A DNA stretch of 64,000 bases from a virus: the IMG/VR virus record IMGVR_UViG_3300045988_141753; one strand, given 5' to 3'. Both the position numbers and the translations under genes were made by a program. Positions within the stretch are counted from its first letter, which is position 1, and the number at the start of each line of letters is the position of its first letter. Of the stretch, positions 1 through 64,000 are shown piece after piece. The notes beneath the pieces were generated by a model. It was not told where the DNA came from. It saw nothing but the letters and a program-made list of their open reading frames with translations, and did not search any database.

Positions 1-365
1 ACGAGCATCAAGAAGTCTAATCCGCTGCCGAATATTTCTGACATAAATTCACCACCTTTCTTCATTATAGGTATTACAATTAAAATCCATTTATTTGCCA
101 ATATTATAACATCGGTAAAAACTTTTGTCAATAGCGACAATGCATTTATCATTTGTTATACACAAATTATCATACAAACTACACATTAAAAGGAAGTAAT
201 ATTATGAAAGAATGTCCTAATAACTAATCATTATAATTCTTATAAAAAATACTGGAAAGCAATTAGCAGCCATGCTGTTGACATAGATTTTATTTTTAAT
301 TCCGCTCTAAAAAGAGCGTTCAAATACACATTTTATCATAGAAAAAATAAAGGAGCTGTAAAACA

Positions 366-1379
366 ATGAAAGGTTATAAAGTTTTTAACCACGATTGGAC
401 GTGTAGGGGCTTTCAATATTCAGTCGGCAAAACATTTGAAGAAGATGTAATACCCTCCTGTTGTGAAAAAGGCTTTCATTTTTGCACAGAACTAAAAGAT
501 TGCTTTAGTTATTATTGTTTTGACCCGCTTAACAAAATTGCCGAAATCGAAGCCCTTGGCGAAATTGACACAGAAGCAACTGGTAAGAAACACTGCACTA
601 ACAAAATCAAAATTGTCCGTGAAATTTCATGGGAAGAAGTTTTGAAAATGATTAATGTAGGAAAAGCCAACACGGGATTTGGTAACACTGGCAACTATAA
701 TAGTGGCAACTATAATAGTGGCAACTATAATAGTGGTCATTGGAATAGTGGCAACTATAATAGTGGCAACTATAATAGTGGTCATTGGAATAGTGGCACT
801 CGTAATACTGGTAAGAATAATAGTGGTCATTATAATGAAGGCTGGTACAACAGTGGCAATCATAATACTGGTGGTTACAATGCTGGTGATTACAACAGTG
901 GTAACTGCAACGGTGGTAGTTATAACAGCGGTCATTGGAATAGTGGTAATTGGAACAGCGGCTACTACAACTGTGGTAACTGTAACACTGGTGATTGTAA
1001 CAGTGGAGATTTTAACAAAACTAACTTTTCAAATGGTTGCTTTAATACCAAAGAATCAAAAATTTTAATGTTCAATAAGCCTTCTGATTGGAGTATTGAA
1101 GATTGGCGTTATTCAGAAGCAAAAAGACTACTAGATAACATCATGTACAATGTTCTTAAATGGATTTGTTCTTATGAGATGACTGATGAAGAAAAAGAAC
1201 AGCATCCTGAATATGAGATAACAGGTGGCTATTTGAAAAAATGTGATAAATCTGAATGTAATCAACTTTGGTGGGATAGCTTGTCAGACCCTGAAAAGAA
1301 TATCATCAAATCCCTTCCAAATTTTGATGCAGAAATCTTCAAAGAAATTACAGGGATTGATATAAATAAAGGAGTTTAA
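366..1379 (+). CDS. Pentapeptide-like repeat protein (Cys-rich N-domain, 25 G-N-aromatic-N-S/T pentads, conserved C-domain)
   Basis: ATG 366 follows AAAGGAG. Residues ~104-228 are uninterrupted 5-residue units (GNYNS, GHWNS, GDYNS...). The flanking N- and C-domains are non-repetitive. Confidence 0.8.
   Translation: MKGYKVFNHDWTCRGFQYSVGKTFEEDVIPSCCEKGFHFCTELKDCFSYYCFDPLNKIAEIEALGEIDTEATGKKHCTNKIKIVREISWEEVLKMINVGKANTGFGNTGNYNSGNYNSGNYNSGHWNSGNYNSGNYNSGHWNSGTRNTGKNNSGHYNEGWYNSGNHNTGGYNAGDYNSGNCNGGSYNSGHWNSGNWNSGYYNCGNCNTGDCNSGDFNKTNFSNGCFNTKESKILMFNKPSDWSIEDWRYSEAKRLLDNIMYNVLKWICSYEMTDEEKEQHPEYEITGGYLKKCDKSECNQLWWDSLSDPEKNIIKSLPNFDAEIFKEITGIDINKGV
675..1049 (+). repeat. In-frame tandem 15-bp repeat array encoding the pentads
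   Basis: ggcaactataatagt is perfect at 690-734 and 750-779. ggtcattggaatagt occurs at 735-749 and 780-794. The 45-bp block 705-749 is duplicated exactly at 750-794. Copies diverge further downstream. Confidence 0.9.
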
Positions 1380-1996
1380 TGAGCATGAACAAAAGAAAAT
1401 TTAAAATCGGAGAACTTTATCGAGTTGGTTTAGATAGTTTCGGTGATAGAATGACCGAAACTGGAAACATAATAAGGATTAAAGCAATAGAGTATATATA
1501 CAATAACAAAATGGTTAGGTATCAAACAGTTAAGCCAAATGGTGGCGATAGTATGTTTTATATTTATAGCAGTTTTGCTAACTGTTTAAAGAAAATATCG
1601 TCCGATATTGACCGTGAAATTCAGATTACTTTCCACGATAAGACAACGGTTGCGAAAATGAAAGAATACGGCAAGGTAGTAAGAGTTGGCACTTCAAAAT
1701 GTTGTTCTGATGATACATATAGTGCATATATTGGTGCTTTGCTTGCCTTGGCTAGAATATATTTTCCTAACGCTAGTTGTGATAATAAAGAGATACGTTT
1801 TTTTAATACTAAAATAAACCCTAAAGAAAAATCTGAGTATAGATGTGATAAGCAGTTCTCGCACTCTGATATAAATAAAGCAATATACAATTTAATTAGT
1901 AGATATGACATTGCTGATACATGGGTAGCAGAGTCACTGAATAATTTCGGCACTGCGTTGCATGAAGAACTTGAAAATATGAAGGAGGGCAAGTAA
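1379..1996 (+). CDS. hypothetical protein
   Basis: The ATG overlaps the upstream stop (TAATGA). The long ORF is co-directional with its neighbours. No motif recognised. Confidence 0.6.
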   Translation: MSMNKRKFKIGELYRVGLDSFGDRMTETGNIIRIKAIEYIYNNKMVRYQTVKPNGGDSMFYIYSSFANCLKKISSDIDREIQITFHDKTTVAKMKEYGKVVRVGTSKCCSDDTYSAYIGALLALARIYFPNASCDNKEIRFFNTKINPKEKSEYRCDKQFSHSDINKAIYNLISRYDIADTWVAESLNNFGTALHEELENMKEGK

Positions 1997-2316
1997 TGGA
2001 AACATATAACCCAAAGGACGGCAGAAATTGGCACGAGATTAAATATACATTACAACACGGTAAGTATAAGGGTTGGTTTACTACTGAGGTTGGTGGCACT
2101 TGTCGAGGAGCTGATCTTCTTGACCCAGATATTTTTGCTACAATGTGTAGTGTTGATATCGTTTCAAGCAACTGCGAATTTGAGGTTGACGAAGATAACG
2201 AGAGCTTTTCTTGTAGATTGCACGATGATAATGGCAATGACCTTTTCTTTGATTGTTGTGATGAAGAGGATATGAGGGAAATGTTAGTATCAATAGAAAT
2301 CATTAACGTTAGATAA
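1996..2316 (+). CDS. hypothetical acidic protein
   Basis: ATG 1996 overlaps the upstream stop (GTAATGG), preceded by GAAGGAGG. No motif recognised. Confidence 0.6.
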   Translation: METYNPKDGRNWHEIKYTLQHGKYKGWFTTEVGGTCRGADLLDPDIFATMCSVDIVSSNCEFEVDEDNESFSCRLHDDNGNDLFFDCCDEEDMREMLVSIEIINVR

Positions 2317-2433
2317 ACTAAATTTAATGTGCTTTAGAAAGAAGGCATGATAAGATGGTGTGATTTTGAGTTCGCAAAATGATAATTTTATTTGACAACA
2401 AAATCTGATAAATACATAAAAGGAGAAAATAAA

Positions 2434-3477
2434 ATGGCTGAAAAGAAAAATAATAAGGGTCTTGGACTTCAGGAGACAAAGGGTAGTTTTCAGATAAGAG
2501 GAAAACTGACAGGCTGTGATAAGGACAAGTTCTATACAGAACTGACAACCTCTACAGGCAAGCCAATGAGAATGGTTAATGTAGGAGTTGAAATTGACAA
2601 GAATAAGTCTGTATATATAAATCTAAACGGTATGGAAAGAGACGTAGTATACTTCTCTAAGACCGAGGGCAAGGGTAAGGATAGAAAGACAACAACAGAA
2701 AAGGTAAAGTGGGCAGATAGGTTTACTTTTAACAAAAAGGATTTTAGACCTATTGGAATTAATCTTGGCTTGACAAAGGTTACTGACTCAACAGGTAAGG
2801 AAGTAAACGACAAGAAGATACTTGTTGAATACGACGCCTGCAAGTACATAGCAGATAATGCAAAGGACGGTATGTCCGTGTTTGTCAGAGGAAAGAATGA
2901 GTTTTCCACCTATCAGGATAGACACCAGACAAGATTTGTTCCGTCACAAGTGTCGCTTTGTAAGGACGTAGATTTTGACTCAGAAGAATTTAATGTGATT
3001 GGCAATTTTGAACAGGTCATTGTATTCATGGGCATTGAAAAGAATGATGAGGGTAACTTCACCGTATCTGCAAAGATTGTAACATACGATTCTATAGAAG
3101 ATGCCGAATTTATTATTGACAAGTCAAAGTCAAAGTTTGCAAGCACTCTAAGAAAGCTCAAGCCATATACAGCCCTTAAAGTATTCGGAGATATCGTAAT
3201 AGAACATGATATTGAAGAAATTGAGGAAGATGATGATGACGGTTGGGGCGAAAGCAACCCTATGGACAGAGTGAACAATCCGACAAAGAGAATACTTCTC
3301 ATTACTGGAGCTGATAAGGATAGCGTAGATACAGAGCTATATTCGGAGGAGATAATTGATAAGGCTATCGCAAAGACAAAGGCTACTGAAAACGCAAATA
3401 AGGACTTTGGCTCTGATGATAATGATTGGGGTTCTGTTTCAGATAATGATCTGACAGACGAGGATGATGAATGGTAA
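2434..3477 (+). CDS. Single-stranded DNA-binding protein-like (acidic C-terminal tail)
   Basis: ATG 2434 follows AAAGGAG. The C-terminus ...DNDLTDEDDEW is an acidic tail ending in an aromatic residue, as in SSB and gp2.5-type proteins. It sits at the head of the replication module. Confidence 0.5.
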   Translation: MAEKKNNKGLGLQETKGSFQIRGKLTGCDKDKFYTELTTSTGKPMRMVNVGVEIDKNKSVYINLNGMERDVVYFSKTEGKGKDRKTTTEKVKWADRFTFNKKDFRPIGINLGLTKVTDSTGKEVNDKKILVEYDACKYIADNAKDGMSVFVRGKNEFSTYQDRHQTRFVPSQVSLCKDVDFDSEEFNVIGNFEQVIVFMGIEKNDEGNFTVSAKIVTYDSIEDAEFIIDKSKSKFASTLRKLKPYTALKVFGDIVIEHDIEEIEEDDDDGWGESNPMDRVNNPTKRILLITGADKDSVDTELYSEEIIDKAIAKTKATENANKDFGSDDNDWGSVSDNDLTDEDDEW

Positions 3478-3535
3478 ATTGTTGCTACTCACCATTATTA
3501 ATAACGAAACGATAAAATAAAAGGAGATAAAAAAT

Positions 3536-3957
3536 ATGGCTAGAGCAAGAAAAGCGACACAGACACAGAGCAAGCTTCAGATGATACTTTTTGGAGAAGA
3601 AGGTACAGGCAAGTCAACACTTGCCTTGCAGCTTGCTTATTTTAAAAGACCTGACGGCAAGCCATTTAGAGTTCTTTACATAGATAATGAGTGTGGTTCT
3701 ATTGATGATTTTATCGGTGGACTCGAAGCTGACAGCATTAACACTGAGAATATTTATATCGTGTACACTCAATCCCTTGGTGAAACAAGAGAATACATAA
3801 ATAAGGTTAAGAACAAGGAAGATTTTCATGTTCTCGATGATGAGGGTAACGAAACAGACGAGGTTGTACTTGACGGAGATGGTGAACCATTCAGAGCTGA
3901 TGCTATTGTAGTTGATGGTACAACTATTCTTAACCTGACAACTAAGCAGAAAACTGT
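3536..3957 (+). CDS. AAA_24/Sak4-like ATPase, exon 1
   Basis: AAGGAG RBS. Walker A is FGEEGTGKST and a Walker B-like stretch is AIVVDG. The frame stops 5 codons after ...LTTKQKTV. The 3' boundary is inferred. Confidence 0.7.
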
Positions 3958-5422
3958 GTATATTATTCTTTAATATGTGCAGAAAACTGTGCTAATATAG
4001 CGATATGTTAGTAACCATAATTTTAATTGTTGAGTAGATAAAACATAAAGAAGGATGTGACTTAATGCAAAAGTCAGAAAGGTGGATGTCACAAGAAAAA
4101 TATGAAAAAAGAATACTTGAAATAATAGAACGTGAGGCTATTCCTTATGAATATCTTGGAATGGATGAGTATATTGGGAACAAAACAAAAGTTAATTTCC
4201 GATGTAAAATACATAATAATGTGTTTAAAACGGTAATTAATAATTTTTTAACAAGACATTCGGGATGCTGTGAATGTAGCCAAAATAAAAGATGGAACTG
4301 GCAGGAACGTATTCAACAGTGTGAAGAAAGAATAAGAAAAGAAAATCTTCCATACACTTTCACTATTGATAAAACAAAATATAAAAATCAACGTTCGCCA
4401 ATTAATATTCATTGTAATCATTGCGATAAAGATTGGACAACAACTATCGCACAATTTCTTAACAAAAAATGTAAATGTCCCTCATGTACTCCTTATCACA
4501 GACGATATTCTATTGAAGATAGAAAAAAACAAGTTCTGCAAATAATTGATTTAGAAAAATTGGATTACCGTTTAATAAAAATCGATGATGATTATAACAC
4601 AAAGTATTCAATGACTAAATTGCACTTGTATTGTAACAAATGCGAATGTGAGTGGACAACAAAAATAAACGATTTCGTAAATTCAGGTCATCGTTGTCCA
4701 CATTGTAACAAGTCGACAGGAGAAACAAAAATTTCTACTTTCTTAAAAGAACATAATGTGAATTTTGAAAGAGAATACAGATTTAATGACTGTAAATATA
4801 AATACCGATTGCCATTTGATTTTTATTTACAGGAATATAATCTTTGTATTGAATATGATGGCATACAGCATTTTAAACCAGTTACATTTGCAGGAAAAAA
4901 TGATTTATTTTGTACTGAAAGATTTAGGCAAACAGTAGAAAAAGATAATATTAAAAATCAGTTTTGTTTAGACAGAGGAATTAAATTGCTCAGATTTAAT
5001 TATCTACATTCAGATAGTTATATACAAAACACATTACTCAACGAATTAAAATTAGAAGATGTTAAATGCGAGGAAATCTTAAAGGCTTAATCTACCACAC
5101 TATATAATTGAAAACGATAAAATAGAATGGTTACGAAAGTAGAAAAAAAGATTAAGTATGCTCTATGGTTAAATCCTAATGAGTAGCTGTTTGTACAGCA
5201 AAGTTGATGTTTCGCAGGGAATTTCCTAAGTTGCATATGCAATATGGAAAACCTTCAACGACTATCTCACTTGGTTGGTGAGAGTAAACCCACAAGCTAA
5301 TGGTGGAAGAAAAATATCACTCTTTTAATTTGAAAGAGGAACATATAGTCTGCACTTGTATGAAAATACAAGAAGTTCATAAGAGAACTGCTACAGTTTT
5401 GCGAGCTGTAGTGAACATAATG
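3958..5422 (+). mobile_element. Group I intron (td-like core) carrying a homing-endonuclease ORF
   Basis: Splits the ATPase gene. AACGACTAT (5257-5265) pairs with ATAGTCT (5345-5351), a P7-type pair. The 3' end GTGAACATAATG resembles the T4 td intron end ...GAACATAATG. The 5' boundary is good to only a few nt. Confidence 0.7.
4065..5090 (+). CDS. Intron-encoded endonuclease candidate: three zinc-ribbon modules plus a Vsr/PD-(D/E)XK-like C-domain
   Basis: GAAGGATG RBS region. Three repeats of C-x2-H/C...C-x2-C. The C-terminus GETKISTFL...LPFDFYL...CIEYDGIQHF matches the restriction-endonuclease-like fold seen in DUF559/Vsr-type proteins. Confidence 0.6.
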   Translation: MQKSERWMSQEKYEKRILEIIEREAIPYEYLGMDEYIGNKTKVNFRCKIHNNVFKTVINNFLTRHSGCCECSQNKRWNWQERIQQCEERIRKENLPYTFTIDKTKYKNQRSPINIHCNHCDKDWTTTIAQFLNKKCKCPSCTPYHRRYSIEDRKKQVLQIIDLEKLDYRLIKIDDDYNTKYSMTKLHLYCNKCECEWTTKINDFVNSGHRCPHCNKSTGETKISTFLKEHNVNFEREYRFNDCKYKYRLPFDFYLQEYNLCIEYDGIQHFKPVTFAGKNDLFCTERFRQTVEKDNIKNQFCLDRGIKLLRFNYLHSDSYIQNTLLNELKLEDVKCEEILKA

Positions 5423-6179
5423 GGCACTTGTGGAGTTCTCTAAGAAGAGAAACACTGTCAAAGCAAAGAAAAAGGAACTAACTGGCATTGAAAAAACTGT
5501 AACTATTGAAGGTGCAGGACTTGAACTTAAAGATTATCAGACAGTTAATTTTAAGGGACAGGATTTGATACTTGATCTCATGTCCTGCGGCGCACACTTT
5601 ATTGTGACCGCAAGAGAAACAGACGAAAAGGTTTCCGTAAAGGGTGACGATGGTAAAATTACCAGCGTTGCAACAGGCAGAAAAATTCCTGACGGCTTTA
5701 AGCAGATGAACTATAATGTTAAAACTGTTGTAAGAATGTACATTAATGAGGATAATAATTTCTGTGCGTATATCAGCAAGGACAGGACAGGTGTACACGA
5801 TAAGGAAACAGTTGAAGATTTGTCACTTGTTGATTGGCAGGTCATTATTGATAGAACAAAGGACAAGAAAGAGTTTTCTGTTAAGAATGATCTCACAAAG
5901 GCTGTCGATATTGAGCAGGATATTTATACAAAGGAAGTTATGGGCAAGGTTGGAGAACCAGTTGATAGTATTGAAACAAATGAAAACTCTGCCGAAAATC
6001 AGACAACAGAACTTCTTGATAAGATTTCAGCCGTTATGAAAAGTCTTAATCCTGTCGGTAAGACAAAGGCAAAGGAGGCTCTTTCTGCCGAAAGTCTGCC
6101 TGTTAAGTCAACAGAAATGAAGAAGATTACAGATATTAAGACTCTTGAAAGGGTTCTTGAAGTTATTTCTAAGATTTAA
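5423..6179 (+). CDS. AAA_24/Sak4-like ATPase, exon 2
   Basis: The frame is open from 5421 with no credible RBS or ATG. It encodes ...AHFIVTARETDEK..., the sensor region typical of this family. Joined product: ...LTTKQKTV|ALVEFSKKRN... Confidence 0.7.
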
Positions 6180-6196
6180 TTTTTTATAAATGAAGC

Positions 6197-6230
6197 AGTG
6201 AGGGTTATTCCCTCACTTGCCTTTATTTAG
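6197..6230 (+). terminator. Hairpin + T-rich tract after the ATPase gene
   Basis: agtgaggg (6197-6204) and ccctcact (6210-6217) with loop ttatt, followed by tgcctttattt. Confidence 0.5.
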
Positions 6231-6235
6231 TTATT

Positions 6236-6739
6236 TTGATTAAGGCGGTGAAATACTTGGCAAAAAGAAGAACAAAAGAACAGATAGAGAAAGACAAACA
6301 GGACAAAAAAACAAGAATACAATTTACAGATTGGCTATATAAACAATATGATATTTCATTCTTGCCAAAATATTTTTTTGTAAATCTTGATAAGGTGTAT
6401 AAAGGCACTTATAAGAATTTGAATAAACCTGTTCCTGTCGAAGATTTATGGGATATGTGGCGAAAGAAAATGTCATTTCTTCGTAAAGTACACGAGTTTA
6501 ATACTCGTAAAGGTAAAAAAATCGAAGGTGCAGCGTTAGTTACATATGATCTCGCTATTATCCTATCTAAATATGATGGTTATTTGAAATGGAAAGAAGA
6601 ACAGGCATTGGCTAAAACAGGTACAAGCGAAGAACAAGTTAATATAGATTATGAAAAAATGGCAACATCAAAGTCTCCCAAAGAACGTGATAAAAATAAT
6701 GACAGCCTTGATATTGACAGTATCATTGATGAAATTTAG
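6236..6739 (+). CDS. hypothetical protein
   Basis: Open frame between the ATPase terminator and the helicase. There is no 5' ATG; candidate starts are TTG 6236 or TTG 6257 (AAGGCGGTG upstream). No motif recognised. Confidence 0.45.
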   Translation: MIKAVKYLAKRRTKEQIEKDKQDKKTRIQFTDWLYKQYDISFLPKYFFVNLDKVYKGTYKNLNKPVPVEDLWDMWRKKMSFLRKVHEFNTRKGKKIEGAALVTYDLAIILSKYDGYLKWKEEQALAKTGTSEEQVNIDYEKMATSKSPKERDKNNDSLDIDSIIDEI

Positions 6740-6752
6740 GTAGGTGACAAAC

Positions 6753-8276
6753 ATGGATATTATAACAAACGTTCCTACCGAAGTTCTATTTGTGGGTTGT
6801 ATTTACAAACAGCCTGATTTGCTGGTAAATTACGGACAATATATCCGTAGTAAATACGATTTTTCAGATGAAGTCACTCGTTTTTTTTACGATTCAGCTG
6901 AAATAATCTATAAAACGAGAACACAAACATTCAATAAAACTACTATTTTAACTTATTTTTCAGAAGAGCCTGAAAGACTTTCTTTGTACAAAAAGTATGG
7001 CGGTTGGAAAACTCTTGACAGTTGGATGAAAATTGCTATAACCGATGACATTGGCAAGTATCAGGAAATCATTAAAAAGTATTCTTTGTTGAGAGAGTAT
7101 CAAAGAAATGGCTTTGATATTACAAAAATTGTACAACATAAAAAGTTTGAACAATTTACGGCTTCAGACATCTATAGATTAATTAGAGGTAAAGCAGATA
7201 GAATACATACGGTGATCTTGACAAATCAAGAAGCCGAAATTCTGAATAATCATATTAAGCAATCGCTTATTGCGTGTATGGAAAAGCCTGATTTGGGTGT
7301 ATCACTTCCCTTTCCTATCCTAAATGATATATTTAGGGGCTGTAAACTAGGCTCGACAATGGCTATTGGTATGCTTTCCAATGCAGGAAAATCACGATTT
7401 ATGACAAAAATAATTGCTTATTTAACGCTTGTAAAGCATGAAAGAGTCTTTGTAATGCTTAATGAAATGGGTGTGGACGATCTCAGAAAGTGTTTAATTA
7501 CAACGTGTATAAACAATGCTGAGTTTCAAAAGTTACACGGCATAAAGTTGAAAAAGCCTGAAAAGGAACTAACACTTGGTTTGTACAAGGATCAATCAGG
7601 TGAATACATATATCAGAAAACAGACGATTGGGGAGAGTCAACAGAAACTTTACAAGAGTACATTCAAAGGGTCGCTGAAAATTCAGAGGAATATGTAAAA
7701 ATAATGAAAATTGCTGAATGGATTGAGGCTGAAACTAATGAGCTTATTCTCGTTAAGGATATGGCTGGCGGTTATGACGATAAAACGCTTGAATTTGAAA
7801 TACGGAAAGCTAATCTAACTCATGGTGCAAAATACTTCTTCTACGATACTTGCAAGCAAGACACGCAAGCTACAGGAGATTGGGCGGCTTTAAAAGCAAC
7901 AGTAACAAAGCTCACTGATTTAGCAAAGCAGTTGAATATGTTTGGCTATCTTTCAATTCAGCTTACAGACGATACGGAGTTTTGTAAACCTGACGAGCTT
8001 AATTCTAATAATATTGCTAATGCAAAACAGCTAAAGCATATTATATGGACGATGACACTGTTTAAAGAAATATCTGTTGGAGATTTTCATAAATATCGCT
8101 ATGTTCAGCATGATGCTGAATGGGGCAAAGATGTTGAATGTGAACTTAAAGTTGGCAAGAGGTATTATGTGGGCAATGTAGACAAAAATAGATTTGGTTG
8201 TAAAAAGAAAGTTGTATTTGAAGTTGACTTGGATCTAAACACTTGGTATGAAGTCGGAGAATTAAGAAGAAAGTGA
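6753..8276 (+). CDS. DnaB-like replicative helicase
   Basis: ATG 6753 follows TAGGTAGGTG. Walker A is GMLSNAGKSRF and a Walker B-like stretch is YFFYDTCKQD. It lies directly upstream of the primase. Confidence 0.7.
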   Translation: MDIITNVPTEVLFVGCIYKQPDLLVNYGQYIRSKYDFSDEVTRFFYDSAEIIYKTRTQTFNKTTILTYFSEEPERLSLYKKYGGWKTLDSWMKIAITDDIGKYQEIIKKYSLLREYQRNGFDITKIVQHKKFEQFTASDIYRLIRGKADRIHTVILTNQEAEILNNHIKQSLIACMEKPDLGVSLPFPILNDIFRGCKLGSTMAIGMLSNAGKSRFMTKIIAYLTLVKHERVFVMLNEMGVDDLRKCLITTCINNAEFQKLHGIKLKKPEKELTLGLYKDQSGEYIYQKTDDWGESTETLQEYIQRVAENSEEYVKIMKIAEWIEAETNELILVKDMAGGYDDKTLEFEIRKANLTHGAKYFFYDTCKQDTQATGDWAALKATVTKLTDLAKQLNMFGYLSIQLTDDTEFCKPDELNSNNIANAKQLKHIIWTMTLFKEISVGDFHKYRYVQHDAEWGKDVECELKVGKRYYVGNVDKNRFGCKKKVVFEVDLDLNTWYEVGELRRK

Positions 8277-8283
8277 GGATAAA

Positions 8284-9333
8284 ATGGATATTTCTGTCCT
8301 CAAAGAAAAGATACTAGAGAACAATTATGTTCCTGTCATACTTGACGAAATAGGTTGTCACCATATTTCCTGCAAAGTAGGTTATGTTCAGTGTGGCAAT
8401 CCTGATGGAGATAATCAAGGGGCGATCACCGTTTATCTCAATGAAGGTCTTTTAACTGTTGACTACACACGAGAAATACATAGTAGTTCAGGCTTGGATC
8501 AGATAGATATTTTTGACCTTGTGCAATTTTTTTGTAGTTGTACGTTTTATGAAGCTGTTCGCAAAGTTTGTAATTGGTGCGGTATTGACTATTATAAAGA
8601 CGAATATAACGATTTGCCCGAAAGTCTAAAGTTCACAAAATTTATATCTGAAATGGCAGATGATGAGTCTAATTACGAAGAAATGCAACCTTTAAAGCCA
8701 ATTAAGGAAAATGTTCTATCGTACTACTTCCCTGCCGTTAATGATTATTTCTTGAAAGATAATATCTCATATGATACTCAAATGCTGTTTGAAATAGGTT
8801 ATGACGATGTTTCCAATCGAATTACAATTCCTGTAAGAGATGAAATGGGGACATTGGTCGGTGTTAAGGGTAGACTATTTTTAAAGCAAGAAGAAATGAC
8901 AGAAGAAGAACAAAGAGTTAAGTATATATATTTGGAGCGTTGTAACAGAGCTAGACTATTATATGGACTTTATTTATCCGAAAAATATATAGCTCGGACA
9001 GGCTACGTTTATGTGGTTGAAGCTGAAAAAGGTGTTATGCAACTTTGGAACATGGGAATAAAAAATTGCGTAGCAACTTGCGGTAAGAAAATAAGCCAAT
9101 ATCAAATAAATATGCTGACAAGACTGAGTTCTCATATTATATTTTGCTTTGATAAAGATGTAACCATAGACGAGTTAAACGATATAGCGGACAAATTTCT
9201 GGATTGTATTCAAATCAGTGCTATTGTTGATACTGAAAATTTACTGGAAGAAAAAGAAAGCCCAACAGATAATCCCGATAAGTTTAAACAGTTAATTGCC
9301 AAATATACGCAAGTTATAAAGAATGGGAAGTGA
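8284..9333 (+). CDS. DnaG-type primase (Zn-binding N-domain + TOPRIM)
   Basis: N-terminal Cys/His cluster (CHHISC...CGNPDG). TOPRIM Glu in YVVEAEKG and DxD in FCFDKDV. Confidence 0.7.
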   Translation: MDISVLKEKILENNYVPVILDEIGCHHISCKVGYVQCGNPDGDNQGAITVYLNEGLLTVDYTREIHSSSGLDQIDIFDLVQFFCSCTFYEAVRKVCNWCGIDYYKDEYNDLPESLKFTKFISEMADDESNYEEMQPLKPIKENVLSYYFPAVNDYFLKDNISYDTQMLFEIGYDDVSNRITIPVRDEMGTLVGVKGRLFLKQEEMTEEEQRVKYIYLERCNRARLLYGLYLSEKYIARTGYVYVVEAEKGVMQLWNMGIKNCVATCGKKISQYQINMLTRLSSHIIFCFDKDVTIDELNDIADKFLDCIQISAIVDTENLLEEKESPTDNPDKFKQLIAKYTQVIKNGK

Positions 9334-11030
9334 AACAACGAAACATGAATTATAAAATAATAGGCAATAATGATTATTACCATATTCCAATATCTATTTT
9401 TACTAATAGAGGAATAACTAACGTTAGTGAATACACTCATTTAACCGATGATGTATTAATTTCTTATGATAATCTTGACAATATTAATGAAGCGGTTCAA
9501 ATGTTAGATAAACACATTAAAAGCAATAGTAAAATAGCGATTATTGTTGATTGCGATGTTGACGGTCAGTGCAGTGCTGCTATGATGTATTCTTATTTGA
9601 AAAGGCTTAACAAAGAAATTGATATTACATATCTGATACATTCTGGAAAGCAACATGGTATTTCTTCTGAGATAGAAATGCCTGAAAGCACAAACTTGTT
9701 GATTATTCCCGATGCAGGAAGTAATGATACTGAACAATGCAAGCAGTTGACAGAACAGGGTGTTGATATACTTGTTCTCGATCACCATGATATTGAAAGA
9801 ACAAACCCATATGCGGTTATAGTAAACAATCAGTGTAGTTCAGAATACTCTAATAAAGAATTATGCGGTGCAGGAATTGTATATAAATTTCTACAAGCAC
9901 TCGATGATTGCTACTGGAATGATTATGCCGATGATTACCTTAACCTTGTGGCACTAGCTAATATTTCTGACATTATGGATTTACGTTCTTTTGAAACAAA
10001 AAGGCTGATTGATAAAGGTCTTTATAACGTCACAAATAAATGCTTTGAAGAATTTATTAATGCTCAAAATTATTCCATGAAAGGCAAAATTAATCCTCAT
10101 ACTATTGCATTTTGCATTACTTCCCTGATAAACGCAATGTGTAGAGTTGGTGATATGGAAGAAAAGGACTTACTTTTCAGAGCGTTTATTGAACAGGACG
10201 AAGAATTTGAATATAAAAAACGTGGCGAAACTGAAAATACAAAAGAAAATATTTATCAAAGAGCCGTAAGACTCTGTAAAAACGCTAAATCAAGACAGGA
10301 TAATCAAGTGAAAAAGTTACTTCCTGCGTTAAGGAAAAGCGTAACTAATGACAAAAATACAGTTTTATTCTTAAAAGGTAACAATATCCCAAGTGTATTT
10401 TCTGGATTAATAGCCATGAAAATGGCTAGTTATGCGAAAAAACCTTGCCTAATACTCCGCAAAGACGAAGAAAATAATGTATATAGAGGGTCTGCAAGAA
10501 ATTTTGACAACAGTTATGTGCCAGACTTAAAGGCTGAACTACTTAAAACAGGTCTGTTTAATTGGTGTCAGGGTCACGCAAATGCTTTCGGTTTTGAGAT
10601 AAAAGCTGAGAACGTGGCTGAAGCAATTAAAGTTTTAAATAAGAATATTAATTCAGACAATCCTTTGCCAATAGATTTTTGTTTTGATTATGACGAATTT
10701 AATATTGGAATGATTTCCGATGTTACATCATTGGAGAATTGTTACGGCACAGGAATTAAAGAGCCTTTGTTTGTCATTAATAATATAGTTTTGGAGCATA
10801 ACCAAGGCGTTGTCATGGGTAAAAATGAAGATACATGGAAGTTTATTACTGACGATAACATTGCAATAATTAAGTTCTGTAATCCTAGTGACGATAAAGT
10901 ATTAGACTTTTTGAACGGATATGATGATGAAATTTGTATTAACGCTCTATGTCAATTAAATGTTTCTGAATATAAGGGGGTAATTACCCCACAAATAGTT
11001 ATTTTGAAATATGAGGAGGTTGAAAGGTAA
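9330..11030 (+). CDS. RecJ-like DHH-family ssDNA exonuclease
   Basis: DHH motifs DCDVDG, IIPDAGS and LVLDHHD. The start is uncertain: GTG 9330 overlaps the primase stop, or ATG 9345. Confidence 0.7.
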
Positions 11031-12184
11031 TGTACAGTTCTTTACATAACCATACAATGTACTCGTTATTGGACGGCTATGGTACACCAAAAGAAATGCT
11101 TGAACAATGCCGAAAAGTCGGTATTAAAGCATATGCAGTTACGGAACATGGCAACCAATATTCATGGATATATTTCGATCAACTATCTAAAGAATATCCT
11201 GATATTAAATTAATATATGGCGTAGAGCTGTATGAATGTTTCGATACGGCTGTAAAAGATAAGAACAATAAGTATTTTCATCTTATCGCTCTCGCAAAAA
11301 ATGAGAATGGCAGAAAGGCTTTAAATAAAATTATCACTAAGTCAAATCTTGAAAATTTTTATTTTAAGCCTAGAGTGCAGATTTCAGATATTGCTCCGTA
11401 TGCAGAAGATTTAATTATTTGTTCTGCTTGTTTGGCTTCAAAATTAGCTAAAGAAAGTGATTTTAATATTTGTGTTAAATATATCGAAGAATACAAATCG
11501 TTATTTCCTAATTTCTATTTGGAAATGCAATCTCACAAATCAGAAGAACAAACTAATTACAATAAAAAGATCTTGAAACTATCTGAGGTAACAAACACTC
11601 CATACATAATTACTACAGATAGCCACGCAGCCACAAAGGAAGATTTATATTATCAGGGTAGGCACGTTCAGATAGCCCACGACACTGAAACAATGTCTGA
11701 AAGCTACGAAGGCTGTTATCTGCAAAGCGAAGAAGAAATTCATACAACTATGGATAAACAAATTGGGGTAAATAATGCTACAAAAGGTTTAAATCAGACT
11801 AATGCTTTAGCTGATATGATAGAAGAAGTACATATGCCTTTTCAAGACCCACAGTTACCGACATATCCCCTGCCAAGTGGATATAAGTCTAATAATGAAT
11901 TTCTTTTACATCTTATTGACGAGGGGTGGAAAACTAGAAATTTTGACAAGCTTTCTAAAGAAGAACAGAAGATAATGAAAGACCGACTAGACTATGAAAT
12001 GGGAATTATTCATCAAATGAATTTTGACGGTTATTTCATTATTGTATGGGACTTTATAAATTATGCGAAAACTCATGGGGTTAAAATAGGTTCAGGACGT
12101 GGCTCTGGAGCAGGAAGTCTTGTATGCTATACAATAGGTATAACTGACCTAAACCCTATTAAATATGGATTGATTTTTGAGCGT
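11030..12184 (+). CDS. dnaE: DNA polymerase III alpha (DnaE-type), exon 1 (PHP domain + start of palm)
   Basis: PHP motifs [12 protein letters not shown] and VTEHGN. The exon ends ...[32 protein letters not shown], and the frame stops 2 codons later. Confidence 0.85.
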
Positions 12185-13369
12185 AGATAGGTTGCACTCG
12201 TTAAATTCCGTTAATTCGGTATCAGCAAACTAAGACTTCTCATTGAGAGCAAACCGATAATGAGACAAGACCATAGACGAATAAGCTGACTAAGAAACCC
12301 TAAACCTATAACTAGGTGAGATAAAGGGAATACCGAGCCAAATCTTTTAGTGATAAAAGAAAGTGTGTAACGACTAGGAAATGAGACTTTAGAGCCAATA
12401 ATTTCCCACGAAGACGGAATAAAAACTTTTGTCTTTATCATTAGAAAAGGAATGATGAAGATAGAACAATTAAAAAGAAAAGAGACTTTACAAAACGAAG
12501 AACCCAAATGCCTAAAATGTGGCAGGTGTCTTACATCAAAACAAATTAGTAAAAAAAATAAATTTTGTTGTCATGGCTGTGCTACTTCATATAGACAAAT
12601 GGCACATGATCCAAATATTTTTGAAATAAAAGATAAGGATATTTTATATTATTTACTTGGACTTATTTTCACTGATGGCAATTTAGATGTGCTTGAAACA
12701 AGAGTTACTTTGTCGCTAACGCAAAAAGAAGTTATAGAATATTTATACCCTTATTTTTGTGATGTGGTGAAACGCAAAATATATGAATATCAGCCAAAGA
12801 ATTGTAAAAATGCCCATTGCTCTTATACAATTATAAATACTAATTTGGAAACAATAAATGAATTAAAAAAGATGTCTTTAACACCCAAGAACAGTAGTAA
12901 CAAGCAATTTCCGAATATACCCTTGCCATATATTTCGTCATTTTTAAGAGGTGTCTTTGATGGCGATGGGTGTATTTTTAATAATACGAACAAAGCGAAC
13001 AACAAAAAATATCAAAAAATAACAATAACCTGTGCTTCTGAAAAATTTGTTGATGGTTTGGTTAATATTTTAAATTATATTGGGCTGACTCCTACAGTTG
13101 TTCTGGACTCAAGACGCAAAAACAATGAAATAAAAACATACTACGTTTGTATTAACAGACAACGTGACGTCAGATACTTTTTTGATTTTATTTATAAAGA
13201 TGCACAAATTTATATAAATTATAAAAAGCAAAAATTCGCATAGATACATATGCGATAAAGACAAAAGTTTGAAAAATATAGTCTAAACTGGGTTGGAAGT
13301 AACCAACAGATGAAAATGAGGGAAACCTCCAGAGCATAGGATAAAGAGCCTATGGTTAATAACAAATTG
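12185..13369 (+). mobile_element. Group I intron 1 of dnaE, carrying a LAGLIDADG ORF
   Basis: The upstream exon ends in T and the intron ends ...ACAAATTG. AACGACTAG (12369-12377) pairs with ATAGTCT (13278-13284). The ORF sits in the loop of a perfect 17-bp stem (12423-12439 / 13254-13270). Confidence 0.85.
12452..13243 (+). CDS. LAGLIDADG homing endonuclease (double-motif) with N-terminal Cys4 finger
   Basis: Motifs LLGLIFTDGNL and FLRGVFDGDGCI. N-terminal CLKCGRC...CCHGC. Located inside the dnaE intron. Confidence 0.85.
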   Translation: MMKIEQLKRKETLQNEEPKCLKCGRCLTSKQISKKNKFCCHGCATSYRQMAHDPNIFEIKDKDILYYLLGLIFTDGNLDVLETRVTLSLTQKEVIEYLYPYFCDVVKRKIYEYQPKNCKNAHCSYTIINTNLETINELKKMSLTPKNSSNKQFPNIPLPYISSFLRGVFDGDGCIFNNTNKANNKKYQKITITCASEKFVDGLVNILNYIGLTPTVVLDSRRKNNEIKTYYVCINRQRDVRYFFDFIYKDAQIYINYKKQKFA

Positions 13370-13402
13370 TTCCTCAATCCTGAGAGAGTTTCAATGCCAG
13401 AT
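13370..13402 (+). CDS. dnaE: dnaE mini-exon (11 codons, FLNPERVSMPD)
   Basis: ttcctcaatcctgagagagtttcaatgccagat encodes the near-universal DnaE motif FLNPERVSMPD. This is exactly the piece missing between ...LIFER and LDIDV... Confidence 0.85.
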
Positions 13403-13776
13403 TGATTTTCGGTCGAGCATATGGGAAACCATATGTGTTAAGTGTGGTGAACCTATAAAATATAGGGTGTTAATTAAACAATTATTATAATTGTAGCCGC
13501 AGGAAATGGCGGTGTGTTAATTAGCTAACAGGGAATATCTAAGTCGTTCTGTCTGACGATATGACAATCCTGTGCGAAGTTGTATTTTATGATTTAATAA
13601 AAGGTATAGCACTTTGTCAAATTATAAGTACAAAACGTCAAACGACTAGCTCAATGGAGCGTAGGGTCAAGTGAAATTCTTGACTCGAAGTGCCACACGC
13701 CTAAACGTATTATTAGAACTGTAATACGCATGGTGAAGATATAGTCTATTCATTGCAGAAATGTAATGTAGTAAAG
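13403..13776 (+). mobile_element. Group I intron 2 of dnaE (ORF-less)
   Basis: AACGACTAG (13641-13649), then GTAGGGTCAAGTGA...CTTGACTCGAA (as in the T4 td core) and ATAGTCT (13741-13747). The upstream exon ends in T and the intron ends in G (13776). Confidence 0.85.
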
Positions 13777-15828
13777 TTGGACATCGATGTTTCAGACAGA
13801 CCTACAGTAATAAATTACCTGATTGACAAATATGGTGAAAATCGTGTTTGTCAGATTATAAATTTCTCATATATAACACCTGTTGTAGCCATAAAAGATG
13901 TTGGTAAAATACTAGGTTTTAAATATAATGAAATGGATAAACTGTCCAAAAAGTTTTCGTACAATACATTCCAAGAGTGTATTAACAACAACATAAACTA
14001 CTTATCTGAACACCCTGAGTACAGTGAGTTGCTTGACATAGCAGGCAAGTTGAGTGGTAGAGTTAAAACAGTTAGTTGCCACGCAGGTGGTGTCGGTATC
14101 GTTGATACTGACATTAGCGACTATATGGCAATGAAACTAGGCTCTGACGGTGAACACGTCATTCAGGTTGATAAAAGGCTTGTCGAACAAATAGGCATTA
14201 TTAAGTTTGATATTCTTGGTGTTCAGACCTTAAAAATGGTACAGGAAATTCAAAATGACTTGCACTTATCTGAATATGATATAAATATCAACAACCCCAA
14301 ATTTGAAAATGATAGAAGTCCATTTGAACTGTTAAACAAAGCATTGACGAATGGTGTGTTTCAGGTAGAAAGTGCAGGTATGAAAGACTTGTTGCTCAGA
14401 CTACAAGCAACTAATATGGAAGATTTGTCGGCTGTTTTGGCATTGTATAGACCTGATTCAATGGGAGCTTTGGAGGAGTTTATCAAATGTAAGCATGATC
14501 CTTCACTTGTTACCTATATACACCCCGACATGAAGCCTATTTTGGAAAGCACTTACGGCTGCATGATCTATCAGGAACAACTTTTGGATATTGTAAGAAC
14601 TTTTGGTGGCAGAAGCTATGGTGGAGCTGACTTATTCCGCAAGGCGATAGGCAAAAAGAATATTGAACTTGTTAAGCAAGAGTCAGAAAAGCTGTACCAA
14701 GAAATTATTGACAATGGATATTCTCATGAAATTGCCAAAACGATTAGTGAAGAATTGAAAACTAAAGGTGGTTATCTGTTCAACAAATCACATAGTTATA
14801 GCTACGCTGTTCTATGCTTTCAAACTGCTTATTTAAAAATAAATTACCCTGTTTATTTTTTCAAAGCACTATTTAATTTGAACAAAGATAAGGCGGGTAT
14901 GGTAAATAAATACATTGTAGACTCTAAACAGTTTGGAGTAACTGTTTTGCCACCTCATATTAATAAATCGCAAGTCGATTTTTCTATTTACGATAATAAT
15001 GTTATGTTTGGTTTTTCTGCGATTACAGGCATTGGTGAACGAATAGCCCAAGAGATTGTTGCTGAGCGTGAGAAGAATGGTAAGTATAAAAACCTTCAAG
15101 ATTTGCTGTCAAGAACAACACTGACAAAAACTCAGATTATTAACTTAATGAAGTCAGGTGCAATACCTACGAAAGATAAAAAGAATTGCCTATTGAAATA
15201 TTTGAAGTCATTGTATAAACCATTAGAATATAAAGAATTGTCTAAGTTGCCAACATATAACAAGCTTATTATTGACTATGATATTGATATTGAAAAATAT
15301 CGTATCGGCAACGGCAAGTATGACTATGACAAAGATCTGTTACTCACTCTTGTAAACCAGAAAAAGAAAGAAAAGTTTGACCTACAGCAAGAAGATAGGT
15401 TGAAACAATTTCTTTTAACCAATAACAAATATCTTGAAAACGCTGATTTTTGGGAGTTTGAAGCATTACAGATATTTATACATAATAACCCATTTGAAGA
15501 AGCACTCCCCTATCTAACAACAACCTTTGAAACCGTTGAGAATGATAATGATTGCGTTGTTGTAGGTGTTATTTCCAGAGTACAAAAGAAAAAGGACAGA
15601 AATAAAAAACCATTTGCTTTTGTGAATATTTACTCCACCTTCGGTATTATAGAGGGAGTTCTTTGGAATAGTCAACTTGTACAGTATGAAGATTTAGTCA
15701 AGAAAGGCTCTCAGGTTGCTATTAAATGCAGAAAAACAGATGAAGATAAAGTTACAATACAGGCTATGCGACCATATGTTGAATGGCTTTCAGAAAGGAA
15801 GAAAAGACATGGCAGAAAAAACATTTAA
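13777..15828 (+). CDS. dnaE: DNA polymerase III alpha (DnaE-type), exon 3
   Basis: The frame is open from 13753 without RBS or ATG. It begins LDIDVSDRPTVINYLIDKYGENRVCQIINF..., matching the DnaE DFDIDF...YG..RVAQI region, and continues through the fingers/HhH and OB-like C-terminus. Confidence 0.85.
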   Translation: MDIDVSDRPTVINYLIDKYGENRVCQIINFSYITPVVAIKDVGKILGFKYNEMDKLSKKFSYNTFQECINNNINYLSEHPEYSELLDIAGKLSGRVKTVSCHAGGVGIVDTDISDYMAMKLGSDGEHVIQVDKRLVEQIGIIKFDILGVQTLKMVQEIQNDLHLSEYDININNPKFENDRSPFELLNKALTNGVFQVESAGMKDLLLRLQATNMEDLSAVLALYRPDSMGALEEFIKCKHDPSLVTYIHPDMKPILESTYGCMIYQEQLLDIVRTFGGRSYGGADLFRKAIGKKNIELVKQESEKLYQEIIDNGYSHEIAKTISEELKTKGGYLFNKSHSYSYAVLCFQTAYLKINYPVYFFKALFNLNKDKAGMVNKYIVDSKQFGVTVLPPHINKSQVDFSIYDNNVMFGFSAITGIGERIAQEIVAEREKNGKYKNLQDLLSRTTLTKTQIINLMKSGAIPTKDKKNCLLKYLKSLYKPLEYKELSKLPTYNKLIIDYDIDIEKYRIGNGKYDYDKDLLLTLVNQKKKEKFDLQQEDRLKQFLLTNNKYLENADFWEFEALQIFIHNNPFEEALPYLTTTFETVENDNDCVVVGVISRVQKKKDRNKKPFAFVNIYSTFGIIEGVLWNSQLVQYEDLVKKGSQVAIKCRKTDEDKVTIQAMRPYVEWLSERKKRHGRKNI

Positions 15829-18031
15829 GTTTAAAATCATTCCTCAACAGGAGCGATTTTATAACGAAAATAGTAATTGGGGAGTGTACACATTCACAAC
15901 AACTTCTAATGACATTCCATATTTTTATGATTGTTATGACGATCCCTTTGGCGACAACCCAAGGCAGTTAAAAGGTAGCACATTGGCAGGTAAAATGCAA
16001 CGCTTAACAATCGGTGTCGAGTACAATGCTGAGGTTACTTGCTCTTTTAATAGTAAATATAACTCGTATCAGTATACTCCAATCTCCATTACTGCAAATG
16101 TGCCTAAGACAGAAGAACAACAAATAGCATATTTGAAAACTCAGGTCACAGAACTGCAAGCAAAAAACATTTTAGCTGTCTACCCAAATGTAATTGATGA
16201 TGTTATTCATAATAGAGAAATTGATTTTACAAAAATCAAGGGTATGGGCGAAAAGAGTTGGAATAGGATAAAAGATAATATATTGAATAACTATGTTATT
16301 TCAGATATCCTTATTATGCTTCAGCCGTTGGGTGTAACATATGCCATGATAAGTAAATTGATCTCTAATGAACCTAACCCTCAATTATTGAAGGAAAAGT
16401 TACTTGACAATCCTTACATCATGACAGAAATTCGTGGTTTGGGTTTTAAGAGAGTCGATGATTTGGCGTTGAAGTTAAATCTAGATATCAGGATATCAAC
16501 CAAAAGAGTTGTGGCATTTATCAAGTATTATCTTGAGAGTGTTGGAAACAATGACGGTCATTCATATGTGCTAGAGTCAGTATTGGATAATGCGGTCAGA
16601 GATAACATAAACGATTGTTATGAAATGTACGAGAGCTTTAAATCCACACAAAAGCAACATGAGATATTTCTACATTTTGAAGAAAATAAGGTAGGGCTAT
16701 TACGCCAATATAAAACTGAAATATCTATTTTGGATATTCTAAAAAATCTCAATGAACAAGAAACAGACTATAAGATTAACATTGAAAAGGGTATCTCAGA
16801 AGCAGAAAGAGAACAAGGTTTTTGCTATACAGACGAACAAAAACAAGAGATATATAAGGCTTGTGGCAGTTCTGTAGTGCTTATAACAGGTAGAGCAGGA
16901 ACAGGTAAAAGCTCAATTTTAAGAGGACTCACAAAGATATATAAAAGCTATTCTATATCAGCTTGTGCTTTATCTGCTAAAGCTGCGATCAGGATAACTG
17001 AGGCAACAGGTTTGTTCGCAAGTACAATTCATAGGTTGCTTGGTTTTAACAAGACAGGTTTTGTTTATAACTCTAACAACAGATTGTCTAGTGATATTAT
17101 CGTACTTGATGAAGCTTCAATGGTTAATTCATCATTATTTTATAGCTTGGTTTCTGCTATAAAAGAGGGTGCAAAAGTAATTATTGTAGGTGATGACGGT
17201 CAGTTACCACCAATAGGCTGTGGCAATATCTTTCATGATTTGCTTAATTGTAATGCGTTTACTTGTTGTAAACTGACTAAGATTTTAAGACAGGCTCAAA
17301 AGTCAGGTATTATTTCGGACTCAGTTAAAATTAGAAATGGAGAAAACCCATTGCCTGAACCGAAACTGAAAGTTGTTACTGGCGAACTACAAGACATGAC
17401 CTATATGTTTAGAGAGAGCCGTGAAGGTATGCGTGAATTGGCTATTAAATTGTATACAATGGCAGCTAAGAAAGACGGCTATGATGAAACGATTATTTTG
17501 ACACCTTGTAAAAAGGACAGGATAAATAGCTCTTTTGAAATCAACTCTATCTTGCAAGATATGATAATTCCACCTGATACTGCACCTGAGATCAGGTATG
17601 GTAATAAGACATTTCGTCTTGGGTCGAAAGTTATTCAAAGAACGAATGACTATGATAGAAATGTTTTCAATGGTGAAATGGGTTATATTACAAAAATTGA
17701 ACAGACAATTAAAGACGGCAAGAAGCAGAATGTTGTTACAATTAAATTTGCCGACAAGGAAATTGATTTCTTACAAAATGATTTAAGTAGTATTGAGTTG
17801 GCTTACTGTCTGACTTGCCATTTAACGCAAGGTAGCGGTTTTAAGAATGTTATCGTACTGATCGACAATACCCATTATAAACTGCTTGACCGCTGTATGC
17901 TGTATACTGCGATTACCAGAGCCAAAACTAAATGTGCATTGATTGCCGAGCCTAGTGCCTTTCAGAGGTGCTTGAAAATGCAGGCTTCGCAAAGAAACAC
18001 TTGGTTGAGTTTGTTGTACAATAATATATAG
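15809..18031 (+). CDS. RecD-like SF1B DNA helicase
   Basis: ATG 15809 follows GAAAGGAAG and overlaps the dnaE end by 20 nt. Walker A is GRAGTGKSS and Walker B is IIVLDEASMV. Other motifs: VGDDGQLPPIG, HLTQGSGF, LYTAITRAK. Confidence 0.8.
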   Translation: MAEKTFKFKIIPQQERFYNENSNWGVYTFTTTSNDIPYFYDCYDDPFGDNPRQLKGSTLAGKMQRLTIGVEYNAEVTCSFNSKYNSYQYTPISITANVPKTEEQQIAYLKTQVTELQAKNILAVYPNVIDDVIHNREIDFTKIKGMGEKSWNRIKDNILNNYVISDILIMLQPLGVTYAMISKLISNEPNPQLLKEKLLDNPYIMTEIRGLGFKRVDDLALKLNLDIRISTKRVVAFIKYYLESVGNNDGHSYVLESVLDNAVRDNINDCYEMYESFKSTQKQHEIFLHFEENKVGLLRQYKTEISILDILKNLNEQETDYKINIEKGISEAEREQGFCYTDEQKQEIYKACGSSVVLITGRAGTGKSSILRGLTKIYKSYSISACALSAKAAIRITEATGLFASTIHRLLGFNKTGFVYNSNNRLSSDIIVLDEASMVNSSLFYSLVSAIKEGAKVIIVGDDGQLPPIGCGNIFHDLLNCNAFTCCKLTKILRQAQKSGIISDSVKIRNGENPLPEPKLKVVTGELQDMTYMFRESREGMRELAIKLYTMAAKKDGYDETIILTPCKKDRINSSFEINSILQDMIIPPDTAPEIRYGNKTFRLGSKVIQRTNDYDRNVFNGEMGYITKIEQTIKDGKKQNVVTIKFADKEIDFLQNDLSSIELAYCLTCHLTQGSGFKNVIVLIDNTHYKLLDRCMLYTAITRAKTKCALIAEPSAFQRCLKMQASQRNTWLSLLYNNI

Positions 18032-18064
18032 TTTTTATGGTATAGATTTGTACATTTTGTATAC

Positions 18065-18093
18065 TTGACATATCTCAAAAGTAGTAGTATACT
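18065..18093 (+). promoter_or_regulatory. Sigma-A-type promoter TTGACA-17-TATACT with duplicated 12-mer
   Basis: TTGACA at 18065-18070, a 17-nt spacer, then TATACT at 18088-18093. tctcaaaagtag occurs in the spacer (18073-18084) and again at 18104-18115. Confidence 0.6.
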
Positions 18094-18225
18094 ATAAATA
18101 TAGTCTCAAAAGTAGCATAGTAAAATTAATATGTTGAAAGGTGGTTAAAGAGTGCTAAAGGCAATTAAGAAATGGCTTTACAAAATAAAAGACTTTGTGA
18201 AGTACAAGAGATAGGAGGAAATACT

Positions 18226-18624
18226 ATGAAAGAAATGATATATAAAGGTTCTGTAGAGAATGAACAAAAGGTTATTGATATGCTTGATGAAGGCATTTAC
18301 AAGGGTTTTCATTATGTTATAGTTTCTTACGGCACTCACCCTTGTGCATATATAGAAATTCCAGAGGGGCATAAGTTGTATAATGCTAGTAACCAAAATG
18401 AATTTTATGATATTGCTTGTCATGGTGGAATTAATTTTAACACATATACAGGACTTCCATTTGTTCCTATTAAAAATCCTAATAAGGGTCATTATATTGG
18501 TTGGAGTTTCTCTACTGTTGGTTATGACTATATTTTTGGTATTTGTTACTGTGGCAAGAAATGGACAACCAAAGAAATATTTGAAGATATTAAGAACGTT
18601 ATAGAGCAACTTATAAAAAGTTGA
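18226..18624 (+). CDS. hypothetical protein
   Basis: ATG 18226 follows TAGGAGG. No motif recognised. Confidence 0.6.
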   Translation: MKEMIYKGSVENEQKVIDMLDEGIYKGFHYVIVSYGTHPCAYIEIPEGHKLYNASNQNEFYDIACHGGINFNTYTGLPFVPIKNPNKGHYIGWSFSTVGYDYIFGICYCGKKWTTKEIFEDIKNVIEQLIKS

Positions 18625-18655
18625 TTTTATTTATAAAAGGAGGCAACAATACAGA

Positions 18656-19639
18656 TTGAATAATGATAAATATTCAGATGATAATAAAGTTCATGATACT
18701 CAACGTTTAAAGGAGTTGCAAGCATTACCTTTAGAAAGAAAAGTTCTAATAACTCAAAGTCGTATTCTTGAATGGTATAATTATTGGAATGGACAAGTGT
18801 ATATCTCATTTTCGGGTGGGAAGGACAGTACAGTTCTTTTACATATTGTAAGAAATTTGTTTCCTGATGTTGAAGCTGTGTTTGTTGATACAGGTCTTGA
18901 ATATCCTGAACTTAGGGCTTTTGTTAAAACGTTTGATAACGTTACTTGGCTAAAGCCGAATATGAATTTTCGGCAAATAATAGATACATATGGTTATCCT
19001 CTGATTAGTAAAGAGGTAGCAAACATTATTCGTTACGCAAGAAAAGGCTCGTATACACGTTGGTGTAAGATTTATAATTTTGATGCGATTAAAGATAAAT
19101 ATACACCGAGATATAATTTATCTAGATATAAAAGGCTGGCAGATAGTGATATTCCTATTTCTGAACAATGTTGCGACATAATGAAGAAGAAGCCTTGTAA
19201 GGACTATGAAAAACAAAGTGGAAAAAAGGCTATTTTAGGAACAATGGCTTACGAAAGTGGTATGCGAAAAAAAGAATGGGTTAGAACTGGTTGCAATGCT
19301 TTTGAAGCACTTAGACCAATATCTAAACCAATATCATTTTGGACTGAAAATGATGTTCTTGAATACATAATTAAGAATAATTTACAAATAGCTTCTGTAT
19401 ATGGCAAAGTTGTAAAAACTGATGAGGGGGGGTACACAACAACAGGAGAGAAAAGAACAGGTTGTATGTTTTGTGGATTTGGCTGTCATTTGGAGAAAAG
19501 TCCCAATCGATTTGAGCGTATGAAAATCACTCACCCTCAAATATGGGATTATTGTATTAGACCAAAAGATCAAGGTGGCTTGGGTATGGGAGATGTCTTT
19601 GATTTTATACACGTTCCGTATGGAAAAGAAAAACGTTAA
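18656..19639 (+). CDS. PAPS-reductase/ATP-PPase-fold protein (IbrA/DndC-like)
   Basis: PP-loop ISFSGGKDST. C-terminal Cys cluster TGCMFCGFGCH. TTG start downstream of AAAGGAGG. Confidence 0.65.
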   Translation: MNNDKYSDDNKVHDTQRLKELQALPLERKVLITQSRILEWYNYWNGQVYISFSGGKDSTVLLHIVRNLFPDVEAVFVDTGLEYPELRAFVKTFDNVTWLKPNMNFRQIIDTYGYPLISKEVANIIRYARKGSYTRWCKIYNFDAIKDKYTPRYNLSRYKRLADSDIPISEQCCDIMKKKPCKDYEKQSGKKAILGTMAYESGMRKKEWVRTGCNAFEALRPISKPISFWTENDVLEYIIKNNLQIASVYGKVVKTDEGGYTTTGEKRTGCMFCGFGCHLEKSPNRFERMKITHPQIWDYCIRPKDQGGLGMGDVFDFIHVPYGKEKR

Positions 19640-19669
19640 TAATAAAGTGACAGAAAGGGAGTACGTTAA

Positions 19670-20248
19670 ATGGCTGAACAAAAATTTAAAGTAGGCGACA
19701 GAGTAAAAATCACAGATTTTACAGGAACAATTGTTGGCACTAAGCTTGTAGATAATTCTATTAAATATCATGTAAAAATTGACCAAGGTCGAATTTATAC
19801 TTGGATATTTCAAAATTCACTTGAACACATGGACTCAGATGCTGATAATTTTAAGCAGACAATCACTATTGAAACCGAAAGAAAGACTGGCGAAACTGTC
19901 ATAAGGATATCAAACCCAAGATTTACAACCGATGAGCCTACAGTAAAAGGCACAATCGTTGGTGATGTGGTAAATAAACCAAGCAAACCAAAAATAACAG
20001 ATGAACAGAGAACTGTTTTGGAAGGACTTTATTTGTTGGGTTATAGATATTTAGCTTGTGACGATATTCGTAATGCTTTAGTAGCTTACGAAACACGCCC
20101 CTGCAAAGCAGAAGCAATATGGTATGGTGGAATACATTCAATTAGTGTCAACAACATAACAAAGGTATTAAACAATCTTTGTTCTTGGGAAGACAAAAAG
20201 CCGACCTCGATTGAGTGGTTGCTAGGCAAAAAAGATAAGAATGAGTAA
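19670..20248 (+). CDS. hypothetical protein
   Basis: ATG follows AAAGGGAG. No motif recognised. Confidence 0.55.
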   Translation: MAEQKFKVGDRVKITDFTGTIVGTKLVDNSIKYHVKIDQGRIYTWIFQNSLEHMDSDADNFKQTITIETERKTGETVIRISNPRFTTDEPTVKGTIVGDVVNKPSKPKITDEQRTVLEGLYLLGYRYLACDDIRNALVAYETRPCKAEAIWYGGIHSISVNNITKVLNNLCSWEDKKPTSIEWLLGKKDKNE

Positions 20249-20282
20249 TATAAAAGTTTTCTTTTATTGAGGTAAACATGAA

Positions 20283-20546
20283 ATGCTTATAATATCACAA
20301 GATAGAACTCAAATAATAAATACAAATACATTGGTGTCAATATGGGTAGAACCTTCTGTAAAACACGAAACGGTTGTTATTCGAGGTATTATAGACTATG
20401 ATGCAAGTTCGTTTGGAATAAATATGGGAGAATATACGAGGGGAAAAGCTGAATTAGTCATGATTGAAATTATGAAAGCTGTTGATGAAGGAAAAAATCT
20501 ATATTTTATGCCAGAGGGAGATGATAATAATACTAGAAATAAATAA
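20283..20546 (+). CDS. hypothetical small protein, paralogue of 21337-21603
   Basis: Begins MLIISQ... and ends ...EGKNLYFMP. Shares termini, length and a near-identical first 20 nt with the ORF at 21337. Confidence 0.6.
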   Translation: MLIISQDRTQIINTNTLVSIWVEPSVKHETVVIRGIIDYDASSFGINMGEYTRGKAELVMIEIMKAVDEGKNLYFMPEGDDNNTRNK

Positions 20547-21300
20547 TATATACAATATGGATTGTATAGAAGCTTTAAAACAAATGGATAATGATTCTGT
20601 TGATATGTTCTTTGTAGATTTACCTTATGGAGTTACTGCTAAGAATAAATGGGATAATGTTATTCCAATAGAACCTATGTGGGAACAAGTTATAAGAGTA
20701 GCTAAACCTACTACACCAATTTTATTTTTTGGACAAGATAAATTTACAGCTAAAATGATGTTATCTCAACTTAAATTACATAGATACAATATTATATGGG
20801 AGAAAACAACTCCTACCGGACACTTAAATGCAAAGAAAATGCCTTTAAGAATACATGAAGATATAATGGTGTTTTATCAAAAACTTCCTACCTACAATCC
20901 ACAAAAGACAACAGGACATAAACGTAAAGTAAGCACCGCAGAAAATAAAATAAATTGTATTAAAACATCTAATTATGGCTATTTTGGTCTTACAACTTAT
21001 GACAGTACAGAACGTTACCCAACAAGTATTTGGAAATTTGCTACAGATAAACAACAAATATCTCTTCACCCTACACAAAAACCTTTAGACTTATGCAGGT
21101 ATGCTATTCGTACTTATTCTAATGCAGGAGATTTAGTGGTTGACTTTTGCTGTGGGTCAGGAACTATCCCTAAAGCTGCTCAACTAGAACATAGAAACTA
21201 CATAGGTATAGATAATGGTGTCTGTGAAAGAAAAGGTAAATTTGAAGGTTGGTATTGGGCAGATATAGCTAAATATAGACTTAAAAACATGAATAAGTAA
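20521..21300 (+). CDS. DNA methyltransferase, beta-class (N6-A or N4-C)
   Basis: Motif IV DLPYG precedes motif I FCCGSGT. The start is uncertain (ATG 20521 or ATG 20557) and overlaps the upstream ORF. Confidence 0.75.
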   Translation: MIIILEINNIYNMDCIEALKQMDNDSVDMFFVDLPYGVTAKNKWDNVIPIEPMWEQVIRVAKPTTPILFFGQDKFTAKMMLSQLKLHRYNIIWEKTTPTGHLNAKKMPLRIHEDIMVFYQKLPTYNPQKTTGHKRKVSTAENKINCIKTSNYGYFGLTTYDSTERYPTSIWKFATDKQQISLHPTQKPLDLCRYAIRTYSNAGDLVVDFCCGSGTIPKAAQLEHRNYIGIDNGVCERKGKFEGWYWADIAKYRLKNMNK

Positions 21301-21336
21301 TACATAAAAATGTTATTTTGAAGGAGTGATTATAAA

Positions 21337-21603
21337 ATGCTTATAATGTCACAAAACGGAGAAAATCTTATAAGTGTTTATACATTAACTGAGATTTGGA
21401 TAGATATAGATAGTCCTTCTTATGCTGGAAAGGCAATTATTAAAGCTCTTACTAATGATTATATAGCAGCACATACTCTTGTTAAATGTGGAGTGACAAT
21501 AGGTGTGTATAGTTCTAAAGATGAAGCAAAGAAAGTTTTAGTAAAACTTATGAAGGCTGCCGAGGAAGGTGGTAAGGTTTTTTATATGCCAAATACCAGA
21601 TAA
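21337..21603 (+). CDS. hypothetical small protein, paralogue of 20283-20546
   Basis: AAGGAG RBS. Begins MLIMSQ... and ends ...EGGKVFYMP. Confidence 0.6.
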   Translation: MLIMSQNGENLISVYTLTEIWIDIDSPSYAGKAIIKALTNDYIAAHTLVKCGVTIGVYSSKDEAKKVLVKLMKAAEEGGKVFYMPNTR

Positions 21604-21655
21604 GTTAGAAAGGCGAATAAAAATTTAGTTTTATTTATGGAAAGAGGAGATAAGT

Positions 21656-22144
21656 ATGGAATTAATGAAAGAACAACTGATAGAAATACTTGAAAACTGT
21701 GTAAAGTACAACTGTAAAGGTTGCCCATTGTTTAACAAGACTTGCACACAGATAACTAAAAAGAACGCATTGTACTACTTGAAGGATAAATTCACACCTG
21801 TAGAAAACATTTATGAAAACGCCAAAATAACTGATGTGTCATTGGGAATAGACGATCACTGTTGTCTTACCTTTTCTATAGTTCTTAAAGGTTCAGGCTG
21901 GGGAACTTGTTTTGGTGGTTATAACCTAGCTTTTTTCAACGGAACATCGTTTAAAGGTTCTGAAAAGGGACTTGAGGCACTTACAAGAATTATGTATGTT
22001 GTAGGCGTTTCAAAATGGGAAGATATAAAAGGTCGTTATGTTAGAGTAAAACAGGAAGATAGATTAGTTGTCGGAATAGGAAATATCATTAAAGATAAAT
22101 GGTTTGAACCGAGAGAGTTCTTTAAGGAGGTTGAAAATGAGTAG
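21656..22144 (+). CDS. hypothetical protein
   Basis: AGAGGAG RBS. N-terminal CxxC...C cluster. No family recognised. Confidence 0.55.
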   Translation: MELMKEQLIEILENCVKYNCKGCPLFNKTCTQITKKNALYYLKDKFTPVENIYENAKITDVSLGIDDHCCLTFSIVLKGSGWGTCFGGYNLAFFNGTSFKGSEKGLEALTRIMYVVGVSKWEDIKGRYVRVKQEDRLVVGIGNIIKDKWFEPREFFKEVENE

Positions 22145-22484
22145 AAAATTCACTGATGAGGAAGTCGTAGAGGCGGCACTTTGCTGCACAGCAAAGAGTT
22201 GCGACACCTGCCCGTTTATAGTTTTAGGAGAAGGATTTGAAAAATGTATCATAAAATTTTCAGAATACATAGCAAACAACACAAAAAACGAGCCTGTACC
22301 TACCGCAGACGTGCAGGAGGTCAAGCATGGAGACTGGCTTAAACCTGGCAATGACCCAATTGACAATAAACAATGGATTTGTTCCGAATGCAAAGGATTA
22401 ACTGAAACGGCATATTATTGTGGGCATTGCTATTATAATTACTGCCCTAATTGTGGCACAAGAATGGACGGTGATAGCTTGTGA
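22137..22484 (+). CDS. hypothetical Cys-rich (zinc-ribbon) protein
   Basis: ATG 22137 follows AAGGAGG. C-terminal CSECKG...CGHC...CPNCG. Confidence 0.55.
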   Translation: MSRKFTDEEVVEAALCCTAKSCDTCPFIVLGEGFEKCIIKFSEYIANNTKNEPVPTADVQEVKHGDWLKPGNDPIDNKQWICSECKGLTETAYYCGHCYYNYCPNCGTRMDGDSL

Positions 22485-23149
22485 AAATAACAAGGCTGTC
22501 GGAAAATCAGAGGTTTGTTTTCAGATGGTGGACGGCACGGGAGCTTAGTGATTACGACGGGATAATCTGTGACGGTGCGGTCAGATCGGGCAAGACCTTT
22601 TGTTTGTCGGCGTCTTTTATGACATGGGCGATGACTAATTTTGACGAGTGCATTTTTGGGCTATGCTCAAAAACTATCGTGTCGCTGAAAAGGAATATCC
22701 TGCCTGCACTCAGGGAGTATATGAAAGCCATGGGCATGACGGCTGTGGAGGTCGCGTCAAAGAACTATATGGACGTGAGCTTTTGTGGCAGGAAAAACAG
22801 GTTTTACTACTTTGGCGGCAGGGACGAAGGCTCACCCTCTCTTATCCAGGGCGTGACCCTTGCGGGGGTGCTTCTTGACGAGGCGGCACTTATGCCCAGA
22901 AGCTTTATAGAGCAGGCTGTGGCAAGGTGTTCAGTGGCGGGGAGCAAGCTGTGGTTCAGCTGCAATCCTGACAATCCTTACCACTGGTTCAAGAAAGAGT
23001 GGATTGACAAGGCTGAGGAAAAACGGCTTATCTATAGACATTTTGTGATGGAGGACAATCCGACCCTTGACCGGGCGGTGATAGAACGCTATCACAGGAT
23101 ATATACGGGGACGTTTTACGAGCGTTTTGTGCTTGGAAAATGGCATTGA
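22481..23149 (+). CDS. Terminase large subunit, ATPase domain only (truncated, GC-rich foreign fragment)
   Basis: Walker A is DGAVRSGKT, Walker B is GVLLDEAA, and the coupling motif is FSCNPD. It stops at ...FVLGKWH, where the nuclease domain should begin. G+C is visibly much higher than in the flanks. Confidence 0.6.
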   Translation: MKITRLSENQRFVFRWWTARELSDYDGIICDGAVRSGKTFCLSASFMTWAMTNFDECIFGLCSKTIVSLKRNILPALREYMKAMGMTAVEVASKNYMDVSFCGRKNRFYYFGGRDEGSPSLIQGVTLAGVLLDEAALMPRSFIEQAVARCSVAGSKLWFSCNPDNPYHWFKKEWIDKAEEKRLIYRHFVMEDNPTLDRAVIERYHRIYTGTFYERFVLGKWH

Positions 23150-23175
23150 AAGTTTGGCAACAAGGAGAGACGGCA

Positions 23176-23562
23176 ATGCGTGAAATACTTTTTAGAGGAA
23201 AACGTGTAAATAATGGTGAATGGTTTCAGGGCTATCCCTGCCGCTATGGTTGGATAGGAAAAGAAAAGGACTATATCATTCCCGATTATGCAAGTGCGTT
23301 ATATACAGCCGAAATTGACCCTGAAACTGTCGGTCAGTACACAGGTCTTACTGACACGAACGGCAGGAAGATTTTTGAGGGGGATATTGTTTGGGACAGC
23401 TATGACGAAGATTATGGCAAAGTCGAGTGGGATAATGATACCGCTAGATTTATCATAACCTGTTCTACATTCACAGTTGATTTCGACAGTGTTTGTGGCG
23501 AAGAACTAGAAATTGTCGGCAACGTTTATGACAATTCCGAACTAATAAAGGAGAAACAATAA
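23176..23562 (+). CDS. YopX-family protein
   Basis: ATG 23176 follows AAGGAGAG. The N-terminus MREILFRGKRVNNGEW and GRKIFEGDIV are typical of YopX. Confidence 0.65.
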   Translation: MREILFRGKRVNNGEWFQGYPCRYGWIGKEKDYIIPDYASALYTAEIDPETVGQYTGLTDTNGRKIFEGDIVWDSYDEDYGKVEWDNDTARFIITCSTFTVDFDSVCGEELEIVGNVYDNSELIKEKQ

Positions 23563-23873
23563 TGAATATAAATTTATTGCAAGAAACAGTAGAAACACTT
23601 GAACAGAATGGTAAATCACTTGCCGATGTAGAATGGGTAGGAATTAAGAACAACAGTTATTACACTTGGGAGGAGTTTGAGGAACAAGCTAAATGCGTTG
23701 AGTATGATGCAGATTATATCTTTGAAGAGATTGATAGACATTTAGTTGTTGTTGGTAAAGATTTCTGGCTTGAACGTTATAAATATGACGGTTCGGAATG
23801 GTGGGAATTTAAGACATTGCCGACAAAACCAATTTTAAAAGTTGATAAACTACCAATACTTAACGAATGGTAA
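23562..23873 (+). CDS. hypothetical protein
   Basis: The ATG overlaps the upstream stop (TAATGA), preceded by AAGGAG. Confidence 0.55.
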   Translation: MNINLLQETVETLEQNGKSLADVEWVGIKNNSYYTWEEFEEQAKCVEYDADYIFEEIDRHLVVVGKDFWLERYKYDGSEWWEFKTLPTKPILKVDKLPILNEW

Positions 23874-23954
23874 AAAAATACATTTTCTAAAACAACGTAA
23901 ATACACACTTTTAGACACTTAAAATTTGAATAAAAGAGAAATTTTATTAAGGAG

Positions 23955-24791
23955 ATGATACCGATAAAGCAAAAATATATAAAATCCCCACTCAATTATG
24001 TTGGTGGCAAATACAAGCTCCTACCGCAGATATTGCCGTTGTTTCCAAAAAACATTGATACTTTTATTGACTTATTTGGCGGTGGGTTTAATGTAGGAAT
24101 TAACGCTTCAGCAAAAGAAGTCATTTACAATGATTTGAATTTACCTGTAGTGGAAATACTTGAATACATACATAGAAGTAAGACCGATTGCATCCTTAGC
24201 GAAATAGATAAGATAATTGAACAGTATGACTTGTCGAAAATCAATATAGGGGGGTATTTGAAGCTGCGTGGCTATTATAATAAATCTGTCTTCAAATCAC
24301 CTATTATTTTATATACATTAATTTGTTACGCCTTTAACAATCAGATGCGTTTTAATTCAAAAGATGAATTTAATATGCCATTTGGTGAAAGATACTTTAA
24401 TCCTAAATTAAAGGAAAGATTTGTAGAATTTTCGGAAGCGATCAACAATAAAGACTGCAAGTTTACCAATGCTGATTTTCGTGAGTTCATCGGCGTAGCG
24501 TTTGGCAAAAATGATTTTCTGTATTGCGATCCACCATACTTTAATTCCACGGCAACTTATAATGAAAATGGTGGATGGACTAATGCCGATGAGGAAGATT
24601 TGAGAGATATGCTTGCAATTTCAAATGTGAAATGGGCGTTATCAAATAATTTAAAGACGAACTTAACATTAAAGGATTGGGCAGAGGAACATGGATATAA
24701 AATCCACTATCTAAATATCACTTATGGAAACTGCAATTATCAGAAAAAAGACAAGACAAAAGATATAGAAGTCTTAATTACGAACTATTGA
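23955..24791 (+). CDS. D12-class N6-adenine DNA methyltransferase (Dam-like)
   Basis: N-terminal PLNYVGGKYKLLP. Motif IV is CDPPYFNS. Confidence 0.8.
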   Translation: MIPIKQKYIKSPLNYVGGKYKLLPQILPLFPKNIDTFIDLFGGGFNVGINASAKEVIYNDLNLPVVEILEYIHRSKTDCILSEIDKIIEQYDLSKINIGGYLKLRGYYNKSVFKSPIILYTLICYAFNNQMRFNSKDEFNMPFGERYFNPKLKERFVEFSEAINNKDCKFTNADFREFIGVAFGKNDFLYCDPPYFNSTATYNENGGWTNADEEDLRDMLAISNVKWALSNNLKTNLTLKDWAEEHGYKIHYLNITYGNCNYQKKDKTKDIEVLITNY

Positions 24792-24806
24792 GGAGGACAA
24801 CATTAA

Positions 24807-25403
24807 ATGAAAACACTTACTGGGACAAGCCTAGCTGGAATGTCTCCTACAAGAGAAAGAGTGACTAATGATTTTTATGCAACACCATTCAATGCAACAG
24901 AAACCATTTTAAAAAGAGAAAAATTATCTGGTAGTATACTTGAACCTGCTGCTGGGCAAGGGCATATATCAAAAGTCCTCAAAGAATTTTATCCATATTC
25001 AGAAATTGTATCTACTGATTTGGTTGGTAGAGATAGTCCTTTTGGAATTGATATTACTCCAAACATTGATTTTCTTACATATAATTACAAACGTAAATTT
25101 GATAATATTATTACCAATCCACCATTCAAATTTGCAAAGGAATTTATTCTTCGATCATTGGACTTAGCAAATGAAAAAGTTATTATATTTGCCAAAATCC
25201 AACTTCTTGAAGGGCAAGATAGATTGAAAATGTGGAAAAACACTCCTATAAAAACAATTTATGTGTTTTCTAAAAGAGTAAACCCAATGCGTAATGGTAG
25301 TGAGGTAGATGAAAAGGGGAAGCCTTGGGCAAGCACTATGTGTTTTGCATGGTTTGTATGGGAACATAATTATGAAGGCTTGCCAACAATAGAGTGGATT
25401 TAA
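24807..25403 (+). CDS. Small N6-adenine-type DNA methyltransferase (NPPF)
   Basis: GAGGAGG RBS. Motif I-like EPAAGQGHI and motif IV ITNPPF. Confidence 0.6.
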   Translation: MKTLTGTSLAGMSPTRERVTNDFYATPFNATETILKREKLSGSILEPAAGQGHISKVLKEFYPYSEIVSTDLVGRDSPFGIDITPNIDFLTYNYKRKFDNIITNPPFKFAKEFILRSLDLANEKVIIFAKIQLLEGQDRLKMWKNTPIKTIYVFSKRVNPMRNGSEVDEKGKPWASTMCFAWFVWEHNYEGLPTIEWI

Positions 25404-25570
25404 TTTTATTTGTATGGGCATATTCACAATGGTAGAGATACAAGACCTTTTAATGAGTATGCCAAACAAATGAGAGAGCGTGGTTTCCCTTATAGGTGTG
25501 CAAATGTAGGTTGTATGCTCCACAACTACACACCTGTAACACTTGATGATTTAGGATTGAGGTAAAATAA

Positions 25571-25906
25571 ATGATTTCAAAGAAAATTCTTAACGCTCTT
25601 ACGAAAGAGCAACTATTATTCCTAATAAATCAATATCAGCATATGGAATTTATTATCTCGGAAATCTGTGTCAACGAGAGTAAGCAGCATATTCCGTCTG
25701 AGCAGGCGGTAGAAAAGATAAGAAAAGAACTTCATAACTGTAATTTTCCCTTTTGCAATTCTACAGAAGAATTTATATCACTTTTAGATTATAAAATGGG
25801 CAAAATTACACTTGACAAATACAAAAAAGAATTGGGATTGGTTGAAAGGAGACAGAATGAAACTTCTGGAAAGTATAAAACTTGCAATGCAAGTTTTCCC
25901 AAATAG
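25571..25906 (+). CDS. hypothetical protein
   Basis: ATG follows GAGG. No motif recognised. Confidence 0.5.
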   Translation: MISKKILNALTKEQLLFLINQYQHMEFIISEICVNESKQHIPSEQAVEKIRKELHNCNFPFCNSTEEFISLLDYKMGKITLDKYKKELGLVERRQNETSGKYKTCNASFPK

Positions 25907-26264
25907 CTTTATTAATCGAAATAACGAGATTATTCTTATTCCAAAATTCAATGTCTATATTCAGCTTGACGATGTGAAAACAAATGAAGATTTCAAGGTA
26001 AAACTTTGTGAGTGGCTAAGTCGAGATTGCTCTTGTGCGTTAAGATATTCACGAGACAAAAGACTTATGAGATATTGGCAAGACAATACTAATGCTTTCA
26101 ATAAAATTTGTGGAACTAATTTTACAATGGAGCAAATGAGTTATATCTATACATATTTGGGTAATGGCATAAAACATGATCTTACAAAACAGTTCGTAAG
26201 AAACGGATTTGACCTTTTTGTTATAGAGAAATATGCTCAAAAGGGCAATAAAGAGGTTTATTGA
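25857..26264 (+). CDS. hypothetical protein
   Basis: ATG 25857 follows AAAGGAGAC. It overlaps the upstream ORF by 50 nt. Confidence 0.5.
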   Translation: MKLLESIKLAMQVFPNSFINRNNEIILIPKFNVYIQLDDVKTNEDFKVKLCEWLSRDCSCALRYSRDKRLMRYWQDNTNAFNKICGTNFTMEQMSYIYTYLGNGIKHDLTKQFVRNGFDLFVIEKYAQKGNKEVY

Positions 26265-26578
26265 TGAAAGAAATTAAAGTAGTGAAATATTCTAAACAAT
26301 GGTGCAAAACACGAATGACAATATATACTATTATTTGTATTATTTCTTTTTGTGCTTTTGTTTTAACAATGCCAATTATGGCACATTTCTATGACGAATA
26401 CGGCTTACATCATACCAAAACTATAGTAAGTGTAATGGTGGTTTTAACCTTTTTTGTGGTATGGTTATATTGCTATGCAAAGGCTATGCAATTCGAGCAT
26501 TATGAGAACTATATATACAACCATACCAAGAAGATTAAGCGTAAGCAAGATAGAAAATATAGAAAATGGCTGATGTAA
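26261..26578 (+). CDS. small membrane protein (two TM segments)
   Basis: Hydrophobic stretches IYTIICIISFCAFVLTMPIMA and IVSVMVVLTFFVVWLY. The start overlaps the upstream stop. Confidence 0.55.
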   Translation: MMKEIKVVKYSKQWCKTRMTIYTIICIISFCAFVLTMPIMAHFYDEYGLHHTKTIVSVMVVLTFFVVWLYCYAKAMQFEHYENYIYNHTKKIKRKQDRKYRKWLM

Positions 26579-26597
26579 AAGTTGGGAGATAAACAAA

Positions 26598-26948
26598 ATG
26601 GATTGTAATATTCAAAATATAAAATGTGAAATCTGCGGTCGAGTGTTCCATAAAGTCTGCCATGCAGAGCCTTTTGATAAAGTGTGTGATAATAGTGAAT
26701 GTTTCCATAAAAAGTTCTGGCTTGAAATTATAAAAGAAAAGGATGAACACGTTATTATTAATGGCATTTGTTATTACTTAGACAAAGCTCACCCAATGAG
26801 TGATAGTCCTTTTAGGGGATATGGTGGTAGAGAATTTAAAATTAAATTACATACAGGTGAAATTATCGTAACAAATAATTTATGGCACAATGGTGAAGTA
26901 CCTAAAGAATTTCGAGATAGACTACCTGATAATGCAGAGTTTATATAA
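26598..26948 (+). CDS. hypothetical Cys-rich protein
   Basis: GGGAG RBS. N-terminal CEICG...C...C cluster. Confidence 0.55.
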   Translation: MDCNIQNIKCEICGRVFHKVCHAEPFDKVCDNSECFHKKFWLEIIKEKDEHVIINGICYYLDKAHPMSDSPFRGYGGREFKIKLHTGEIIVTNNLWHNGEVPKEFRDRLPDNAEFI

Positions 26949-26986
26949 TTGTAATAGGAGTTAATTGATGGAAATGGAGGCAACAA

Positions 26987-27445
26987 ATGTTTGTAACCAA
27001 ATTGGGTGAAAATTTTATTGAGGGTATAACACTATTTAAAGGGCAATGTAAAGCTTGCAATTCTGAGTTTTATTTTGAGGAAAAAGAAGCCAAAGAATTG
27101 TATGAAAAAGGTGAAATCGGTCACTCAGAAGAAGAAATGCTTCGAGTTTCAATGGGCGAGCCTTATTGTAGATATGAGTTTGGCAAATGCCCTCCTTATA
27201 AAGTGCCAATTCTTATAACACGTTGTCCTTGCTGTGACGAACTTGTGAAACTAGACCAAGTAACGTGTACACACGAAACATATGCTGAATTGAAAAATAA
27301 GCATAGAATTACATTAGAACATCTTGCGGAATATAACGGGATATATCCTTTGAAATTTAAGTGTTCTAATAGTAGGTTTTCTATTGATATGAAAAATAGG
27401 ATTGAAAAATCAAAAGCATTAGTAAAAGCATTAGCTGGATCGTGA
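26987..27445 (+). CDS. hypothetical Cys-rich protein
   Basis: GGAGG RBS. CKACN...CPCCD pattern. Confidence 0.55.
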   Translation: MFVTKLGENFIEGITLFKGQCKACNSEFYFEEKEAKELYEKGEIGHSEEEMLRVSMGEPYCRYEFGKCPPYKVPILITRCPCCDELVKLDQVTCTHETYAELKNKHRITLEHLAEYNGIYPLKFKCSNSRFSIDMKNRIEKSKALVKALAGS

Positions 27446-27594
27446 AAAGTTGAAAACAACTAAAATATAAAACCAACATTTTATTAAGAAAAATAAGAGA
27501 TAAAACAAAACGGAACGCTCAGATTAGCTACCTGAGTGAATATGATAATTGCAATTATCTTCCAATAAAGAACAAATTGGAGGATTTACAAATA

Positions 27595-28947
27595 GTGAAA
27601 ACGGAAAAAATAACAGTAAACGAATTATTTAGTGGTATAGGCGCACAAATTTCAGCACTAGAAAGGCTTGGAATACCATTTGAAATAAAACATACATCTG
27701 ACATAGACCATAATGCAGTTTTGGCATATGCTTCTATACATTGTGGACTTACAGAAGAACTAATAAATACATACGCTGAATATCCTACAAGAGAAGAAAT
27801 GGCTAGGCAGCTTACAGAAATTAATCTTGGATATGACTTTCAGAAAAATAAGCCTTATAATTGGTACAGATTTGTAAATAGTAAATCAAAAGAGCTTGAA
27901 AAATATTGGCTTGCTAATAAACTTTCAAGGAATTTAGGTGACATTAGTAAACTCGAACATCTTGATTATGCTGATTTTTGGACATATTCATTTCCTTGCC
28001 AGAGCGTATCTGTCAGTGGCAAGCAAGAAGGTATTATAAAAGGTAAAACACGTTCGGGATTACTCTATGAAGTACAAAGACTACTTGAAAAAGCTGACAA
28101 AATGTTGGCTTTACCAAAATATCTAATGCTTGAAAATGTCAAAAATCTTGTGGGTAAAAAGTTTAAACCACAGTTTGATGAATGGGTGGCTTGGCTTGAT
28201 GAACTTGGCTACAATACATATTGGAAAGTTTTAAATGCTAAAGATTATGGAGTTCCTCAGAATAGAGAAAGAGTCTTTGTAATAAGTGTTCGCAAAGATA
28301 TTGATGATGGCAAATTTGAATTTCCGCAGCCTTTTGATAACGGAGTCAGACTTAAAGATGCACTTGAAGATAAGGTAGATGAAAAGTATTATTTAAGTGA
28401 AGATATACAAAATAGACTTATCATCACCGACAAAACATTAACTAAGAATGTTATTGGAACTACTAAACCTAGCTTTAGAACTATAGGACGACGTGATTCA
28501 GTGTATTCTGAAAATTCTATTATGGGTACTTTAGTTGCAACAGATTATAAACAGCCTAAACAAATTTTAGAAACCAATCGTTGTGTTAAAGTTGGAGACT
28601 TAAATTATTATCCATATGAAACATCGAACAGAATTTATTCAAAAGAGGGAATAAGTCCAACATTGACTACAATGCAGGGTGGCAATACTGAACCTAAAAT
28701 AGCAGAGCCAATAGCCGCTGTAATTGAATCCGAAGCTAAAAGCTTCAGAGTTCGTAAATTAACTCCTAGAGAATGTTATAGGCTTATGGGATTTACTGAC
28801 GAACAATTCGATAGATCGCAAGCTTTTAGTTCTGACAGCCAACTTTATAAGCAGGCAGGTAACTCTATTGTGGTTGATGTACTTTATTACATATTTGGAA
28901 AACTGTTTGAGGTTGATACTGAAACTAGAAAGGAAATAGAATGTTAA
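27595..28947 (+). CDS. DNA (cytosine-5) methyltransferase
   Basis: Motif I is LFSGIGA, motif IV is SFPCQSVS, motif VI is LENVKNL, motif VIII is QNRERVF and motif X is GNSIVV. GTG 27595 follows TGGAGGA. Confidence 0.85.
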   Translation: MKTEKITVNELFSGIGAQISALERLGIPFEIKHTSDIDHNAVLAYASIHCGLTEELINTYAEYPTREEMARQLTEINLGYDFQKNKPYNWYRFVNSKSKELEKYWLANKLSRNLGDISKLEHLDYADFWTYSFPCQSVSVSGKQEGIIKGKTRSGLLYEVQRLLEKADKMLALPKYLMLENVKNLVGKKFKPQFDEWVAWLDELGYNTYWKVLNAKDYGVPQNRERVFVISVRKDIDDGKFEFPQPFDNGVRLKDALEDKVDEKYYLSEDIQNRLIITDKTLTKNVIGTTKPSFRTIGRRDSVYSENSIMGTLVATDYKQPKQILETNRCVKVGDLNYYPYETSNRIYSKEGISPTLTTMQGGNTEPKIAEPIAAVIESEAKSFRVRKLTPRECYRLMGFTDEQFDRSQAFSSDSQLYKQAGNSIVVDVLYYIFGKLFEVDTETRKEIEC

Positions 28948-29144
28948 ATAATGCTTGGAATACTCTCTTGAAATGTACATGGGTGGCTTGCTTTGACACT
29001 CATAACTTTCAGGAAGGAAAAGTATACGAAGTAAAAAATGGTAGACTAATAGACGGTCATGGTAGAAAAAGTTGTAATACATATGATAATGTTTACGATA
29101 TTAATGACAGTTTTTATGCCAGATTTAAAGAAGTGAAGGGGTGA
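28941..29144 (+). CDS. hypothetical small protein
   Basis: The ATG overlaps the Dcm end. No motif recognised. Confidence 0.45.
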   Translation: MLNNAWNTLLKCTWVACFDTHNFQEGKVYEVKNGRLIDGHGRKSCNTYDNVYDINDSFYARFKEVKG

Positions 29145-29152
29145 ATAAAAAC

Positions 29153-29464
29153 ATGGCAAGTGAGATACGAAATGATTGTGTGGGTTGTACTGCTCTCGGA
29201 CTTCCCTGTCATCATTGTTACATGGGTCAAGATTATCGTGTTTTAATATGCGACAAGTGTGGAACTGAGGTTGATATGCTTTATATTATTGACAATGACT
29301 CGGAAGAACTTTGCAGCGAATGTGCCAAAGAAAAGGCTATTGAATATTTGTCAAATCATAATGTGAACGTTGACGATTTGTGCGAATACAACGATATTCC
29401 TTGCGAAAAAATGAACGGAGAAGATTATTATAACAAATATTGCTATTGTGACGATGAGGAATAA
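29153..29464 (+). CDS. hypothetical zinc-ribbon protein
   Basis: CVGC...CHHC...CDKCG...CSEC pattern. ATG 29153. Confidence 0.5.
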   Translation: MASEIRNDCVGCTALGLPCHHCYMGQDYRVLICDKCGTEVDMLYIIDNDSEELCSECAKEKAIEYLSNHNVNVDDLCEYNDIPCEKMNGEDYYNKYCYCDDEE

Positions 29465-29470
29465 ATACAT

Positions 29471-30253
29471 ATGAACAAAAAGAAAGACGAGACAACAAAA
29501 CAAATAATGCAACTTATAGTTGCTATTTGCGTAATAGTTATTGGTTTTGGAGTTGTAAAAGTTGTTGGTATTAACGAAGATTACAGGTACAATTTTGAAA
29601 GAAACAAAGCCAAAAATTCAACAGTTAATACAATTACTACTACCACAAGCACTATAACTAAAAATACAAAAACTAGATCGGTAGAAAATAAAAAAAATAC
29701 AGTAAAAACAAATACTAAATCTACTACAACCACCAAAGAAACAAGAGCTACAAAGCCGTATAGCCATAAAGTAACCGAAACTACAACGACAGTTACCAAG
29801 TCTGAAGCAGAGCCAGAAATAGAACTTGTTTCTTACGATATTCCAACAGGTGACACTTCATTTCACGGCTATATGAATTATGCTTGTATTACGGACATCA
29901 ATTCTCTGCAATATCAGTTACAACTGAATTGTTGGACGGACAGTCAGGGAATACGCAGACAAGGTGACGATGTTTGTATTGCTTTAGGAAGTTATTACGG
30001 TACAGAAATAGGTACACGCTATCTAATTACAACCGACATGGGTAATTCGTTCACCGCTGTTTTAGCCGATTGTAAAGCTGATATTCATACTGACTATAAT
30101 AATCAGTACCGAGATACAGGCAATGGTTTTAAGAACGTGGTTGAATTTATAGTTGATACATATGCACTTGACCCTGATGTTATGAGCAGTGGCAACATTG
30201 GTACTTATAGCAATTATTCTGGTAATATTGTATCAATTCAAAAAATTAATTAG
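29471..30253 (+). CDS. Membrane-anchored exported protein with Thr-rich linker
   Basis: N-terminal TM LIVAICVIVIGFGVVKVV, a T/K/N-rich low-complexity linker, and a globular C-domain. The C-domain fold was not recognised. Confidence 0.55.
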   Translation: MNKKKDETTKQIMQLIVAICVIVIGFGVVKVVGINEDYRYNFERNKAKNSTVNTITTTTSTITKNTKTRSVENKKNTVKTNTKSTTTTKETRATKPYSHKVTETTTTVTKSEAEPEIELVSYDIPTGDTSFHGYMNYACITDINSLQYQLQLNCWTDSQGIRRQGDDVCIALGSYYGTEIGTRYLITTDMGNSFTAVLADCKADIHTDYNNQYRDTGNGFKNVVEFIVDTYALDPDVMSSGNIGTYSNYSGNIVSIQKIN

Positions 30254-30273
30254 AAAAGAGGTGAATTTAAAAA

Positions 30274-30489
30274 TTGGCATATGACAAGAAAGCAGGAAAA
30301 AGAAAGCGTTTAGCTAGAGAGGAGGAGAACAGACAGCTAAAACGCTACAAGTCAGAGTGTAGAGAATTAGATACATATTTTATGAGTGAGGACGAACTCA
30401 TTCGAGCCAAAGAAAGACAGAAGATAACAAAAGCTAGAAATAAAGCAATTGTACAAAGAGCTTATATGATTGCTATGGCAACAAATTAA
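30274..30489 (+). CDS. hypothetical basic coiled-coil protein
   Basis: TTG start follows AGAGGTG. Highly charged. Confidence 0.4.
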   Translation: MAYDKKAGKRKRLAREEENRQLKRYKSECRELDTYFMSEDELIRAKERQKITKARNKAIVQRAYMIAMATN

Positions 30490-30507
30490 ACAAGCAAGAA
30501 AGGACAG

Positions 30508-30756
30508 ATGAAAATGGTAACGGAGTATACAGCATATAAAATTAGATTTACTACAGTAAAAGAGGTACAGCAGTTTATCAGGATTGCGAATATGGTTGAC
30601 TATAGCATAGACCTAAAGCAGAGCCATTATTGCGTAAATGCAAGTAGTATAGTGGGCATATTTGCACTTGACCTTGAAAACGAGGTAATAATGTTTGTGC
30701 CAACAGAACACGAAAAGAACGCAGAAAAAATGTTCGCAGAATTTATTATAAAGTAA
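30508..30756 (+). CDS. HPr-fold protein lacking the His15 site
   Basis: ...CVNASSIVGIFALDLENEVIMFVPTEHEKNAEKMFAEFI parallels HPr ...[33 protein letters not shown]. No GxHARP motif. Confidence 0.55.
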   Translation: MKMVTEYTAYKIRFTTVKEVQQFIRIANMVDYSIDLKQSHYCVNASSIVGIFALDLENEVIMFVPTEHEKNAEKMFAEFIIK

Positions 30757-30767
30757 AGGAAAAGACA

Positions 30768-31292
30768 ATGAAAGTAACAATACTTGAATATCCAACTAAT
30801 GAAGATTGGATTGCAGTAAAACAAAGAGCCTTAGTGACAGTAGGACTAAAGGCTAAAACACCACCGACAGACGAGTGGAAATATAAAATATTAAAAGCAA
30901 GACATTCACCGATACGCAGACTAAGATTTTCGGTACTGTTTGAAGATATCCCTAATTGGGTAGCGGTACATCTTGTGAGACACATTCACGCACAACCTTA
31001 CGTTAAATCTCAGAGAAACGATAGACAATCTGATTATGATAGGACTAAAGCCCCACAGGACGCTCCTGTAAACATGATATGGGATTTCAATGGCGAAGAA
31101 CTAATGAACATTGCCAATAAGAGATTGTGTAATCAGGCTGCTAAAGAAACAAGAGAAGCTATAAAAGAAATGTGCGATAAAATTATTGAACTTGATGATA
31201 TTTGGAAAGATTTTTTAGTTCCTATGTGTAAGTATGTTGGAGAGTGTAAAGAAATGTTCCCATGTTATTTAAAGGAGAATAAAAATGACTAA
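30768..31292 (+). CDS. ThyX-like (FAD-dependent thymidylate synthase family) protein, divergent
   Basis: VHLVRHIHAQPYVKSQRND resembles the ThyX RHRxxSxxxxSQRY signature. It is shorter than canonical ThyX. It sits in a nucleotide-metabolism cluster. Confidence 0.4.
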   Translation: MKVTILEYPTNEDWIAVKQRALVTVGLKAKTPPTDEWKYKILKARHSPIRRLRFSVLFEDIPNWVAVHLVRHIHAQPYVKSQRNDRQSDYDRTKAPQDAPVNMIWDFNGEELMNIANKRLCNQAAKETREAIKEMCDKIIELDDIWKDFLVPMCKYVGECKEMFPCYLKENKND

Positions 31293-31884
31293 ACCACTAT
31301 TTTGTATTCTTGGAGCTTCGGCAAGTGGTAAATCAACACTTGTAAAAATGCTTGAAAATGAATTTAAGATGAAACAAATACCCTCTTATACAACACGTTC
31401 TCCTAGGTTTAAAGGAGAAGAAGGACACACATTTGTTTCAGAAAAAGAATTTAAGGCACTTAATGACATTGTGGCTTATAACTACTATCTTGGTAATCAT
31501 TATGGAGTAACGGCAAGTCAGATTGACGATGATACATATAATCTTTACGTTGTAGACCAAACAGGGCTTAATGAACTCCGTAAAAAGTACAGGGGTAATA
31601 GAAAGATTTATTCTATCTTTATAGATTGCCTACCGATTACTCGGCATGATCGCCTGTTTAGACGTTATTATAAAATGTATAAGAATATTGATAAAGCATT
31701 TAAAGAAGCTAGAAAACGTTTTGAGCAAGACGAGATAGAATTTAAAAACTGCAAATCATCTGTTGATTACGTTATTAATAATGATGAAAACATAAACACA
31801 GCTTATGAAAATTTAAAAAATTATGTGAAAAGAATTATAGCCAAGCAGGAGGGAGATAATGATACCGAAACTGAACATAATTAA
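31285..31884 (+). CDS. Guanylate-kinase-like (d)NMP kinase
   Basis: P-loop GASASGKST. SYTTRSPRFKGEEGHTFVSEKEF matches the guanylate kinase signature. Confidence 0.7.
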   Translation: MTKPLFCILGASASGKSTLVKMLENEFKMKQIPSYTTRSPRFKGEEGHTFVSEKEFKALNDIVAYNYYLGNHYGVTASQIDDDTYNLYVVDQTGLNELRKKYRGNRKIYSIFIDCLPITRHDRLFRRYYKMYKNIDKAFKEARKRFEQDEIEFKNCKSSVDYVINNDENINTAYENLKNYVKRIIAKQEGDNDTETEHN

Positions 31885-32260
31885 CAGAGAACATTATAAT
31901 AGCATTGTTTACTTATCTCACCCATATGGTGGTAAGCAAGAAAATTTAAGTAAAATAAATGAGTGCCAAAGGTTGTTGACTATAATACACCCTGAGAATT
32001 TGTATCTCAATCCTAGTGCAATGTTTGGCAACCTTTACGATTGTACCACTTATGAGCAAGGGTTGAACATGACCCTGTTGTTACTTGAAGAACTTGCAGA
32101 TGAAATGATTATTTGTTCAAAGGATTGGCAATCCTCTAAAGGCTGTCGCACGGAGGTTTTGTATTGTGACAACAGACATATACCGTATAAAATTTGTACT
32201 TTGGAGCAAATTAGAGATGAATACGAAAAATACAGAAAGGAACATGATAAGAATGGCTAA
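31859..32260 (+). CDS. DUF4406 / nucleoside 2-deoxyribosyltransferase-like protein
   Basis: AGGAGGGAG RBS. VYLSHPYGG... and ...DWQSSKGCRTEV resemble the family pattern AGP...GW..S.G...E. Confidence 0.4.
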   Translation: MIPKLNIINREHYNSIVYLSHPYGGKQENLSKINECQRLLTIIHPENLYLNPSAMFGNLYDCTTYEQGLNMTLLLLEELADEMIICSKDWQSSKGCRTEVLYCDNRHIPYKICTLEQIRDEYEKYRKEHDKNG

Positions 32261-32402
32261 TTTTATTATTGGTGCTTTGGTTGGGCTTGTACTTGGTTTT
32301 CTAATAGCCTATAGAACAGTAACCGAAATGCTTGATGAATTAAACGAGAATGATAAAGAGGAAAATGCCAATGGAACTGAAAGCAAATCTGATAAGACCT
32401 AG
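32244..32402 (+). CDS. small membrane protein
   Basis: ATG 32244 follows AAAGGAA. TM segment FIIGALVGLVLGFLIAY, then an acidic tail. Confidence 0.45.
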   Translation: MIRMANFIIGALVGLVLGFLIAYRTVTEMLDELNENDKEENANGTESKSDKT

Positions 32403-33081
32403 ACCGTGGCGTATTGGTGTGGATTGTGATAATGTCATTAATAATTTAGTAGAGAGCATTATTGATGTTTATAATAAGGACTATAATGACAATTTGTCCG
32501 TTGCCAATATAACTACCTATAATATGAGACAGTTCTTTAAAAATGTATCTCAAGACAAGTTTTATGACTATTTCACGGATAAGAGGGTATGGGACAACAT
32601 AAAAGTGCTTGAAAATTGTGTTGCCACATTGAAGAAATACCATGATTTAGGTTGTGAAATTTACATAGTAACAGCTACAGCCCCACAGAATATTTCTAGT
32701 AAGGCAGCTTGGTTACAAGAACAACTTCCATTTTTAAATATGTATGATAGCCTCATAGCCATAAAGAACAAGCAAATGCTTAGTGGAGATATTGATATTC
32801 TAATTGATGATTGCGTAGACAATTTAGTTGGTGGCTATTATCATAAAATTTTATTTGATTATCCATGGAATAGACTTGGGTTTGAGTCATATGAAAACAA
32901 CGCTCATATGCTACACCAAAGATACCGTTGTAGGAATTGGAACGATATTGATAAGGCAATTAACATGATTATGAAAACTGATATGGGTACAGAAATAGAA
33001 TTAGACTTAAAGCCAGAAAACATAGAGCGTATAGAAAGCGAACAAAAAATAGATTTTGTTTTAAGTGACAACAAGGAGTGA
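32365..33081 (+). CDS. 5'(3')-deoxyribonucleotidase (HAD, NT5C-like)
   Basis: HAD motif I is IGVDCDNVI. ATG 32365 follows AAAGAGGAAA. Confidence 0.6.
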   Translation: MPMELKANLIRPRPWRIGVDCDNVINNLVESIIDVYNKDYNDNLSVANITTYNMRQFFKNVSQDKFYDYFTDKRVWDNIKVLENCVATLKKYHDLGCEIYIVTATAPQNISSKAAWLQEQLPFLNMYDSLIAIKNKQMLSGDIDILIDDCVDNLVGGYYHKILFDYPWNRLGFESYENNAHMLHQRYRCRNWNDIDKAINMIMKTDMGTEIELDLKPENIERIESEQKIDFVLSDNKE

Positions 33082-33085
33082 TAAA

Positions 33086-35159
33086 ATGTGCAAAATAGTA
33101 ATTAAAAGAGATGGAACTAAAGTTAAGTTTGAAAGAGCAAAGATCGGTAAGGCAATTTTGAAAGCGTATAATGAAGTTTATCCTGATACATTGGATATAA
33201 ATGCTGAACTTGCAAGCGACATATGTTGTGATGTGTGCAGAAAGCTTGAAGCCATGGCAGAAATTTCAGTAGAAGATATTCAGGACATAGTTGAAACAAC
33301 GCTTATGGATTATGACAGAAATGTAGCAAAAGCCTATATTACATATAGATATAAACGTAGCCTTGTAAGACAAAGCAATACAACCGATAAAAGTATTCTT
33401 GAATTAATTGATGGTGTAAATGATTATTGGAATAACGAAAATTCAAATAAAAATGCAACACTCGCCACAACACAAAGAGATTACCTTGCAGGAATTACAA
33501 GTACGGATATTTCACAAAGATTTCTATTGCCATCAGATGTAGTTGAAGCACATAAGCAAGGCATTGTCCATTTCCATGATATGGACTATTTCGCAGAACA
33601 TATAAGTAATTGTTGTCTTGTAAATCTTGAAGATATGTTGCAGAATGGTACAATGATTAATAAAGTCAAGATTGAAAAGCCACATAGACTTATTACGGCA
33701 ACTACGATTGCAACGCAAATTATTACTGCTGTAGCAAGTTCTCAATATGGTGGTACAAGTATTACACTTACACATTTAGCCCCTTTCGTTAGAGATAGCT
33801 ATATTTATCATCTAAATAAATATAAAGATCGTGGACTAGACTATGATAAATCTGTAGAATTTGCAAGACTTGATACAAAAAAAGAAATTGAAGATAGTGT
33901 TCAAACTTTTAATTATCAAATTAACAGTATGTCAACCACTAATGGGCAAACACCATTTTTAACTGTATTCATGTACCTTGGTGAAACAAATGAATACAAA
34001 GAAGAATTGGCAGCTTTAATTAAGGAATTTATTAAGCAACGTATTCTTGGCTTGAAAAATGAAAATGGTGTTTATGTTACACCTGCTTTTCCTAAACTTA
34101 TTTACGTTCTTGAAGAGGACAATATAAGAAAAGGCTCAAAATATTGGGACATTACTATTGAAGCCGCAAAGTGTACTGCTAAAAGATTAGTGCCAGATTA
34201 CATAAGTGAAAAGAAAATGAAGGAACTAAAAGAGGGTAATTGCTTCCCATCAATGGGGTGCAGAAGCTTTTTAGCTCCATACAAAGATGAAAATGATAAT
34301 TACAAATTCTATGGTAGATTTAATCAGGGCGTTGTTACGATAAACCTTGTTGATGTTGCCCTATCATCAAATAGAGATGTAAATAAATTTTGGCAGCTAT
34401 TTGAAGAAAGAACAGAATTGTGTCACAAGGCTTTACGTTGCAGGCATGAAAGACTCAAAGGAACTTTATCAGATGTTGCACCAATTCTGTGGCAAGATGG
34501 TGCGTTTACTAGACTAAAGAAAGGCGAAAAAATAGATAAATATCTTTATGGTGGTTATTCATCTATTTCACTTGGTTATGCAGGTCTTTATGAATGTGTA
34601 AAATACATGACAGGTCATAGTCATACAGACAACAGTGTGGGTGAAAAATTTGGTCTCGAAGTAATGGAAAGACTTAATAAAAAATGCGAACAATGGAAAA
34701 GTGCAGAAAATATTGGCTATTCATTATATGGCAGCCCAATAGAATCCACAACATACAAATTTGCAAAATGTCTTAAAAAACGTTTTGGTATTATTGAGGG
34801 TATTACAGATAGAGATTATATAACAAATTCTTATCACGTTCCTGTTTTTGAAAAAATCAACCCATTTAAGAAATTGGCTATTGAAAGTAAATTTCAATCA
34901 CTAAGTCTAGGCGGTGCGATCAGTTATGTAGAATGTGCTGATTTGCAAAATAATATTCCTGCTATTCTTGAAGTAATTAAGTTTATTTATGACAACATTA
35001 TGTATGCCGAACTTAATACAAAAAGCGATTATTGTCAAGTATGCGGATATGACGGAGAAATCAAAATCATTGATAACAATAATAAGCTGATTTGGGAGTG
35101 TCCTAATTGTGGCAATAGAGATACAAATAAAATGAATGTTGCTAGGCGTACTTGTGGAT
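33086..35159 (+). CDS. nrdD: Anaerobic ribonucleoside-triphosphate reductase, exon 1
   Basis: AAGGAG RBS. ATP-cone N-terminus, C-terminal zinc ribbon CQVCG...CPNCG, and ...ARRTCG. The frame stops 2 codons after the Gly that precedes the glycyl-radical Tyr. Confidence 0.85.
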
Positions 35160-35508
35160 TGACTTAACAATATAGTCCACGTTAAATAGGTTAAACTGCG
35201 GAGAACTCCCCATAATCCTAATTCACCACAACGGAATTGGAAACGATAAACGTGACGGTGGTGCGAATTTAAAATTCAATAGTCCGACAGGATAGAAACC
35301 ATAAAAAGTAATTAGGGTAGGGACAATCGAGTGTGCAAGTCACTCAAACGCATCGAAGCTCCTTAACACATAATGGTGAAGGAGAACGTTCAACGACTAT
35401 AATACCTATTGATAATATTAAATTGTTTATAATAAAACGAATAATAATATTGTTAAATTGTATAGTCTACTCCCCTCATAAATATCGGGAAACCGAGGGT
35501 AAAAAAGG
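35160..35508 (+). mobile_element. Group I intron in nrdD (ORF-less)
   Basis: The exon ends in T and the intron ends in G. AACGACTAT (35392-35400) pairs with ATAGTCT (35462-35468). Removal restores RTCG|YIGS. Confidence 0.85.
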
Positions 35509-35597
35509 ATATTGGTAGCAATTTTTGGAATCAAGGCAGAACTCAAGAAATTAAACAGAGGTATGTTCACCTTGATAACCATAATATAGGAGAATAA
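35509..35597 (+). CDS. nrdD: Anaerobic ribonucleotide reductase, exon 2 (C-terminal 29 codons)
   Basis: Encodes (Y)IGSNFWNQGRTQEIKQRYVHLDNHNIGE*, completing the RxCGY glycyl-radical motif. The stop is 3 nt before the nrdG ATG. Confidence 0.8.
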
Positions 35598-35600
35598 ACA

Positions 35601-36092
35601 ATGAGATATGCTAGTATAAGACAAATGGATATTAGCAATGGAGAAGGCATTGGGGTCGCTTTGTTTGTACAAGGCTGTCATTTTCACTGTTTTAATTGCT
35701 TTAATCCTAGCACTTGGGACTTTAATGGTGGCAAAGAGTTTGACTTATATGAATACGATACTCTCATAAAAGCCGTTAAACAACCTTTCATACAGCGTGT
35801 ATCATTTCTTGGTGGAGAACCACTTTGCCCTGAAAATCGTGCATATGTAACAAACATATCTAATATGATAACAGCACTTTGTCCTACAAAAACACAATGG
35901 TTGTACACAGGATATAAGTGGGAAGAAATTAAAGACTTGCCTATTATGAAATATCTTGATGTAGTCATTGACGGTCAATACGAAGATGACAAACGTGACA
36001 TAACATTAAAATGGCGAGGGTCAAGCAATCAGAGGGTCATTGATGTGCAAGAAAGCCTAAAGCAAAACAAAGTAGTATTGTGGTGCGATTAA
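35601..36092 (+). CDS. nrdG: Anaerobic RNR activating protein (radical SAM)
   Basis: GCHFHCFNCFN (Cx3Cx2C). Directly downstream of nrdD. Confidence 0.85.
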   Translation: MRYASIRQMDISNGEGIGVALFVQGCHFHCFNCFNPSTWDFNGGKEFDLYEYDTLIKAVKQPFIQRVSFLGGEPLCPENRAYVTNISNMITALCPTKTQWLYTGYKWEEIKDLPIMKYLDVVIDGQYEDDKRDITLKWRGSSNQRVIDVQESLKQNKVVLWCD

Positions 36093-36262
36093 CCACACAA
36101 AACAAAAATAAAAGGGTTTACATATAAGCAAACCCTTTGACATCAAATAAGTCATTAGCCACCATAGAAATTATAATGTGTTCAATATTATGTTTCTGAA
36201 TGGTGGCGACTAATGACTCTATTAATTATAACATAAAGCAAAAGAAAAGTAAAGGAGATAAA

Positions 36263-36790
36263 ATGATAACAACAGTAAAATTTGCAAAGACAAAACCAAA
36301 CGCAATTATACCAACCAAAAGACTAGAAGATGCAGGCTATGACGTTTATCCTTGTTTTGATGAAGATTACATAATAATAAAACCACATACTACGGTTATA
36401 ATACCGACAGGCATAGCTTCAGCTTGTGATACAGATTACTGTTTCGTATTGCACGAGAGAAGTTCAACAGGCACTAAGGGCATGGCACAGAGGTGTGGAA
36501 TAATCGACAGTGGCTATCGTGGTGAGTGGGGTGTTCCAATTACTAATACAAATGACGTACCGATAGTTATTTGCAAGAAAGAGTCTATTACTGACTTTAA
36601 CGATTTTGCTAGTATTTTGTTATTCTCATATGGAGAAGCTAATTACATTTTATACCCATATGAAAAAGCCATTTGTCAGGCTCTTGTACTTCCTGTTCCA
36701 GAAGTTGAGATAGAAGAATATACATACGAGGAGCTTAAAGCCATTCCGTCAGAAAGGGGTACAGGTCGCCTTGGTAGTAGTGGGAAGTAA
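36263..36790 (+). CDS. dut: Trimeric dUTPase with an extra insertion
   Basis: ATG 36263 follows AAAGGAG. Motifs AGYDVY, ERSSTG, GIIDSGYRGEW and RGTGRLGSSGK. About 22 extra residues lie between motifs III and IV. Confidence 0.85.
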   Translation: MITTVKFAKTKPNAIIPTKRLEDAGYDVYPCFDEDYIIIKPHTTVIIPTGIASACDTDYCFVLHERSSTGTKGMAQRCGIIDSGYRGEWGVPITNTNDVPIVICKKESITDFNDFASILLFSYGEANYILYPYEKAICQALVLPVPEVEIEEYTYEELKAIPSERGTGRLGSSGK

Positions 36791-36794
36791 GATT

Positions 36795-36950
36795 ATGAAT
36801 AAAAAAATGAAAAAAAGCAAAACAGCTTTGGTAACAAAAGGTAAAAAGAAAATACCAATAAATATCATTATACATAATCCAAACAACATGGATAAATTCA
36901 ATGATTATTATTCATCTGTTATTATTGATACGATAAAAAAAATAGCATAA
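36795..36950 (+). CDS. small basic protein (51 aa, below ORF-track cutoff)
   Basis: ATG 36795, MNKKMKKSKTALVTKGKKK... It ends just before the strong terminator. No clear RBS. Confidence 0.3.
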   Translation: MNKKMKKSKTALVTKGKKKIPINIIIHNPNNMDKFNDYYSSVIIDTIKKIA

Positions 36951-36954
36951 ATAT

Positions 36955-37000
36955 AAAGGTGTCCGACAATGGCAAATATTGTCGGACACCTTTATATTTA
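36955..37000 (+). terminator. Rho-independent terminator ending the rightward operon
   Basis: 16-bp stem aaaggtgtccgacaat / attgtcggacaccttt, followed by a T-rich tract. Confidence 0.8.
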
Positions 37001-37029
37001 TTGACTTTTTTCAGAAAATATGCTATAAT
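37001..37029 (+). promoter_or_regulatory. Consensus promoter for the recombinase gene
   Basis: TTGACT, a 17-nt spacer, then TATAAT with a TGc extended -10. Confidence 0.7.
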
Positions 37030-37060
37030 GAAAGACTATCTACAAAAAGGAGACATATAA

Positions 37061-38686
37061 ATGAGAATAGCAATATATTCAAGAAAATCAAAATTTACAG
37101 GCAAAGGTGAAAGTATTGGAAATCAAGTTGAAATGTGTCGAGATTATATCGCTACAAATTATAATGGCGAAGAACATTCCATACAAGTATTTGAAGATGA
37201 AGGCTTTAGCGGTAAAAATCTTGACCGACCACAATTTAAAAAAATGATAGAAATAGAAAATGTCATACCATTTGATTTAATAGTTGTGTATAGATTAGAC
37301 AGAATTAGCCGTAATGTAGGCGACTTTGCTTCTTTAATTGAAAAGCTAAATAAAAAGAATACGTCATTTGTATGCGTAAAAGAACATTTTGATACAGGTA
37401 ACTCTATGGGACGTGCAATGATGAACATAGCTGCGGTTTTTGCACAGTTAGAAAGAGAAACTATAGCAGAGCGTATTAAAGATAATATGTATCTTTTGGC
37501 AAAAGAAGGTCATTGGCTCGGAGGAACGACACCATTAGGCTATAAATCCATTGAAGTTACAAATGGTAAAAGGACACATTTTGAACTTATCATTGATGAA
37601 AGTCAAATAGATTTGGTAAATATAATTTTCAGTAAATATAAACAGCTTGGTAGCATTAACGGAGTAGAAACATATTTGTTTGTGAATGGTTATAAAACTC
37701 AAAAAAATAACTATTGGCATAAATCTAATGTAAAACGCATTTTAACCAATCCAATCTACTGCATTGCGGATATTGATAGCCTAAATTATTTCACTGAGTT
37801 AGGCTGTAATGTTTGTTTCACACTTGACGATTGCAATGGCAAGAAAGGCATTTATCCGTATAATAGGTTTTCAGGACAAAAAAGAGAAATGCAATCATAT
37901 GATCGATGGATTATTACTATATCAGAACACCAAGGAATTTTGGCAGGCAAAGAATGGGTGGCTATTCAGCAACAATTAAAGGCAAATTCAAAAGATGGTT
38001 TCGGTGGGAAAGCAAACGAAAGACGTTCCACTAGCAATACTTCACTTTTATCGGGTGTACTGTTCTGTTCATGCGGAGCTTATATGCGACCAAAAAAATA
38101 TCCATCAGGAAATACCTTTTATATTTGTGAAAACAAAATGGATAAAAAAATAACTGAGTGCAATAATTCTAACATCAATGCAGACGAATTAGATAAAATA
38201 GTTTTAAACGAGTTATTTTCTTTCGATATAAAAGACGGAGTTGTTGATTCACAAATTCAAAATTTAAAAGAACAAATTATAAATATTGACAATGATTTGC
38301 AGAAACAAATTGGACGTTTAAAAAAGCAAATAGAAGCCAATAAGAACACGGTGAATAAATTTATGAATATCGTGGCTCTATCTATTGAAAATGATACGCC
38401 AGAACAAGTGGTTGAAGTTTACAATCAGAAAATAAATGAGTTATTAAATCAAAATAAAATAACTCAAAAAAGAATTGACGAGTTGCAAGATACCAATATT
38501 GTTCAAGCAAAGATGAATGATAGGTTAAACAGCTTAACAGATGCTATGGCATATCTTAAAGAAAATTTTGACAAATTAACTATTGTAGAAAAAAGAGGGT
38601 TTGTTAAAAAGATAGTTGATAGGATAGTTTGGGACGGCAATAATATCAATATTTTTATTAAAGGTATTTCAGAATTATCAGAATAA
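37061..38686 (+). CDS. Large serine recombinase (integrase)
   Basis: N-terminal resolvase domain IAIYSRKSKF...VYRLDRISR, a recombinase domain, a Cys cluster (CSCG...C...C) and a C-terminal coiled coil. Confidence 0.85.
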   Translation: MRIAIYSRKSKFTGKGESIGNQVEMCRDYIATNYNGEEHSIQVFEDEGFSGKNLDRPQFKKMIEIENVIPFDLIVVYRLDRISRNVGDFASLIEKLNKKNTSFVCVKEHFDTGNSMGRAMMNIAAVFAQLERETIAERIKDNMYLLAKEGHWLGGTTPLGYKSIEVTNGKRTHFELIIDESQIDLVNIIFSKYKQLGSINGVETYLFVNGYKTQKNNYWHKSNVKRILTNPIYCIADIDSLNYFTELGCNVCFTLDDCNGKKGIYPYNRFSGQKREMQSYDRWIITISEHQGILAGKEWVAIQQQLKANSKDGFGGKANERRSTSNTSLLSGVLFCSCGAYMRPKKYPSGNTFYICENKMDKKITECNNSNINADELDKIVLNELFSFDIKDGVVDSQIQNLKEQIINIDNDLQKQIGRLKKQIEANKNTVNKFMNIVALSIENDTPEQVVEVYNQKINELLNQNKITQKRIDELQDTNIVQAKMNDRLNSLTDAMAYLKENFDKLTIVEKRGFVKKIVDRIVWDGNNINIFIKGISELSE

Positions 38687-38720
38687 GCCAATTGAAATAC
38701 CTAAGAAAATCATTTCCGTC

Positions 38721-39134
38721 ATGTGTCAACAGCAGTTGCAGTTGAAGAATCGTGGAAACGATAATCACAGGCTTGTTACCCGCATCGCAAAAGCAAGGAT
38801 AAATAATGGTTTATCTATAACTGAAATATGTAAACTAACAGGATTGAGTTATGATAATTACATCAAGTATGAACGTGACGAAGTAAAGGATCAATATAAA
38901 AACTTTGATACTTTGAAAAAAATATCTGATGTACTAAACATAAATCTTATGAATGATTATTTGTCCTTTAAAACACACTCAAAGGAAAAAGTTTGCTCCT
39001 ATATGGAATTGCACAATCTATCTATACGCAAATTGGCTAAGATATGCAATGTTAGTATTACAACAATAAAAAACTGGCGTAATGGAAAGTGTTCTCCCTC
39101 CTATGAGATGTGGCAGAGAATATTTAAACAATAG
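38721..39134 (+). CDS. Tandem HTH (XRE-like) DNA-binding protein
   Basis: Two HTH segments: LSITEICKLTGLSYDNYIKYE and LSIRKLAKICNVSITTIKNW. No good RBS at the ATG, so the start is uncertain. Confidence 0.55.
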   Translation: MCQQQLQLKNRGNDNHRLVTRIAKARINNGLSITEICKLTGLSYDNYIKYERDEVKDQYKNFDTLKKISDVLNINLMNDYLSFKTHSKEKVCSYMELHNLSIRKLAKICNVSITTIKNWRNGKCSPSYEMWQRIFKQ

Positions 39135-39157
39135 ACTTTACAATTTGTAAAAAAATG

Positions 39158-39200
39158 AAAGCAGGGTATTATTTTAATGCCCTGCTTTTTGTTTCATTTT
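39158..39200 (+). terminator. Rho-independent terminator after the HTH gene
   Basis: aaagcagggtatt / aatgccctgcttt stem, followed by ttgtttcatttttt. Confidence 0.7.
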
Positions 39201-39213
39201 TTCTATTTTTAGC

Positions 39214-39334
39214 AAAAAAATAAGGGTATGCCACAACGGACACACCCTTATTTTCTGCATTTGCAACCAATTATTAGGTCGTACCAAATACAAATATGTT
39301 TCAACTCACTAGCTGTAGCAATACTACAACTGAC
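39214..39334 (-). ncRNA. Candidate sRNA A (~120 nt), paralogue of sRNA B
   Basis: Own promoter (39341-39369). 5' GUCAGUU plus an 8-bp hairpin, a conserved 22-nt single-stranded box, and a terminator hairpin (39221-39250) plus U7. No RBS-led ORF. Confidence 0.6.
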
Positions 39335-39340
39335 ATATAT

Positions 39341-39369
39341 AATATAGCATAAAAAAATCTATTTGTCAA
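39341..39369 (-). promoter_or_regulatory. Promoter of sRNA A
   Basis: On the minus strand: TTGACA (39369-39364), 17 nt, then TATATT (39346-39341). Confidence 0.6.
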
Positions 39370-39435
39370 GACGTTACAAACTTTTTTTATAATTTTAACT
39401 AGCTATAAATTTGGCAATCATTTTACTGCAATGTA

Positions 39436-39546
39436 AATAAAAAAGGTGTATTCATAAAGAACACACCTTTTTCTTGCAACTTAATTAGTTACACATAGAA
39501 TACAAATATATTTCAACTCACAAGCTATGGCATCGCCATAACTGAC
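39436..39546 (-). ncRNA. Candidate sRNA B (~110 nt), paralogue of sRNA A
   Basis: Own promoter (39553-39581). 5' GUCAGUU plus a 9-bp hairpin with compensatory changes relative to A, the same 22-nt box, and a terminator hairpin (39442-39470) plus U-run. Confidence 0.6.
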
Positions 39547-39552
39547 ATTTAT

Positions 39553-39581
39553 ACTATATCAGACTTGTAGTGGTTTGTCAA
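39553..39581 (-). promoter_or_regulatory. Promoter of sRNA B
   Basis: On the minus strand: TTGACA (39581-39576), 17 nt, then TATAGT (39558-39553). Confidence 0.6.
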
Positions 39582-39849
39582 CACGTTTTACTATGTTTTG
39601 TATCATTGCACAAATTTGGCTTGTCATTTTTGCTGTTTTGTACATATAAATTTTATAAGACTTTTATAAGACTTTCATAAAACTCTGTCTTATAATTTTC
39701 TAATAAAATCCTTGTAATTTTTTAATAAAATCTTTATTTCATAGAAACTATTCTTCAACTATCTCGTTAGCCCTTAACAATATTTTCTTTTTAACCTTTT
39801 CGCTTTAGGTAATATTATTATATCTAATTATTTATATTTCGTCAAGCGT

Positions 39850-39886
39850 AAAAAAATAGGGTACTAGAAATTAATCTAGCACCCTA
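39850..39886 (-). terminator. Rho-independent terminator ending the leftward late operon
   Basis: tagggtactaga / tctagcacccta stem, followed on the minus strand by T7. Confidence 0.7.
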
Positions 39887-39889
39887 AAA

Positions 39890-40894
39890 TTATTTCTGAA
39901 CCAATGTCAGAAGTGGGTAAATGCCAAACTCAGCATTGGCTGGTCTTACGTGAATTGTTCTTTTATCAATATTATAATATCCGTAATAATTCATACCCGA
40001 ATATGACGATAGCCACATTCCAGAGGTAGTGTCATAACCCAAACCTGTTAAAGCCGTAGTAATTGGCTTATTAACAAAGTATGGCAACTGTGACTCCATG
40101 CCTGAATTATCATAGCAACCTGAGGTAACATAATGTCCGAAAATCTCAGGCTCACTCGGTAATCTAAGCGAATAGGAGGTATAGCTATCACTATAGCCAT
40201 AGTTTTCCACACTTCTTCCACCACCATTGACATAAGTGTAACTTGTGGCTGATTTGTTAATCATAAGTGGTAATGGGTCTGAAAACTCAGCAAGATTATT
40301 TCCAAAAATATTTTTAAAATGCGCAGTATAAACAGGCATAACCTTTTGCTGAATGAATGTTTGAGAGTATGCGTGAATATCATCTAAGCCTGTAGCGTTA
40401 TCAATAACATTTGTTCCTATTGGTGAGCCAAAAGGCATAAATGTATATGACCGTTTTTCACTTGAGGCTTTTGTAGTCCTAAGAAAATCCACAGCTACAC
40501 ATACAAAATAAGTATCATACTCTACCGTTTTTGTACTTTCTTCACCATCAACGATACAAGGAACATTTTCAATAGTTCCTTTTATTTTCAGTTCTGTACC
40601 AAGACCTAATTCGGAAATATTGCCACGATTTATTTGACCGAGAAGCCCATTTATATTATCTGGATCATTGCAATTCCATGTGCCACCTGCGATATGAGCA
40701 TTACGATTTAATTTCTCCATGCGAACACAACTTCCACTCAGAATAGATATTTCATCTGTGTTTCTTTTAACCGAGGTAGTCAAATTTTCTATTTGGCTTG
40801 TAATATCTGCCGTACCGTCATTGTTCATAAGCTCCGTTTGGTTTGCTAGTGAACTAAGCTTGTTATCAGTTTTATTATATATACTTACGCTCAT
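39890..40894 (-). CDS. Tail-fibre-associated / receptor-binding candidate
   Basis: Last gene of the late operon, downstream of the XkdX-like ORF. Coiled N-terminus and a Gly/Tyr/Ser-rich C-domain. Function inferred from position only. Confidence 0.45.
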   Translation of the reverse strand: MSVSIYNKTDNKLSSLANQTELMNNDGTADITSQIENLTTSVKRNTDEISILSGSCVRMEKLNRNAHIAGGTWNCNDPDNINGLLGQINRGNISELGLGTELKIKGTIENVPCIVDGEESTKTVEYDTYFVCVAVDFLRTTKASSEKRSYTFMPFGSPIGTNVIDNATGLDDIHAYSQTFIQQKVMPVYTAHFKNIFGNNLAEFSDPLPLMINKSATSYTYVNGGGRSVENYGYSDSYTSYSLRLPSEPEIFGHYVTSGCYDNSGMESQLPYFVNKPITTALTGLGYDTTSGMWLSSYSGMNYYGYYNIDKRTIHVRPANAEFGIYPLLTLVQK

Positions 40895-41058
40895 TTGGTC
40901 TTTCCACCATCCTCATTATCCTCGCTTTCATACTTCGTCCCCGTAATTTTCTCATACTCCTCGGCTGTGGTCCACTTGCCGACGGCGGTGTGCACCATAG
41001 CAACCGACCACAAACGGCTGTCATAGTATCTCTTGACCTTGATGTAGTTCTTACTCAT
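40891..41058 (-). CDS. XkdX-like small protein (55 aa, below ORF-track cutoff)
   Basis: MSKNYIKVKRYYDSRLWSVAMVHTAVGKWTTAEEYEKITG... matches the XkdX pattern (..Y..g.W....v...V.kg.IT.eEYkeITG). ATGA overlap with the downstream gene. GC-rich. Confidence 0.55.
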   Translation of the reverse strand: MSKNYIKVKRYYDSRLWSVAMVHTAVGKWTTAEEYEKITGTKYESEDNEDGGKTK

Positions 41059-41188
41059 CACCGCTCACCTCATTCAGCTCCACACCACTGAGCATAGCCA
41101 GAAAATCAACGTTTGCCTTTATCCTGTCTATCTCGGTGACCTTTGGCTTTCGGAAATTATCTTCCGTCAATCCCAGTTTCTCCACCAT
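41051..41188 (-). CDS. small protein upstream of XkdX-like ORF (45 aa)
   Basis: ATG 41188, MVEKLGLTEDNFRKPKVTEIDRIKANVDFLAMLSGVELNEVSGDE. It overlaps the XkdX-like start by 8 nt. GC-rich. Confidence 0.4.
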   Translation of the reverse strand: MVEKLGLTEDNFRKPKVTEIDRIKANVDFLAMLSGVELNEVSGDE

Positions 41189-41231
41189 ATTTTTAGAATA
41201 ACATTAGTTTATTATAGCCCTCTTTAGTTAA

Positions 41232-43124
41232 TTAAGAATTCTGCCAGCAGTTAATCTGATTGCATACCTCAAGACCCATTTTCTCATACCCTCCATTTGT
41301 AGGGTGAACGTTATCCCTTATGTCAGTATCTGGATTCAAAATAAGATGGTTATATGAAACTCTAACTCTTGTAGTAGGATACAGTTCTTTCGCTTTTGTC
41401 GTAGCATAATCGCAATATCTAACAACCCTATTTCTGTACAAAGGCTCAAATACAGAGTGCTTCGACTGGTCAGCGTTAGGAGTCGTTGGAAGATTCAAGA
41501 TAACTTTCACCGATGGATTAAACGCATGAATGCTATCAATCATAGCTTTGATGTTTTCCCATGTAGGTATGATTTTCGTATCATCAAAATTATACAAATC
41601 ATTGATGCCAAGCTGAATTGCTACAAAATCAACAGACGAATAGTTATGATTTCTCATGTAGTAAGCAAAATCAAACGTCTGTGAAGATGGATTATAAAAT
41701 GGATTAACAACACCGTCATATGTTTTGTTTGTGAAGTAATCAGATGTAGTCCATCCCGCACGACCTTCGTTATTGTTTCCAGTTCCTTTTCCATCCCCCA
41801 GAGTGCCAAGAAGTGTAACGGTTTTGCCATTTTCTGTAAAGAAAGATTTGATTTTTGCGGTCATAACATCATGGCCTACCGTGCTATCTCCAATGCAAAG
41901 AAGCGAGCAATCCTGAAGGTTTAATGATTTGCAATTCCTTGCATATCCAGTTCCTGTGTTCGCTTCATTCTTCACGAGATTCAATAGCATGTCGTACAGA
42001 TTCCACAAATATGCGTTGTTACCATAATATGAAGAGATATTAGAAAACGTATATTTTCCGTCATGTCTGTCTGCCTGTGAACCGCTGTACATGTTTACAA
42101 AAAATCCTTTAGGGGTTGCAAAGCTATCTGTATACCAACTTTCTTCAATTCCAACAGTCATAAAATATTCACTTTTTGGCAATGAACATCCGATGTTGTC
42201 AGTCAGCAATGACATCGTGTATTTTTTACTGTCAACATATTCAATAGTAGCGATTTTGCTACTTTCAATTATTTCATCTGTTAACTTTTTTGATGCACTT
42301 GAATAAGGTTCGTATATAGTAGGTGCGCCATCATCAGTCAGTTCGACCATCGAATCAACATCTAAAAAATAGGACTTATTAAGTGTAATCCTAACGAATG
42401 CTACACCGTTTGGAATAGTACAAGTAGTCTTATTGTAGTCTCCACCGCTTTTTACGTTTTTATCTGCATCAAACATGCAAATTGATGTATAACTGCTCTG
42501 TATGAATTTACCAGAAGATATCAAATAACGAGATAAAGTAACAACTTTGCCAGATTCAACTGGAATATAATCTGTGACAAAATTATTTCCATACGTTTCT
42601 GTGTTTCCATTCGGATTGATATAGTTGTATGGAGAAGTTGTAACCTTTGTCTTATCAAGAAGATTTTTTGATTTAACATTAGTCAACAAATCATCTATGT
42701 CTTCCTTTAGCTGACTAACATTACTATTTGTATTATTAATTTCTGTTTTAGTTGCAAATGTACTGTTGGCTAATTCTTTAGTATAATAGTTAGAGGTTAA
42801 ATTATTATATTCAGTATCTAATTTTGTAGCAGTATTAGATATCTCTAATTTCATAGAAACTATATCAGCTTTATCAGCAGCTACACTTGCTTTGTCTGCG
42901 GCGACCTGTGCGGCTATCTTTTCCATTTCCGCTTTATCGTATAAAATCACCGTTTTATCATCAGTGATATATACAATTGTGCCGTCTTTTATAGTGGATT
43001 TATCAACGGCTTCCCACTCGGCTTTTGTGCCAATCCACTTTTCGCTTTCAACCTTGTTGCCTAATTCAGTGACAGACTTTTTAGCATTAGCCGCCATACC
43101 TCTAGCAATAATATCTGTAGCCAT
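41232..43124 (-). CDS. Tail fibre with C-terminal SGNH/GDSL esterase domain
   Basis: Fibre-like N-terminus MATDIIARGMAANAKK... and a coiled coil. SGNH block I is LCIGDSTVG and block V is DNVHPTNGGY. Confidence 0.65.
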   Translation of the reverse strand: MATDIIARGMAANAKKSVTELGNKVESEKWIGTKAEWEAVDKSTIKDGTIVYITDDKTVILYDKAEMEKIAAQVAADKASVAADKADIVSMKLEISNTATKLDTEYNNLTSNYYTKELANSTFATKTEINNTNSNVSQLKEDIDDLLTNVKSKNLLDKTKVTTSPYNYINPNGNTETYGNNFVTDYIPVESGKVVTLSRYLISSGKFIQSSYTSICMFDADKNVKSGGDYNKTTCTIPNGVAFVRITLNKSYFLDVDSMVELTDDGAPTIYEPYSSASKKLTDEIIESSKIATIEYVDSKKYTMSLLTDNIGCSLPKSEYFMTVGIEESWYTDSFATPKGFFVNMYSGSQADRHDGKYTFSNISSYYGNNAYLWNLYDMLLNLVKNEANTGTGYARNCKSLNLQDCSLLCIGDSTVGHDVMTAKIKSFFTENGKTVTLLGTLGDGKGTGNNNEGRAGWTTSDYFTNKTYDGVVNPFYNPSSQTFDFAYYMRNHNYSSVDFVAIQLGINDLYNFDDTKIIPTWENIKAMIDSIHAFNPSVKVILNLPTTPNADQSKHSVFEPLYRNRVVRYCDYATTKAKELYPTTRVRVSYNHLILNPDTDIRDNVHPTNGGYEKMGLEVCNQINCWQNS

Positions 43125-43136
43125 AAATCCACCTCC

Positions 43137-43436
43137 TTAATATGTTATAGTTCCCCAAATTTTGTTTACACCCTTGACATTTTTAACAGTTACACTATAG
43201 TAACCACTAACATCTCCTGCATAAACATTTTCTGTTGTAATCGTATCAACTGTTGAGAAGTCGCTCAGATCAACCATCATAAGCACTTCCTCTGCACCAT
43301 TCTGAGTCAGTTTTCCTACAACCTGAAAACTACCAGTTCCCGAAGCCTGTACTTTAAAATCAGCACCAATGCCAACTTTCAGCTCAAAAGCTTTTCCGTT
43401 TTCATACAGGTTTCCGTTTGTAGCACAATACGCCAT
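43137..43436 (-). CDS. hypothetical small structural protein
   Basis: GAAAGGAAG RBS. Beta-rich composition. No motif recognised. Confidence 0.5.
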   Translation of the reverse strand: MAYCATNGNLYENGKAFELKVGIGADFKVQASGTGSFQVVGKLTQNGAEEVLMMVDLSDFSTVDTITTENVYAGDVSGYYSVTVKNVKGVNKIWGTITY

Positions 43437-43456
43437 AGTTCATCTTCCTTTCGTAT

Positions 43457-43498
43457 AAATAAAATATAACAAGGGCGAAGCTGTATTACCTCGCCCTT
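43457..43498 (-). terminator. Hairpin + T-rich tract after the endolysin gene
   Basis: aagggcga / tcgccctt stem with a 12-nt loop. T-rich on the minus strand. Confidence 0.5.
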
Positions 43499-43509
43499 TA
43501 ACAACGATA

Positions 43510-44400
43510 TTACTTAATAGCACTTGCAAGCTTCTTGATAAACTTCTCACCTGCAACACTATTCTGCTTATAACCCCACTTTTTCAGCAGAGCATTAACA
43601 GCCTTTTCAGTACCCTCGCCAAATATACTATTTTCGTCAAGTGTGACGTTGTGAAGTTTTCTTGCCTTGGCTATGATGAGCATTTCTTTTAGAGCAAGAA
43701 CACCACTGGTCTTATCACCCTTTTTATAACCAGACTTTTCGAGTATCGAAAGTTCATTGTTTTTTTGCTTTTTAAAACCATTAAGACCCTTTTTCTTTAT
43801 AATTGCGGTAAAATCTTTATAGGCATAATTGCAATCACAGTTTCCATTTACACCTGAAACCGAGCCTTTACTTGTGTACTGCCACATACCATAGCTACCA
43901 CCGTATGAAGGCTTTGACTTGTCAAATTCAGCAAGCCATACACAATATTTGTTTTTACAATCACTAGGAACTTTACTGTTAAGAAAAGCAGCATAGCTAT
44001 AAAGCATTACATAATAATTTTTCTTTTCACAATAACCGCAAAAAGCATTAATTATACTACCTATAGTAGAAGCCGATAAATCGCACTGTGTACTATCTTC
44101 TATATCAAAAGCAATAGGCATTTCAAAAGTTTTACCCTTGATTGCTTCAAGAAACACCTTGGCTTCTAATTCGGCATCTGCTGATGTTAGAGCATATGAA
44201 TACCAATAAGCACCAACTTTAAGTCCTGCTGATTTTGCCTTTTTGTAATTGGTTTCAAAACATTCGTCTTTCTGACCGATACATTTGCCGTAGCCTGCGT
44301 TTATCATAACAAAGTCATATCCTGCCCTTTTTACTTTGTTAAAATCTACATTAGTACCCTGCCAATGAGAAACATCTATACCTTTTATTGTTGTTGCCAT
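43510..44400 (-). CDS. Endolysin: GH25 muramidase + C-terminal peptidoglycan-binding-like domain
   Basis: IKGIDVSHWQG...DFVMINAGYG is the GH25 signature. The C-terminus GEGTEKAVNALLKKWGY is PG_binding_1-like. Confidence 0.8.
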   Translation of the reverse strand: MATTIKGIDVSHWQGTNVDFNKVKRAGYDFVMINAGYGKCIGQKDECFETNYKKAKSAGLKVGAYWYSYALTSADAELEAKVFLEAIKGKTFEMPIAFDIEDSTQCDLSASTIGSIINAFCGYCEKKNYYVMLYSYAAFLNSKVPSDCKNKYCVWLAEFDKSKPSYGGSYGMWQYTSKGSVSGVNGNCDCNYAYKDFTAIIKKKGLNGFKKQKNNELSILEKSGYKKGDKTSGVLALKEMLIIAKARKLHNVTLDENSIFGEGTEKAVNALLKKWGYKQNSVAGEKFIKKLASAIK

Positions 44401-44420
44401 AAAAATTACTTCCTTTCCAA

Positions 44421-44834
44421 TTAATCTTCCTTTACAGGCAGTTTATTTAATTCGTCTACACAGTTATGTACAAAACTATTGCCACCAATAGATGAATAGC
44501 TTTCGTATAGTCTTGCGAGATTTTCTTTTTCGTACAGTGAAATACTATTTTCTTTCATTCTTGAATTATAAATTGCTAAAATAGAATTTCTCAGCGTGGC
44601 CTGCAAAGCCAAACTTTGTTTTTGTAACTCATTTTCCATGCTTTGATTCTGTTCTACCTGTCTTTCCACTAATACTGTTAATTTATCTATTTTTTTATTT
44701 AGATTATCTTTGCCACTTGTTTTTGAAATCCACTCTACAAATCTATTCCTGATTGGTTTAACAATAATTGTTATCAGTGCCAAAATGGTTGTAATACTTC
44801 CACAGTAGGTAGCAATTTCCTTAACCGTGCTCAT
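44421..44834 (-). CDS. membrane-anchored coiled-coil protein (lysis accessory?)
   Basis: N-terminal TM ITTILALITIIV. Lies between the holin and the endolysin. Confidence 0.45.
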   Translation of the reverse strand: MSTVKEIATYCGSITTILALITIIVKPIRNRFVEWISKTSGKDNLNKKIDKLTVLVERQVEQNQSMENELQKQSLALQATLRNSILAIYNSRMKENSISLYEKENLARLYESYSSIGGNSFVHNCVDELNKLPVKED

Positions 44835-44836
44835 AA

Positions 44837-45187
44837 TTACTCACCGCCATTCTTAACCTCGTCAATAAAATCTGTGAGTGATTTATAATTCATATCCTTA
44901 ACAGCACTTTCAAGCAAGATGACAAGCTCTACATCGGAAATCTTAATACCCTTTTCTTCAAGCAGGGCAAGCATGGTTTCTTTAGCCTTTTCAAGCTTTT
45001 CTGTGCCGTGAACGTCTTTATAAATCTGTTCTATGTACTTAACCGTTGTAGCCGCCACATCTTTCTTAATGCTGTCATTTGCGATTTTTGTATACTTCGA
45101 TTTTACAAAACCGACAATAGCCGTCATAACCGCTGTTAAAATTACAGGCAAATACTCTGTAATCATCTGAGTAATAATCTCTTTCAT
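44837..45187 (-). CDS. Holin, LL-H-like family
   Basis: Single N-terminal TM LPVILTAVMTAIVGFV, then an amphipathic charged tail as in LL-H-type holins. Lies upstream of the endolysin. Confidence 0.6.
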   Translation of the reverse strand: MKEIITQMITEYLPVILTAVMTAIVGFVKSKYTKIANDSIKKDVAATTVKYIEQIYKDVHGTEKLEKAKETMLALLEEKGIKISDVELVILLESAVKDMNYKSLTDFIDEVKNGGE

Positions 45188-45206
45188 AACTTTTCCTCCA
45201 ATAATA

Positions 45207-45229
45207 AAAGAGGGTTGTTAGCCCTCTTT
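45207..45229 (-). terminator. Hairpin directly after the 45230 gene stop
   Basis: aaagaggg / ccctcttt stem with a 7-nt loop. The T tract is weak. Confidence 0.35.
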
Positions 45230-46762
45230 CTATTTAAGTATTATTTTTATATGTGTTTCATCAATACGTTTGATAACCCTATAACCACTATCTGACTTGG
45301 TTGCCACGCCATTCACACTAGCCGTACAATATCCGTTGACCTCGCACGTTCCGTCATCTTGAACTACTAACTGTCCTAACAAGCCAACTTTGCTATACTC
45401 TTTTCTAGCCCCACGAGGAACATATTCAAGCGTATCGTTATAGTTTTTACTGACTATAGGATTGTGTGACTCATCATAAATCAACCGTCCATAAACATCT
45501 GTTTTATACTTATCATGCCAATCTAATTCAGCAGAGTTACCAACAATAGACGGATTAGCTGATATGACGCCGAGTATATAATCGTCTTTATTTGCAAGCT
45601 TGATTTTATCACCGTCAAGCGTAACGAATAATCCGATCCTATCTTGATTGTCAACATTTCCGTCAAGCCATTCAAAATATTCGGCATAGTCAGCACCAAC
45701 AGTTTTGTACGCACCGCCAGCATAAACATTGCCTGAAAAGTCCACTTGCATTGCAGAATTTTGAGTTAGAGTACCATCTTCTTCCTGACCGTTTCCTATA
45801 TTAAATAGTATACTTGCATTTTCCGAGCTTTTATAAGTTGATTTTGCATTGATACCTATAACGGTTTGGTTATCTGCCGTGGCGTGATTCCATGTACCTG
45901 CGACAAGACATCTATCATAATTAAGAACATAATTTTGCTCTCCAAACACGGCGTTATATTTTGCCATTTGGTCTTTAGTTTTGTCACCCTTAACAATATT
46001 GTATAGACCAACTACAATACTATCAGCTACACCCTCTAGTATATTATCTACGCCACTAACATATGTATCACGAGAATTGGAAATAGTATTTTTTGTACCG
46101 CTACACTCAACCGCCACACTATATTCAGACGTATTCCACGTACCACTGATGTGATTAGAAATACCACCAACGCTAGTATTATTAAAACCTGTTAAGGAAT
46201 TTAAACTGCTATTTTCACGAAGATAGGGTATATTGCGAGTTTTCATTTCTGAAAAATCAATATAATTATTGCTGTCATAACTATATTCGTAGCAGTGGTT
46301 TGCTTGACCTTCAACATGGTTATAATCACCATGAGCAATATTTTCGAGATAAATAGTAATCTTTTTTGTTCCATCAGGGGTTATAGTATACCAATAAGAA
46401 TTGCCATAATAATTAAACTTTTCCGAAATGTGATGATGACCATTACTATCAACGTATTCAACAAATCGTCCTACACTAGAATTTTGACTTCCTAGAGGTA
46501 TGGGTTTGCCATTCCTAATAGCAATGTAGCCAGCGTTTATACCGCCACCACGGAAATAGATCCACACACTGTCTCCCATGCTTAAAATCTCACCTGATTT
46601 ATTCAGAAAAGATTTTTCAGCACCATTATACTCTAATAGCGAAACAATGGCTGTACAATTTGTAGAGTCGTAGCTTTTAACCGTTCCATAGGTGTAACCA
46701 AGTGTTTTTTTATTATCTTGACTTTCCTTAATCAGCTTATTCATTTTAGACATTCTGTACAC
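45230..46762 (-). CDS. Tail fibre/appendage with Peptidase_G2-type intramolecular-chaperone C-domain
   Basis: GADYAEYFEWLDGN... matches the autoproteolytic IMC domain of phi29 gp12-type appendages. Confidence 0.5.
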   Translation of the reverse strand: MYRMSKMNKLIKESQDNKKTLGYTYGTVKSYDSTNCTAIVSLLEYNGAEKSFLNKSGEILSMGDSVWIYFRGGGINAGYIAIRNGKPIPLGSQNSSVGRFVEYVDSNGHHHISEKFNYYGNSYWYTITPDGTKKITIYLENIAHGDYNHVEGQANHCYEYSYDSNNYIDFSEMKTRNIPYLRENSSLNSLTGFNNTSVGGISNHISGTWNTSEYSVAVECSGTKNTISNSRDTYVSGVDNILEGVADSIVVGLYNIVKGDKTKDQMAKYNAVFGEQNYVLNYDRCLVAGTWNHATADNQTVIGINAKSTYKSSENASILFNIGNGQEEDGTLTQNSAMQVDFSGNVYAGGAYKTVGADYAEYFEWLDGNVDNQDRIGLFVTLDGDKIKLANKDDYILGVISANPSIVGNSAELDWHDKYKTDVYGRLIYDESHNPIVSKNYNDTLEYVPRGARKEYSKVGLLGQLVVQDDGTCEVNGYCTASVNGVATKSDSGYRVIKRIDETHIKIILK

Positions 46763-46767
46763 CGCCT

Positions 46768-47478
46768 TTACGAATAATCGGCTAAAACCATTTTGCAGTT
46801 ACCTACATATTTAACACCATTCATTGTGAATTTTACAACAGTTCCGTCAGCAGGAAACACACTGTCTTGTCCCATATAAACATAGAATATTCCGTCAGTT
46901 TTAGCAGCGTATTGTCCCTCAACTGTGCTATTCAATGGTATATTAAAATCAACTTGTGGTACAAGGTTCGTACCGCCATTGTGCAAACTTTGACTAAACA
47001 TATTATACAAACTTGCCATTTTACTTCCTTGATGTCCTGAATTTGAAGTAGGGGTAAAGAAACCTGTTATCTCTGTATCATCGGACAGCTTTCTCATCTT
47101 TGCAATAGCCCCACCTAATACATAGTCATTATCTCCACTTTTAAACAAAATCAACATTCCCCGACTTGTAGTATACAACATGACACTATCAAACTTGCTA
47201 TAGGTAAAGCTGACATAATCAGCATATGGTGACGTTTGGGAAGAGTCATATTCACCACACCCAGCCCAATAACGTGACTTTGCAGGGTCAAACATTATTC
47301 TAAAGTACGTTGTACCATCAATCCAAAATGTCAAAGTGTTATAATCGGTGGACTCACTATCAGGATAATTTGTTTCAATTTTACTCCAAGCCCACTTATC
47401 TTCAAAAAATGTTTTTAAATCTGCAAACACAGTTTCAGAAGAAGTTTGATTTGGAGTACAAGTATAAGTATTTATCAT
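46768..47478 (-). CDS. hypothetical tail/baseplate protein
   Basis: ATGA overlap with the upstream gene. Function inferred from position only. Confidence 0.5.
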   Translation of the reverse strand: MINTYTCTPNQTSSETVFADLKTFFEDKWAWSKIETNYPDSESTDYNTLTFWIDGTTYFRIMFDPAKSRYWAGCGEYDSSQTSPYADYVSFTYSKFDSVMLYTTSRGMLILFKSGDNDYVLGGAIAKMRKLSDDTEITGFFTPTSNSGHQGSKMASLYNMFSQSLHNGGTNLVPQVDFNIPLNSTVEGQYAAKTDGIFYVYMGQDSVFPADGTVVKFTMNGVKYVGNCKMVLADYS

Positions 47479-50400
47479 CAGTTATCACCATCCAATTCTG
47501 CATTACCGCTTATTCCAATAGCTCCACGAGCGTTAGTATTTGTTTCGTTCATATCAACATAATTGATATTATGTTCTATACAGTATTTTACAATAGGCAA
47601 ACAATTTGCGTTTGTAGTATCTGTTATACCATTTCCATACGTGAAAATAGTTCCGACTTGTACATTATCAAGGGTACTAAAATCGGTCATAGTTAAATTA
47701 TTATATTTCCCAGTTTCTGTGTTAAAAGAAGTATGGAGAATAATTTGACCTACGCTTTGACATTTGATTGAGTCGTTAGCTAAAATGCAACCATTTGGAA
47801 TAGAAATGCTGTTTACAAAGGCAATCTGAATAGCATTGCTCATGATTTCCGTTGTACCATTTGTTACCACAATATCTGATTTACTCATTGGAACACGGCA
47901 GAGTTTATTCCCTTGGCAGAGGTTATTATCAACGACTTTAAAAGTAGTATTAGAACTATCCACAGTAAACTTGTTTAATTTAGGACAATTATTAAACCCT
48001 GTAAAGCTAGTCAAAGAAGCCCCAATAACAACCGTTGTTAATGCAGAACAATTGTTCACGCCCGATACAGACAAAGCCATATTTGGAATATAAAATGTTG
48101 TAATAGCATTACTATTTAAACCACCAATTTCTTTTACTTTTCCGTCACTCATGAATGACAAATTTTTCAATTTAGGGCAGTTATTAAATCCATTCACTAT
48201 TTCGCAAGAACTTTCAATTCTTAGAGTTGTCAGGTTAGGCATATCGTTACAACCCTCAACGTCAACCACATAGCCTGTAGTTGCTAAAGTTAATGAAGCT
48301 AAATTATTCATGCAGTTCTCAGGTATAGTTTTTAAACTTGTACTATTTGTCATTGGCAATTTTGTCATATTAGGCATATTGCAAAACGATCCGCTTTCAA
48401 GCGTGATACCATTGCTGTCGGTCACATTACCATAAATTACAACATTAATCGTATTACCACTATAGCCGTTAAAAGCGTTTTTAGGTATTTTAGTAGTACA
48501 ATTACCCGATTGAAAGTCCAAACTCAGATTTATGTTTGCCGATGTATTACTTGCAAAACCATCGGTGTCGTTAATATTAGTAGATCGCCCAATTTGTATA
48601 GTTTGAAGTCCAGATAAATCTCCATCAATACCTTTGCCCATAAGATAAAATCTTCCCTGCACTGTTGCGGGATAAATAACTAAACTTGTTGTTTCTTTAT
48701 TTACATACACTACACATTTATTTGTAGTTGCCGCTTTGATGTTTAAGTTTCCAACAACATGACTTCCTTTTAATATCTCGTTTTGTTTTATTTCTTCGAT
48801 ACCTGTTTGCCCATCAACTGAAACCATTGGTACGAAATTCAAGGTGTAAGGTAGTTCCAAACCATTAACAAATGTGCTATTAGCAAGAAACGATTCAGGG
48901 TGTGAAATATCACAGTATGCTATAGGAAATGTAATCTTGGTAAGCTTTTTACAACCTGACAGCACGCCCTTACTGGTCGAAATGTTTGCAAGATTAGCAG
49001 GGAAAACAAAGTCTGTCATATTCTCAAATCTGTTTCCCATAGGTGAAGTGAGGTAGGTAGCTTTTACTTTGGAACAATCTATCTTTGTAGTTGTTTCTTT
49101 ATCAAAAGCATTGTCAAAGTTAGTTAAATCATCACTTTCAGACACAATAGTTGTATCGTGTGTACCCAAAGAATAATTCTTTTTAAATGTTGAAATTGCG
49201 TTTGTATTACGTCTGGCTACTTCGTTATCATCATAACGTATCAAACAACGTGACGGTGACATAGATTGAAATTCTACCGTACTATCTGCCGACAATGTAT
49301 TGGTAACTGTAACTTCATTTCCTGTTATCCATTGAGCTATCAGTGTTGCGTTATTATTTGGTACAATGTACACGTCACCATAATTGTATTTATTGCCTTG
49401 ACTATCCGTCCATGCGAACAATTTATTCTCGTTATACATATCCCCACCTTGTAAAACAATTTGTTTATTAGGGGGTTGGCTGATACTCTTATAAGTGATA
49501 GTATTGCCGTCTTTGTCCTTGCCACCATTCGTATTATAAGATATTGTCACTGTATCACTTAAAGTTTCACAGTAAATCGAAATACAATCTGTATCAAATG
49601 GCAGCCATTGTAGATTAGTGGCTTCAATACTCATTTCAGTAGCCGATAAAGGCATTGTAATAGAATTTACGATAAATAACTGTTTGTCAAAATTATAATA
49701 ATCATTACTAACCCTAACGGTATTATCAACATTCAGATGTGGAGTGATCGGCAGATTATAACTAATACCTGTACTCATACAAGTATGTTGTAATAACATA
49801 TATTCGGCTTGTTGCCTACACTTTTCCTCTCCGCTTTCTTCATTTGTATCTCCTAGGGGTATATAATAAGTGCCACCATCTAAGCCCTTATAGCCAATAG
49901 CATTTATGTTTACAGGTGATTGTGGGTTTTCATTTTTAGCTGTGTACGAATAAATTTCACCACTTGTATTGTCTGTTGTAACTGTAATAATGTTTACACC
50001 GTCATAATTATAAGTATAATTAATATCCGTTTCTGTAATTTCGGTTTCACTCAATTCAAATTGTGGTGATAAATGACGATACCAAGAAGGTAAGTTATAG
50101 TTAAAAACTCTTTCCATTCTCAATCTGCCATTGACATCGTAATAGATGTTAGCACCATACATTTCGGCAATCTTGTCAAAAATCTCACCAAGATAACCAC
50201 CCTCATCGATTACAATATCGTCATACAGAGTTACATTATAAAATATAGGGTCAATAATCGGCTCAACAGGGTCAAGAGGTATATTATTACCCAAATCAAG
50301 CATAAGCGTGTCCTTAATTAAAGTTGCAATATTCGTTCCTTTTTTAGAATTAGTTACACTAGCCTGATACTCAACAAGGCACATTCTAGCATTTAATGTT

Positions 50401-50795
50401 CCGTCAAGAAAACCATATTTATCAACACCCTCAACATTCAATCGTCTACCATTAGAGTTTGCTGACTTTGTAACAAAAACACCTTGCGGAAACCAATAAA
50501 TATTCTCATCAACTTGCAAGCCGATGAAGATCTTGAATTTTCGATTGTACCAAAATGAGCTATCTTTTTGAGGTATATATTTACCGCTTCTATCAATAAT
50601 AGATAAAGAGCAAGACCTACGGCAGCCTTGCTCTTTATTAATCGTTATTGAACCATCTGTAGAAGATAAGTCACTTGTTATTTCGCCAATAGCACCTTCA
50701 TAGTGTGATAAAATTTCCATTTTGACATACATTTTTCGCATTGGTTTATGTAACTCGGCAAGATAAGCATTGTCTATTTTATTATAATAATCCAT
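47478..50795 (-). CDS. Tal-like tail tip protein with Flg_new repeat and BspA-type LRR extension
   Basis: The N-terminus resembles the prophage tail endopeptidase / minor structural family (...WFPQGVFV...VEGVDKYGFL). A Listeria-Bacteroides repeat is present (TISYNTNGG...LIAQW). Repeated NNCxxLxxx units mark the LRR. Confidence 0.65.
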   Translation of the reverse strand: MDYYNKIDNAYLAELHKPMRKMYVKMEILSHYEGAIGEITSDLSSTDGSITINKEQGCRRSCSLSIIDRSGKYIPQKDSSFWYNRKFKIFIGLQVDENIYWFPQGVFVTKSANSNGRRLNVEGVDKYGFLDGTLNARMCLVEYQASVTNSKKGTNIATLIKDTLMLDLGNNIPLDPVEPIIDPIFYNVTLYDDIVIDEGGYLGEIFDKIAEMYGANIYYDVNGRLRMERVFNYNLPSWYRHLSPQFELSETEITETDINYTYNYDGVNIITVTTDNTSGEIYSYTAKNENPQSPVNINAIGYKGLDGGTYYIPLGDTNEESGEEKCRQQAEYMLLQHTCMSTGISYNLPITPHLNVDNTVRVSNDYYNFDKQLFIVNSITMPLSATEMSIEATNLQWLPFDTDCISIYCETLSDTVTISYNTNGGKDKDGNTITYKSISQPPNKQIVLQGGDMYNENKLFAWTDSQGNKYNYGDVYIVPNNNATLIAQWITGNEVTVTNTLSADSTVEFQSMSPSRCLIRYDDNEVARRNTNAISTFKKNYSLGTHDTTIVSESDDLTNFDNAFDKETTTKIDCSKVKATYLTSPMGNRFENMTDFVFPANLANISTSKGVLSGCKKLTKITFPIAYCDISHPESFLANSTFVNGLELPYTLNFVPMVSVDGQTGIEEIKQNEILKGSHVVGNLNIKAATTNKCVVYVNKETTSLVIYPATVQGRFYLMGKGIDGDLSGLQTIQIGRSTNINDTDGFASNTSANINLSLDFQSGNCTTKIPKNAFNGYSGNTINVVIYGNVTDSNGITLESGSFCNMPNMTKLPMTNSTSLKTIPENCMNNLASLTLATTGYVVDVEGCNDMPNLTTLRIESSCEIVNGFNNCPKLKNLSFMSDGKVKEIGGLNSNAITTFYIPNMALSVSGVNNCSALTTVVIGASLTSFTGFNNCPKLNKFTVDSSNTTFKVVDNNLCQGNKLCRVPMSKSDIVVTNGTTEIMSNAIQIAFVNSISIPNGCILANDSIKCQSVGQIILHTSFNTETGKYNNLTMTDFSTLDNVQVGTIFTYGNGITDTTNANCLPIVKYCIEHNINYVDMNETNTNARGAIGISGNAELDGDN

Positions 50796-50811
50796 AACAC
50801 TTTCCTACCTC

Positions 50812-52755
50812 CTATCTAATAATTATTACATCGTTTATATCTTCAACTTCAATCCAATCATACTTAATATTAGTCAACCCTAATACACTTGTGCTATCAT
50901 AAATTCTAGTAGGGTTATCTGAGATATTTATAATCCAAACATCGCCCTTATGAGATTTTAACATAAAATCATTCTTACCTTTAATAAATTTAGTCCATGC
51001 TTTTACTCTGTCAATATTATCGACTATTTGACCGTCAGGGCAATTAATTGTCAAAAGATCAGCAGAGAAAGAACCACTCTCATAATCTGTTACTGTTCTA
51101 GTTGTTTTTGGCTTAATACCTGTTCCTGTGTGTACCGCAAGACCAATATTTGATGTAATATCATTATCGGTCATACCTGTTATAAACTCCCAACACTCAG
51201 AAATAGCATAATACTTTTTGTTATATTTTGTACCCAAATCGGTTAAAGAGTATATAAACCAACCGTCCTTGTTTACCGATACTTGCTCTGATTTATATGG
51301 TTTGTAATCTCCGTAACAAACATAATATTCATAAGTCTGCTTATTGCCAACTGTTGTGTCAAAGAAGCTCTTTGTATTAGTAGTACCAAGAAAAACATAA
51401 TCTTCTTCATTTACATTACGTCTAAAAATCTTTGCAGTACCACTAAGAGTTGTATTCCATGACAGCATTGCTATACGATTATTAATTATTAGACAATTAA
51501 AGTTGTTTACTAAATCACCTAACTCGTTGCCTTGGAACGATACTCTTTTGCTAAAATGATACATTTTATCGTCAAGTGTCATAATCTCACTAACAACACA
51601 ATATGAATTTCCTGCTTGCATAGCATAGAAATCATAGTCGAGTCTGAAATTATAAATTGCAGGACTTTCATCAATCAATTTCTGTGTTCCACTATAAACA
51701 GTAAACTTTGCACCTTTTACAAACTGAGTATTTGCAGGGCAATAAATTGTAGCCATTCCTGTAGCAGTATTGTAGTTAGAAATAAAACCATTAATACCCT
51801 TGGTAACATGACCCTCTGTTCCACTAGGCTCTACCTCTATAGTAATACACTTATTTACTATATTTTCACCTATACTTTTACCAAGATTGACCTGAGTTGT
51901 ATCATTTGTGCTGTCCTGAATAGTTCCGTCATAGACTACATTTGAATTAATTATTTGATACAAATAATACTTATAATATTTCAATCCGACATGATTAGGG
52001 TGAGTGTACGTTGTTTCACAATGTATTGGTCTAGTAGAATTGTTTTCATTTACTTCAGCCGTAACAATACAATCAGGGTCATTTCTGCATTTTACATAAT
52101 GTGGTTTATCTATAAAGTAATTAGTAAATATCCTAAATTCAGTGCCTCTTGCGGGGGCTGTTGTAAAACCAGACTTTAATCTTACGTTACCAGTTTCATA
52201 ATCGTAGGTTTCTATCAGTCGTCTTTCTTCTCCAATCTCGATATAGGCGCCGCCGACTAAATACACTGAGCCGTCGGAACGCTCATAATAGTACGCGCTC
52301 TTGAGATTTGCAATTTCCTTGTTAATCATAAAACTTGATGTAGTACCCGAAGATTGGATTTTACCACGGCAGAAATACATATCATACAAACCAACACCAT
52401 CTCCATGTTGAGTGTCGTCAGCTATGGTTGTAGGGTCTGTTTGAAAAAGAATGTATCGATATTGGTAATCATGACCGTTCTCTGCAATGTCATTAAAAAC
52501 TAACTCATTAACACCAACTTTATCACCATTGTAAAAGATGTTTATGTCACCACCCTTTGGAAAATAAGAGTGATTAACCTCACCTGTTTTAAGGTTTGTG
52601 TACTCGCACAATGCCCAACGCATAGCCGAACCTGCTGTACAATTAAACTGATAACTGAAATGTGGCGCACGATCATATTCACCATTTACGTCCTTATGTT
52701 TATCTATCTTTACAACCTCATCATCAGGAAATACCAATGTAGGAGTCATAATCAT
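50812..52755 (-). CDS. Distal tail protein-like (by position)
   Basis: ATG 52755 follows AGAGGTGAAG. The longer track ORF would run through the terminator hairpin. It lies immediately downstream of the TMP. Confidence 0.5.
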   Translation of the reverse strand: MIMTPTLVFPDDEVVKIDKHKDVNGEYDRAPHFSYQFNCTAGSAMRWALCEYTNLKTGEVNHSYFPKGGDINIFYNGDKVGVNELVFNDIAENGHDYQYRYILFQTDPTTIADDTQHGDGVGLYDMYFCRGKIQSSGTTSSFMINKEIANLKSAYYYERSDGSVYLVGGAYIEIGEERRLIETYDYETGNVRLKSGFTTAPARGTEFRIFTNYFIDKPHYVKCRNDPDCIVTAEVNENNSTRPIHCETTYTHPNHVGLKYYKYYLYQIINSNVVYDGTIQDSTNDTTQVNLGKSIGENIVNKCITIEVEPSGTEGHVTKGINGFISNYNTATGMATIYCPANTQFVKGAKFTVYSGTQKLIDESPAIYNFRLDYDFYAMQAGNSYCVVSEIMTLDDKMYHFSKRVSFQGNELGDLVNNFNCLIINNRIAMLSWNTTLSGTAKIFRRNVNEEDYVFLGTTNTKSFFDTTVGNKQTYEYYVCYGDYKPYKSEQVSVNKDGWFIYSLTDLGTKYNKKYYAISECWEFITGMTDNDITSNIGLAVHTGTGIKPKTTRTVTDYESGSFSADLLTINCPDGQIVDNIDRVKAWTKFIKGKNDFMLKSHKGDVWIINISDNPTRIYDSTSVLGLTNIKYDWIEVEDINDVIIIR

Positions 52756-52780
52756 TTTTTTCTTCACCTCTCTTGTTTTC

Positions 52781-52816
52781 CAAAAGATAAGAGCCACTAA
52801 ATAATTAATGGCTCTT
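52781..52816 (-). terminator. Hairpin after the tape-measure gene
   Basis: aagagcca / tggctctt stem, followed on the minus strand by cttttgg. Confidence 0.35.
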
Positions 52817-52834
52817 TATTACTTTTGTGTTTAT

Positions 52835-55800
52835 TTAATAATTTTTACCGACTATTCTATCCAAATCAGCCTGTTGCAGATAAGCGTTCATCTGCTCTAA
52901 GAATGTTGTGCCGTCTGTTGTATTGACAGTATCAATCTGGAATACAATAGTCTTATTGTTTGTGTCACTTCTATTTTGAATATTGTTTGGCGAGGACATT
53001 TTTGTCCTTACCAAATCTGTTATACCATTGTAAATCTTATCTCCAATATAATTGACAAGATTATCTGTATTAGCCACAAGGTTGTATAGCTTTCTGCCTT
53101 GCTCTGAATTGAAGATAGTTTCAACTGCATTTGGCTTTCCGTGAAGTTGTGCAAGCCCTGTATAATCATCAATACCACCTGAACGATATGGCTTAATAAT
53201 GTTGAACTTACTCTTTAAAGCATTAAGAATAGCTGTTAATGCACCCTTGTTCTTACCAAGCATAGGATTAGCCAATAGTTCTGATGAAACCATTTTGCCG
53301 TACAGTTCAGATTTTAACTGTTCTGCTTGTGCTTCATCAAGCCCTGTTCCAACAGTTTCACCGTCATATTGAACAAGATACAAACCATTCGATTTAGCAC
53401 CCTCAACAGAAATATCAGAATAGTCAAGAGCTTCCCTAGCACGTTTTTTACAATCCTCTAAGAACTTAGTCCTACCTTCCATAGTCTGCATTTCTTTTTC
53501 AGAAACATCTGTCAACTGTTTTATGTAGTCTTTATTCTTATTCGTAATATCTGTAACATACTTTGATAAAGCTTCTTTTTCTTTCTTGTATGCCTCAATT
53601 TCTTTGCTTTTAGCCGTTATCTCTTTTTCAACGCTCTCAATTTCCTTTTCAACCTGATCTGAAAGTTGAGAACGATAAGATTGGTATTTGCTTGCAAAGT
53701 CATTAAGAATATTTGTGTCTTGCTGTGCTATTTTGTCCGTCCAATTAACACCTAAAATATCTTTGGCAAGCTGTTCATTTTCTGTGTTAGTAGAGCTGTT
53801 GATAAGGTCTTGCCACTGTTGTTTATACTTATCCCACAATGAAGTTTCCTTATCACGCTGCTTTTCAAGGTCAGATACACGTTTATCAGCACTAGCCTGT
53901 TCATATTCCTGCTGTGCCTTGTTTACTTCCTCGGTATTGGTTTCCAAATGCCAACCACTAGCTTCAGAATAAACATTTACCTTTTTCTTTTTAGCATTTT
54001 CAAGATTATTTAGCTTTTCCTGTAAGTCAATAGTATCTTGTTTTTCTTCATTAACAGCTTTAATGGCATCAATTTCAGCATTATATCTGTCCTCAATAGC
54101 TGATTTCTGCTCGTCAATATAAGACTCTACTGTGTTTGCAACAGTTTCGTACTGAGAAATAATATTGTCAAGTTGAGTTTTTTGTTCTGTAAGAATATTC
54201 TTTTGTTCTTCAAGAACATCTTTCTCGTCCTCAGCTTTATCTATAAGATCATCAAACGTTTCCTCATAAATTTTCTCAATATCGTCTACAGACAGTTTAA
54301 CGTCGGAAATAGAAGAAGCTACCTCTCCAAGTTTTTCAAGACTTGAAATAAGACCTTCTACATTAGCCTTATCATTGCCATTCGGCAAACTGTTTGATAG
54401 TTCTTTTAATCTGTTTATTAATTCTTTAGGGTTTTGTCTTATCAGTTTCTTAACTTCTTCTGTCAGCTTTTCCGTGTTGCCCGAGAATTTAGCCAAGTCA
54501 GGATATGATTTAAACAGTTCAACTAAGTCACTATCCGAAATACTTCCGTCTTGCAGACTTGTTAAAGTATCTTTAAGTGATTTTGCTTTATTCTGAACTT
54601 CGTCAATATCGTCCGTCCACTCAGAAATATCAAAAGTACCTGTTGTTAATTTTGCAGGCAAAGTTTCAAAGAAAGTATTAACATAGTCAATTAAATCCTC
54701 GTCACCATTAGCCAAGTCAATTAATTTGTCCTTGTATTGCTGAGTTAAATCATAAAGCCTATCAACATCATCAATGTTTTTGGTTTCTACAGCATGACTA
54801 TAACTTTCAGTAGCTTTCTGAGCTTCATCAAATGCTTTGCTAAATTCTTCACTTGTGTTATAGTTTTCAAGTGTTTTCTGAATTTCGTTGTATTTATCAA
54901 CGGCATTAGAAAGTTTATCATATTCCTCTGTTGTGGTAGCAATTTCTTTTTGCAAATCAGCCAACCACTTGTTACGATTATCGTCTTTTGAAATGTTTGC
55001 CCATTTCTCGGATAATTCATCATAAACCTTTTGCATAGTATCAATACGTTCTTGCATTGTACCTGCGAAAAGTAAATTACTATAAGCATTAGTGCTTATA
55101 CCAACATTATTATACTTTTTAAGAATTGGTTCAATGTCATTCTTGTAACTGTACCAATCACCATAACCACGAGAGCCGACCTTGTTGATATCAGCATTAG
55201 AATTATAGTCACTGAATAGACCGTCTGATACATAGGCTTGCCCTTTGCCACCGTAATCAGTAGTAAAAAGACCCTTGTTAAAAGAGCTTCCCTCTTTTAA
55301 TTTCTTTTGTGCTAAATCATAGGCTTCTTTAACACTCAGCTTTCTATCACTATCATCAGGATCAGTAATATCCGACTCTTGATAAAGTTCACTCTCAGCC
55401 TTTTCTTTTTTCCATTCTTTGATTTTCTTAATATTTTCAGACATTTTGCCATTAAGCAAGTCAAGGCTCTTAGCTTCATTACCGTACTTGTCAATTAAGT
55501 TGTCCTGAATAGTATTCAAATCGTCCTTAACAGTTGACAAGTCATCTGTTGTCGCAACCAAAGTTACATAACGATTTACTAATTCGTTTACTGACTTGTT
55601 TTCTTCATCTAATTTGTCAATAGAGTCAGAGAAACTACTTGTGAACTGAGCTAAACTTTCTTTTGCATTATCGGTACCATTGACAATATTATCAAAAAGT
55701 GCTATAATCTTATCAATAACCAAACCTGCAAGCAAGCCGACAGCCATATTACCAACAGTTGATAATATTTTCATGCCAGCGGCAGCAAGCTTAGAAGAAG

Positions 55801-56014
55801 TCGCAACACCCTTTAAAGAAGCGGAAAGTATTTCTTCTGATACCGCTGCACCATTAGCACTTCTAGCAACATTGAGAGTTGTTTCAGAGCAACCCTTTAA
55901 AGCTATTGACTCGGCTTCAGCTACCGATTTACCCTGTGCCAAAAGGTTATTAAACTGACGGACATTTGCTACTTCATTTGCAGGAATTAGAGTTATATCC
56001 GATTTATTATGAAG
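52835..56014 (-). CDS. Tape measure protein, exon 4 (5' boundary unresolved, frame open up to 56143)
   Basis: More than 1060 codons with a hydrophobic block (AAAGMKILSTVGNMAVGLLAGLVI) and long coiled coils. There is no ATG/GTG with an RBS anywhere in the open 5' part. Confidence 0.7.
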   Translation of the reverse strand, partial: LHNKSDITLIPANEVANVRQFNNLLAQGKSVAEAESIALKGCSETTLNVARSANGAAVSEEILSASLKGVATSSKLAAAGMKILSTVGNMAVGLLAGLVIDKIIALFDNIVNGTDNAKESLAQFTSSFSDSIDKLDEENKSVNELVNRYVTLVATTDDLSTVKDDLNTIQDNLIDKYGNEAKSLDLLNGKMSENIKKIKEWKKEKAESELYQESDITDPDDSDRKLSVKEAYDLAQKKLKEGSSFNKGLFTTDYGGKGQAYVSDGLFSDYNSNADINKVGSRGYGDWYSYKNDIEPILKKYNNVGISTNAYSNLLFAGTMQERIDTMQKVYDELSEKWANISKDDNRNKWLADLQKEIATTTEEYDKLSNAVDKYNEIQKTLENYNTSEEFSKAFDEAQKATESYSHAVETKNIDDVDRLYDLTQQYKDKLIDLANGDEDLIDYVNTFFETLPAKLTTGTFDISEWTDDIDEVQNKAKSLKDTLTSLQDGSISDSDLVELFKSYPDLAKFSGNTEKLTEEVKKLIRQNPKELINRLKELSNSLPNGNDKANVEGLISSLEKLGEVASSISDVKLSVDDIEKIYEETFDDLIDKAEDEKDVLEEQKNILTEQKTQLDNIISQYETVANTVESYIDEQKSAIEDRYNAEIDAIKAVNEEKQDTIDLQEKLNNLENAKKKKVNVYSEASGWHLETNTEEVNKAQQEYEQASADKRVSDLEKQRDKETSLWDKYKQQWQDLINSSTNTENEQLAKDILGVNWTDKIAQQDTNILNDFASKYQSYRSQLSDQVEKEIESVEKEITAKSKEIEAYKKEKEALSKYVTDITNKNKDYIKQLTDVSEKEMQTMEGRTKFLEDCKKRAREALDYSDISVEGAKSNGLYLVQYDGETVGTGLDEAQAEQLKSELYGKMVSSELLANPMLGKNKGALTAILNALKSKFNIIKPYRSGGIDDYTGLAQLHGKPNAVETIFNSEQGRKLYNLVANTDNLVNYIGDKIYNGITDLVRTKMSSPNNIQNRSDTNNKTIVFQIDTVNTTDGTTFLEQMNAYLQQADLDRIVGKNY

Positions 56015-56159
56015 CAAGTTCTTTAAATCTGAAAGTTGTGTTATAGTCTTGCCTAATATACTGATATTAGTCTTGCCACTACTCTCATTTTCAACTGTTT
56101 TAAAGACCTTAACAGTTATTCGTTTATAGTTTTGATATAAATTTTAAAGGAGAATAGTT

Positions 56160-56585
56160 ATGACAAACAACCAAGAGAAAACAGGCAATGTAATTAACGA
56201 ACATACCACATCTACTAATAATGAGACTACCGAGCAAGTTCATTATTCGATAGGCAGAATTGTCATATTTATAATAATTGTTATTTTGTTTATATTAATG
56301 ATTATTGACTTAACTTCTAAAGCCCTACACTACGAAAAAGACTACAGCCAAGAAGCTTACACAGCAGCTAAATTCTATGTAAATAAACAGTTAAAAGCCC
56401 CTGCCACGGCAGATTATCCAATGTATGATAAAAACTTTATTACGCATCATAATGATAGCTACACCGTATCATCTTATGTGGATGCTGAAAATAGTTTTGG
56501 TGTTAAGGGCAGATTGTACTATACTGTCACTATGGAACGTGACGGCAAGGATTGGACTAACGTAAATGTTAATTTGAGAGAATAG
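56160..56585 (+). CDS. Membrane-anchored small protein (moron-like; superinfection-related?)
   Basis: AAAGGAG RBS. TM IVIFIIIVILFILMII. The extracytoplasmic domain has LKAPATADYP...VDAENSFGVKGRLYY, a common small-exported-protein pattern. It has its own terminator. Confidence 0.65.
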   Translation: MTNNQEKTGNVINEHTTSTNNETTEQVHYSIGRIVIFIIIVILFILMIIDLTSKALHYEKDYSQEAYTAAKFYVNKQLKAPATADYPMYDKNFITHHNDSYTVSSYVDAENSFGVKGRLYYTVTMERDGKDWTNVNVNLRE

Positions 56586-56670
56586 ATAGTGAATACGAGT
56601 GTATGAGTGTATGAGTATACACAAGTGTACAAATGGGCAAAAGTAAACAATGTGTGTTCATGTATAACAA

Positions 56671-56700
56671 AAGCTCCGAGAATATCGGAGCTTTATTTGC
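56671..56700 (+). terminator. Rho-independent terminator of the plus-strand membrane-protein gene
   Basis: aagctccga / tcggagctt stem with loop gaata, followed by tatttgc. Confidence 0.6.
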
Positions 56701-56749
56701 ATTGTATTCTATTTATTTTTTTGACTTTAACGCTTTGTAGTTTATGCCA

Positions 56750-56787
56750 ATTAAAACATATAGCCTCGCTTTAGGCGAGACTATATG
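56750..56787 (-). terminator. Rho-independent terminator of the MazF-like cassette
   Basis: 13-bp stem catatagtctcgc / gcgaggctatatg (minus sense) with loop ctaaa, followed by tttt. Confidence 0.65.
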
Positions 56788-56880
56788 AAACTACATTTGA
56801 ACTAGACTATTTATTAGTCGCTTGTCTAGTAGCGACAAACATTTGAAGTGTTTGTGGAGAACTAAGGTCTTATTTTATGA

Positions 56881-57270
56881 CTATTCATTTGCTGCGTTCA
56901 GTAACTCGTTGTCACCCTTGCCGTTTTCCATTTTAACCTGATCTGACTCAAGCAAAAACTGAACATAATTTTCAAGAATAATATCAATATCATCTTTATG
57001 TAGTTCACCAATTTTTCTTCGGAACTTACTGTTATCCAACGATACGGTTTTGGAAATTCGTGCTACAGACTCATGCTTTAATCCTGCCTCTTGCCAATGA
57101 GTAATAGGTACATCATATTTATCGGCTTCTCTCACTTCATGACTTGTCACTTTAATTGACAGTACACACAAAGGTTGCACACTCAATATAATAACAGGTC
57201 TATCCTTTGAGATATTTTTATCTTCAAAGGGAAAATTAGCGTACCACAACTCCCATTGTTTCTTCGCCAT
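56881..57270 (-). CDS. PemK/MazF-family toxin-like protein
   Basis: WELWYANFPFEDKNISKDRPVIILS...IKVTSHE...GLKHESVARISKTVSLDNSKFRRKIGELHKDD follows the MazF/PemK pattern (GD.y..d..P..G.E....RP.vv.q...i..iTs...S.v....i.t.d..rl....g.l). Confidence 0.65.
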   Translation of the reverse strand: MAKKQWELWYANFPFEDKNISKDRPVIILSVQPLCVLSIKVTSHEVREADKYDVPITHWQEAGLKHESVARISKTVSLDNSKFRRKIGELHKDDIDIILENYVQFLLESDQVKMENGKGDNELLNAANE

Positions 57271-57275
57271 TTATG

Positions 57276-57458
57276 TCACTTCCTATCGTCATCGATTTTT
57301 GCATAATTATCGTAGATTTTATCATTCCACTCATCATCTTTGTTTATTGTCGGATTGTGCGGTACATTACTCAGTATAAAATCTAAATTGGCTGTAATAA
57401 ATTGATTAAATTCCTCAACTGACATCTTAGTATTCTGTACATTTATTGTTTTAGCCAT
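57276..57458 (-). CDS. small acidic protein, antitoxin candidate (by position)
   Basis: ATG 57458 follows AGAGGTGAGG. Its stop is 5 nt before the toxin ATG. No fold recognised. Confidence 0.45.
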   Translation of the reverse strand: MAKTINVQNTKMSVEEFNQFITANLDFILSNVPHNPTINKDDEWNDKIYDNYAKIDDDRK

Positions 57459-57533
57459 AAACCTCACCTCTAAATTTTAAAATAATTTTATACCTTTGTG
57501 TGTAGTTGTTAATTAAAATGAAATACTTATAGT

Positions 57534-57782
57534 TTAATCTTCAAGTGATTTCCTAATATCTTCGTCCCATGGCTGTCCGTTAAAAGTCGAATGTTTCATC
57601 ATCTCTCTTGCCTGTTTTTTTATTTTTGAAATAACTGCTGCGGAGGACTTGGAATTAATAAATTCGTCCGCTTTATCTTCTCTAACAACGAAGGCAAGAT
57701 TTACAGGTTTACTCATAACTGCCATATCTATCAACTCCTCCTTCTTTTTACGTACATTCTTTTTGTTATTAGTTTCTCCCAT
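57534..57782 (-). CDS. small basic protein, first gene of the cassette (possible RHH-type regulator)
   Basis: ATG 57782 follows GAGGTGA; an alternative is ATG 57725 after AAGGAGG. KPVNLAFVVREDKADEF looks like an RHH strand-helix. This reading is weak. Confidence 0.4.
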   Translation of the reverse strand: MGETNNKKNVRKKKEELIDMAVMSKPVNLAFVVREDKADEFINSKSSAAVISKIKKQAREMMKHSTFNGQPWDEDIRKSLED

Positions 57783-57824
57783 GCGGTATCACCTCTATTA
57801 TATTATAGGGGCAAGCACCTAAAA

Positions 57825-57881
57825 TATGCGTATAACTAATAAATTATGCGTAAGAATAATAATTTATGCGTCTAACGCATA
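57825..57881 (-). promoter_or_regulatory. Phased operator array (TATGCGT x3 at 20-bp spacing + palindrome)
   Basis: TATGCGT occurs at 57825, 57845 and 57865. The third copy forms the palindrome TATGCGT-cta-ACGCATA (57865-57881), right at the predicted start site. Confidence 0.55.
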
Positions 57882-57892
57882 TTTCTATTATT

Positions 57893-57921
57893 AGTATACC
57901 CATTTTGGGAACTAATGTCAA
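57893..57921 (-). promoter_or_regulatory. Consensus promoter of the MazF-like cassette
   Basis: On the minus strand: TTGACA (57921-57916), 17 nt, then TATACT (57898-57893). Confidence 0.65.
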
Positions 57922-58461
57922 GCCATATATTGGTTGCATTAACAAACATTGTGTGAATATAAATGTAAAATTTTTATTAACGAACAAATTTAGTGTTGAC
58001 ATACGCAAATGAATAGTGTATAATAAATCACTATGCAAAATGATTAATAACAGTTTTATCCCACCCTTACTGTTAAAGGGCAAAACTAAATAAATGAGGG
58101 ATAATTCATTTTGGAAACGCTATAGGTGTTACCTATAGTTGGAGTACACCTTTATCTTGCCACAAGATAGTTACCGTCTACTCTCTGAACCTAGTCCGTA
58201 TCTCCCGATAGGGGTTGGCTGCTGACCTGACATTTTTAACAACACTTAGCACCTATTGTAATAGTATAATAGGCTTTTATCTCAGCATATGTTATCTTTG
58301 CTATTGTTTCCGAGTTTCCTCACTCTTGTAATACCATTGCTACAAGTAGTTGCAAAGCTTTAGCCGTTCCCAGCAATTTGGCAACCTTATTTTAAAACGT
58401 GTGTGACCTATGCACATATAGTTTGTGGCTGTGCATAAGTTGGCATCTTTAATAATTGTTT

Positions 58462-58782
58462 ACCTACGTTTTTGAATGATAATCCTGCCATAACGGTAGG
58501 AATAAGTGTTTCTAAAACACCGAATTTACTAATTAGATTATCAAGAACATCAATAATTTGTGTTCCACTGGTGATACCGAATTTAACTAAATCACCATTA
58601 ATCAGAGTAGCTGACAAATTTTCAATACTTGTCTGAAAACCTTGCACTCTTCCTTGAATAGAGTCAAGGTATTTTTCATACTCTGACATAGCAGACCCAG
58701 CAGAGCCTATTGAGTCATTAACAATTTTATCCGCTTGACTCATATTCGTAAGCAATGCAGTAATTGTATTGCCTCTTTGCTT
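58462..58782 (-). CDS. Tape measure protein, exon 3
   Basis: Starts KQRGNTITALLTNMSQ... with no ATG or RBS and continues the TMP core. The 3' end is placed after ...AGLSFKNVG by analogy. The frame stops 17 codons later. Confidence 0.65.
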
Positions 58783-59252
58783 CAATTATATTAAAGTAAG
58801 TCGCAAATTTACTTATATGTTATATAACATATCCTATGCTTTCACATAGAGCTTAGACTATTTCTTAATCACGTCATTTATGACAGCAATTATACCTTTT
58901 CCGTTTAAGGGTTATTCTCCCACTCCATTTGCGATTGAGCCGTACTTCTTTTGTTGCAACTATTCAGGATTTCCACCTTTATTTTATTGTTACAACCCCA
59001 TATGGGGAATAGTCGTTGAACTTTTACCCTCGACTTAAACTGTCCTATGATCTAGGATAACGTTAGGGTACTTAGCTGCATGAACAGAGATTGTTACTGT
59101 ACTTAGGCTTTTGACCTTATACAATCCTTACGTTATTTCTGCTTTCGCACCGTCATAATGTAATTTCTTCATTATTGTGGTGTAAGGCTTTACTCATTAC
59201 CTGCAATTAAATATATTCTTTATGCACATTTCTGTACATTCAGGTAAACTCT
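58783..59252 (-). mobile_element. Group I intron B in the TMP gene (ORF-less)
   Basis: The exon ends GCAGGT, and ACCTG 8 nt into the intron can form P1. AACGACTAT (59017-59009) pairs with ATAGTCT (58861-58855). The intron ends ...ATATAATTG. Phase 0 on both sides. Confidence 0.8.
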
Positions 59253-59522
59253 ACCTGCAATTTTCTCTATGACAGCGGCTTTTGATGTATCAGTAAGGTC
59301 GTTCCAAACATTGGCGATACCTTTCATAATTTCATAGGTACTCTTAAAGTTCTGAGAGTCCTTCATTATGTCAAAGCCACCTGTGCCATTTACATTAGTA
59401 AGAGCTTTAATATCTTCCCTCAGTTTTGAGGTTGATACTGCCATGCCCTCTGTTGACTCGCCTGCATCTTCTAGTTCTGTTTTCGCTCCACGAAGTCGCA
59501 TTGACAGAACTTTCAAACTGTT
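59253..59522 (-). CDS. Tape measure protein, exon 2
   Basis: NSLKVLSMRLRGAKTELEDAG...AAVIEKIAG is the conserved TP901-type TMP core segment. There is no ATG or RBS at the 5' end. Confidence 0.75.
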
Positions 59523-59823
59523 CAATCTGTTACTTTCCCAATTATATTGGTACTGACTACATTAAATATGTAGCGGTTAGTCATTTCTGGCTAACTCTCG
59601 TATTTCTTTTTTTATAGGATTATAATACGATGCTCGGACTATATATTACGCCCTGTAATAAGGACGGATAACTTCAATACATATGTTGCCATATATATCC
59701 TGTAGTCTCTACGGTTACTCAAAAAAAATTGAGTCTTACCTCGGTCTTAACTATCCTTTAGCCTTTGACCGATATAGTTATCTGCATACTATATATTATT
59801 ATATAGTCGGGCAATTTGCGTTT
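59523..59823 (-). mobile_element. Group I intron A in the TMP gene (ORF-less)
   Basis: The exon ends GCGGGT, and GCCCG 12 nt into the intron can form P1 (CGGGU/GCCCG). GACTA...TAGTC pair present. The intron ends ...ACAGATTG. Phase 0 on both sides. Confidence 0.65.
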
Positions 59824-62289
59824 ACCCGCTTCGGCTGCGTCTCCAGTTATTTCTGTAATGGCTGTACCCATTGCTATTGCTTGGTCTAGTGTATTTCCTG
59901 CTACGCTCAGTGAAGATACTGACCTTGACAACATATCACCAATATCACTCGCTGAAACAGCATACTTGTTTGATATTGCGTTAAACTTATCAACAATATT
60001 AATAGACTCGTCAACTGTCATGTTATAGCTTTTCATAACTGTTGTTAGGTCTTGTACTGCTGTTGCATTATCTACTTCACCAACAACTGAATAAATACCT
60101 GAGTTTGTGGCAAGTGTTTCAGCTTCATCTAAACTATAACCACGTTTACCCCATTCTGCGGTTTGAGAAATAAGATCAGACAAATCAATCTTTAAATCTT
60201 TAGCCTTTTGACCTATATTATCAAAGAACTCGGCATATTGCTGATTTGTGTTATCAGTAACCTTACGCAAGTCTGTCATAGCTGTATCAATATCTACAAC
60301 ATTATTATAGAACTTAACAGCTTCTCTGGATATACCTGAAATCACAGTAGTTAAACTCATCCAGCTTGTGAATTTTAAAGCGTCCTCTTTAATCTTGTCA
60401 AAAAAGCTTAAACCATTCACACCTGCTGCCTGTGCCTCAGAACTCATTGTCCTAAAACTACGATTGATTTTATCAACATTGACTTTCAAATCGCTCGCAG
60501 TTAGATCGCTAGCATTAAGCAACTTTTTGAGTGAAGCTATCATATTATCAGTTTCAACCTGATATGTACCGCCATTAAAAGTATTCTTGCTCATGGCTTT
60601 AGTATTAGCCTGTTGCCATGTCTGAATTGTGTATATTAACTTTTTAATGTTCTGCCTTGTAGCTTCTATACTCTGTTGTGATTTGTTGCTAGAAAAACTA
60701 GCCTTATAGGCTACATCTGCCCTCTTTAACTCATTTGTTAGTTCATTGAGTTTAATACGATATTCGTCTAATGCTTTAGGATCGCCACCCACATTAGATA
60801 AACTTGTTTTTAACTCATTAAACTTTTCTTGAAACTCTCCGCTAAAAATAGGCGACTCTTTCCACTTTGTTTCTAAGGTGGTGAGATTTTGCGTAAGTCT
60901 AGCTACATTATTTTCTGTTTTAGTAGATGTAGCTGACGATTTATCAGCAGACTTAGCTTTTACAATAGCCTGTTCATATTCACCTGTTTTCTTGAGCAGA
61001 CGTATTTGTTCTTCATATTCCGAAGAAATTAATTTATGTTTTTCTAAATAGCTTTCGGCTGTAGATATTCTACCCTTTGCATTTTTTATTTGCCTATTTA
61101 TTTCAACAGTTTCCTCTTTGCCTGCTGAAATACGTTGCTTTTCTAACTTGTTAATTAGTGAAATATTTTCAATAATTTTATTGTATCTACTAGCTTGCTG
61201 TTGTGCCTCGGAATTATCAGATTTTTCAAGCAACTGTAAATTCTTTATTTCGGTTTCTGCTTTTTTAACCGAAACAACTAACTCACGATATTCCTCAGAC
61301 CATTTTTCATTTCGCCCAAATTGATTTTCGGTTTCATTGACCTTGTTTAATTGGGAATTTAAGTTACCAATTAATTCGGAAACCTCTGACGGTTGTTGTT
61401 TAAGTTTTGAAAAACTATTGGATATTTCCTGTATTGTTGCAGGCATTTTAGCCAAAGTGTTTTCGGCATTTGTAGTTTCATTAAAAGAACTTGTAAGAGA
61501 TTTTAAATTTTGTCTGATATTGCTTGCAGTAGTTTTTAATGAATTGAATAGCTTATCAACCTCTGCAATAGAGCCACCCTTGCCAAGATTGTCAATAGCA
61601 ACATTAACGGCATTAATTTCATTTCCTATACCCGATTCAATACCTTTATTCGCTGACTTAAATGCCGAAAGTTTAGCAGTATAATCCGACTTAGCCTTAT
61701 CAATATCCGCAATCAGCTTTAATATACCCTTTTCAGAACTGCTACCCGATAGATAGTCAAATGACCCATTTGTTTCGTTCAGAGCATATTTCAGTTTTTC
61801 GACTTGACCTGTCAAGCTTGTAACTTCTGCCGTAATTTGAGTAACTTCACCCGAACTATCTTTAGTCCATGAAAATGTCGGATTACCAAACTGACTCAAA
61901 ACTTTTCTTGCATTTTCAATAGTTTTAACAATATCTATCTGTCCGTCTTTATTAAAACCTGCCTTGAAAGTTTCTGCAAGAGTCGTGTCAATATTCTGTA
62001 TCTCATGCTTTATATTTTTAACAGAGCTAGTTACCTGTTTTTCAGCAGCCTTTATACTACTCTGAATAGAAGTTACATTTAAACCACCAATATCTATTTT
62101 TAGATTTTTGCTGATTGTAGCAAGTTGAGATTGAATTTTCTTTTGTGTTTTATTCAAATCCAACTCACCAATGATTTTAGCATGAGCTTTATTGTCATTT
62201 GCCAGTACGTTATTTAATTTAGGTATATCGTCCTTAACTTTACTTGTGTCAAGTTCCACAGGAACTCGTATTTTTAAATCATCTGCCAT
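59824..62289 (-). CDS. Tape measure protein, exon 1
   Basis: ATG 62289 follows GAGGTGAAG. Long coiled-coil N-part. It ends ...SVAGNTLDQAIAMGTAITEITGDAAEAG, the start of the TMP core. The unspliced frame stops 21 codons later. Confidence 0.8.
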
Positions 62290-62290
62290 T

Positions 62291-62761
62291 TCACTTCACC
62301 TCTATTCCTTGTCTTTTAAGTCCTTGCCTTAAAGCCATAACGTGATATTTATTATTACTTAAATCCTCTTTTGTGTTATACATAAACGGTCTAGCAACAC
62401 CATAATACGTCCAATCTCCAAAATCGTACCCCCAACCAGTTTCAATGATAGGTGCTAATTCTTGACCTGCATTATCTGACTTAATCATTTTCCCCTGTAC
62501 AAAAATATAAGGATTAGCCATTGTGTTGTTTTCAACAACTAAAGTGTCACCTTCAATAGAAGAATTAATATTATTAATATCCATTAAACCACCATTATCA
62601 TATCGTCTTACATATTCATGTGGTACATAACTATCGTAAACATCTCTTTCAATATGATCTAGCATAACAGTGGTAACAACCTCGGCAACATCTGTGAGCA
62701 GAGCGTAATCAATTCTTGCTCTTAGTTCTCGCTCTAGTTCTTTAAGGTTTTTTACAACCAT
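62291..62761 (-). CDS. hypothetical tail/neck protein (HK97 gp10-like?)
   Basis: Lies directly upstream of the TMP with tight coupling. The family assignment is only a weak impression. Confidence 0.4.
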   Translation of the reverse strand: MVVKNLKELERELRARIDYALLTDVAEVVTTVMLDHIERDVYDSYVPHEYVRRYDNGGLMDINNINSSIEGDTLVVENNTMANPYIFVQGKMIKSDNAGQELAPIIETGWGYDFGDWTYYGVARPFMYNTKEDLSNNKYHVMALRQGLKRQGIEVK

Positions 62762-63037
62762 TTATTCCTCACCACGCAACCACTTTACAACAAGCTTTAA
62801 ATCCTCGTCAGCTTGCTTCTGAGAAACTTTACTATGTGTTTCTATCGTAACTTTGTCACCATTTCTTAAACCAAGGCTACAAAGACCTATAATTGATTTA
62901 CCATTGACCGTTCTATCTGTTGTCAGATTAACCACAGAGGGGCGTACCTGTGTAAAATACACAAACCTATGAATATTCCTAGCATTAGGAACTATTCCAA
63001 GTGTTATTTCCTGTTCTGCAAAGAACATATTAGTCAC
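62762..63037 (-). CDS. HPr-fold protein lacking the His15 site, in the tail module
   Basis: [29 protein letters not shown] parallels HPr [39 protein letters not shown] replaces GIHARPATVLV. Confidence 0.55.
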   Translation of the reverse strand: [91 protein letters not shown]

Positions 63038-63512
63038 CGTCCTTATTGTTTGAAATTACAATTTTATTTGCCATGTCATTACTATCTTTAAGTGTTTTTA
63101 ACACTTCATTTAAGCTTTCAGTGTCAATATCTTTCGTAGTAACACTAATCTGTTCTATCATTTCTTTTGCCTTGTTTGCAAGCTCCGTTATAGCTATATT
63201 TGCCATGCTCATAACCTTTTCAGCCGCCTTGTATCTAACATTCATGTTAATACCACTGTCAATAGCTTTAGTAATTAGGCAATACTGATTTCTGTCAATC
63301 AACTCCCAAGCAATGTTATTATATTCCCTATCCAGCTCTCCACTATCATAAATCTCTGCAATATCATCTGATGAAAGTTTATGTTCTCCGTAAAGAGTGA
63401 CAACGTAATATTTATGCAAAATTTCTTCATATCCTGCTCCGTACTCAACTGTACCCTTGACTACATTATTTATAAATGCCTGCATTTCCGCAAAACTAAG
63501 CTTATTTTTCAT
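63030..63512 (-). CDS. hypothetical protein (tail assembly chaperone position)
   Basis: Overlapping starts and stops with both neighbours. Acidic. No motif recognised. Confidence 0.4.
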   Translation of the reverse strand: MKNKLSFAEMQAFINNVVKGTVEYGAGYEEILHKYYVVTLYGEHKLSSDDIAEIYDSGELDREYNNIAWELIDRNQYCLITKAIDSGINMNVRYKAAEKVMSMANIAITELANKAKEMIEQISVTTKDIDTESLNEVLKTLKDSNDMANKIVISNNKDGD

Positions 63513-63960
63513 TCAATTTTCCTCCCATTTTCTTGCGTTTCTTTTCTGCGTTTCTCAGTTTCTTACACTCATCATAATCAATCCACCCACCAAACTTTTT
63601 GACATAAGTAATCCACTTATATGTAATGTCTGGATAGCAATACCAAAACAATTTACGTTTAAGTATTGCCACTGAGTCTGGCATACCTTTTGTATCTATA
63701 ACTTCAGTGACACCATTTTTATAAGTAACCACGAAATCAGCGACATATTTAATTGGCAACACAGTTTTGCCATCGTGAATGAACTTCGGTTGCAGTTCAT
63801 ATGGTTTCTGTAACTCATACGAAATCACTTCACCGCTTTCCACTAAAGGACAAAGTACATCACGATAATATTTCATTTCTAACACTGAGTCAAAAATAAT
63901 ACCATTATAACTACGTTTTGATTTGTCTTTATCTACATTAAACTTGCTTCTATCTGCCAT
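63502..63960 (-). CDS. DUF1064-like (PD-(D/E)XK, RecU/resolvase-like) protein
   Basis: AAAGAGGTAG RBS. NGIIFDSVLEMKYY...YELQ...IKYVADFVV...VIDTKG matches the DUF1064 pattern. Confidence 0.5.
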   Translation of the reverse strand: MADRSKFNVDKDKSKRSYNGIIFDSVLEMKYYRDVLCPLVESGEVISYELQKPYELQPKFIHDGKTVLPIKYVADFVVTYKNGVTEVIDTKGMPDSVAILKRKLFWYCYPDITYKWITYVKKFGGWIDYDECKKLRNAEKKRKKMGGKLNEK

Positions 63961-64000
63961 TTCTACCTCTTTATAAAAAAAATAAGGGCGGTCAATACTT

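What the first reader, a model, noticed from the sequence alone, without database searches (positions are those of the whole stretch)
56015..58461. 2.4-kb element splitting the tape-measure gene carries a self-contained MazF-like cassette instead of a homing endonuclease
The TMP reading frame breaks after ...AGLSFKNVG. It breaks on a GGT codon, exactly as at introns A and B.

The TMP resumes only at or after 56143, in an open frame of more than 1060 codons. That frame has no ATG/GTG start with an RBS.

The first ~380 nt after the break are non-coding and look like a group I 5' half:
- They share ATGTGCATA with intron B.
- ACGGACTAGG...GAGTAGACGG resembles the AACGACTA...GTAGGGTC core.

Where dnaE intron 1 carries its LAGLIDADG ORF, this element carries:
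- a consensus TTGACA-17-TATACT promoter
- a phased operator array
- three co-directional genes, the last a PemK/MazF-like toxin
- a 13-bp-stem terminator
- a convergent membrane-protein gene with its own RBS and terminator

Either reading is unusual. It may be a giant group I intron, possibly degenerate or twinned, that swapped its homing endonuclease for an addiction/defence-type cargo. Or it may be a moron island that cut an essential structural gene in two.

I could not find a convincing 3' ribozyme half next to exon 4. TAGTCT motifs occur on the minus strand at about 56805, 56779 and 56228.
Basis: partly seen in the sequence, partly recalled or inferred. Interest (0 to 1): 0.9.

Follow-up and report, generated by a model that had tools for sequence, protein, structure and literature searches.

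The report
Cargo-carrying group I intron in tail gene
The 2.4-kb block that splits this prophage's tape-measure gene is a real self-splicing-type (group I) intron that carries a MazF-type toxin cassette with its own promoter plus a membrane-protein gene instead of a homing endonuclease, and relatives swap this cargo, so the intron acts as a parking place for accessory genes inside an essential tail gene.

Summary
The element is one group I intron of 2354 nt, window 58461..56108 on the minus strand.

- **Ribozyme.** A complete core (P1-P9) lies in the first 342 nt. Rfam RF00028 matches it end to end at 38.5 bits, below the gathering score of 50. Nine divergent homologues at the same tape-measure site show strong covariation: 96% of cells pair, and 46 of 91 pairs carry compensatory changes.
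- **Cargo.** All cargo lies downstream of P9.
- **3' splice site.** It follows G56108. The guide sequence AAAGAU|GCCAAC pairs with both exon ends (P1 and P10), and P10 covaries in one relative.
- **Exon 4.** It starts at GTC TTT AAA (56107). In 35 of 53 relatives an in-frame stop sits directly before it, and no relative has a conserved start codon with a ribosome-binding site.
- **Junction.** Uninterrupted tape-measure proteins read ...SFKNIGIFS... exactly across the predicted join KNVG|VFKT.
- **Cargo content.** A TTGACA-17-TATACT promoter, palindromic operators, three genes (the last matches PemK/MazF, Pfam E=2e-12), two terminators and an antisense membrane-protein gene.
- **Relatives.** All 52 close relatives with enough flank keep the intron. 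The cargo varies (2.3-5.5 kb), and no homing endonuclease domain was detected.

Splicing itself was not tested. I rate it a new variant of a known kind. The closest layouts are IStrons and the T4 sunY intron.

The parts
58462..58785 (-). Tape-measure exon 3 (KQRGNT...AGLSFKNVG). Its last 6 nt, GTAGGT (58467-58462), form the exon strand of P1.
   Evidence: The exon 1-2-3 joins are confirmed by the contiguous 1036-aa proteins of relatives.
58120..58461 (-). Group I ribozyme core, intron nt 1-342: P1, P2, P3, P4, P5 with a long extension, P6, P7, P8, P9.
   Evidence: RF00028 matches model positions 1-253 at 38.5 bits, E=2e-7. RNAalifold on 9 homologues finds 44 of 86 pairs compensatory. Pair counts: 96.1% of cells paired against 32-44% in slid controls; 46 of 91 pairs changed on both sides against 6-9.
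58439..58450 (-). Internal guide sequence AAAGAU|GCCAAC. GCCAAC (58444-58439) pairs with the exon 3 end, with the U58462.G58444 wobble (P1). AAAGAU (58450-58445) pairs with the first 6 nt of exon 4, GUCUUU (P10).
   Evidence: Sequence. 66 of 66 cells pair across 6 lineages against 33-50% in slid controls. P10 G-C becomes U-A in L068.
58408..58410 (-). In-frame TAG inside P2 that stops ribosomes reading through the 5' splice site. It produces the KQLLKMPTYAQPQTICA tail seen on the annotated 1036-aa proteins.
58064..58119 (-). Structured extension after P9. It holds the hairpin AAAUGA/UCAUUU, the motif UAGUUUUG (58088-58081) and the hairpin CCCUU...AAGGG (58080-58064).
   Evidence: The region is conserved in close relatives and the GUUUUG motif and the hairpin after it recur in distant homologues. 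The hairpin stem differs in L068 (CACUG/CAGUG). An A-run length polymorphism just after P9 shows the region is not coding.
57996..58024 (+). Perfect sigma-70-type promoter (TTGACA-17-TATAAT) pointing antisense into the ribozyme. Its role is unknown.
   Evidence: 12 of 12 matches. The perfect form occurs in 11 of 52 relatives, and one relative inspected (L007) has a near-perfect TAAAAT -10 box.
57893..57921 (-). Cassette promoter TTGACA-17-TATACT, conserved as part of the intron. The cargo modules diverge immediately after the -10 box.
   Evidence: Present in 52 of 52 close relatives and in L065.
57822..57884 (-). Operator-like palindromes and repeats (ATGCGT-N3-ACGCAT; TACGCAT repeats about 20 nt apart) in the cassette leader.
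   Evidence: I1, D4.
57534..57782 (-). Cassette gene 1, 82 aa, with its own ribosome-binding site. No family match. Also found in a second cargo module, so probably a regulator.
57276..57467 (-). Cassette gene 2, 60 aa from ATG 57458 (63 aa from GTG 57467). It ends 5 nt before the toxin gene, so it is the presumed antitoxin. No family match.
56881..57270 (-). Cassette gene 3, 129 aa, a PemK/MazF-family toxin.
   Evidence: PF02452 E=2.2e-12, 47.6 bits against a cut-off of 23.1. phrog_1936 E=3.9e-20.
56757..56787 (-). Intrinsic-terminator-like hairpin (13-bp stem) that ends the cassette.
56670..56694 (+). Terminator-like hairpin for the antisense membrane-protein gene. On the tape-measure strand it is also a hairpin followed by a U-run.
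56160..56585 (+). Antisense gene for a 141-aa single-pass membrane protein. It is present in all 52 close relatives in several variants, each linked to a matching variant of the exon 4 start.
   Evidence: phrog_13160 E=1.5e-17, unknown function.
56127..56134 (-). 3' motif CAAAACUA, 18-21 nt before the terminal G. It is complementary to UAGUUUUG at 58088-58081 and is the candidate long-range helix that closes the cargo loop.
   Evidence: Conserved in every 3' variant and in L065 and L068, which carry unrelated cargo. L037 and L053 have an A-to-G change that still allows G.U pairing. The duplex energy test is only weakly significant.
56108..56108 (-). Terminal G of the intron (omega-G), marking the 3' splice site.
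   Evidence: The G is invariant before GTC/GTA TTT AAA in all lineages.
52835..56107 (-). Tape-measure exon 4 (VFKTVENESS..., 1090 codons plus stop). Exons 1-4 together give a 2109-aa protein.
   Evidence: Junction homology. No conserved start codon.

Best explanation
Window 58461..56108 (minus strand) is a single 2354-nt group I intron in the tape-measure gene of an SPbeta-like prophage of a Ruminococcus-type host.

**Layout (shown).**
- The catalytic core (P1-P9) occupies the first 342 nt.
- A short structured extension follows the core.
- About 1.9 kb of cargo comes next.
- The last roughly 30 nt carry a CAAAAC motif. It can pair with GUUUUG just after the core and so bring the distant 3' splice site back to the ribozyme.
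- The internal guide sequence AAAGAU|GCCAAC aligns the end of exon 3 (P1, with a U.G wobble) and the start of exon 4 (P10).
- Excision after G56108 would join ...KNVG to VFKT... and give one 2109-aa tape-measure protein.

**Cargo (shown by sequence, function inferred).**
- It is a self-contained unit expressed like a moron.
- A host-type promoter with operator palindromes drives three genes. These are a small protein, a presumed antitoxin and a MazF-family toxin. A terminator closes the unit.
- A convergent membrane-protein gene has its own ribosome-binding site and terminator.

**Mechanism (inferred).**
- In the lysogen, host RNA polymerase expresses only the cargo, and the terminators keep it out of the late tail genes.
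- During lytic growth, late transcription reads through. The intron folds and splices, and the cargo is removed from the tape-measure mRNA.
- The intron thus lets accessory genes sit inside an essential gene at no cost.
- Relatives exchange the cargo by recombination between the conserved intron arms.
For: **Ribozyme**
- RF00028 matches end to end at 58120-58443.
- Homologous introns at the same ...KNVG| codon occur in divergent contigs L063-L068.
- RNAalifold recovers the group I helices, with 44 of 86 pairs compensatory.
- With P7 added, 96.1% of cells pair against 32-44% in slid controls. 46 of 91 pairs change on both sides against 6-9, and 0 of 500 shuffles reach this.

**Splice sites**
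- P1 and P10 pair in 66 of 66 cells across 6 lineages.
- P10 changes from AAAGAU:GUCUUU to AAAUAC:GUAUUU in L068, while the protein keeps Val-Phe-Lys.
- The G before GTN TTT AAA is invariant in all lineages.

**Exon 4 needs joining**
- Amino-acid conservation starts exactly at VFK.
- An in-frame stop lies directly before exon 4 in 35 of 53 loci.
- The first in-frame start codon falls at codon 19, 30, 39, 45, 49 or 105 in different relatives, never with a ribosome-binding site.
- The frame stays open for 1078-1091 codons in all relatives.

**Junction**
- Uninterrupted 2000-3000-aa tape-measure proteins span it in a single HMMER stretch.
- They read SFKNIGIFSTFD (P0137) and STKNIGIFSLDD (P0124) against the predicted SFKNVG|VFKTVE, with no gap.
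- Phage proteins from AM5, c-st and PMBT24 also run straight through.

**Cargo**
- Promoter and terminators. Operators. MazF match.
- All 52 close relatives with enough flank keep the intron, at 2285-5503 nt, with at least three cargo modules.
- More distant relatives carry a SLATT-domain gene (L065) or small antisense ORFs (L068).

**Read-through is plausible**
- In SPbeta itself the late genes are one operon transcribed by YonO. This polymerase lacks the flap domain needed for hairpin-dependent termination (PMC5467207).
Against: - There is no RNA or protein evidence. Splicing is inferred from sequence only.
- The Rfam score is below the family's gathering threshold (38.5 against 50). Rfam finds nothing in the homologues L063-L065.
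- Two terminator-like hairpins lie on the tape-measure strand inside the intron. They must be read through. No YonO-like polymerase was found in the window.
- P1 has an A.A mismatch.
- The long-range GUUUUG/CAAAAC helix is conserved but shows no true covariation. Its duplex energy is only marginally better than shuffles (p 0.01-0.18).
- In L065 and L068 an ATG lies directly before exon 4, although without a ribosome-binding site. Independent translation there cannot be excluded.
- In 13 of 52 relatives a TnpB gene lies in the intron 5' region. L001 was mapped to between P4 and J4/5, and nine further loci share that offset. If those prophages are viable, either the ribozyme tolerates a lot or splicing is not needed.
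- The functions of the cargo, apart from the family match of the toxin, are unknown. PADLOC gave no hits.
Confidence: 0.82

Rival explanations
1. The tape-measure function is supplied by two separately translated proteins. The ribozyme is a relic, or only trims RNA. The N-terminal part ends at the TAG inside the intron (the 1036-aa product). The C-terminal part starts at an internal or non-canonical start codon. The cargo is then simply a moron island between two genes.
For: - Gene callers annotate it this way in hundreds of contigs.
- Two terminators lie between the halves.
- L065 and L068 have an ATG directly before VFK.
- Relatives with an IS inside the ribozyme still keep both reading frames intact.
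Against: - There is no conserved start codon and no ribosome-binding site. The first possible start moves between codon 19 and codon 105.
- Coding conservation begins at VFK, directly after a stop codon in most relatives.
- The ribozyme, P1, P10 and the terminal G are all maintained with compensatory changes. This is unexpected for a relic.
- Uninterrupted homologues are collinear across the join with no gap.
Confidence: 0.1
2. The intron is short (342 nt) and ends at the G at 58120, where the Rfam match stops. The tape-measure N-terminal protein then continues for 92 more codons to 57844, and everything downstream is ordinary intergenic cargo.
For: - The Rfam alignment ends on ...CCUAUAG at 58120.
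- The frame after it is open for 92 codons and is in phase with exon 3.
Against: - An A-run length polymorphism right after 58120 shifts the frame among relatives (CCAAAATG, CAAAAAATG, CCAAAAATG and others).
- The first nucleotides after 58120 (CGUUUC) cannot form P10 with AAAGAU.
- The 92 codons contain the conserved promoter and have no homologue.
- Distant homologues have no equivalent open frame.
Confidence: 0.02
3. Splicing happens in trans. The terminators cut the late transcript, giving one RNA with exon 3 plus the ribozyme and a separate RNA with the intron 3' end plus exon 4. The two associate through the GUUUUG/CAAAAC pairing and neighbouring pairings and are then ligated.
For: - There are terminators between the two halves.
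- There is conserved complementarity between the region after P9 and the last 30-45 nt of the intron.
- Established knowledge (from memory): group I introns can reassemble from pieces.
Against: - No sense-strand promoter was found between the terminators and exon 4.
- The arrangement is collinear on one strand, so read-through is the simpler explanation.
Confidence: 0.04

Closest known systems
IStrons (group I intron fused to an IS200/605 or IS607 element; Tourasse et al. 2014, PMC4227781; bioRxiv 10.1101/2023.11.20.567912)
   Same: - The ribozyme is at the 5' end of the element.
- One to several kb of protein-coding cargo lies downstream of it.
- The IStron survey figures an inverted-repeat (IR) stem, to which I compare the GUUUUG/CAAAAC pairing.
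- Self-splicing renders the insertion harmless to the host genome (PMC4227781 abstract).
   Different: - The cargo here is not a transposon. It has no tnpA or tnpB, and holds a promoter-driven MazF cassette plus an antisense membrane-protein gene.
- The element sits at one fixed site in a phage gene. It is not known to be multi-copy or mobile.
- In some relatives an IS607-like element is inserted into the ribozyme rather than forming the cargo.
T4 sunY (nrdD) intron and other phage group I introns with homing-endonuclease ORFs (T4 td; SPbeta bnrdE/bnrdF; Twort orf142). Recalled from established literature, e.g. Michel et al. 1992, Genes Dev.
   Same: - It is a phage group I intron in an essential gene.
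- The core is at the 5' end, the ORF region lies downstream of P9, and the remote 3' splice site is selected by P10 and terminal pairings.
- An in-frame stop follows soon after the 5' splice site.
- Several introns occur in one gene, as in Twort.
   Different: - No homing-endonuclease domain was detected in the window or in the cargo proteins scanned.
- The cargo has several genes on both strands, with host-type promoters and terminators.
- No intron-less allele was found among close relatives, so there is no sign of ongoing homing.
Phage morons and prophage toxin-antitoxin or defence islands in late operons
   Same: It is an autonomous unit of promoter, genes and terminator embedded in a late structural operon. 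Its content varies between otherwise near-identical prophages.
   Different: Morons sit between genes. This unit sits inside a coding sequence and depends on RNA splicing to be harmless.
Giant mitochondrial group I introns that enclose ordinary genes (the ND5-717 intron of hexacorals). Recalled from the literature, not checked here.
   Same: A group I intron whose interior holds functional genes other than a homing endonuclease.
   Different: That case is organellar. Its enclosed genes are core mitochondrial genes, not exchangeable accessory cassettes with their own promoters.

Membership tests
Group I intron (Rfam RF00028) | Conserved core helices P3-P9, including the P7 pseudoknot that forms the G-binding site | tested here: met
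   Full-length model alignment. All helices are recovered by RNAalifold. P7 pairs in 100% of cells, with 2 covarying pairs.
Group I intron (Rfam RF00028) | The 5' exon ends in U, paired to G of an internal guide sequence (P1) | tested here: met
   The U58462.G58444 wobble is invariant in 9 of 9 sequences. The neighbouring pair covaries, A-U with G-C.
Group I intron (Rfam RF00028) | The intron ends in G, and the 3' exon pairs with the guide sequence (P10) | tested here: met
   G56108 is invariant. The 6-bp P10 lies directly beside P1, with a compensatory change in L068.
Group I intron (Rfam RF00028) | Score at or above Rfam's gathering threshold | tested here: not met
   38.5 bits against 50. 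The large P5 insertion costs score. The homologues score nothing.
Group I intron (Rfam RF00028) | Exon ligation restores a conserved reading frame | tested here: met
   KNVG|VFKT matches KNIGIFS in uninterrupted homologues without a gap.
Group I intron (Rfam RF00028) | Guanosine-dependent self-splicing | not testable with these tools
   Needs in vitro transcription and splicing, or RNA from induced lysogens.
Mobile group I intron with homing endonuclease | An intron-encoded LAGLIDADG, GIY-YIG, HNH or His-Cys box endonuclease | tested here: not met
   No such domain appears in the four cargo ORFs of the window or in representative cargo proteins of relatives.
Mobile group I intron with homing endonuclease | Intron-minus alleles of the same site among close relatives | tested here: not met
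   All 52 close relatives with enough flank carry the intron. The spliced-junction pattern gave no true hit in the viral, metagenome or genome collections.
IStron | A group I ribozyme at the 5' end with the cargo between the core and the 3' splice site | tested here: met
IStron | The cargo is an IS200/605- or IS607-family element (tnpA and/or tnpB) | tested here: not met
   There is no transposase in the window's intron. The IS607-like element of relatives is an insertion in the ribozyme.
Type II toxin-antitoxin system, MazF/PemK family | Toxin with a PemK/MazF fold | tested here: met
   PF02452 at 47.6 bits against a cut-off of 23.1. phrog_1936 at E=4e-20. There is no PDB sequence hit at E<=0.01.
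Type II toxin-antitoxin system, MazF/PemK family | A small antitoxin gene directly upstream in the same operon | tested here: inconclusive
   A 60-aa ORF ends 5 nt before the toxin start. It matches no antitoxin family.
Type II toxin-antitoxin system, MazF/PemK family | Sequence-specific mRNA cleavage that the antitoxin neutralises | not testable with these tools
   Needs expression experiments.

The most novel reading that the evidence does not exclude
This intron lineage is a dedicated safe harbour for exchangeable accessory genes expressed in the lysogen.

- **Fixed frame.** The conserved parts are the ribozyme, an intron-borne host-type promoter and the 3' closing motif.
- **Swapped inserts.** Toxin-antitoxin, acetyltransferase, SLATT-type and other cassettes are exchanged into this frame by recombination.
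- **Switch between life-cycle states.**
  - Host-polymerase terminators keep the late tail genes silent in the lysogen.
  - Splicing erases the whole island from the tape-measure mRNA in the lytic cycle.

If so, a self-splicing intron persists through the benefit of its cargo to the lysogen, not through a homing endonuclease or a transposase. Intron interiors of phage structural genes would then be an unrecognised class of hotspot for defence and accessory genes.
Probability: 0.45. Interest if true: 0.85.

Novelty: new variant of a known kind. Interest (0 to 1): 0.75.

Why it matters
1. **Annotation.**
   - Hundreds of public contigs annotate this tape-measure protein as a truncated 1036-aa protein plus an orphan of about 1060 aa with an arbitrary start.
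   - Rfam's threshold misses the intron.
   - Many other Firmicutes phage tape-measure ORFs end just after the same KNVG motif.

2. **Biology.** Bacterial group I introns are generally thought to persist through homing endonucleases or, in IStrons, transposases. Here a fixed intron carries toxin-antitoxin and other accessory cassettes with their own promoter and terminators, plus an antisense gene. The cargo is modular across relatives.

3. **Mechanism.** A ribozyme would have to find a 3' splice site 2-5 kb away, across promoters, terminators and an antisense gene. This is a natural test case for long-range RNA folding and for the interplay between polymerase type and splicing.

4. **Practical use.** Intron interiors of phage structural genes become places to look for new defence or accessory genes. 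They also offer a possible payload site for engineered phages.

Tried and rejected
- **Megablast against phage genomes.** The 9.5-kb region found nothing.
- **Short-intron reading.** A 3' splice site at 58120 was rejected. Relatives have frame-shifting A-run polymorphism there, and no P10 can form.
- **Search for an intron-less allele.**
  - I used the degenerate junction pattern for FKNVGVFKT.
  - There were 0 hits in viral contigs.
  - The single hits in the metagenome and genome collections belong to an unrelated protein (the genome-collection record is titled as an uncultured gammaproteobacterium).
- **Family searches.** PADLOC gave no hit for any cargo protein. Pfam gave none for the 82-aa and 60-aa proteins or for the module B proteins. 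The toxin had no PDB sequence hit.
- **Rfam on the homologous introns.** L063, L064 and L065 gave no match, so I used my own alignment instead.
- **RNAduplex test of the long-range pairing.** It was only marginal, p 0.01-0.18. I keep the helix as a candidate because of its conservation, not its energy.
I found no role for them.
- **Terminator-to-exon complementarity.** The 15-nt match between the terminator arm (56771-56785) and exon 4 (56042-56056) (I6) is absent from the other exon 4 variants. I treat it as chance.
- **YonO-type polymerase.** None of the window's ORFs of 250 aa or more is as long as SPbeta YonO (about 100 kDa) apart from the tail-region ORFs, and the ten scanned gave no polymerase match. 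The read-through step therefore rests on analogy with SPbeta.

Full report
**1. What is in the sequence**

The tape-measure gene lies on the minus strand. ORF listing and translation give three exons:
- Exon 1 ends ...AAEAG.
- Exon 2 runs NSLKVL...IEKIAG.
- Exon 3 runs KQRGNT...AGLSFKNVG.

Each exon ends on a GGT codon. After GGT at 58464-58462 the frame reads 17 junk codons and stops at TAG 58410-58408. A frame of more than 1060 codons is open from 56143 down to 52835, with no ATG or GTG near its start.

- A TTGACA-17-TATACT promoter at 57921-57893.
- Palindromes and 20-nt repeats built on ATGCGT/ACGCAT at 57884-57822.
- Three co-directional ORFs of 82, 60/63 and 129 aa, each with a ribosome-binding site.
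- A 13-bp-stem terminator at 56787-56757.
- A convergent gene for a 141-aa membrane protein at 56160-56585, with its own terminator at 56670-56694.

The 129-aa protein matches PF02452 (PemK/MazF) at 47.6 bits, against a cut-off of 23.1. It also matches PHROG 1936, 'MazF-like growth inhibitor', at E=4e-20.

**2. The first 342 nt are a complete ribozyme, not a 5' half**

A permissive Rfam scan of 55500-60200 gave a full-length match (model positions 1-253) of RF00028 to 58120-58443 on the minus strand. The score was 38.5 bits with E=2e-7, below the gathering score of 50. A large insertion in P5 accounts for much of the lost score.

To test the match independently I looked for diverged copies. 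A search of the 50%-identity protein library with the hypothetical spliced protein returned many tape-measure ORFs that stop just after ...KNVG. Their tails look like translated intron 5' ends.

The contigs behind six of these proteins (L063-L068) carry a homologous but diverged intron at the same codon. Results on an alignment of nine such ribozymes:
- RNAalifold recovers P1, P2, P3, P4, P5 with its extension, P6, P8 and P9. Compensatory changes occur in 44 of 86 pairs.
- With the P7 pseudoknot added by hand, 96.1% of cells form standard pairs, against 32-44% when partners are slid by 1-3 columns.
- 46 of 91 pairs change on both sides, against 6-9 in the slid controls.
- None of 500 shuffles reaches the observed values.
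- P7 pairs in every sequence through three different sequence versions.

This is a ribozyme kept under selection for its structure.

**3. Where the intron ends**

Two candidates were considered.

*Candidate 58120.* The G at 58120, where the Rfam model stops, is followed by an in-phase open frame of 92 codons. Relatives differ in the length of an A-run right after it, which shifts the frame. The following bases also cannot pair with the guide sequence. I reject this site.

*Candidate 56108.* This site is supported by five lines of evidence.

- **(i) Where conservation begins.**
  - I examined 52 close relatives.
  - The 3' end of the element occurs in at least three diverged versions.
  - All of them converge on ...TTA(A)G|GTC TTT AAA.
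  - Amino-acid conservation, with indels in multiples of three, starts exactly at Val-Phe-Lys.
- **(ii) No start codon.**
  - In 35 of 53 loci a stop codon directly precedes GTC.
  - The first in-frame start codon falls at codon 19, 30, 39, 45, 49 or 105 depending on the relative.
  - No such start codon has a ribosome-binding site.
- **(iii) Guide sequence.**
  - It reads AAAGAU|GCCAAC (58450-58439).
  - GCCAAC pairs with the exon 3 end GUAGGU, including the U.G wobble (P1).
  - The adjacent AAAGAU pairs with the first six bases of exon 4, GUCUUU (P10).
  - Across six lineages all 66 cells pair, against 33-50% in slid controls.
- **(iv) P10 covaries.** In L068 the guide is AAAUAC and exon 4 starts GUAUUU, still Val-Phe. 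In L065 (41% identity in the C-terminal part) the junction is again ...AAAAUG|GUCUUUAAAACA.
- **(v) Homology across the join.**
  - Uninterrupted tape-measure proteins of 2000-3000 aa match the composite query in one stretch across the join.
  - Aligned, they read ...GAMSFKNIGIFSTFD (P0137), ...GALSTKNIGIFSLDD (P0124) and ...GKTAGIFSLSD (P0150).
  - The predicted product reads ...AGLSFKNVG|VFKTVE, and there is no gap at the junction.
  - Tape-measure proteins of phages AM5, c-st and PMBT24 also run straight through.

The intron is therefore 58461..56108 (2354 nt), and the mature protein has 2109 aa.

**4. How the distant 3' end may be brought to the core**

After P9 come two or three small hairpins and the motif (UA)GUUUUG at 58088-58081. 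The complementary CAAAAC(UA) lies at 56134-56127, 18-21 nt before the terminal G.

Points in favour of a closing helix:
- Both motifs are conserved in all three 3' variants.
- They are also conserved in L065 and L068, whose cargo and neighbouring genes are unrelated.
- A change in L037 and L053 still allows a G.U pair.

Points that limit the claim:
- There is no true covariation.
- The duplex energy test is weak.

I treat this closing helix as a well-conserved candidate only. It resembles the inverted-repeat stem figured in the IStron survey (PMC4227781).

**5. The cargo is modular and the intron is fixed**

In the 52 close relatives the intron is 2285-5503 nt long. ORF clustering shows these cargo modules:
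- Module A: 82, 60 and 129 aa with the MazF toxin. This is the module in the window.
- Module B: 73, 155 and 132 aa, with no family hits.
- Module C: 82, 180 and 68 aa. The 180-aa protein is an acetyltransferase (phrog_1758).
- An optional 160-aa gene (phrog_33519).
- The antisense membrane-protein gene, present in every relative.
- An IS607-like element (serine-recombinase TnpA plus TnpB), or a TnpB gene alone, in 13 loci.

Modules A and B diverge immediately after the -10 box of the cassette promoter. That promoter is present in all 52 relatives and in L065, so it belongs to the intron frame rather than to the cargo.

More distant homologues carry other cargo:
- L065 has an antisense SLATT_1/DUF4231 gene and a 227-aa gene.
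- L068 has two small antisense ORFs.

No homing-endonuclease domain was detected. No intron-less allele of this clade was found.

Introns A and B are absent from most relatives, whose 1036-aa ORF runs through both sites.

**6. Proposed mechanism**

*Shown:*
- The ribozyme is real and conserved.
- The splice-site pairings exist.
- Joining the exons restores the tape-measure frame.
- The cargo forms autonomous transcription units by consensus signals.
- The cargo is exchanged among relatives.

*Inferred:*
- In the lysogen the host polymerase expresses the cassette and the membrane protein. The terminators shield the downstream tail genes.
- In the lytic cycle the late transcript crosses the intron, which folds and splices.

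The two terminator-like hairpins on the tape-measure strand are the weak point of this picture. In SPbeta the late genes form one operon transcribed by YonO. That polymerase lacks the flap domain used in hairpin-dependent termination (PMC5467207). The genome context here is SPbeta-like, with YonB, YomX, YomW and YomN families. No YonO homologue lies in the window, so this step rests on analogy.

**7. Comparison with known systems and novelty**

Known features that this element shares:
- Group I introns in phage tape-measure genes appear in earlier genome reports, to judge from a literature search whose papers I did not read.
- A remote 3' splice site with the ORF region after P9 is known from the T4 sunY intron (from memory).
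- The layout of 5' ribozyme, kilobases of cargo and a closing stem is that of IStrons.

What differs is the cargo. It is neither a homing endonuclease nor a transposon. Instead it holds a promoter-driven toxin-antitoxin cassette, terminators and an antisense gene, and relatives exchange this content.

Full-text searches combining group I intron with toxin-antitoxin, MazF, moron, or defence and cargo found no description of such an element.

I file it as a new variant of a known kind. Interest is 0.75. It would rise if spliced RNA and cargo function are demonstrated.

Noticed in passing
L001 intron nt 92-2636 (mapped); TnpA+TnpB ORFs also in L004, L006, L019, L026, L032, L033, L041, L049, L059; TnpB only in L025, L029, L031: In L001 a 2545-bp IS607-like element (MerR/resolvase TnpA plus TnpB) sits inside the ribozyme, between the P4 5' strand and J4/5 (TTGCTGG|G...GG|AACGGC). 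Nine further loci carry the same two genes and the same 2545-nt offset, in backgrounds with different cargo modules and 3' variants. Three more loci carry TnpB alone. This is consistent with TnpB-assisted retention or recombination. Whether such introns still splice is unknown.
   Followed up: partly
window 57996-58024 (+): A perfect TTGACA-17-TATAAT promoter points antisense into the ribozyme, back to back with the cassette promoter about 75 nt away. I saw no obvious ORF downstream of it. The perfect form is found in 11 of 52 relatives; L007 has TAAAAT as its -10 box. It could make an antisense RNA against the ribozyme and 5' splice site in the lysogen.
   Followed up: partly
proteins P0204, P0249, P0263, P0182, P0136, P0242, P0267 and others: Many 50%-cluster representatives of Firmicutes phage tape-measure proteins stop a few codons after the same ...(F)KNVG motif. 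Their tails look like translated intron 5' ends (RVKMFTLT, RDKRFSLLNMP and others). This site seems to be a widespread and largely unannotated intron insertion point. Others stop near query position 335-338, close to the intron B site.
   Followed up: no
L013 (Clostridium phage c-st, NC_007581) 5619-5989: The c-st tape-measure protein is annotated as two CDS (CST131 and CST130) separated by 370 nt. CST130 begins at the position homologous to the window's intron A site (EAG|NSLK...). This is probably another unannotated group I intron. An IS605-type transposase pair lies just upstream.
   Followed up: no
window 59526-59826 (intron A) and 58786-59256 (intron B), minus strand: Both introns are absent from the great majority of relatives, whose 1036-aa ORF is contiguous across both sites. 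They are therefore optional, unlike the third intron. Rfam sees intron B only weakly (23.5 bits) and does not see intron A at all, even at E<=10.
   Followed up: partly
window 56042-56077 and 56771-56785: Exon 4 contains a 10-nt direct repeat, GGCAAGACTA (on the minus strand), 24 nt apart. One copy is 14/15 complementary to the 5' arm of the cassette terminator (D16, I6). This is not conserved in the other exon 4 variants and is probably chance.
   Followed up: partly
L002 intron nt 2060-2542; L025, L023, L030 and others: An optional 160-aa cargo gene (phrog_33519, unknown function) resembles, by eye, the N-terminal pattern of ToxN/AbiQ type III toxins (FY..D..Y...F.D..L......RP....I....IYW.IP.SS). 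There is no Pfam or PADLOC hit, so this is unverified.
   Followed up: no
L065 5166-6952 (minus strand of the locus): A more distant homologue of the intron carries an antisense SLATT_1/DUF4231 gene and a 227-aa gene as cargo. This cargo is unrelated to any module seen in the close relatives.
   Followed up: no
window 56160-56585 and 56000-56107: Variants of the antisense membrane-protein gene (127, 128, 133, 138 and 141 aa) are linked to matching variants of the first 20-45 codons of exon 4. The recombination unit therefore spans the 3' splice site. The promoter of this gene would have to lie within or overlap the exon 4 start, and none was found by the consensus scan.
   Followed up: partly

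What the first reader, a model, noticed from the sequence alone, without database searches (positions are those of the whole stretch)
58783..59823. Tape-measure core interrupted by two ORF-less group I introns 270 nt apart
Three consecutive minus-strand ORFs (59758-62289, 59220-59525, 58408-58785) each run into a stop shortly after conserved sequence. The second and third lack an ATG and RBS.

Removing 59523-59823 and 58783-59252 gives one continuous TP901-type TMP core: ...TEITGDAAEAG|NSLKVLSMRLRGAK...AAVIEKIAG|KQRGNTITALL...

Both upstream exons end in GGT. Both introns end in ...ATTG. Both are phase 0. Both have a short IGS complementary to the exon end (CAGGU/ACCUG and CGGGU/GCCCG). Intron B has the td-like AACGACTAT...ATAGTCT pair.

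Introns in a tail-length ruler gene are not among the classic phage intron locations, which are td, nrd, DNA polymerase, and some lysin, terminase or capsid genes.
Basis: partly seen in the sequence, partly recalled or inferred. Interest (0 to 1): 0.7.

Follow-up and report, generated by a model that had tools for sequence, protein, structure and literature searches.

The report
Tape-measure gene split by three introns

Summary
Segments 59523-59823 (A, 301 nt) and 58783-59252 (B, 470 nt) are precise, phase-0 insertions. In 47 near-identical relatives all four combinations occur: neither 18, A only 9, B only 9, both 11. Intron-less alleles join exactly at the predicted junctions. Longer versions of A and B in relatives carry homing-endonuclease-like ORFs. 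The A fold has covariation support for P1-P9 across three lineages. B is td-like, with P7.1/P7.2 and compensatory changes in several helices.

Corrections:
- Group I introns in tape-measure genes were described in 2008, at three sites in Bacillus cereus-group prophages, so A and B are new members of a known kind.
- B's splice-site pair is U-A (C-G in relatives), not the canonical U·G.
It has a group I core followed by a variable cargo island: a promoter-like site, a PemK toxin module, a terminator-like site and a reverse-strand gene. Its remote 3' splice site is supported by a P10 pairing that I predicted and then found in a diverged relative.

The four exons give a 2109-aa protein colinear with uninterrupted tape-measure proteins. 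Splicing itself is inferred, not shown.

The parts
59824..62289 (-). TMP exon 1 (822 codons), ending ...GCC GAA GCG GGT (AEAG)
   Evidence: ORF list. Exon end fixed by intron-less alleles. Aligns to Sundance TMP residues 659-897, ending exactly at 59824.
59523..59823 (-). Intron A, 301 nt, ORF-less group I intron. IGS GCCCG at 59808-59812 pairs with exon CGGGU (U.G). P7 is GACUA 59703-59707 with UAGUC 59637-59641. The 3'-terminal G is at 59523.
   Evidence: Absent in 27 and present in 20 of 47 scored relatives. Minimum-free-energy z-score -4.5. RF00028 only 15.4 bits. Covariation: 95.4% of cells paired, 20 compensatory pairs against 7.8+-1.9 in shuffles, 0 of 500 shuffles as high. A 1538-nt version has a 339-aa nuclease ORF in the P6a loop.
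59253..59522 (-). TMP exon 2 (90 codons), NSLKVLSMRLRG...AAVIEKIAG
58783..59252 (-). Intron B, 470 nt, ORF-less td-like (subgroup IA-type) group I intron. IGS UACCUG at 59241-59246. P7 is GACUAU 59009-59014 with AUAGUC 58856-58861. The 3'-terminal G is at 58783.
   Evidence: Absent in 27 and present in 20 relatives. Partial RF00028 hit of 23.5 bits over the region of its 3' core (P7.1 to P9; the model's 5' hairpin is mis-assigned to P7/P7.1). Local similarity to intergenic or intron-bearing regions of Bacillus AR9/PBS1, Staphylococcus and Enterococcus phages. RNAalifold with homologues L056 and L051 gives 21 of 73 compensatory pairs, including P2, P3, P7.2, P8 and P9. A 1793-nt version has a 432-aa homing-endonuclease-like ORF in a P9-region hairpin loop.
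58462..58782 (-). TMP exon 3 (107 codons), KQRGNTITALL...LSFKNVG
56108..58461 (-). Intron C (inferred), 2354 nt. The group I core is 58120-58461. The IGS has a P10 strand UUAAAGAU at 58445-58452 and a P1 strand GCCAAC at 58439-58444. A closing stem pairs UAGUUUUG 58081-58088 with CAAAACUA 56127-56134. The 3'-terminal G is at 56108.
   Evidence: RF00028 38.5 bits, E=1.8e-7. Core covariation: 99.1% paired, 8 compensatory pairs against 1.6+-1.1 in shuffles. The only 8/8 complement to the P10 strand in 2671 nt lies at 56107. P10 and the closing stem covary in L064. In-frame coding starts at GTC, with a stop codon directly upstream in 2 of 3 allele families. Present in all 47 close relatives and in the more diverged L029-type loci.
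57534..57782 (-). Cargo ORF inside intron C (82 aa, no family match), downstream of the promoter-like site TTGACA-17-TATACT at 57893-57921
57276..57467 (-). Cargo ORF inside intron C (63 aa), directly upstream of the toxin gene. An antitoxin role is inferred from position only.
56881..57270 (-). Cargo ORF inside intron C: PemK/MazF-like toxin (129 aa), followed by a terminator-like hairpin at 56757-56787 on the same strand
   Evidence: PF02452 E=2.2e-12. PHROG 1936 MazF-like E=3.9e-20. Terminator-like site. The cassette is present in only some relatives.
56160..56585 (+). Cargo ORF inside intron C on the opposite strand (141 aa, predicted membrane protein, unknown function). Present in every related locus whose island could be delimited.
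52835..56107 (-). TMP exon 4 (1090 codons plus stop), starting GTC TTT AAA (VFKTVENESSGK...)
   Evidence: The four-exon product is 2109 aa with a single terminal stop. It gives one BLASTP alignment (query 338-1196, E=5e-101) to an uninterrupted 2421-aa TMP, crossing all three junctions.

Best explanation
The window holds the tail tape-measure (TMP) gene of an SPbeta/Sundance-like siphophage or prophage. Relatives come from human-gut samples and include a prophage of Hominimerdicola aceti (Oscillospiraceae).

The gene is split into four exons by three group I introns.

**Introns A and B.** A (301 nt) and B (470 nt) are compact, ORF-less derivatives of mobile introns. Their full-length versions in sister genomes carry homing-endonuclease-like genes. 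Both lie in the conserved PhageMin_Tail core, in phase 0, directly after Gly GGT codons.

After transcription each RNA should fold into the group I core. P1 pairs the exon end with the internal guide sequence. The P7 guanosine pocket, P3-P9 and the terminal G complete the core. Each intron should then excise itself by two transesterifications and restore the reading frame.

**Intron C.** The third intron starts right after ...FKNVG. Its ribozyme core lies in the first ~340 nt. Its 3' splice site is about 2 kb further on, and the intervening DNA is a hypervariable island of accessory genes. The island sits in the loop of a peripheral stem.

**Shown:** the exact insertion boundaries, the presence/absence polymorphism, the structure covariation, the endonuclease-bearing variants, and the colinearity of the joined product with intact TMPs.

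**Inferred:** that splicing happens, that it is self-catalysed, and, for C, that it works in cis across the island.
For: **Boundaries and polymorphism**
- 47 closely related loci (97-100% identical in the flanking exons) fall into: neither intron 18, A only 9, B only 9, both 11.
- Intron-less alleles read GC(A/G)GGA|AA(C/T)AGT and GCAGG(C/T)|AAGCAA. Intron-bearing alleles always have GGT at -1.

**Protein continuity**
- PF10145 spans junction A.
- 129 phage TMP records align in one piece.
- Sundance TMP shows no indel at the junctions.
- One HSP, E=5e-101, crosses all three junctions against an uninterrupted 2421-aa TMP.

**RNA structure**
- A: 20 compensatory pairs in P3, P5, P6, P6a, P7, P7.1, P8, P9 and P9.1-9.2, 0 of 500 shuffles as high, slid controls 1-4.
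- B: compensatory P2, P3, P7.2, P8 and P9, plus a partial RF00028 hit.
- C: RF00028 E=1.8e-7 and 8 compensatory pairs.

**Mobility**
- Long A and long B carry ORFs that match phage homing or intron-encoded nuclease families and, weakly, I-Bth0305I.
- A- and B-type introns occupy other TMP sites in Thomasclavelia phage TR-TP1, MT835469 and L051.

**3' splice site of C**
- From the IGS of the diverged relative L064 (GAAUAC|GCC) I predicted that exon 4 would start GUAUUC. It is found at ...TTTTTG|GTATTCAAT, the start of a 1087-codon in-frame continuation.
- In the window the only 8/8 complement to the P10 strand lies at 56107.
- Indels upstream of every candidate start codon are multiples of 3.
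Against: - No RNA data exist, so splicing is untested.
- None of A (15.4 bits), B (23.5) or C (38.5) reaches the RF00028 gathering score of 50.
- B's predicted P1 puts U opposite A, and C opposite G in relatives, instead of the near-universal U.G wobble.
- For C, a terminator-like hairpin on the sense strand (56757-56787) and a convergent gene lie between the core and the 3' splice site.
- No C-less allele was found in any collection.
- In some L029-type contigs the island exceeds 8 kb without reaching exon 4.
- In 8 relatives an IS607-like element sits in the P4 strand of C.
Confidence: 0.85

Rival explanations
1. A and B are non-splicing insertions, such as decayed intron relics or small mobile elements. 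They truncate the tape-measure protein, so the copies that carry them are defective prophages.
For: Each insert brings in-frame stops shortly after the exon. Rfam scores are below the gathering threshold. B lacks the U.G pair. One carrier is an integrated prophage.
Against: - The inserts are 98-100% conserved in 20 of 47 independent assemblies, many of 90-115 kb, with intact exons on both sides.
- Helices are maintained by compensatory changes between lineages, which implies selection on the RNA fold.
- Boundaries obey the U(-1) and terminal-G rules and are phase 0.
- No target-site duplication or terminal inverted repeats were seen at the junctions.
Confidence: 0.05
2. The third interruption is not a working intron. 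The TMP is a genuinely split gene. The N-terminal part ends in the relic ribozyme (...FKNVGKQLLKMPTYAQPQTICA*). The C-terminal part (from about 56107 to 52835) is translated separately, and a gene island lies between two independent cistrons.
For: - A sense-strand terminator-like site and a convergent gene sit inside the interval.
- The island is 2.3-5.5 kb in close relatives and more than 8 kb in some L029-type contigs.
- A 40%-identical relative (L001) also ends its TMP ORF just after the same hydrophobic segment, followed by unrelated genes and no detectable group I core.
- An IS607-like element in the P4 strand is tolerated in 8 relatives.
Against: - There is no conserved start codon or ribosome-binding site for the C-terminal part. 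Conservation in the reading frame, with 3n indels, runs upstream of every candidate start up to GTC, with stops directly before it in 2 of 3 allele families.
- The P10 pairing is adjacent to the P1 strand and was predicted then confirmed with compensatory changes in L064.
- The core is kept under structural selection at 73% identity.
- Uninterrupted homologues run straight through the junction.
Confidence: 0.2
3. Intron C is spliced in trans. One transcript carries exons 1-3 plus the ribozyme core and stops at the internal terminator. A second transcript carries the 3' tail plus exon 4. The two associate through the closing stem and P10.
For: A sense terminator-like site lies inside the interval. 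An 8-10 bp long-range stem flanks the island and covaries between lineages. Island length is highly variable.
Against: No promoter-like site was found that would drive a separate sense-strand transcript for exon 4. The only hit nearby on that strand (56033-56006, 9 of 12) lies inside exon 4. From my own knowledge, trans-spliced group I introns are rare and not known in phages. Cis read-through under late-gene antitermination is simpler.
Confidence: 0.08

Closest known systems
Group I introns TMP-IVS1, IVS2, IVS3a/b in the tape-measure gene of Bacillus cereus-group prophages (Tourasse and Kolsto 2008, PMC2504315)
   Same: Several group I introns of the IA1/IA2 type lie in one TMP gene. Their distribution among related prophages is patchy. 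Many lack a complete homing endonuclease gene. Related introns are adapted to different TMP sites through P1. The A and B families here show the same behaviour.
   Different: The host clade differs (Oscillospiraceae gut phage). Whether the insertion sites coincide was not compared here. Megablast of the TMP region against the phage collection found nothing, and sensitive blastn of A, B and C gave no hit to those prophages. Here the third intron carries a gene island.
T4 td intron and other subgroup IA2 phage introns
   Same: B shares AACGACUAU...AUAGUCU (P7), a P7.1 hairpin directly after P7, P7.2 and the J8/7 sequence AAGAAAUAGUC. Endonuclease ORFs sit in peripheral loops in the long versions.
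   Different: B's splice-site pair is U-A or C-G rather than U.G. The host gene is structural rather than one of nucleotide metabolism. Subgroup assignment is by inspection, not by a subgroup-specific model.
T4 sunY (nrdD) intron with a remote 3' splice junction (cited from my own knowledge: Michel et al. 1992)
   Same: In intron C the catalytic core sits at the 5' end, a long insert separates it from the 3' splice site, and the site is defined by P10 and terminal pairings.
   Different: The insert in C is not a single endonuclease ORF. It is a multi-gene island with a promoter-like site, a terminator-like site and a reverse-strand gene of its own.
IStrons (group I intron fused to an IS200/605- or IS607-family element; Tourasse 2014 PMC4227781; Zedaveinyte 2023 bioRxiv 10.1101/2023.11.20.567912)
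   Same: The ribozyme lies at the 5' end, a kilobase-scale DNA cargo follows, and the 3' splice site is at the far end. A true IS607-type IStron-like element is nested in C in 8 relatives.
   Different: In the window intron C carries no transposase or TnpB. Its position is fixed in the TMP gene in every relative, while its cargo varies by cassette exchange.

Membership tests
Group I intron (Rfam RF00028) | Score at or above the curated gathering threshold (50 bits) | tested here: not met
   A 15.4 bits, B 23.5 bits partial, C 38.5 bits with E=1.8e-7. Only the unrelated intron at 13473-13768 passes, at 51.5 bits. Low scores are common for A+U-rich phage introns with extra helices, so this lowers the claim but does not exclude it.
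Group I intron | P1 helix between the 5' exon end and an internal guide sequence, with a U.G wobble at the splice site | tested here: inconclusive
   A: CGGGU|AA with UUGCCCG, U.G present. It covaries with the TR-TP1 intron (AGGGU with GCCCU). C: GUAGGU with GCCAAC, U.G present. B: the helix is present and covaries, but the splice-site pair is U-A (window) or C-G (L051, L056).
Group I intron | Conserved core P3-P9 including the P7 pseudoknot (guanosine-binding site) and J8/7 | tested here: met
   A: all helices assigned, 95.4% of cells paired, 20 compensatory pairs. B: compensatory P3, P7.2, P8 and P9; P7 GACUAU with AUAGUC, J8/7 AAGAAAUAGUC, P4 and P6 assigned by inspection of the aligned sequences. 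C: aligned by Infernal to P3-P9, with GAGUA/UACUC replacing the consensus GACUA/UAGUC, and 8 compensatory pairs.
Group I intron | Terminal G at the 3' end and exact restoration of the reading frame on removal | tested here: met
   A and B end ...ATTG and C ends ...TTAAG. Intron-less alleles fix the A and B junctions. The four joined exons give one 2109-aa ORF colinear with intact TMPs.
Group I intron | Self-splicing with a guanosine cofactor | not testable with these tools
   Needs in vitro transcription and splicing, or RNA-seq.
Mobile group I intron (homing) | An intron-encoded homing endonuclease and presence/absence polymorphism at one site | tested here: met
   The window copies have no ORF. 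Relatives carry a 339-aa ORF (P6a loop of A) and a 432-aa ORF (a P9-region hairpin loop of B) that match PHROG homing or intron-encoded nuclease families, with a weak match to PDB 3r3p. Polymorphism is shown. Endonuclease activity is not tested.
Subgroup IA (P7.1/P7.2 between P7 and P3') | Extra hairpins inserted between the 5' strand of P7 and the 3' strand of P3 | tested here: met
   B: the P7.1 hairpin (by inspection) and the covarying P7.2 stem lie between P7 and P3'. A: one 10-bp GNRA-capped hairpin in that position. The IA1 versus IA2 call was not made formally.
IStron | A group I ribozyme fused to an IS200/605- or IS607-family element with tnpA and/or tnpB | tested here: not met
   Intron C in the window holds no transposase or TnpB. 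Such genes occur in the island or core only in some relatives.
Group II intron | Six-domain RNA with domain V, usually with a reverse-transcriptase ORF | tested here: not met
   No group II family match in cmscan of the region at E<=10. The inserts are 301 and 470 nt and have no RT ORF.
Intein | An in-frame protein insert removed after translation | tested here: not met
   Both inserts carry in-frame stop codons within 6-22 codons of the exon end.

The most novel reading that the evidence does not exclude
Intron C is a working group I intron whose peripheral loop has become a hot spot for accessory genes. Cassettes are exchanged between phages, and the island ranges from about 0.7 kb to more than 8 kb. 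Cargo includes a PemK toxin module, other small cassettes, TnpB elements and possibly YD/RHS-type toxins. The island lies inside an essential tail gene and appears to have its own promoter and terminator. The prophage could therefore express the cargo while the gene is silent, and splice the whole island out of the late mRNA. In some relatives an IS607-type IStron is nested in the ribozyme's P4 strand, which would make a ribozyme within a ribozyme. Separately, the B family may be a natural group I lineage that uses a Watson-Crick pair instead of U.G at the 5' splice site.
Probability: 0.55. Interest if true: 0.75.

Novelty: new member of a known kind. Interest (0 to 1): 0.5.

Why it matters
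For A and B the value is mainly correct annotation. Gene callers report this tape-measure gene as three or four unrelated short ORFs, and the same happens in deposited genomes such as Thomasclavelia phage TR-TP1. The population data also give an unusually clean natural record of intron gain, loss and endonuclease decay in one gene of gut phages: four intron states plus endonuclease-bearing forms.

The wider point is intron C. If it splices, a self-splicing intron would be serving as a neutral landing pad for toxin and defence-type cargo inside an essential structural gene. That would extend the IStron idea from transposons to accessory ("moron") gene islands. It would also explain why TMP genes of this phage group look permanently broken.

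Tried and rejected
- **Megablast to known phages.** The TMP region found nothing.
- **Rfam.** At gathering threshold it finds none of the three TMP introns. A multi-locus E-value search lost even C, because of the filters.
- **Searches for a C-less allele.** Two large protein searches, one with the exon 4 N-terminus and one with an exon 3/exon 4 chimera, returned only truncated gene calls. No protein spanned the junction.
- **Distant relative L001 (40% identity).** It has no detectable group I core after its TMP ORF and no exon-4-like sequence on the 2.5 kb left.
- **An exon directly after the P9 hairpin of C (58119 onward, ORF to 57844).** Rejected: relatives differ there by 1-4 nt indels, so it is not coding.
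- **GCCU at B nt 65-68 as a U.G-forming guide sequence.** Rejected: it belongs to a covarying stem, CCUUAC with GUAAGG (comparison of the sequences).
- **The 11-nt repeat AAUUGCAGGUA inside B as a duplicated exon.** Rejected: it is the conserved J3/4-P4-J4/5 core sequence and is present in L056, whose exon differs.
- **Cargo proteins.** Pfam gave nothing for the island proteins called c7, c8, c9, c11 and c16.
- **The IStron ribozyme in relatives.** cmscan did not detect it, although td-like P7/P7.1/P8/P9 motifs are visible by eye.
Full report
**1. Observation**

The second and third have no ATG. Their listed TTG 'starts' are just the last three bases of the preceding inserts, which both end ...ATTG.

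Deleting 59523-59823 (301 nt, A) and 58783-59252 (470 nt, B) leaves exons whose lengths are multiples of three. The result reads ...TEITGDAAEAG|NSLKVLSMRLRG... and ...AAVIEKIAG|KQRGNTITALL....

- The joined core matches PF10145 PhageMin_Tail at 86 bits, across junction A.
- It aligns as a single piece to tape-measure genes (annotated as such where the record is annotated) in 129 phage records.
- The 2528-aa TMP of Brevibacillus phage Sundance aligns residue by residue across both junctions without an indel.

**2. The natural experiment**

A scan of viral contigs gave 50 loci. Forty-six of them, plus a prophage in Hominimerdicola aceti (Oscillospiraceae), are 97-100% identical to the window in the TMP exons.

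Segment-by-segment BLAST shows every combination:

| State | Loci |
|---|---|
| Neither insert | 18 |
| A only | 9 |
| B only | 9 |
| Both | 11 |

Intron-less alleles read GC(A/G)GGA|AA(C/T)AGT at site A and GCAGG(C/T)|AAGCAA at site B. The inserts are therefore exact and in phase 0. Intron-bearing alleles always have T as the last exon base. The one- or two-base ambiguity of the boundaries is resolved only by the choice that puts U at -1 and G at the intron's 3' end, which is the group I rule.

Some relatives hold longer versions.
- **Long A** is 1538 nt, with a 339-aa ORF in the P6a loop. The ORF has zinc-finger repeats and a C-terminal nuclease region. It matches PHROG 1271 and, weakly, the I-Bth0305I 'mobile intron protein' 3r3p.
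- **Long B** is 1793 nt. It is 99% identical to the window copy, plus a 432-aa ORF in a P9-region hairpin loop. The ORF matches PHROGs annotated as homing or intron-encoded nuclease at E=1e-24 to 1e-57.

**3. RNA structure**

*Intron A.* It folds 4.5 SD better than shuffles. The minimum-free-energy fold already shows P1 (CGGGU|AA with UUGCCCG, with U.G), P2, P3, P4, P5, P6/P6a, a GNRA-capped hairpin between P7 and P3', P8 and three P9 hairpins. GACUA (59703-59707) and UAGUC (59637-59641) form P7.

Infernal aligns A to RF00028 in the same way, but at only 15.4 bits.

I aligned the window copy with four close variants, two long-A copies with the ORF removed, and a homologous intron I found in the TMP gene of Thomasclavelia phage TR-TP1. 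That intron lies between gp29 and gp31, at a different site (VYEEG|VGW). On this alignment 95.4% of cells are paired. Twenty pairs carry compensatory double changes, against 7.8+-1.9 in shuffles (0 of 500 as high) and 1-4 in slid controls.

*Intron B.* It has AACGACUAU...AUAGUCU (P7), a P7.1 hairpin, P7.2, a small P8 and J8/7 AAGAAAUAGUC, like T4 td. Homologues occur in two other gut-phage TMP genes (L051, and L056 = MT835469), eight codons upstream of the window's site.

RNAalifold on the three sequences finds 21 of 73 pairs with compensatory changes. These include P2 (GAAA loop), P3 (AUAUAUU with AGGUAUAAU against ACACAUU with AAGGUGUG), P7.2, P8 and P9. The internal AAUUGCAGGUAAU, which repeats the exon junction, is the J3/4-P4-J4/5 consensus rather than a duplication.

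**4.

Exon 3 ends ...FKNVG (GGT) at 58462. Immediately after it lies the best Rfam hit of the region: RF00028, 38.5 bits, E=1.8e-7, at 58120-58443. Its P7 is GAGUA with UACUC in place of the consensus GACUA with UAGUC.

This core is present in all 47 close relatives and, at 73% identity, in a 62%-identical lineage (L029 type). On an alignment with that lineage 99.1% of cells pair. Eight pairs are compensatory, against 1.6+-1.1 in shuffles.

The sequence right after the P9 hairpin is not coding, because relatives differ there by 1-4 nt indels.

The large downstream ORF (to 52835) is the rest of the TMP, but it has no conserved start codon.
- Across three diverged allele families, in-frame conservation with 3n indels runs upstream to an invariant AG|GTCTTTAAA.
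- Two of the three families have a stop codon immediately before GTC.

The guide region of C reads 5'-UUAAAGAU-GCCAAC.
- GCCAAC pairs with the exon 3 end GUAGGU, including the U.G wobble.
- UUAAAGAU pairs 8/8 with GUCUUUAA at 56107. That is the only such site in 2671 nt.

**5. A prediction that held**

The L029-type guide region reads GAAUAC-GCC, so I predicted that its exon 4 would begin GUAUUC.

A metagenome scan returned a longer contig (L064) in which intron C is only 1030 nt. It ends ...TTTTTG|GTATTCAATCAA, which opens a 1087-codon in-frame continuation. Relative to the window, two P10 pairs changed on both sides (C-G to A-U, and U-A to C-G), while the protein still starts VF.

A second long-range stem flanks the island and also covaries:
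- window: UAGUUUUG at 58081-58088 with CAAAACUA at 56127-56134;
- L064: AUAUGUUUUG with CAAAACGUAU.

The four joined exons give a 2109-aa ORF. One BLASTP alignment (query 338-1196, E=5e-101) to an uninterrupted 2421-aa TMP (L061) crosses all three junctions and continues 175 residues into exon 4.

I therefore place intron C at 58461-56108 (2354 nt).

**6. What lies inside C**

Between the core and the 3' tail, the window has:
- a promoter-like site, TTGACA-17-TATACT, at 57893-57921;
- ORFs of 82 and 63 aa;
- a PemK/MazF toxin gene (56881-57270);
- a terminator-like hairpin (56757-56787);
- a convergent gene for a 141-aa membrane protein (56160-56585).

Among relatives the interval is 2285-5503 nt and mosaic. 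The PemK cassette alternates with another three-gene cassette. Other variable parts are further ORFs, a TnpB element and an IS607-like element. In some L029-type contigs a 641-aa ORF and a YD/RHS-like ORF of more than 1800 aa follow the core.

This speaks for a cargo hot spot held in the loop of a peripheral stem. It is comparable to the remote 3' junction of the T4 sunY intron (from my own knowledge) and to IStrons.

It also raises the main doubts: a sense-strand terminator, convergent transcription and very long islands. I put cis splicing of C at roughly 0.55-0.65. A truly split gene is about 0.2 and trans splicing under 0.1.

**7. Comparison with what is known, and verdict**

Group I introns in TMP genes are already on record. 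Tourasse and Kolsto (2008) found three sites (IVS1-3, classes IA1/IA2) in Bacillus cereus-group prophages. These had patchy distribution, degenerate endonuclease genes and adaptation of related introns to different sites through P1. The A and B families behave the same way.

A and B are new members of a known kind, in a new host clade, documented here by an unusually complete population series. What goes beyond the known is intron C with its gene island, and perhaps B's non-wobble splice site. Both need RNA evidence.

I score interest at 0.5: modest for the finding as written, and higher if C is confirmed.

Noticed in passing
window 12191-13768 (+), core hit 13473-13768: A fourth group I intron, the only one to pass Rfam's gathering score (RF00028, 51.5 bits). 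It splits a DNA polymerase III alpha-like gene: ORF 11030-12190 upstream and ORF 13753-15828 downstream, the latter with PF07733/PF17657. It carries a LAGLIDADG homing-endonuclease ORF at 12452-13243. The exact splice sites were not worked out.
   Followed up: partly
L004 7221-9764; also L035, L041, L043, L048-L050 and L054 (Hominimerdicola aceti prophage): A 2544-nt IS607-type element is inserted in the P4 5' strand of intron C (TTGCTGG|GGAACGG). It holds a MerR-type serine recombinase, a TnpB and a RAGATH-18 RNA at 71.5 bits. Its first ~500 nt show td-like group I motifs by eye: CAACGACUAU, a P7.1 hairpin, GAAGAUAUAGUCU and a P9 hairpin. cmscan did not report them. It looks like an IStron nested in a ribozyme core, and its 5' flank ends in G as in 'group B' IStrons.
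   Followed up: partly
L055 (Thomasclavelia phage TR-TP1, PQ571309) about 1640-3215: The deposited annotation lists 'tape measure protein' gp29, 'HNH endonuclease' gp30 and 'hypothetical' gp31. These are one TMP gene interrupted at ...VYEEG|VGWTWQ... by an A-family group I intron that carries the nuclease ORF in its P6a loop. The intron is not annotated in the record.
   Followed up: partly
L067 1741-9495 and L074 4233-11793: In these L029-type metagenome contigs the DNA after the intron C core encodes a 641-aa protein, then a secreted ORF of more than 1800 aa; YD/RHS-type repeats were seen by eye in the corresponding L074 ORFs. Exon 4 is not reached within 8 kb. Either the cargo can be very large or these copies are rearranged.
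   Followed up: no
window 57996-58024 (+) and 57893-57921 (-): Two divergent near-consensus sigma-70-type promoter-like sites (12/12 and 11/12) lie just downstream of the ribozyme core. Repeated ACGCATAA motifs and a palindrome (57865-57881) sit just downstream of the minus-strand site. The plus-strand site would drive antisense transcription across the intron C core and exon 3.
   Followed up: no
window 59241-59252 with the exon end 59253-59258; L051 and L056 equivalents: [quoted passage not shown] It covaries, rather than showing the near-universal U.G wobble.
   Followed up: partly
L001 (MT837120) 5198-7667: A 40%-identical relative also ends its TMP ORF just after the first hydrophobic segment (...TQLGEPKM...). 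Unrelated genes on both strands follow, and no group I core is detectable. An interruption at this point of the gene may be older and more widespread than intron C itself.
   Followed up: partly
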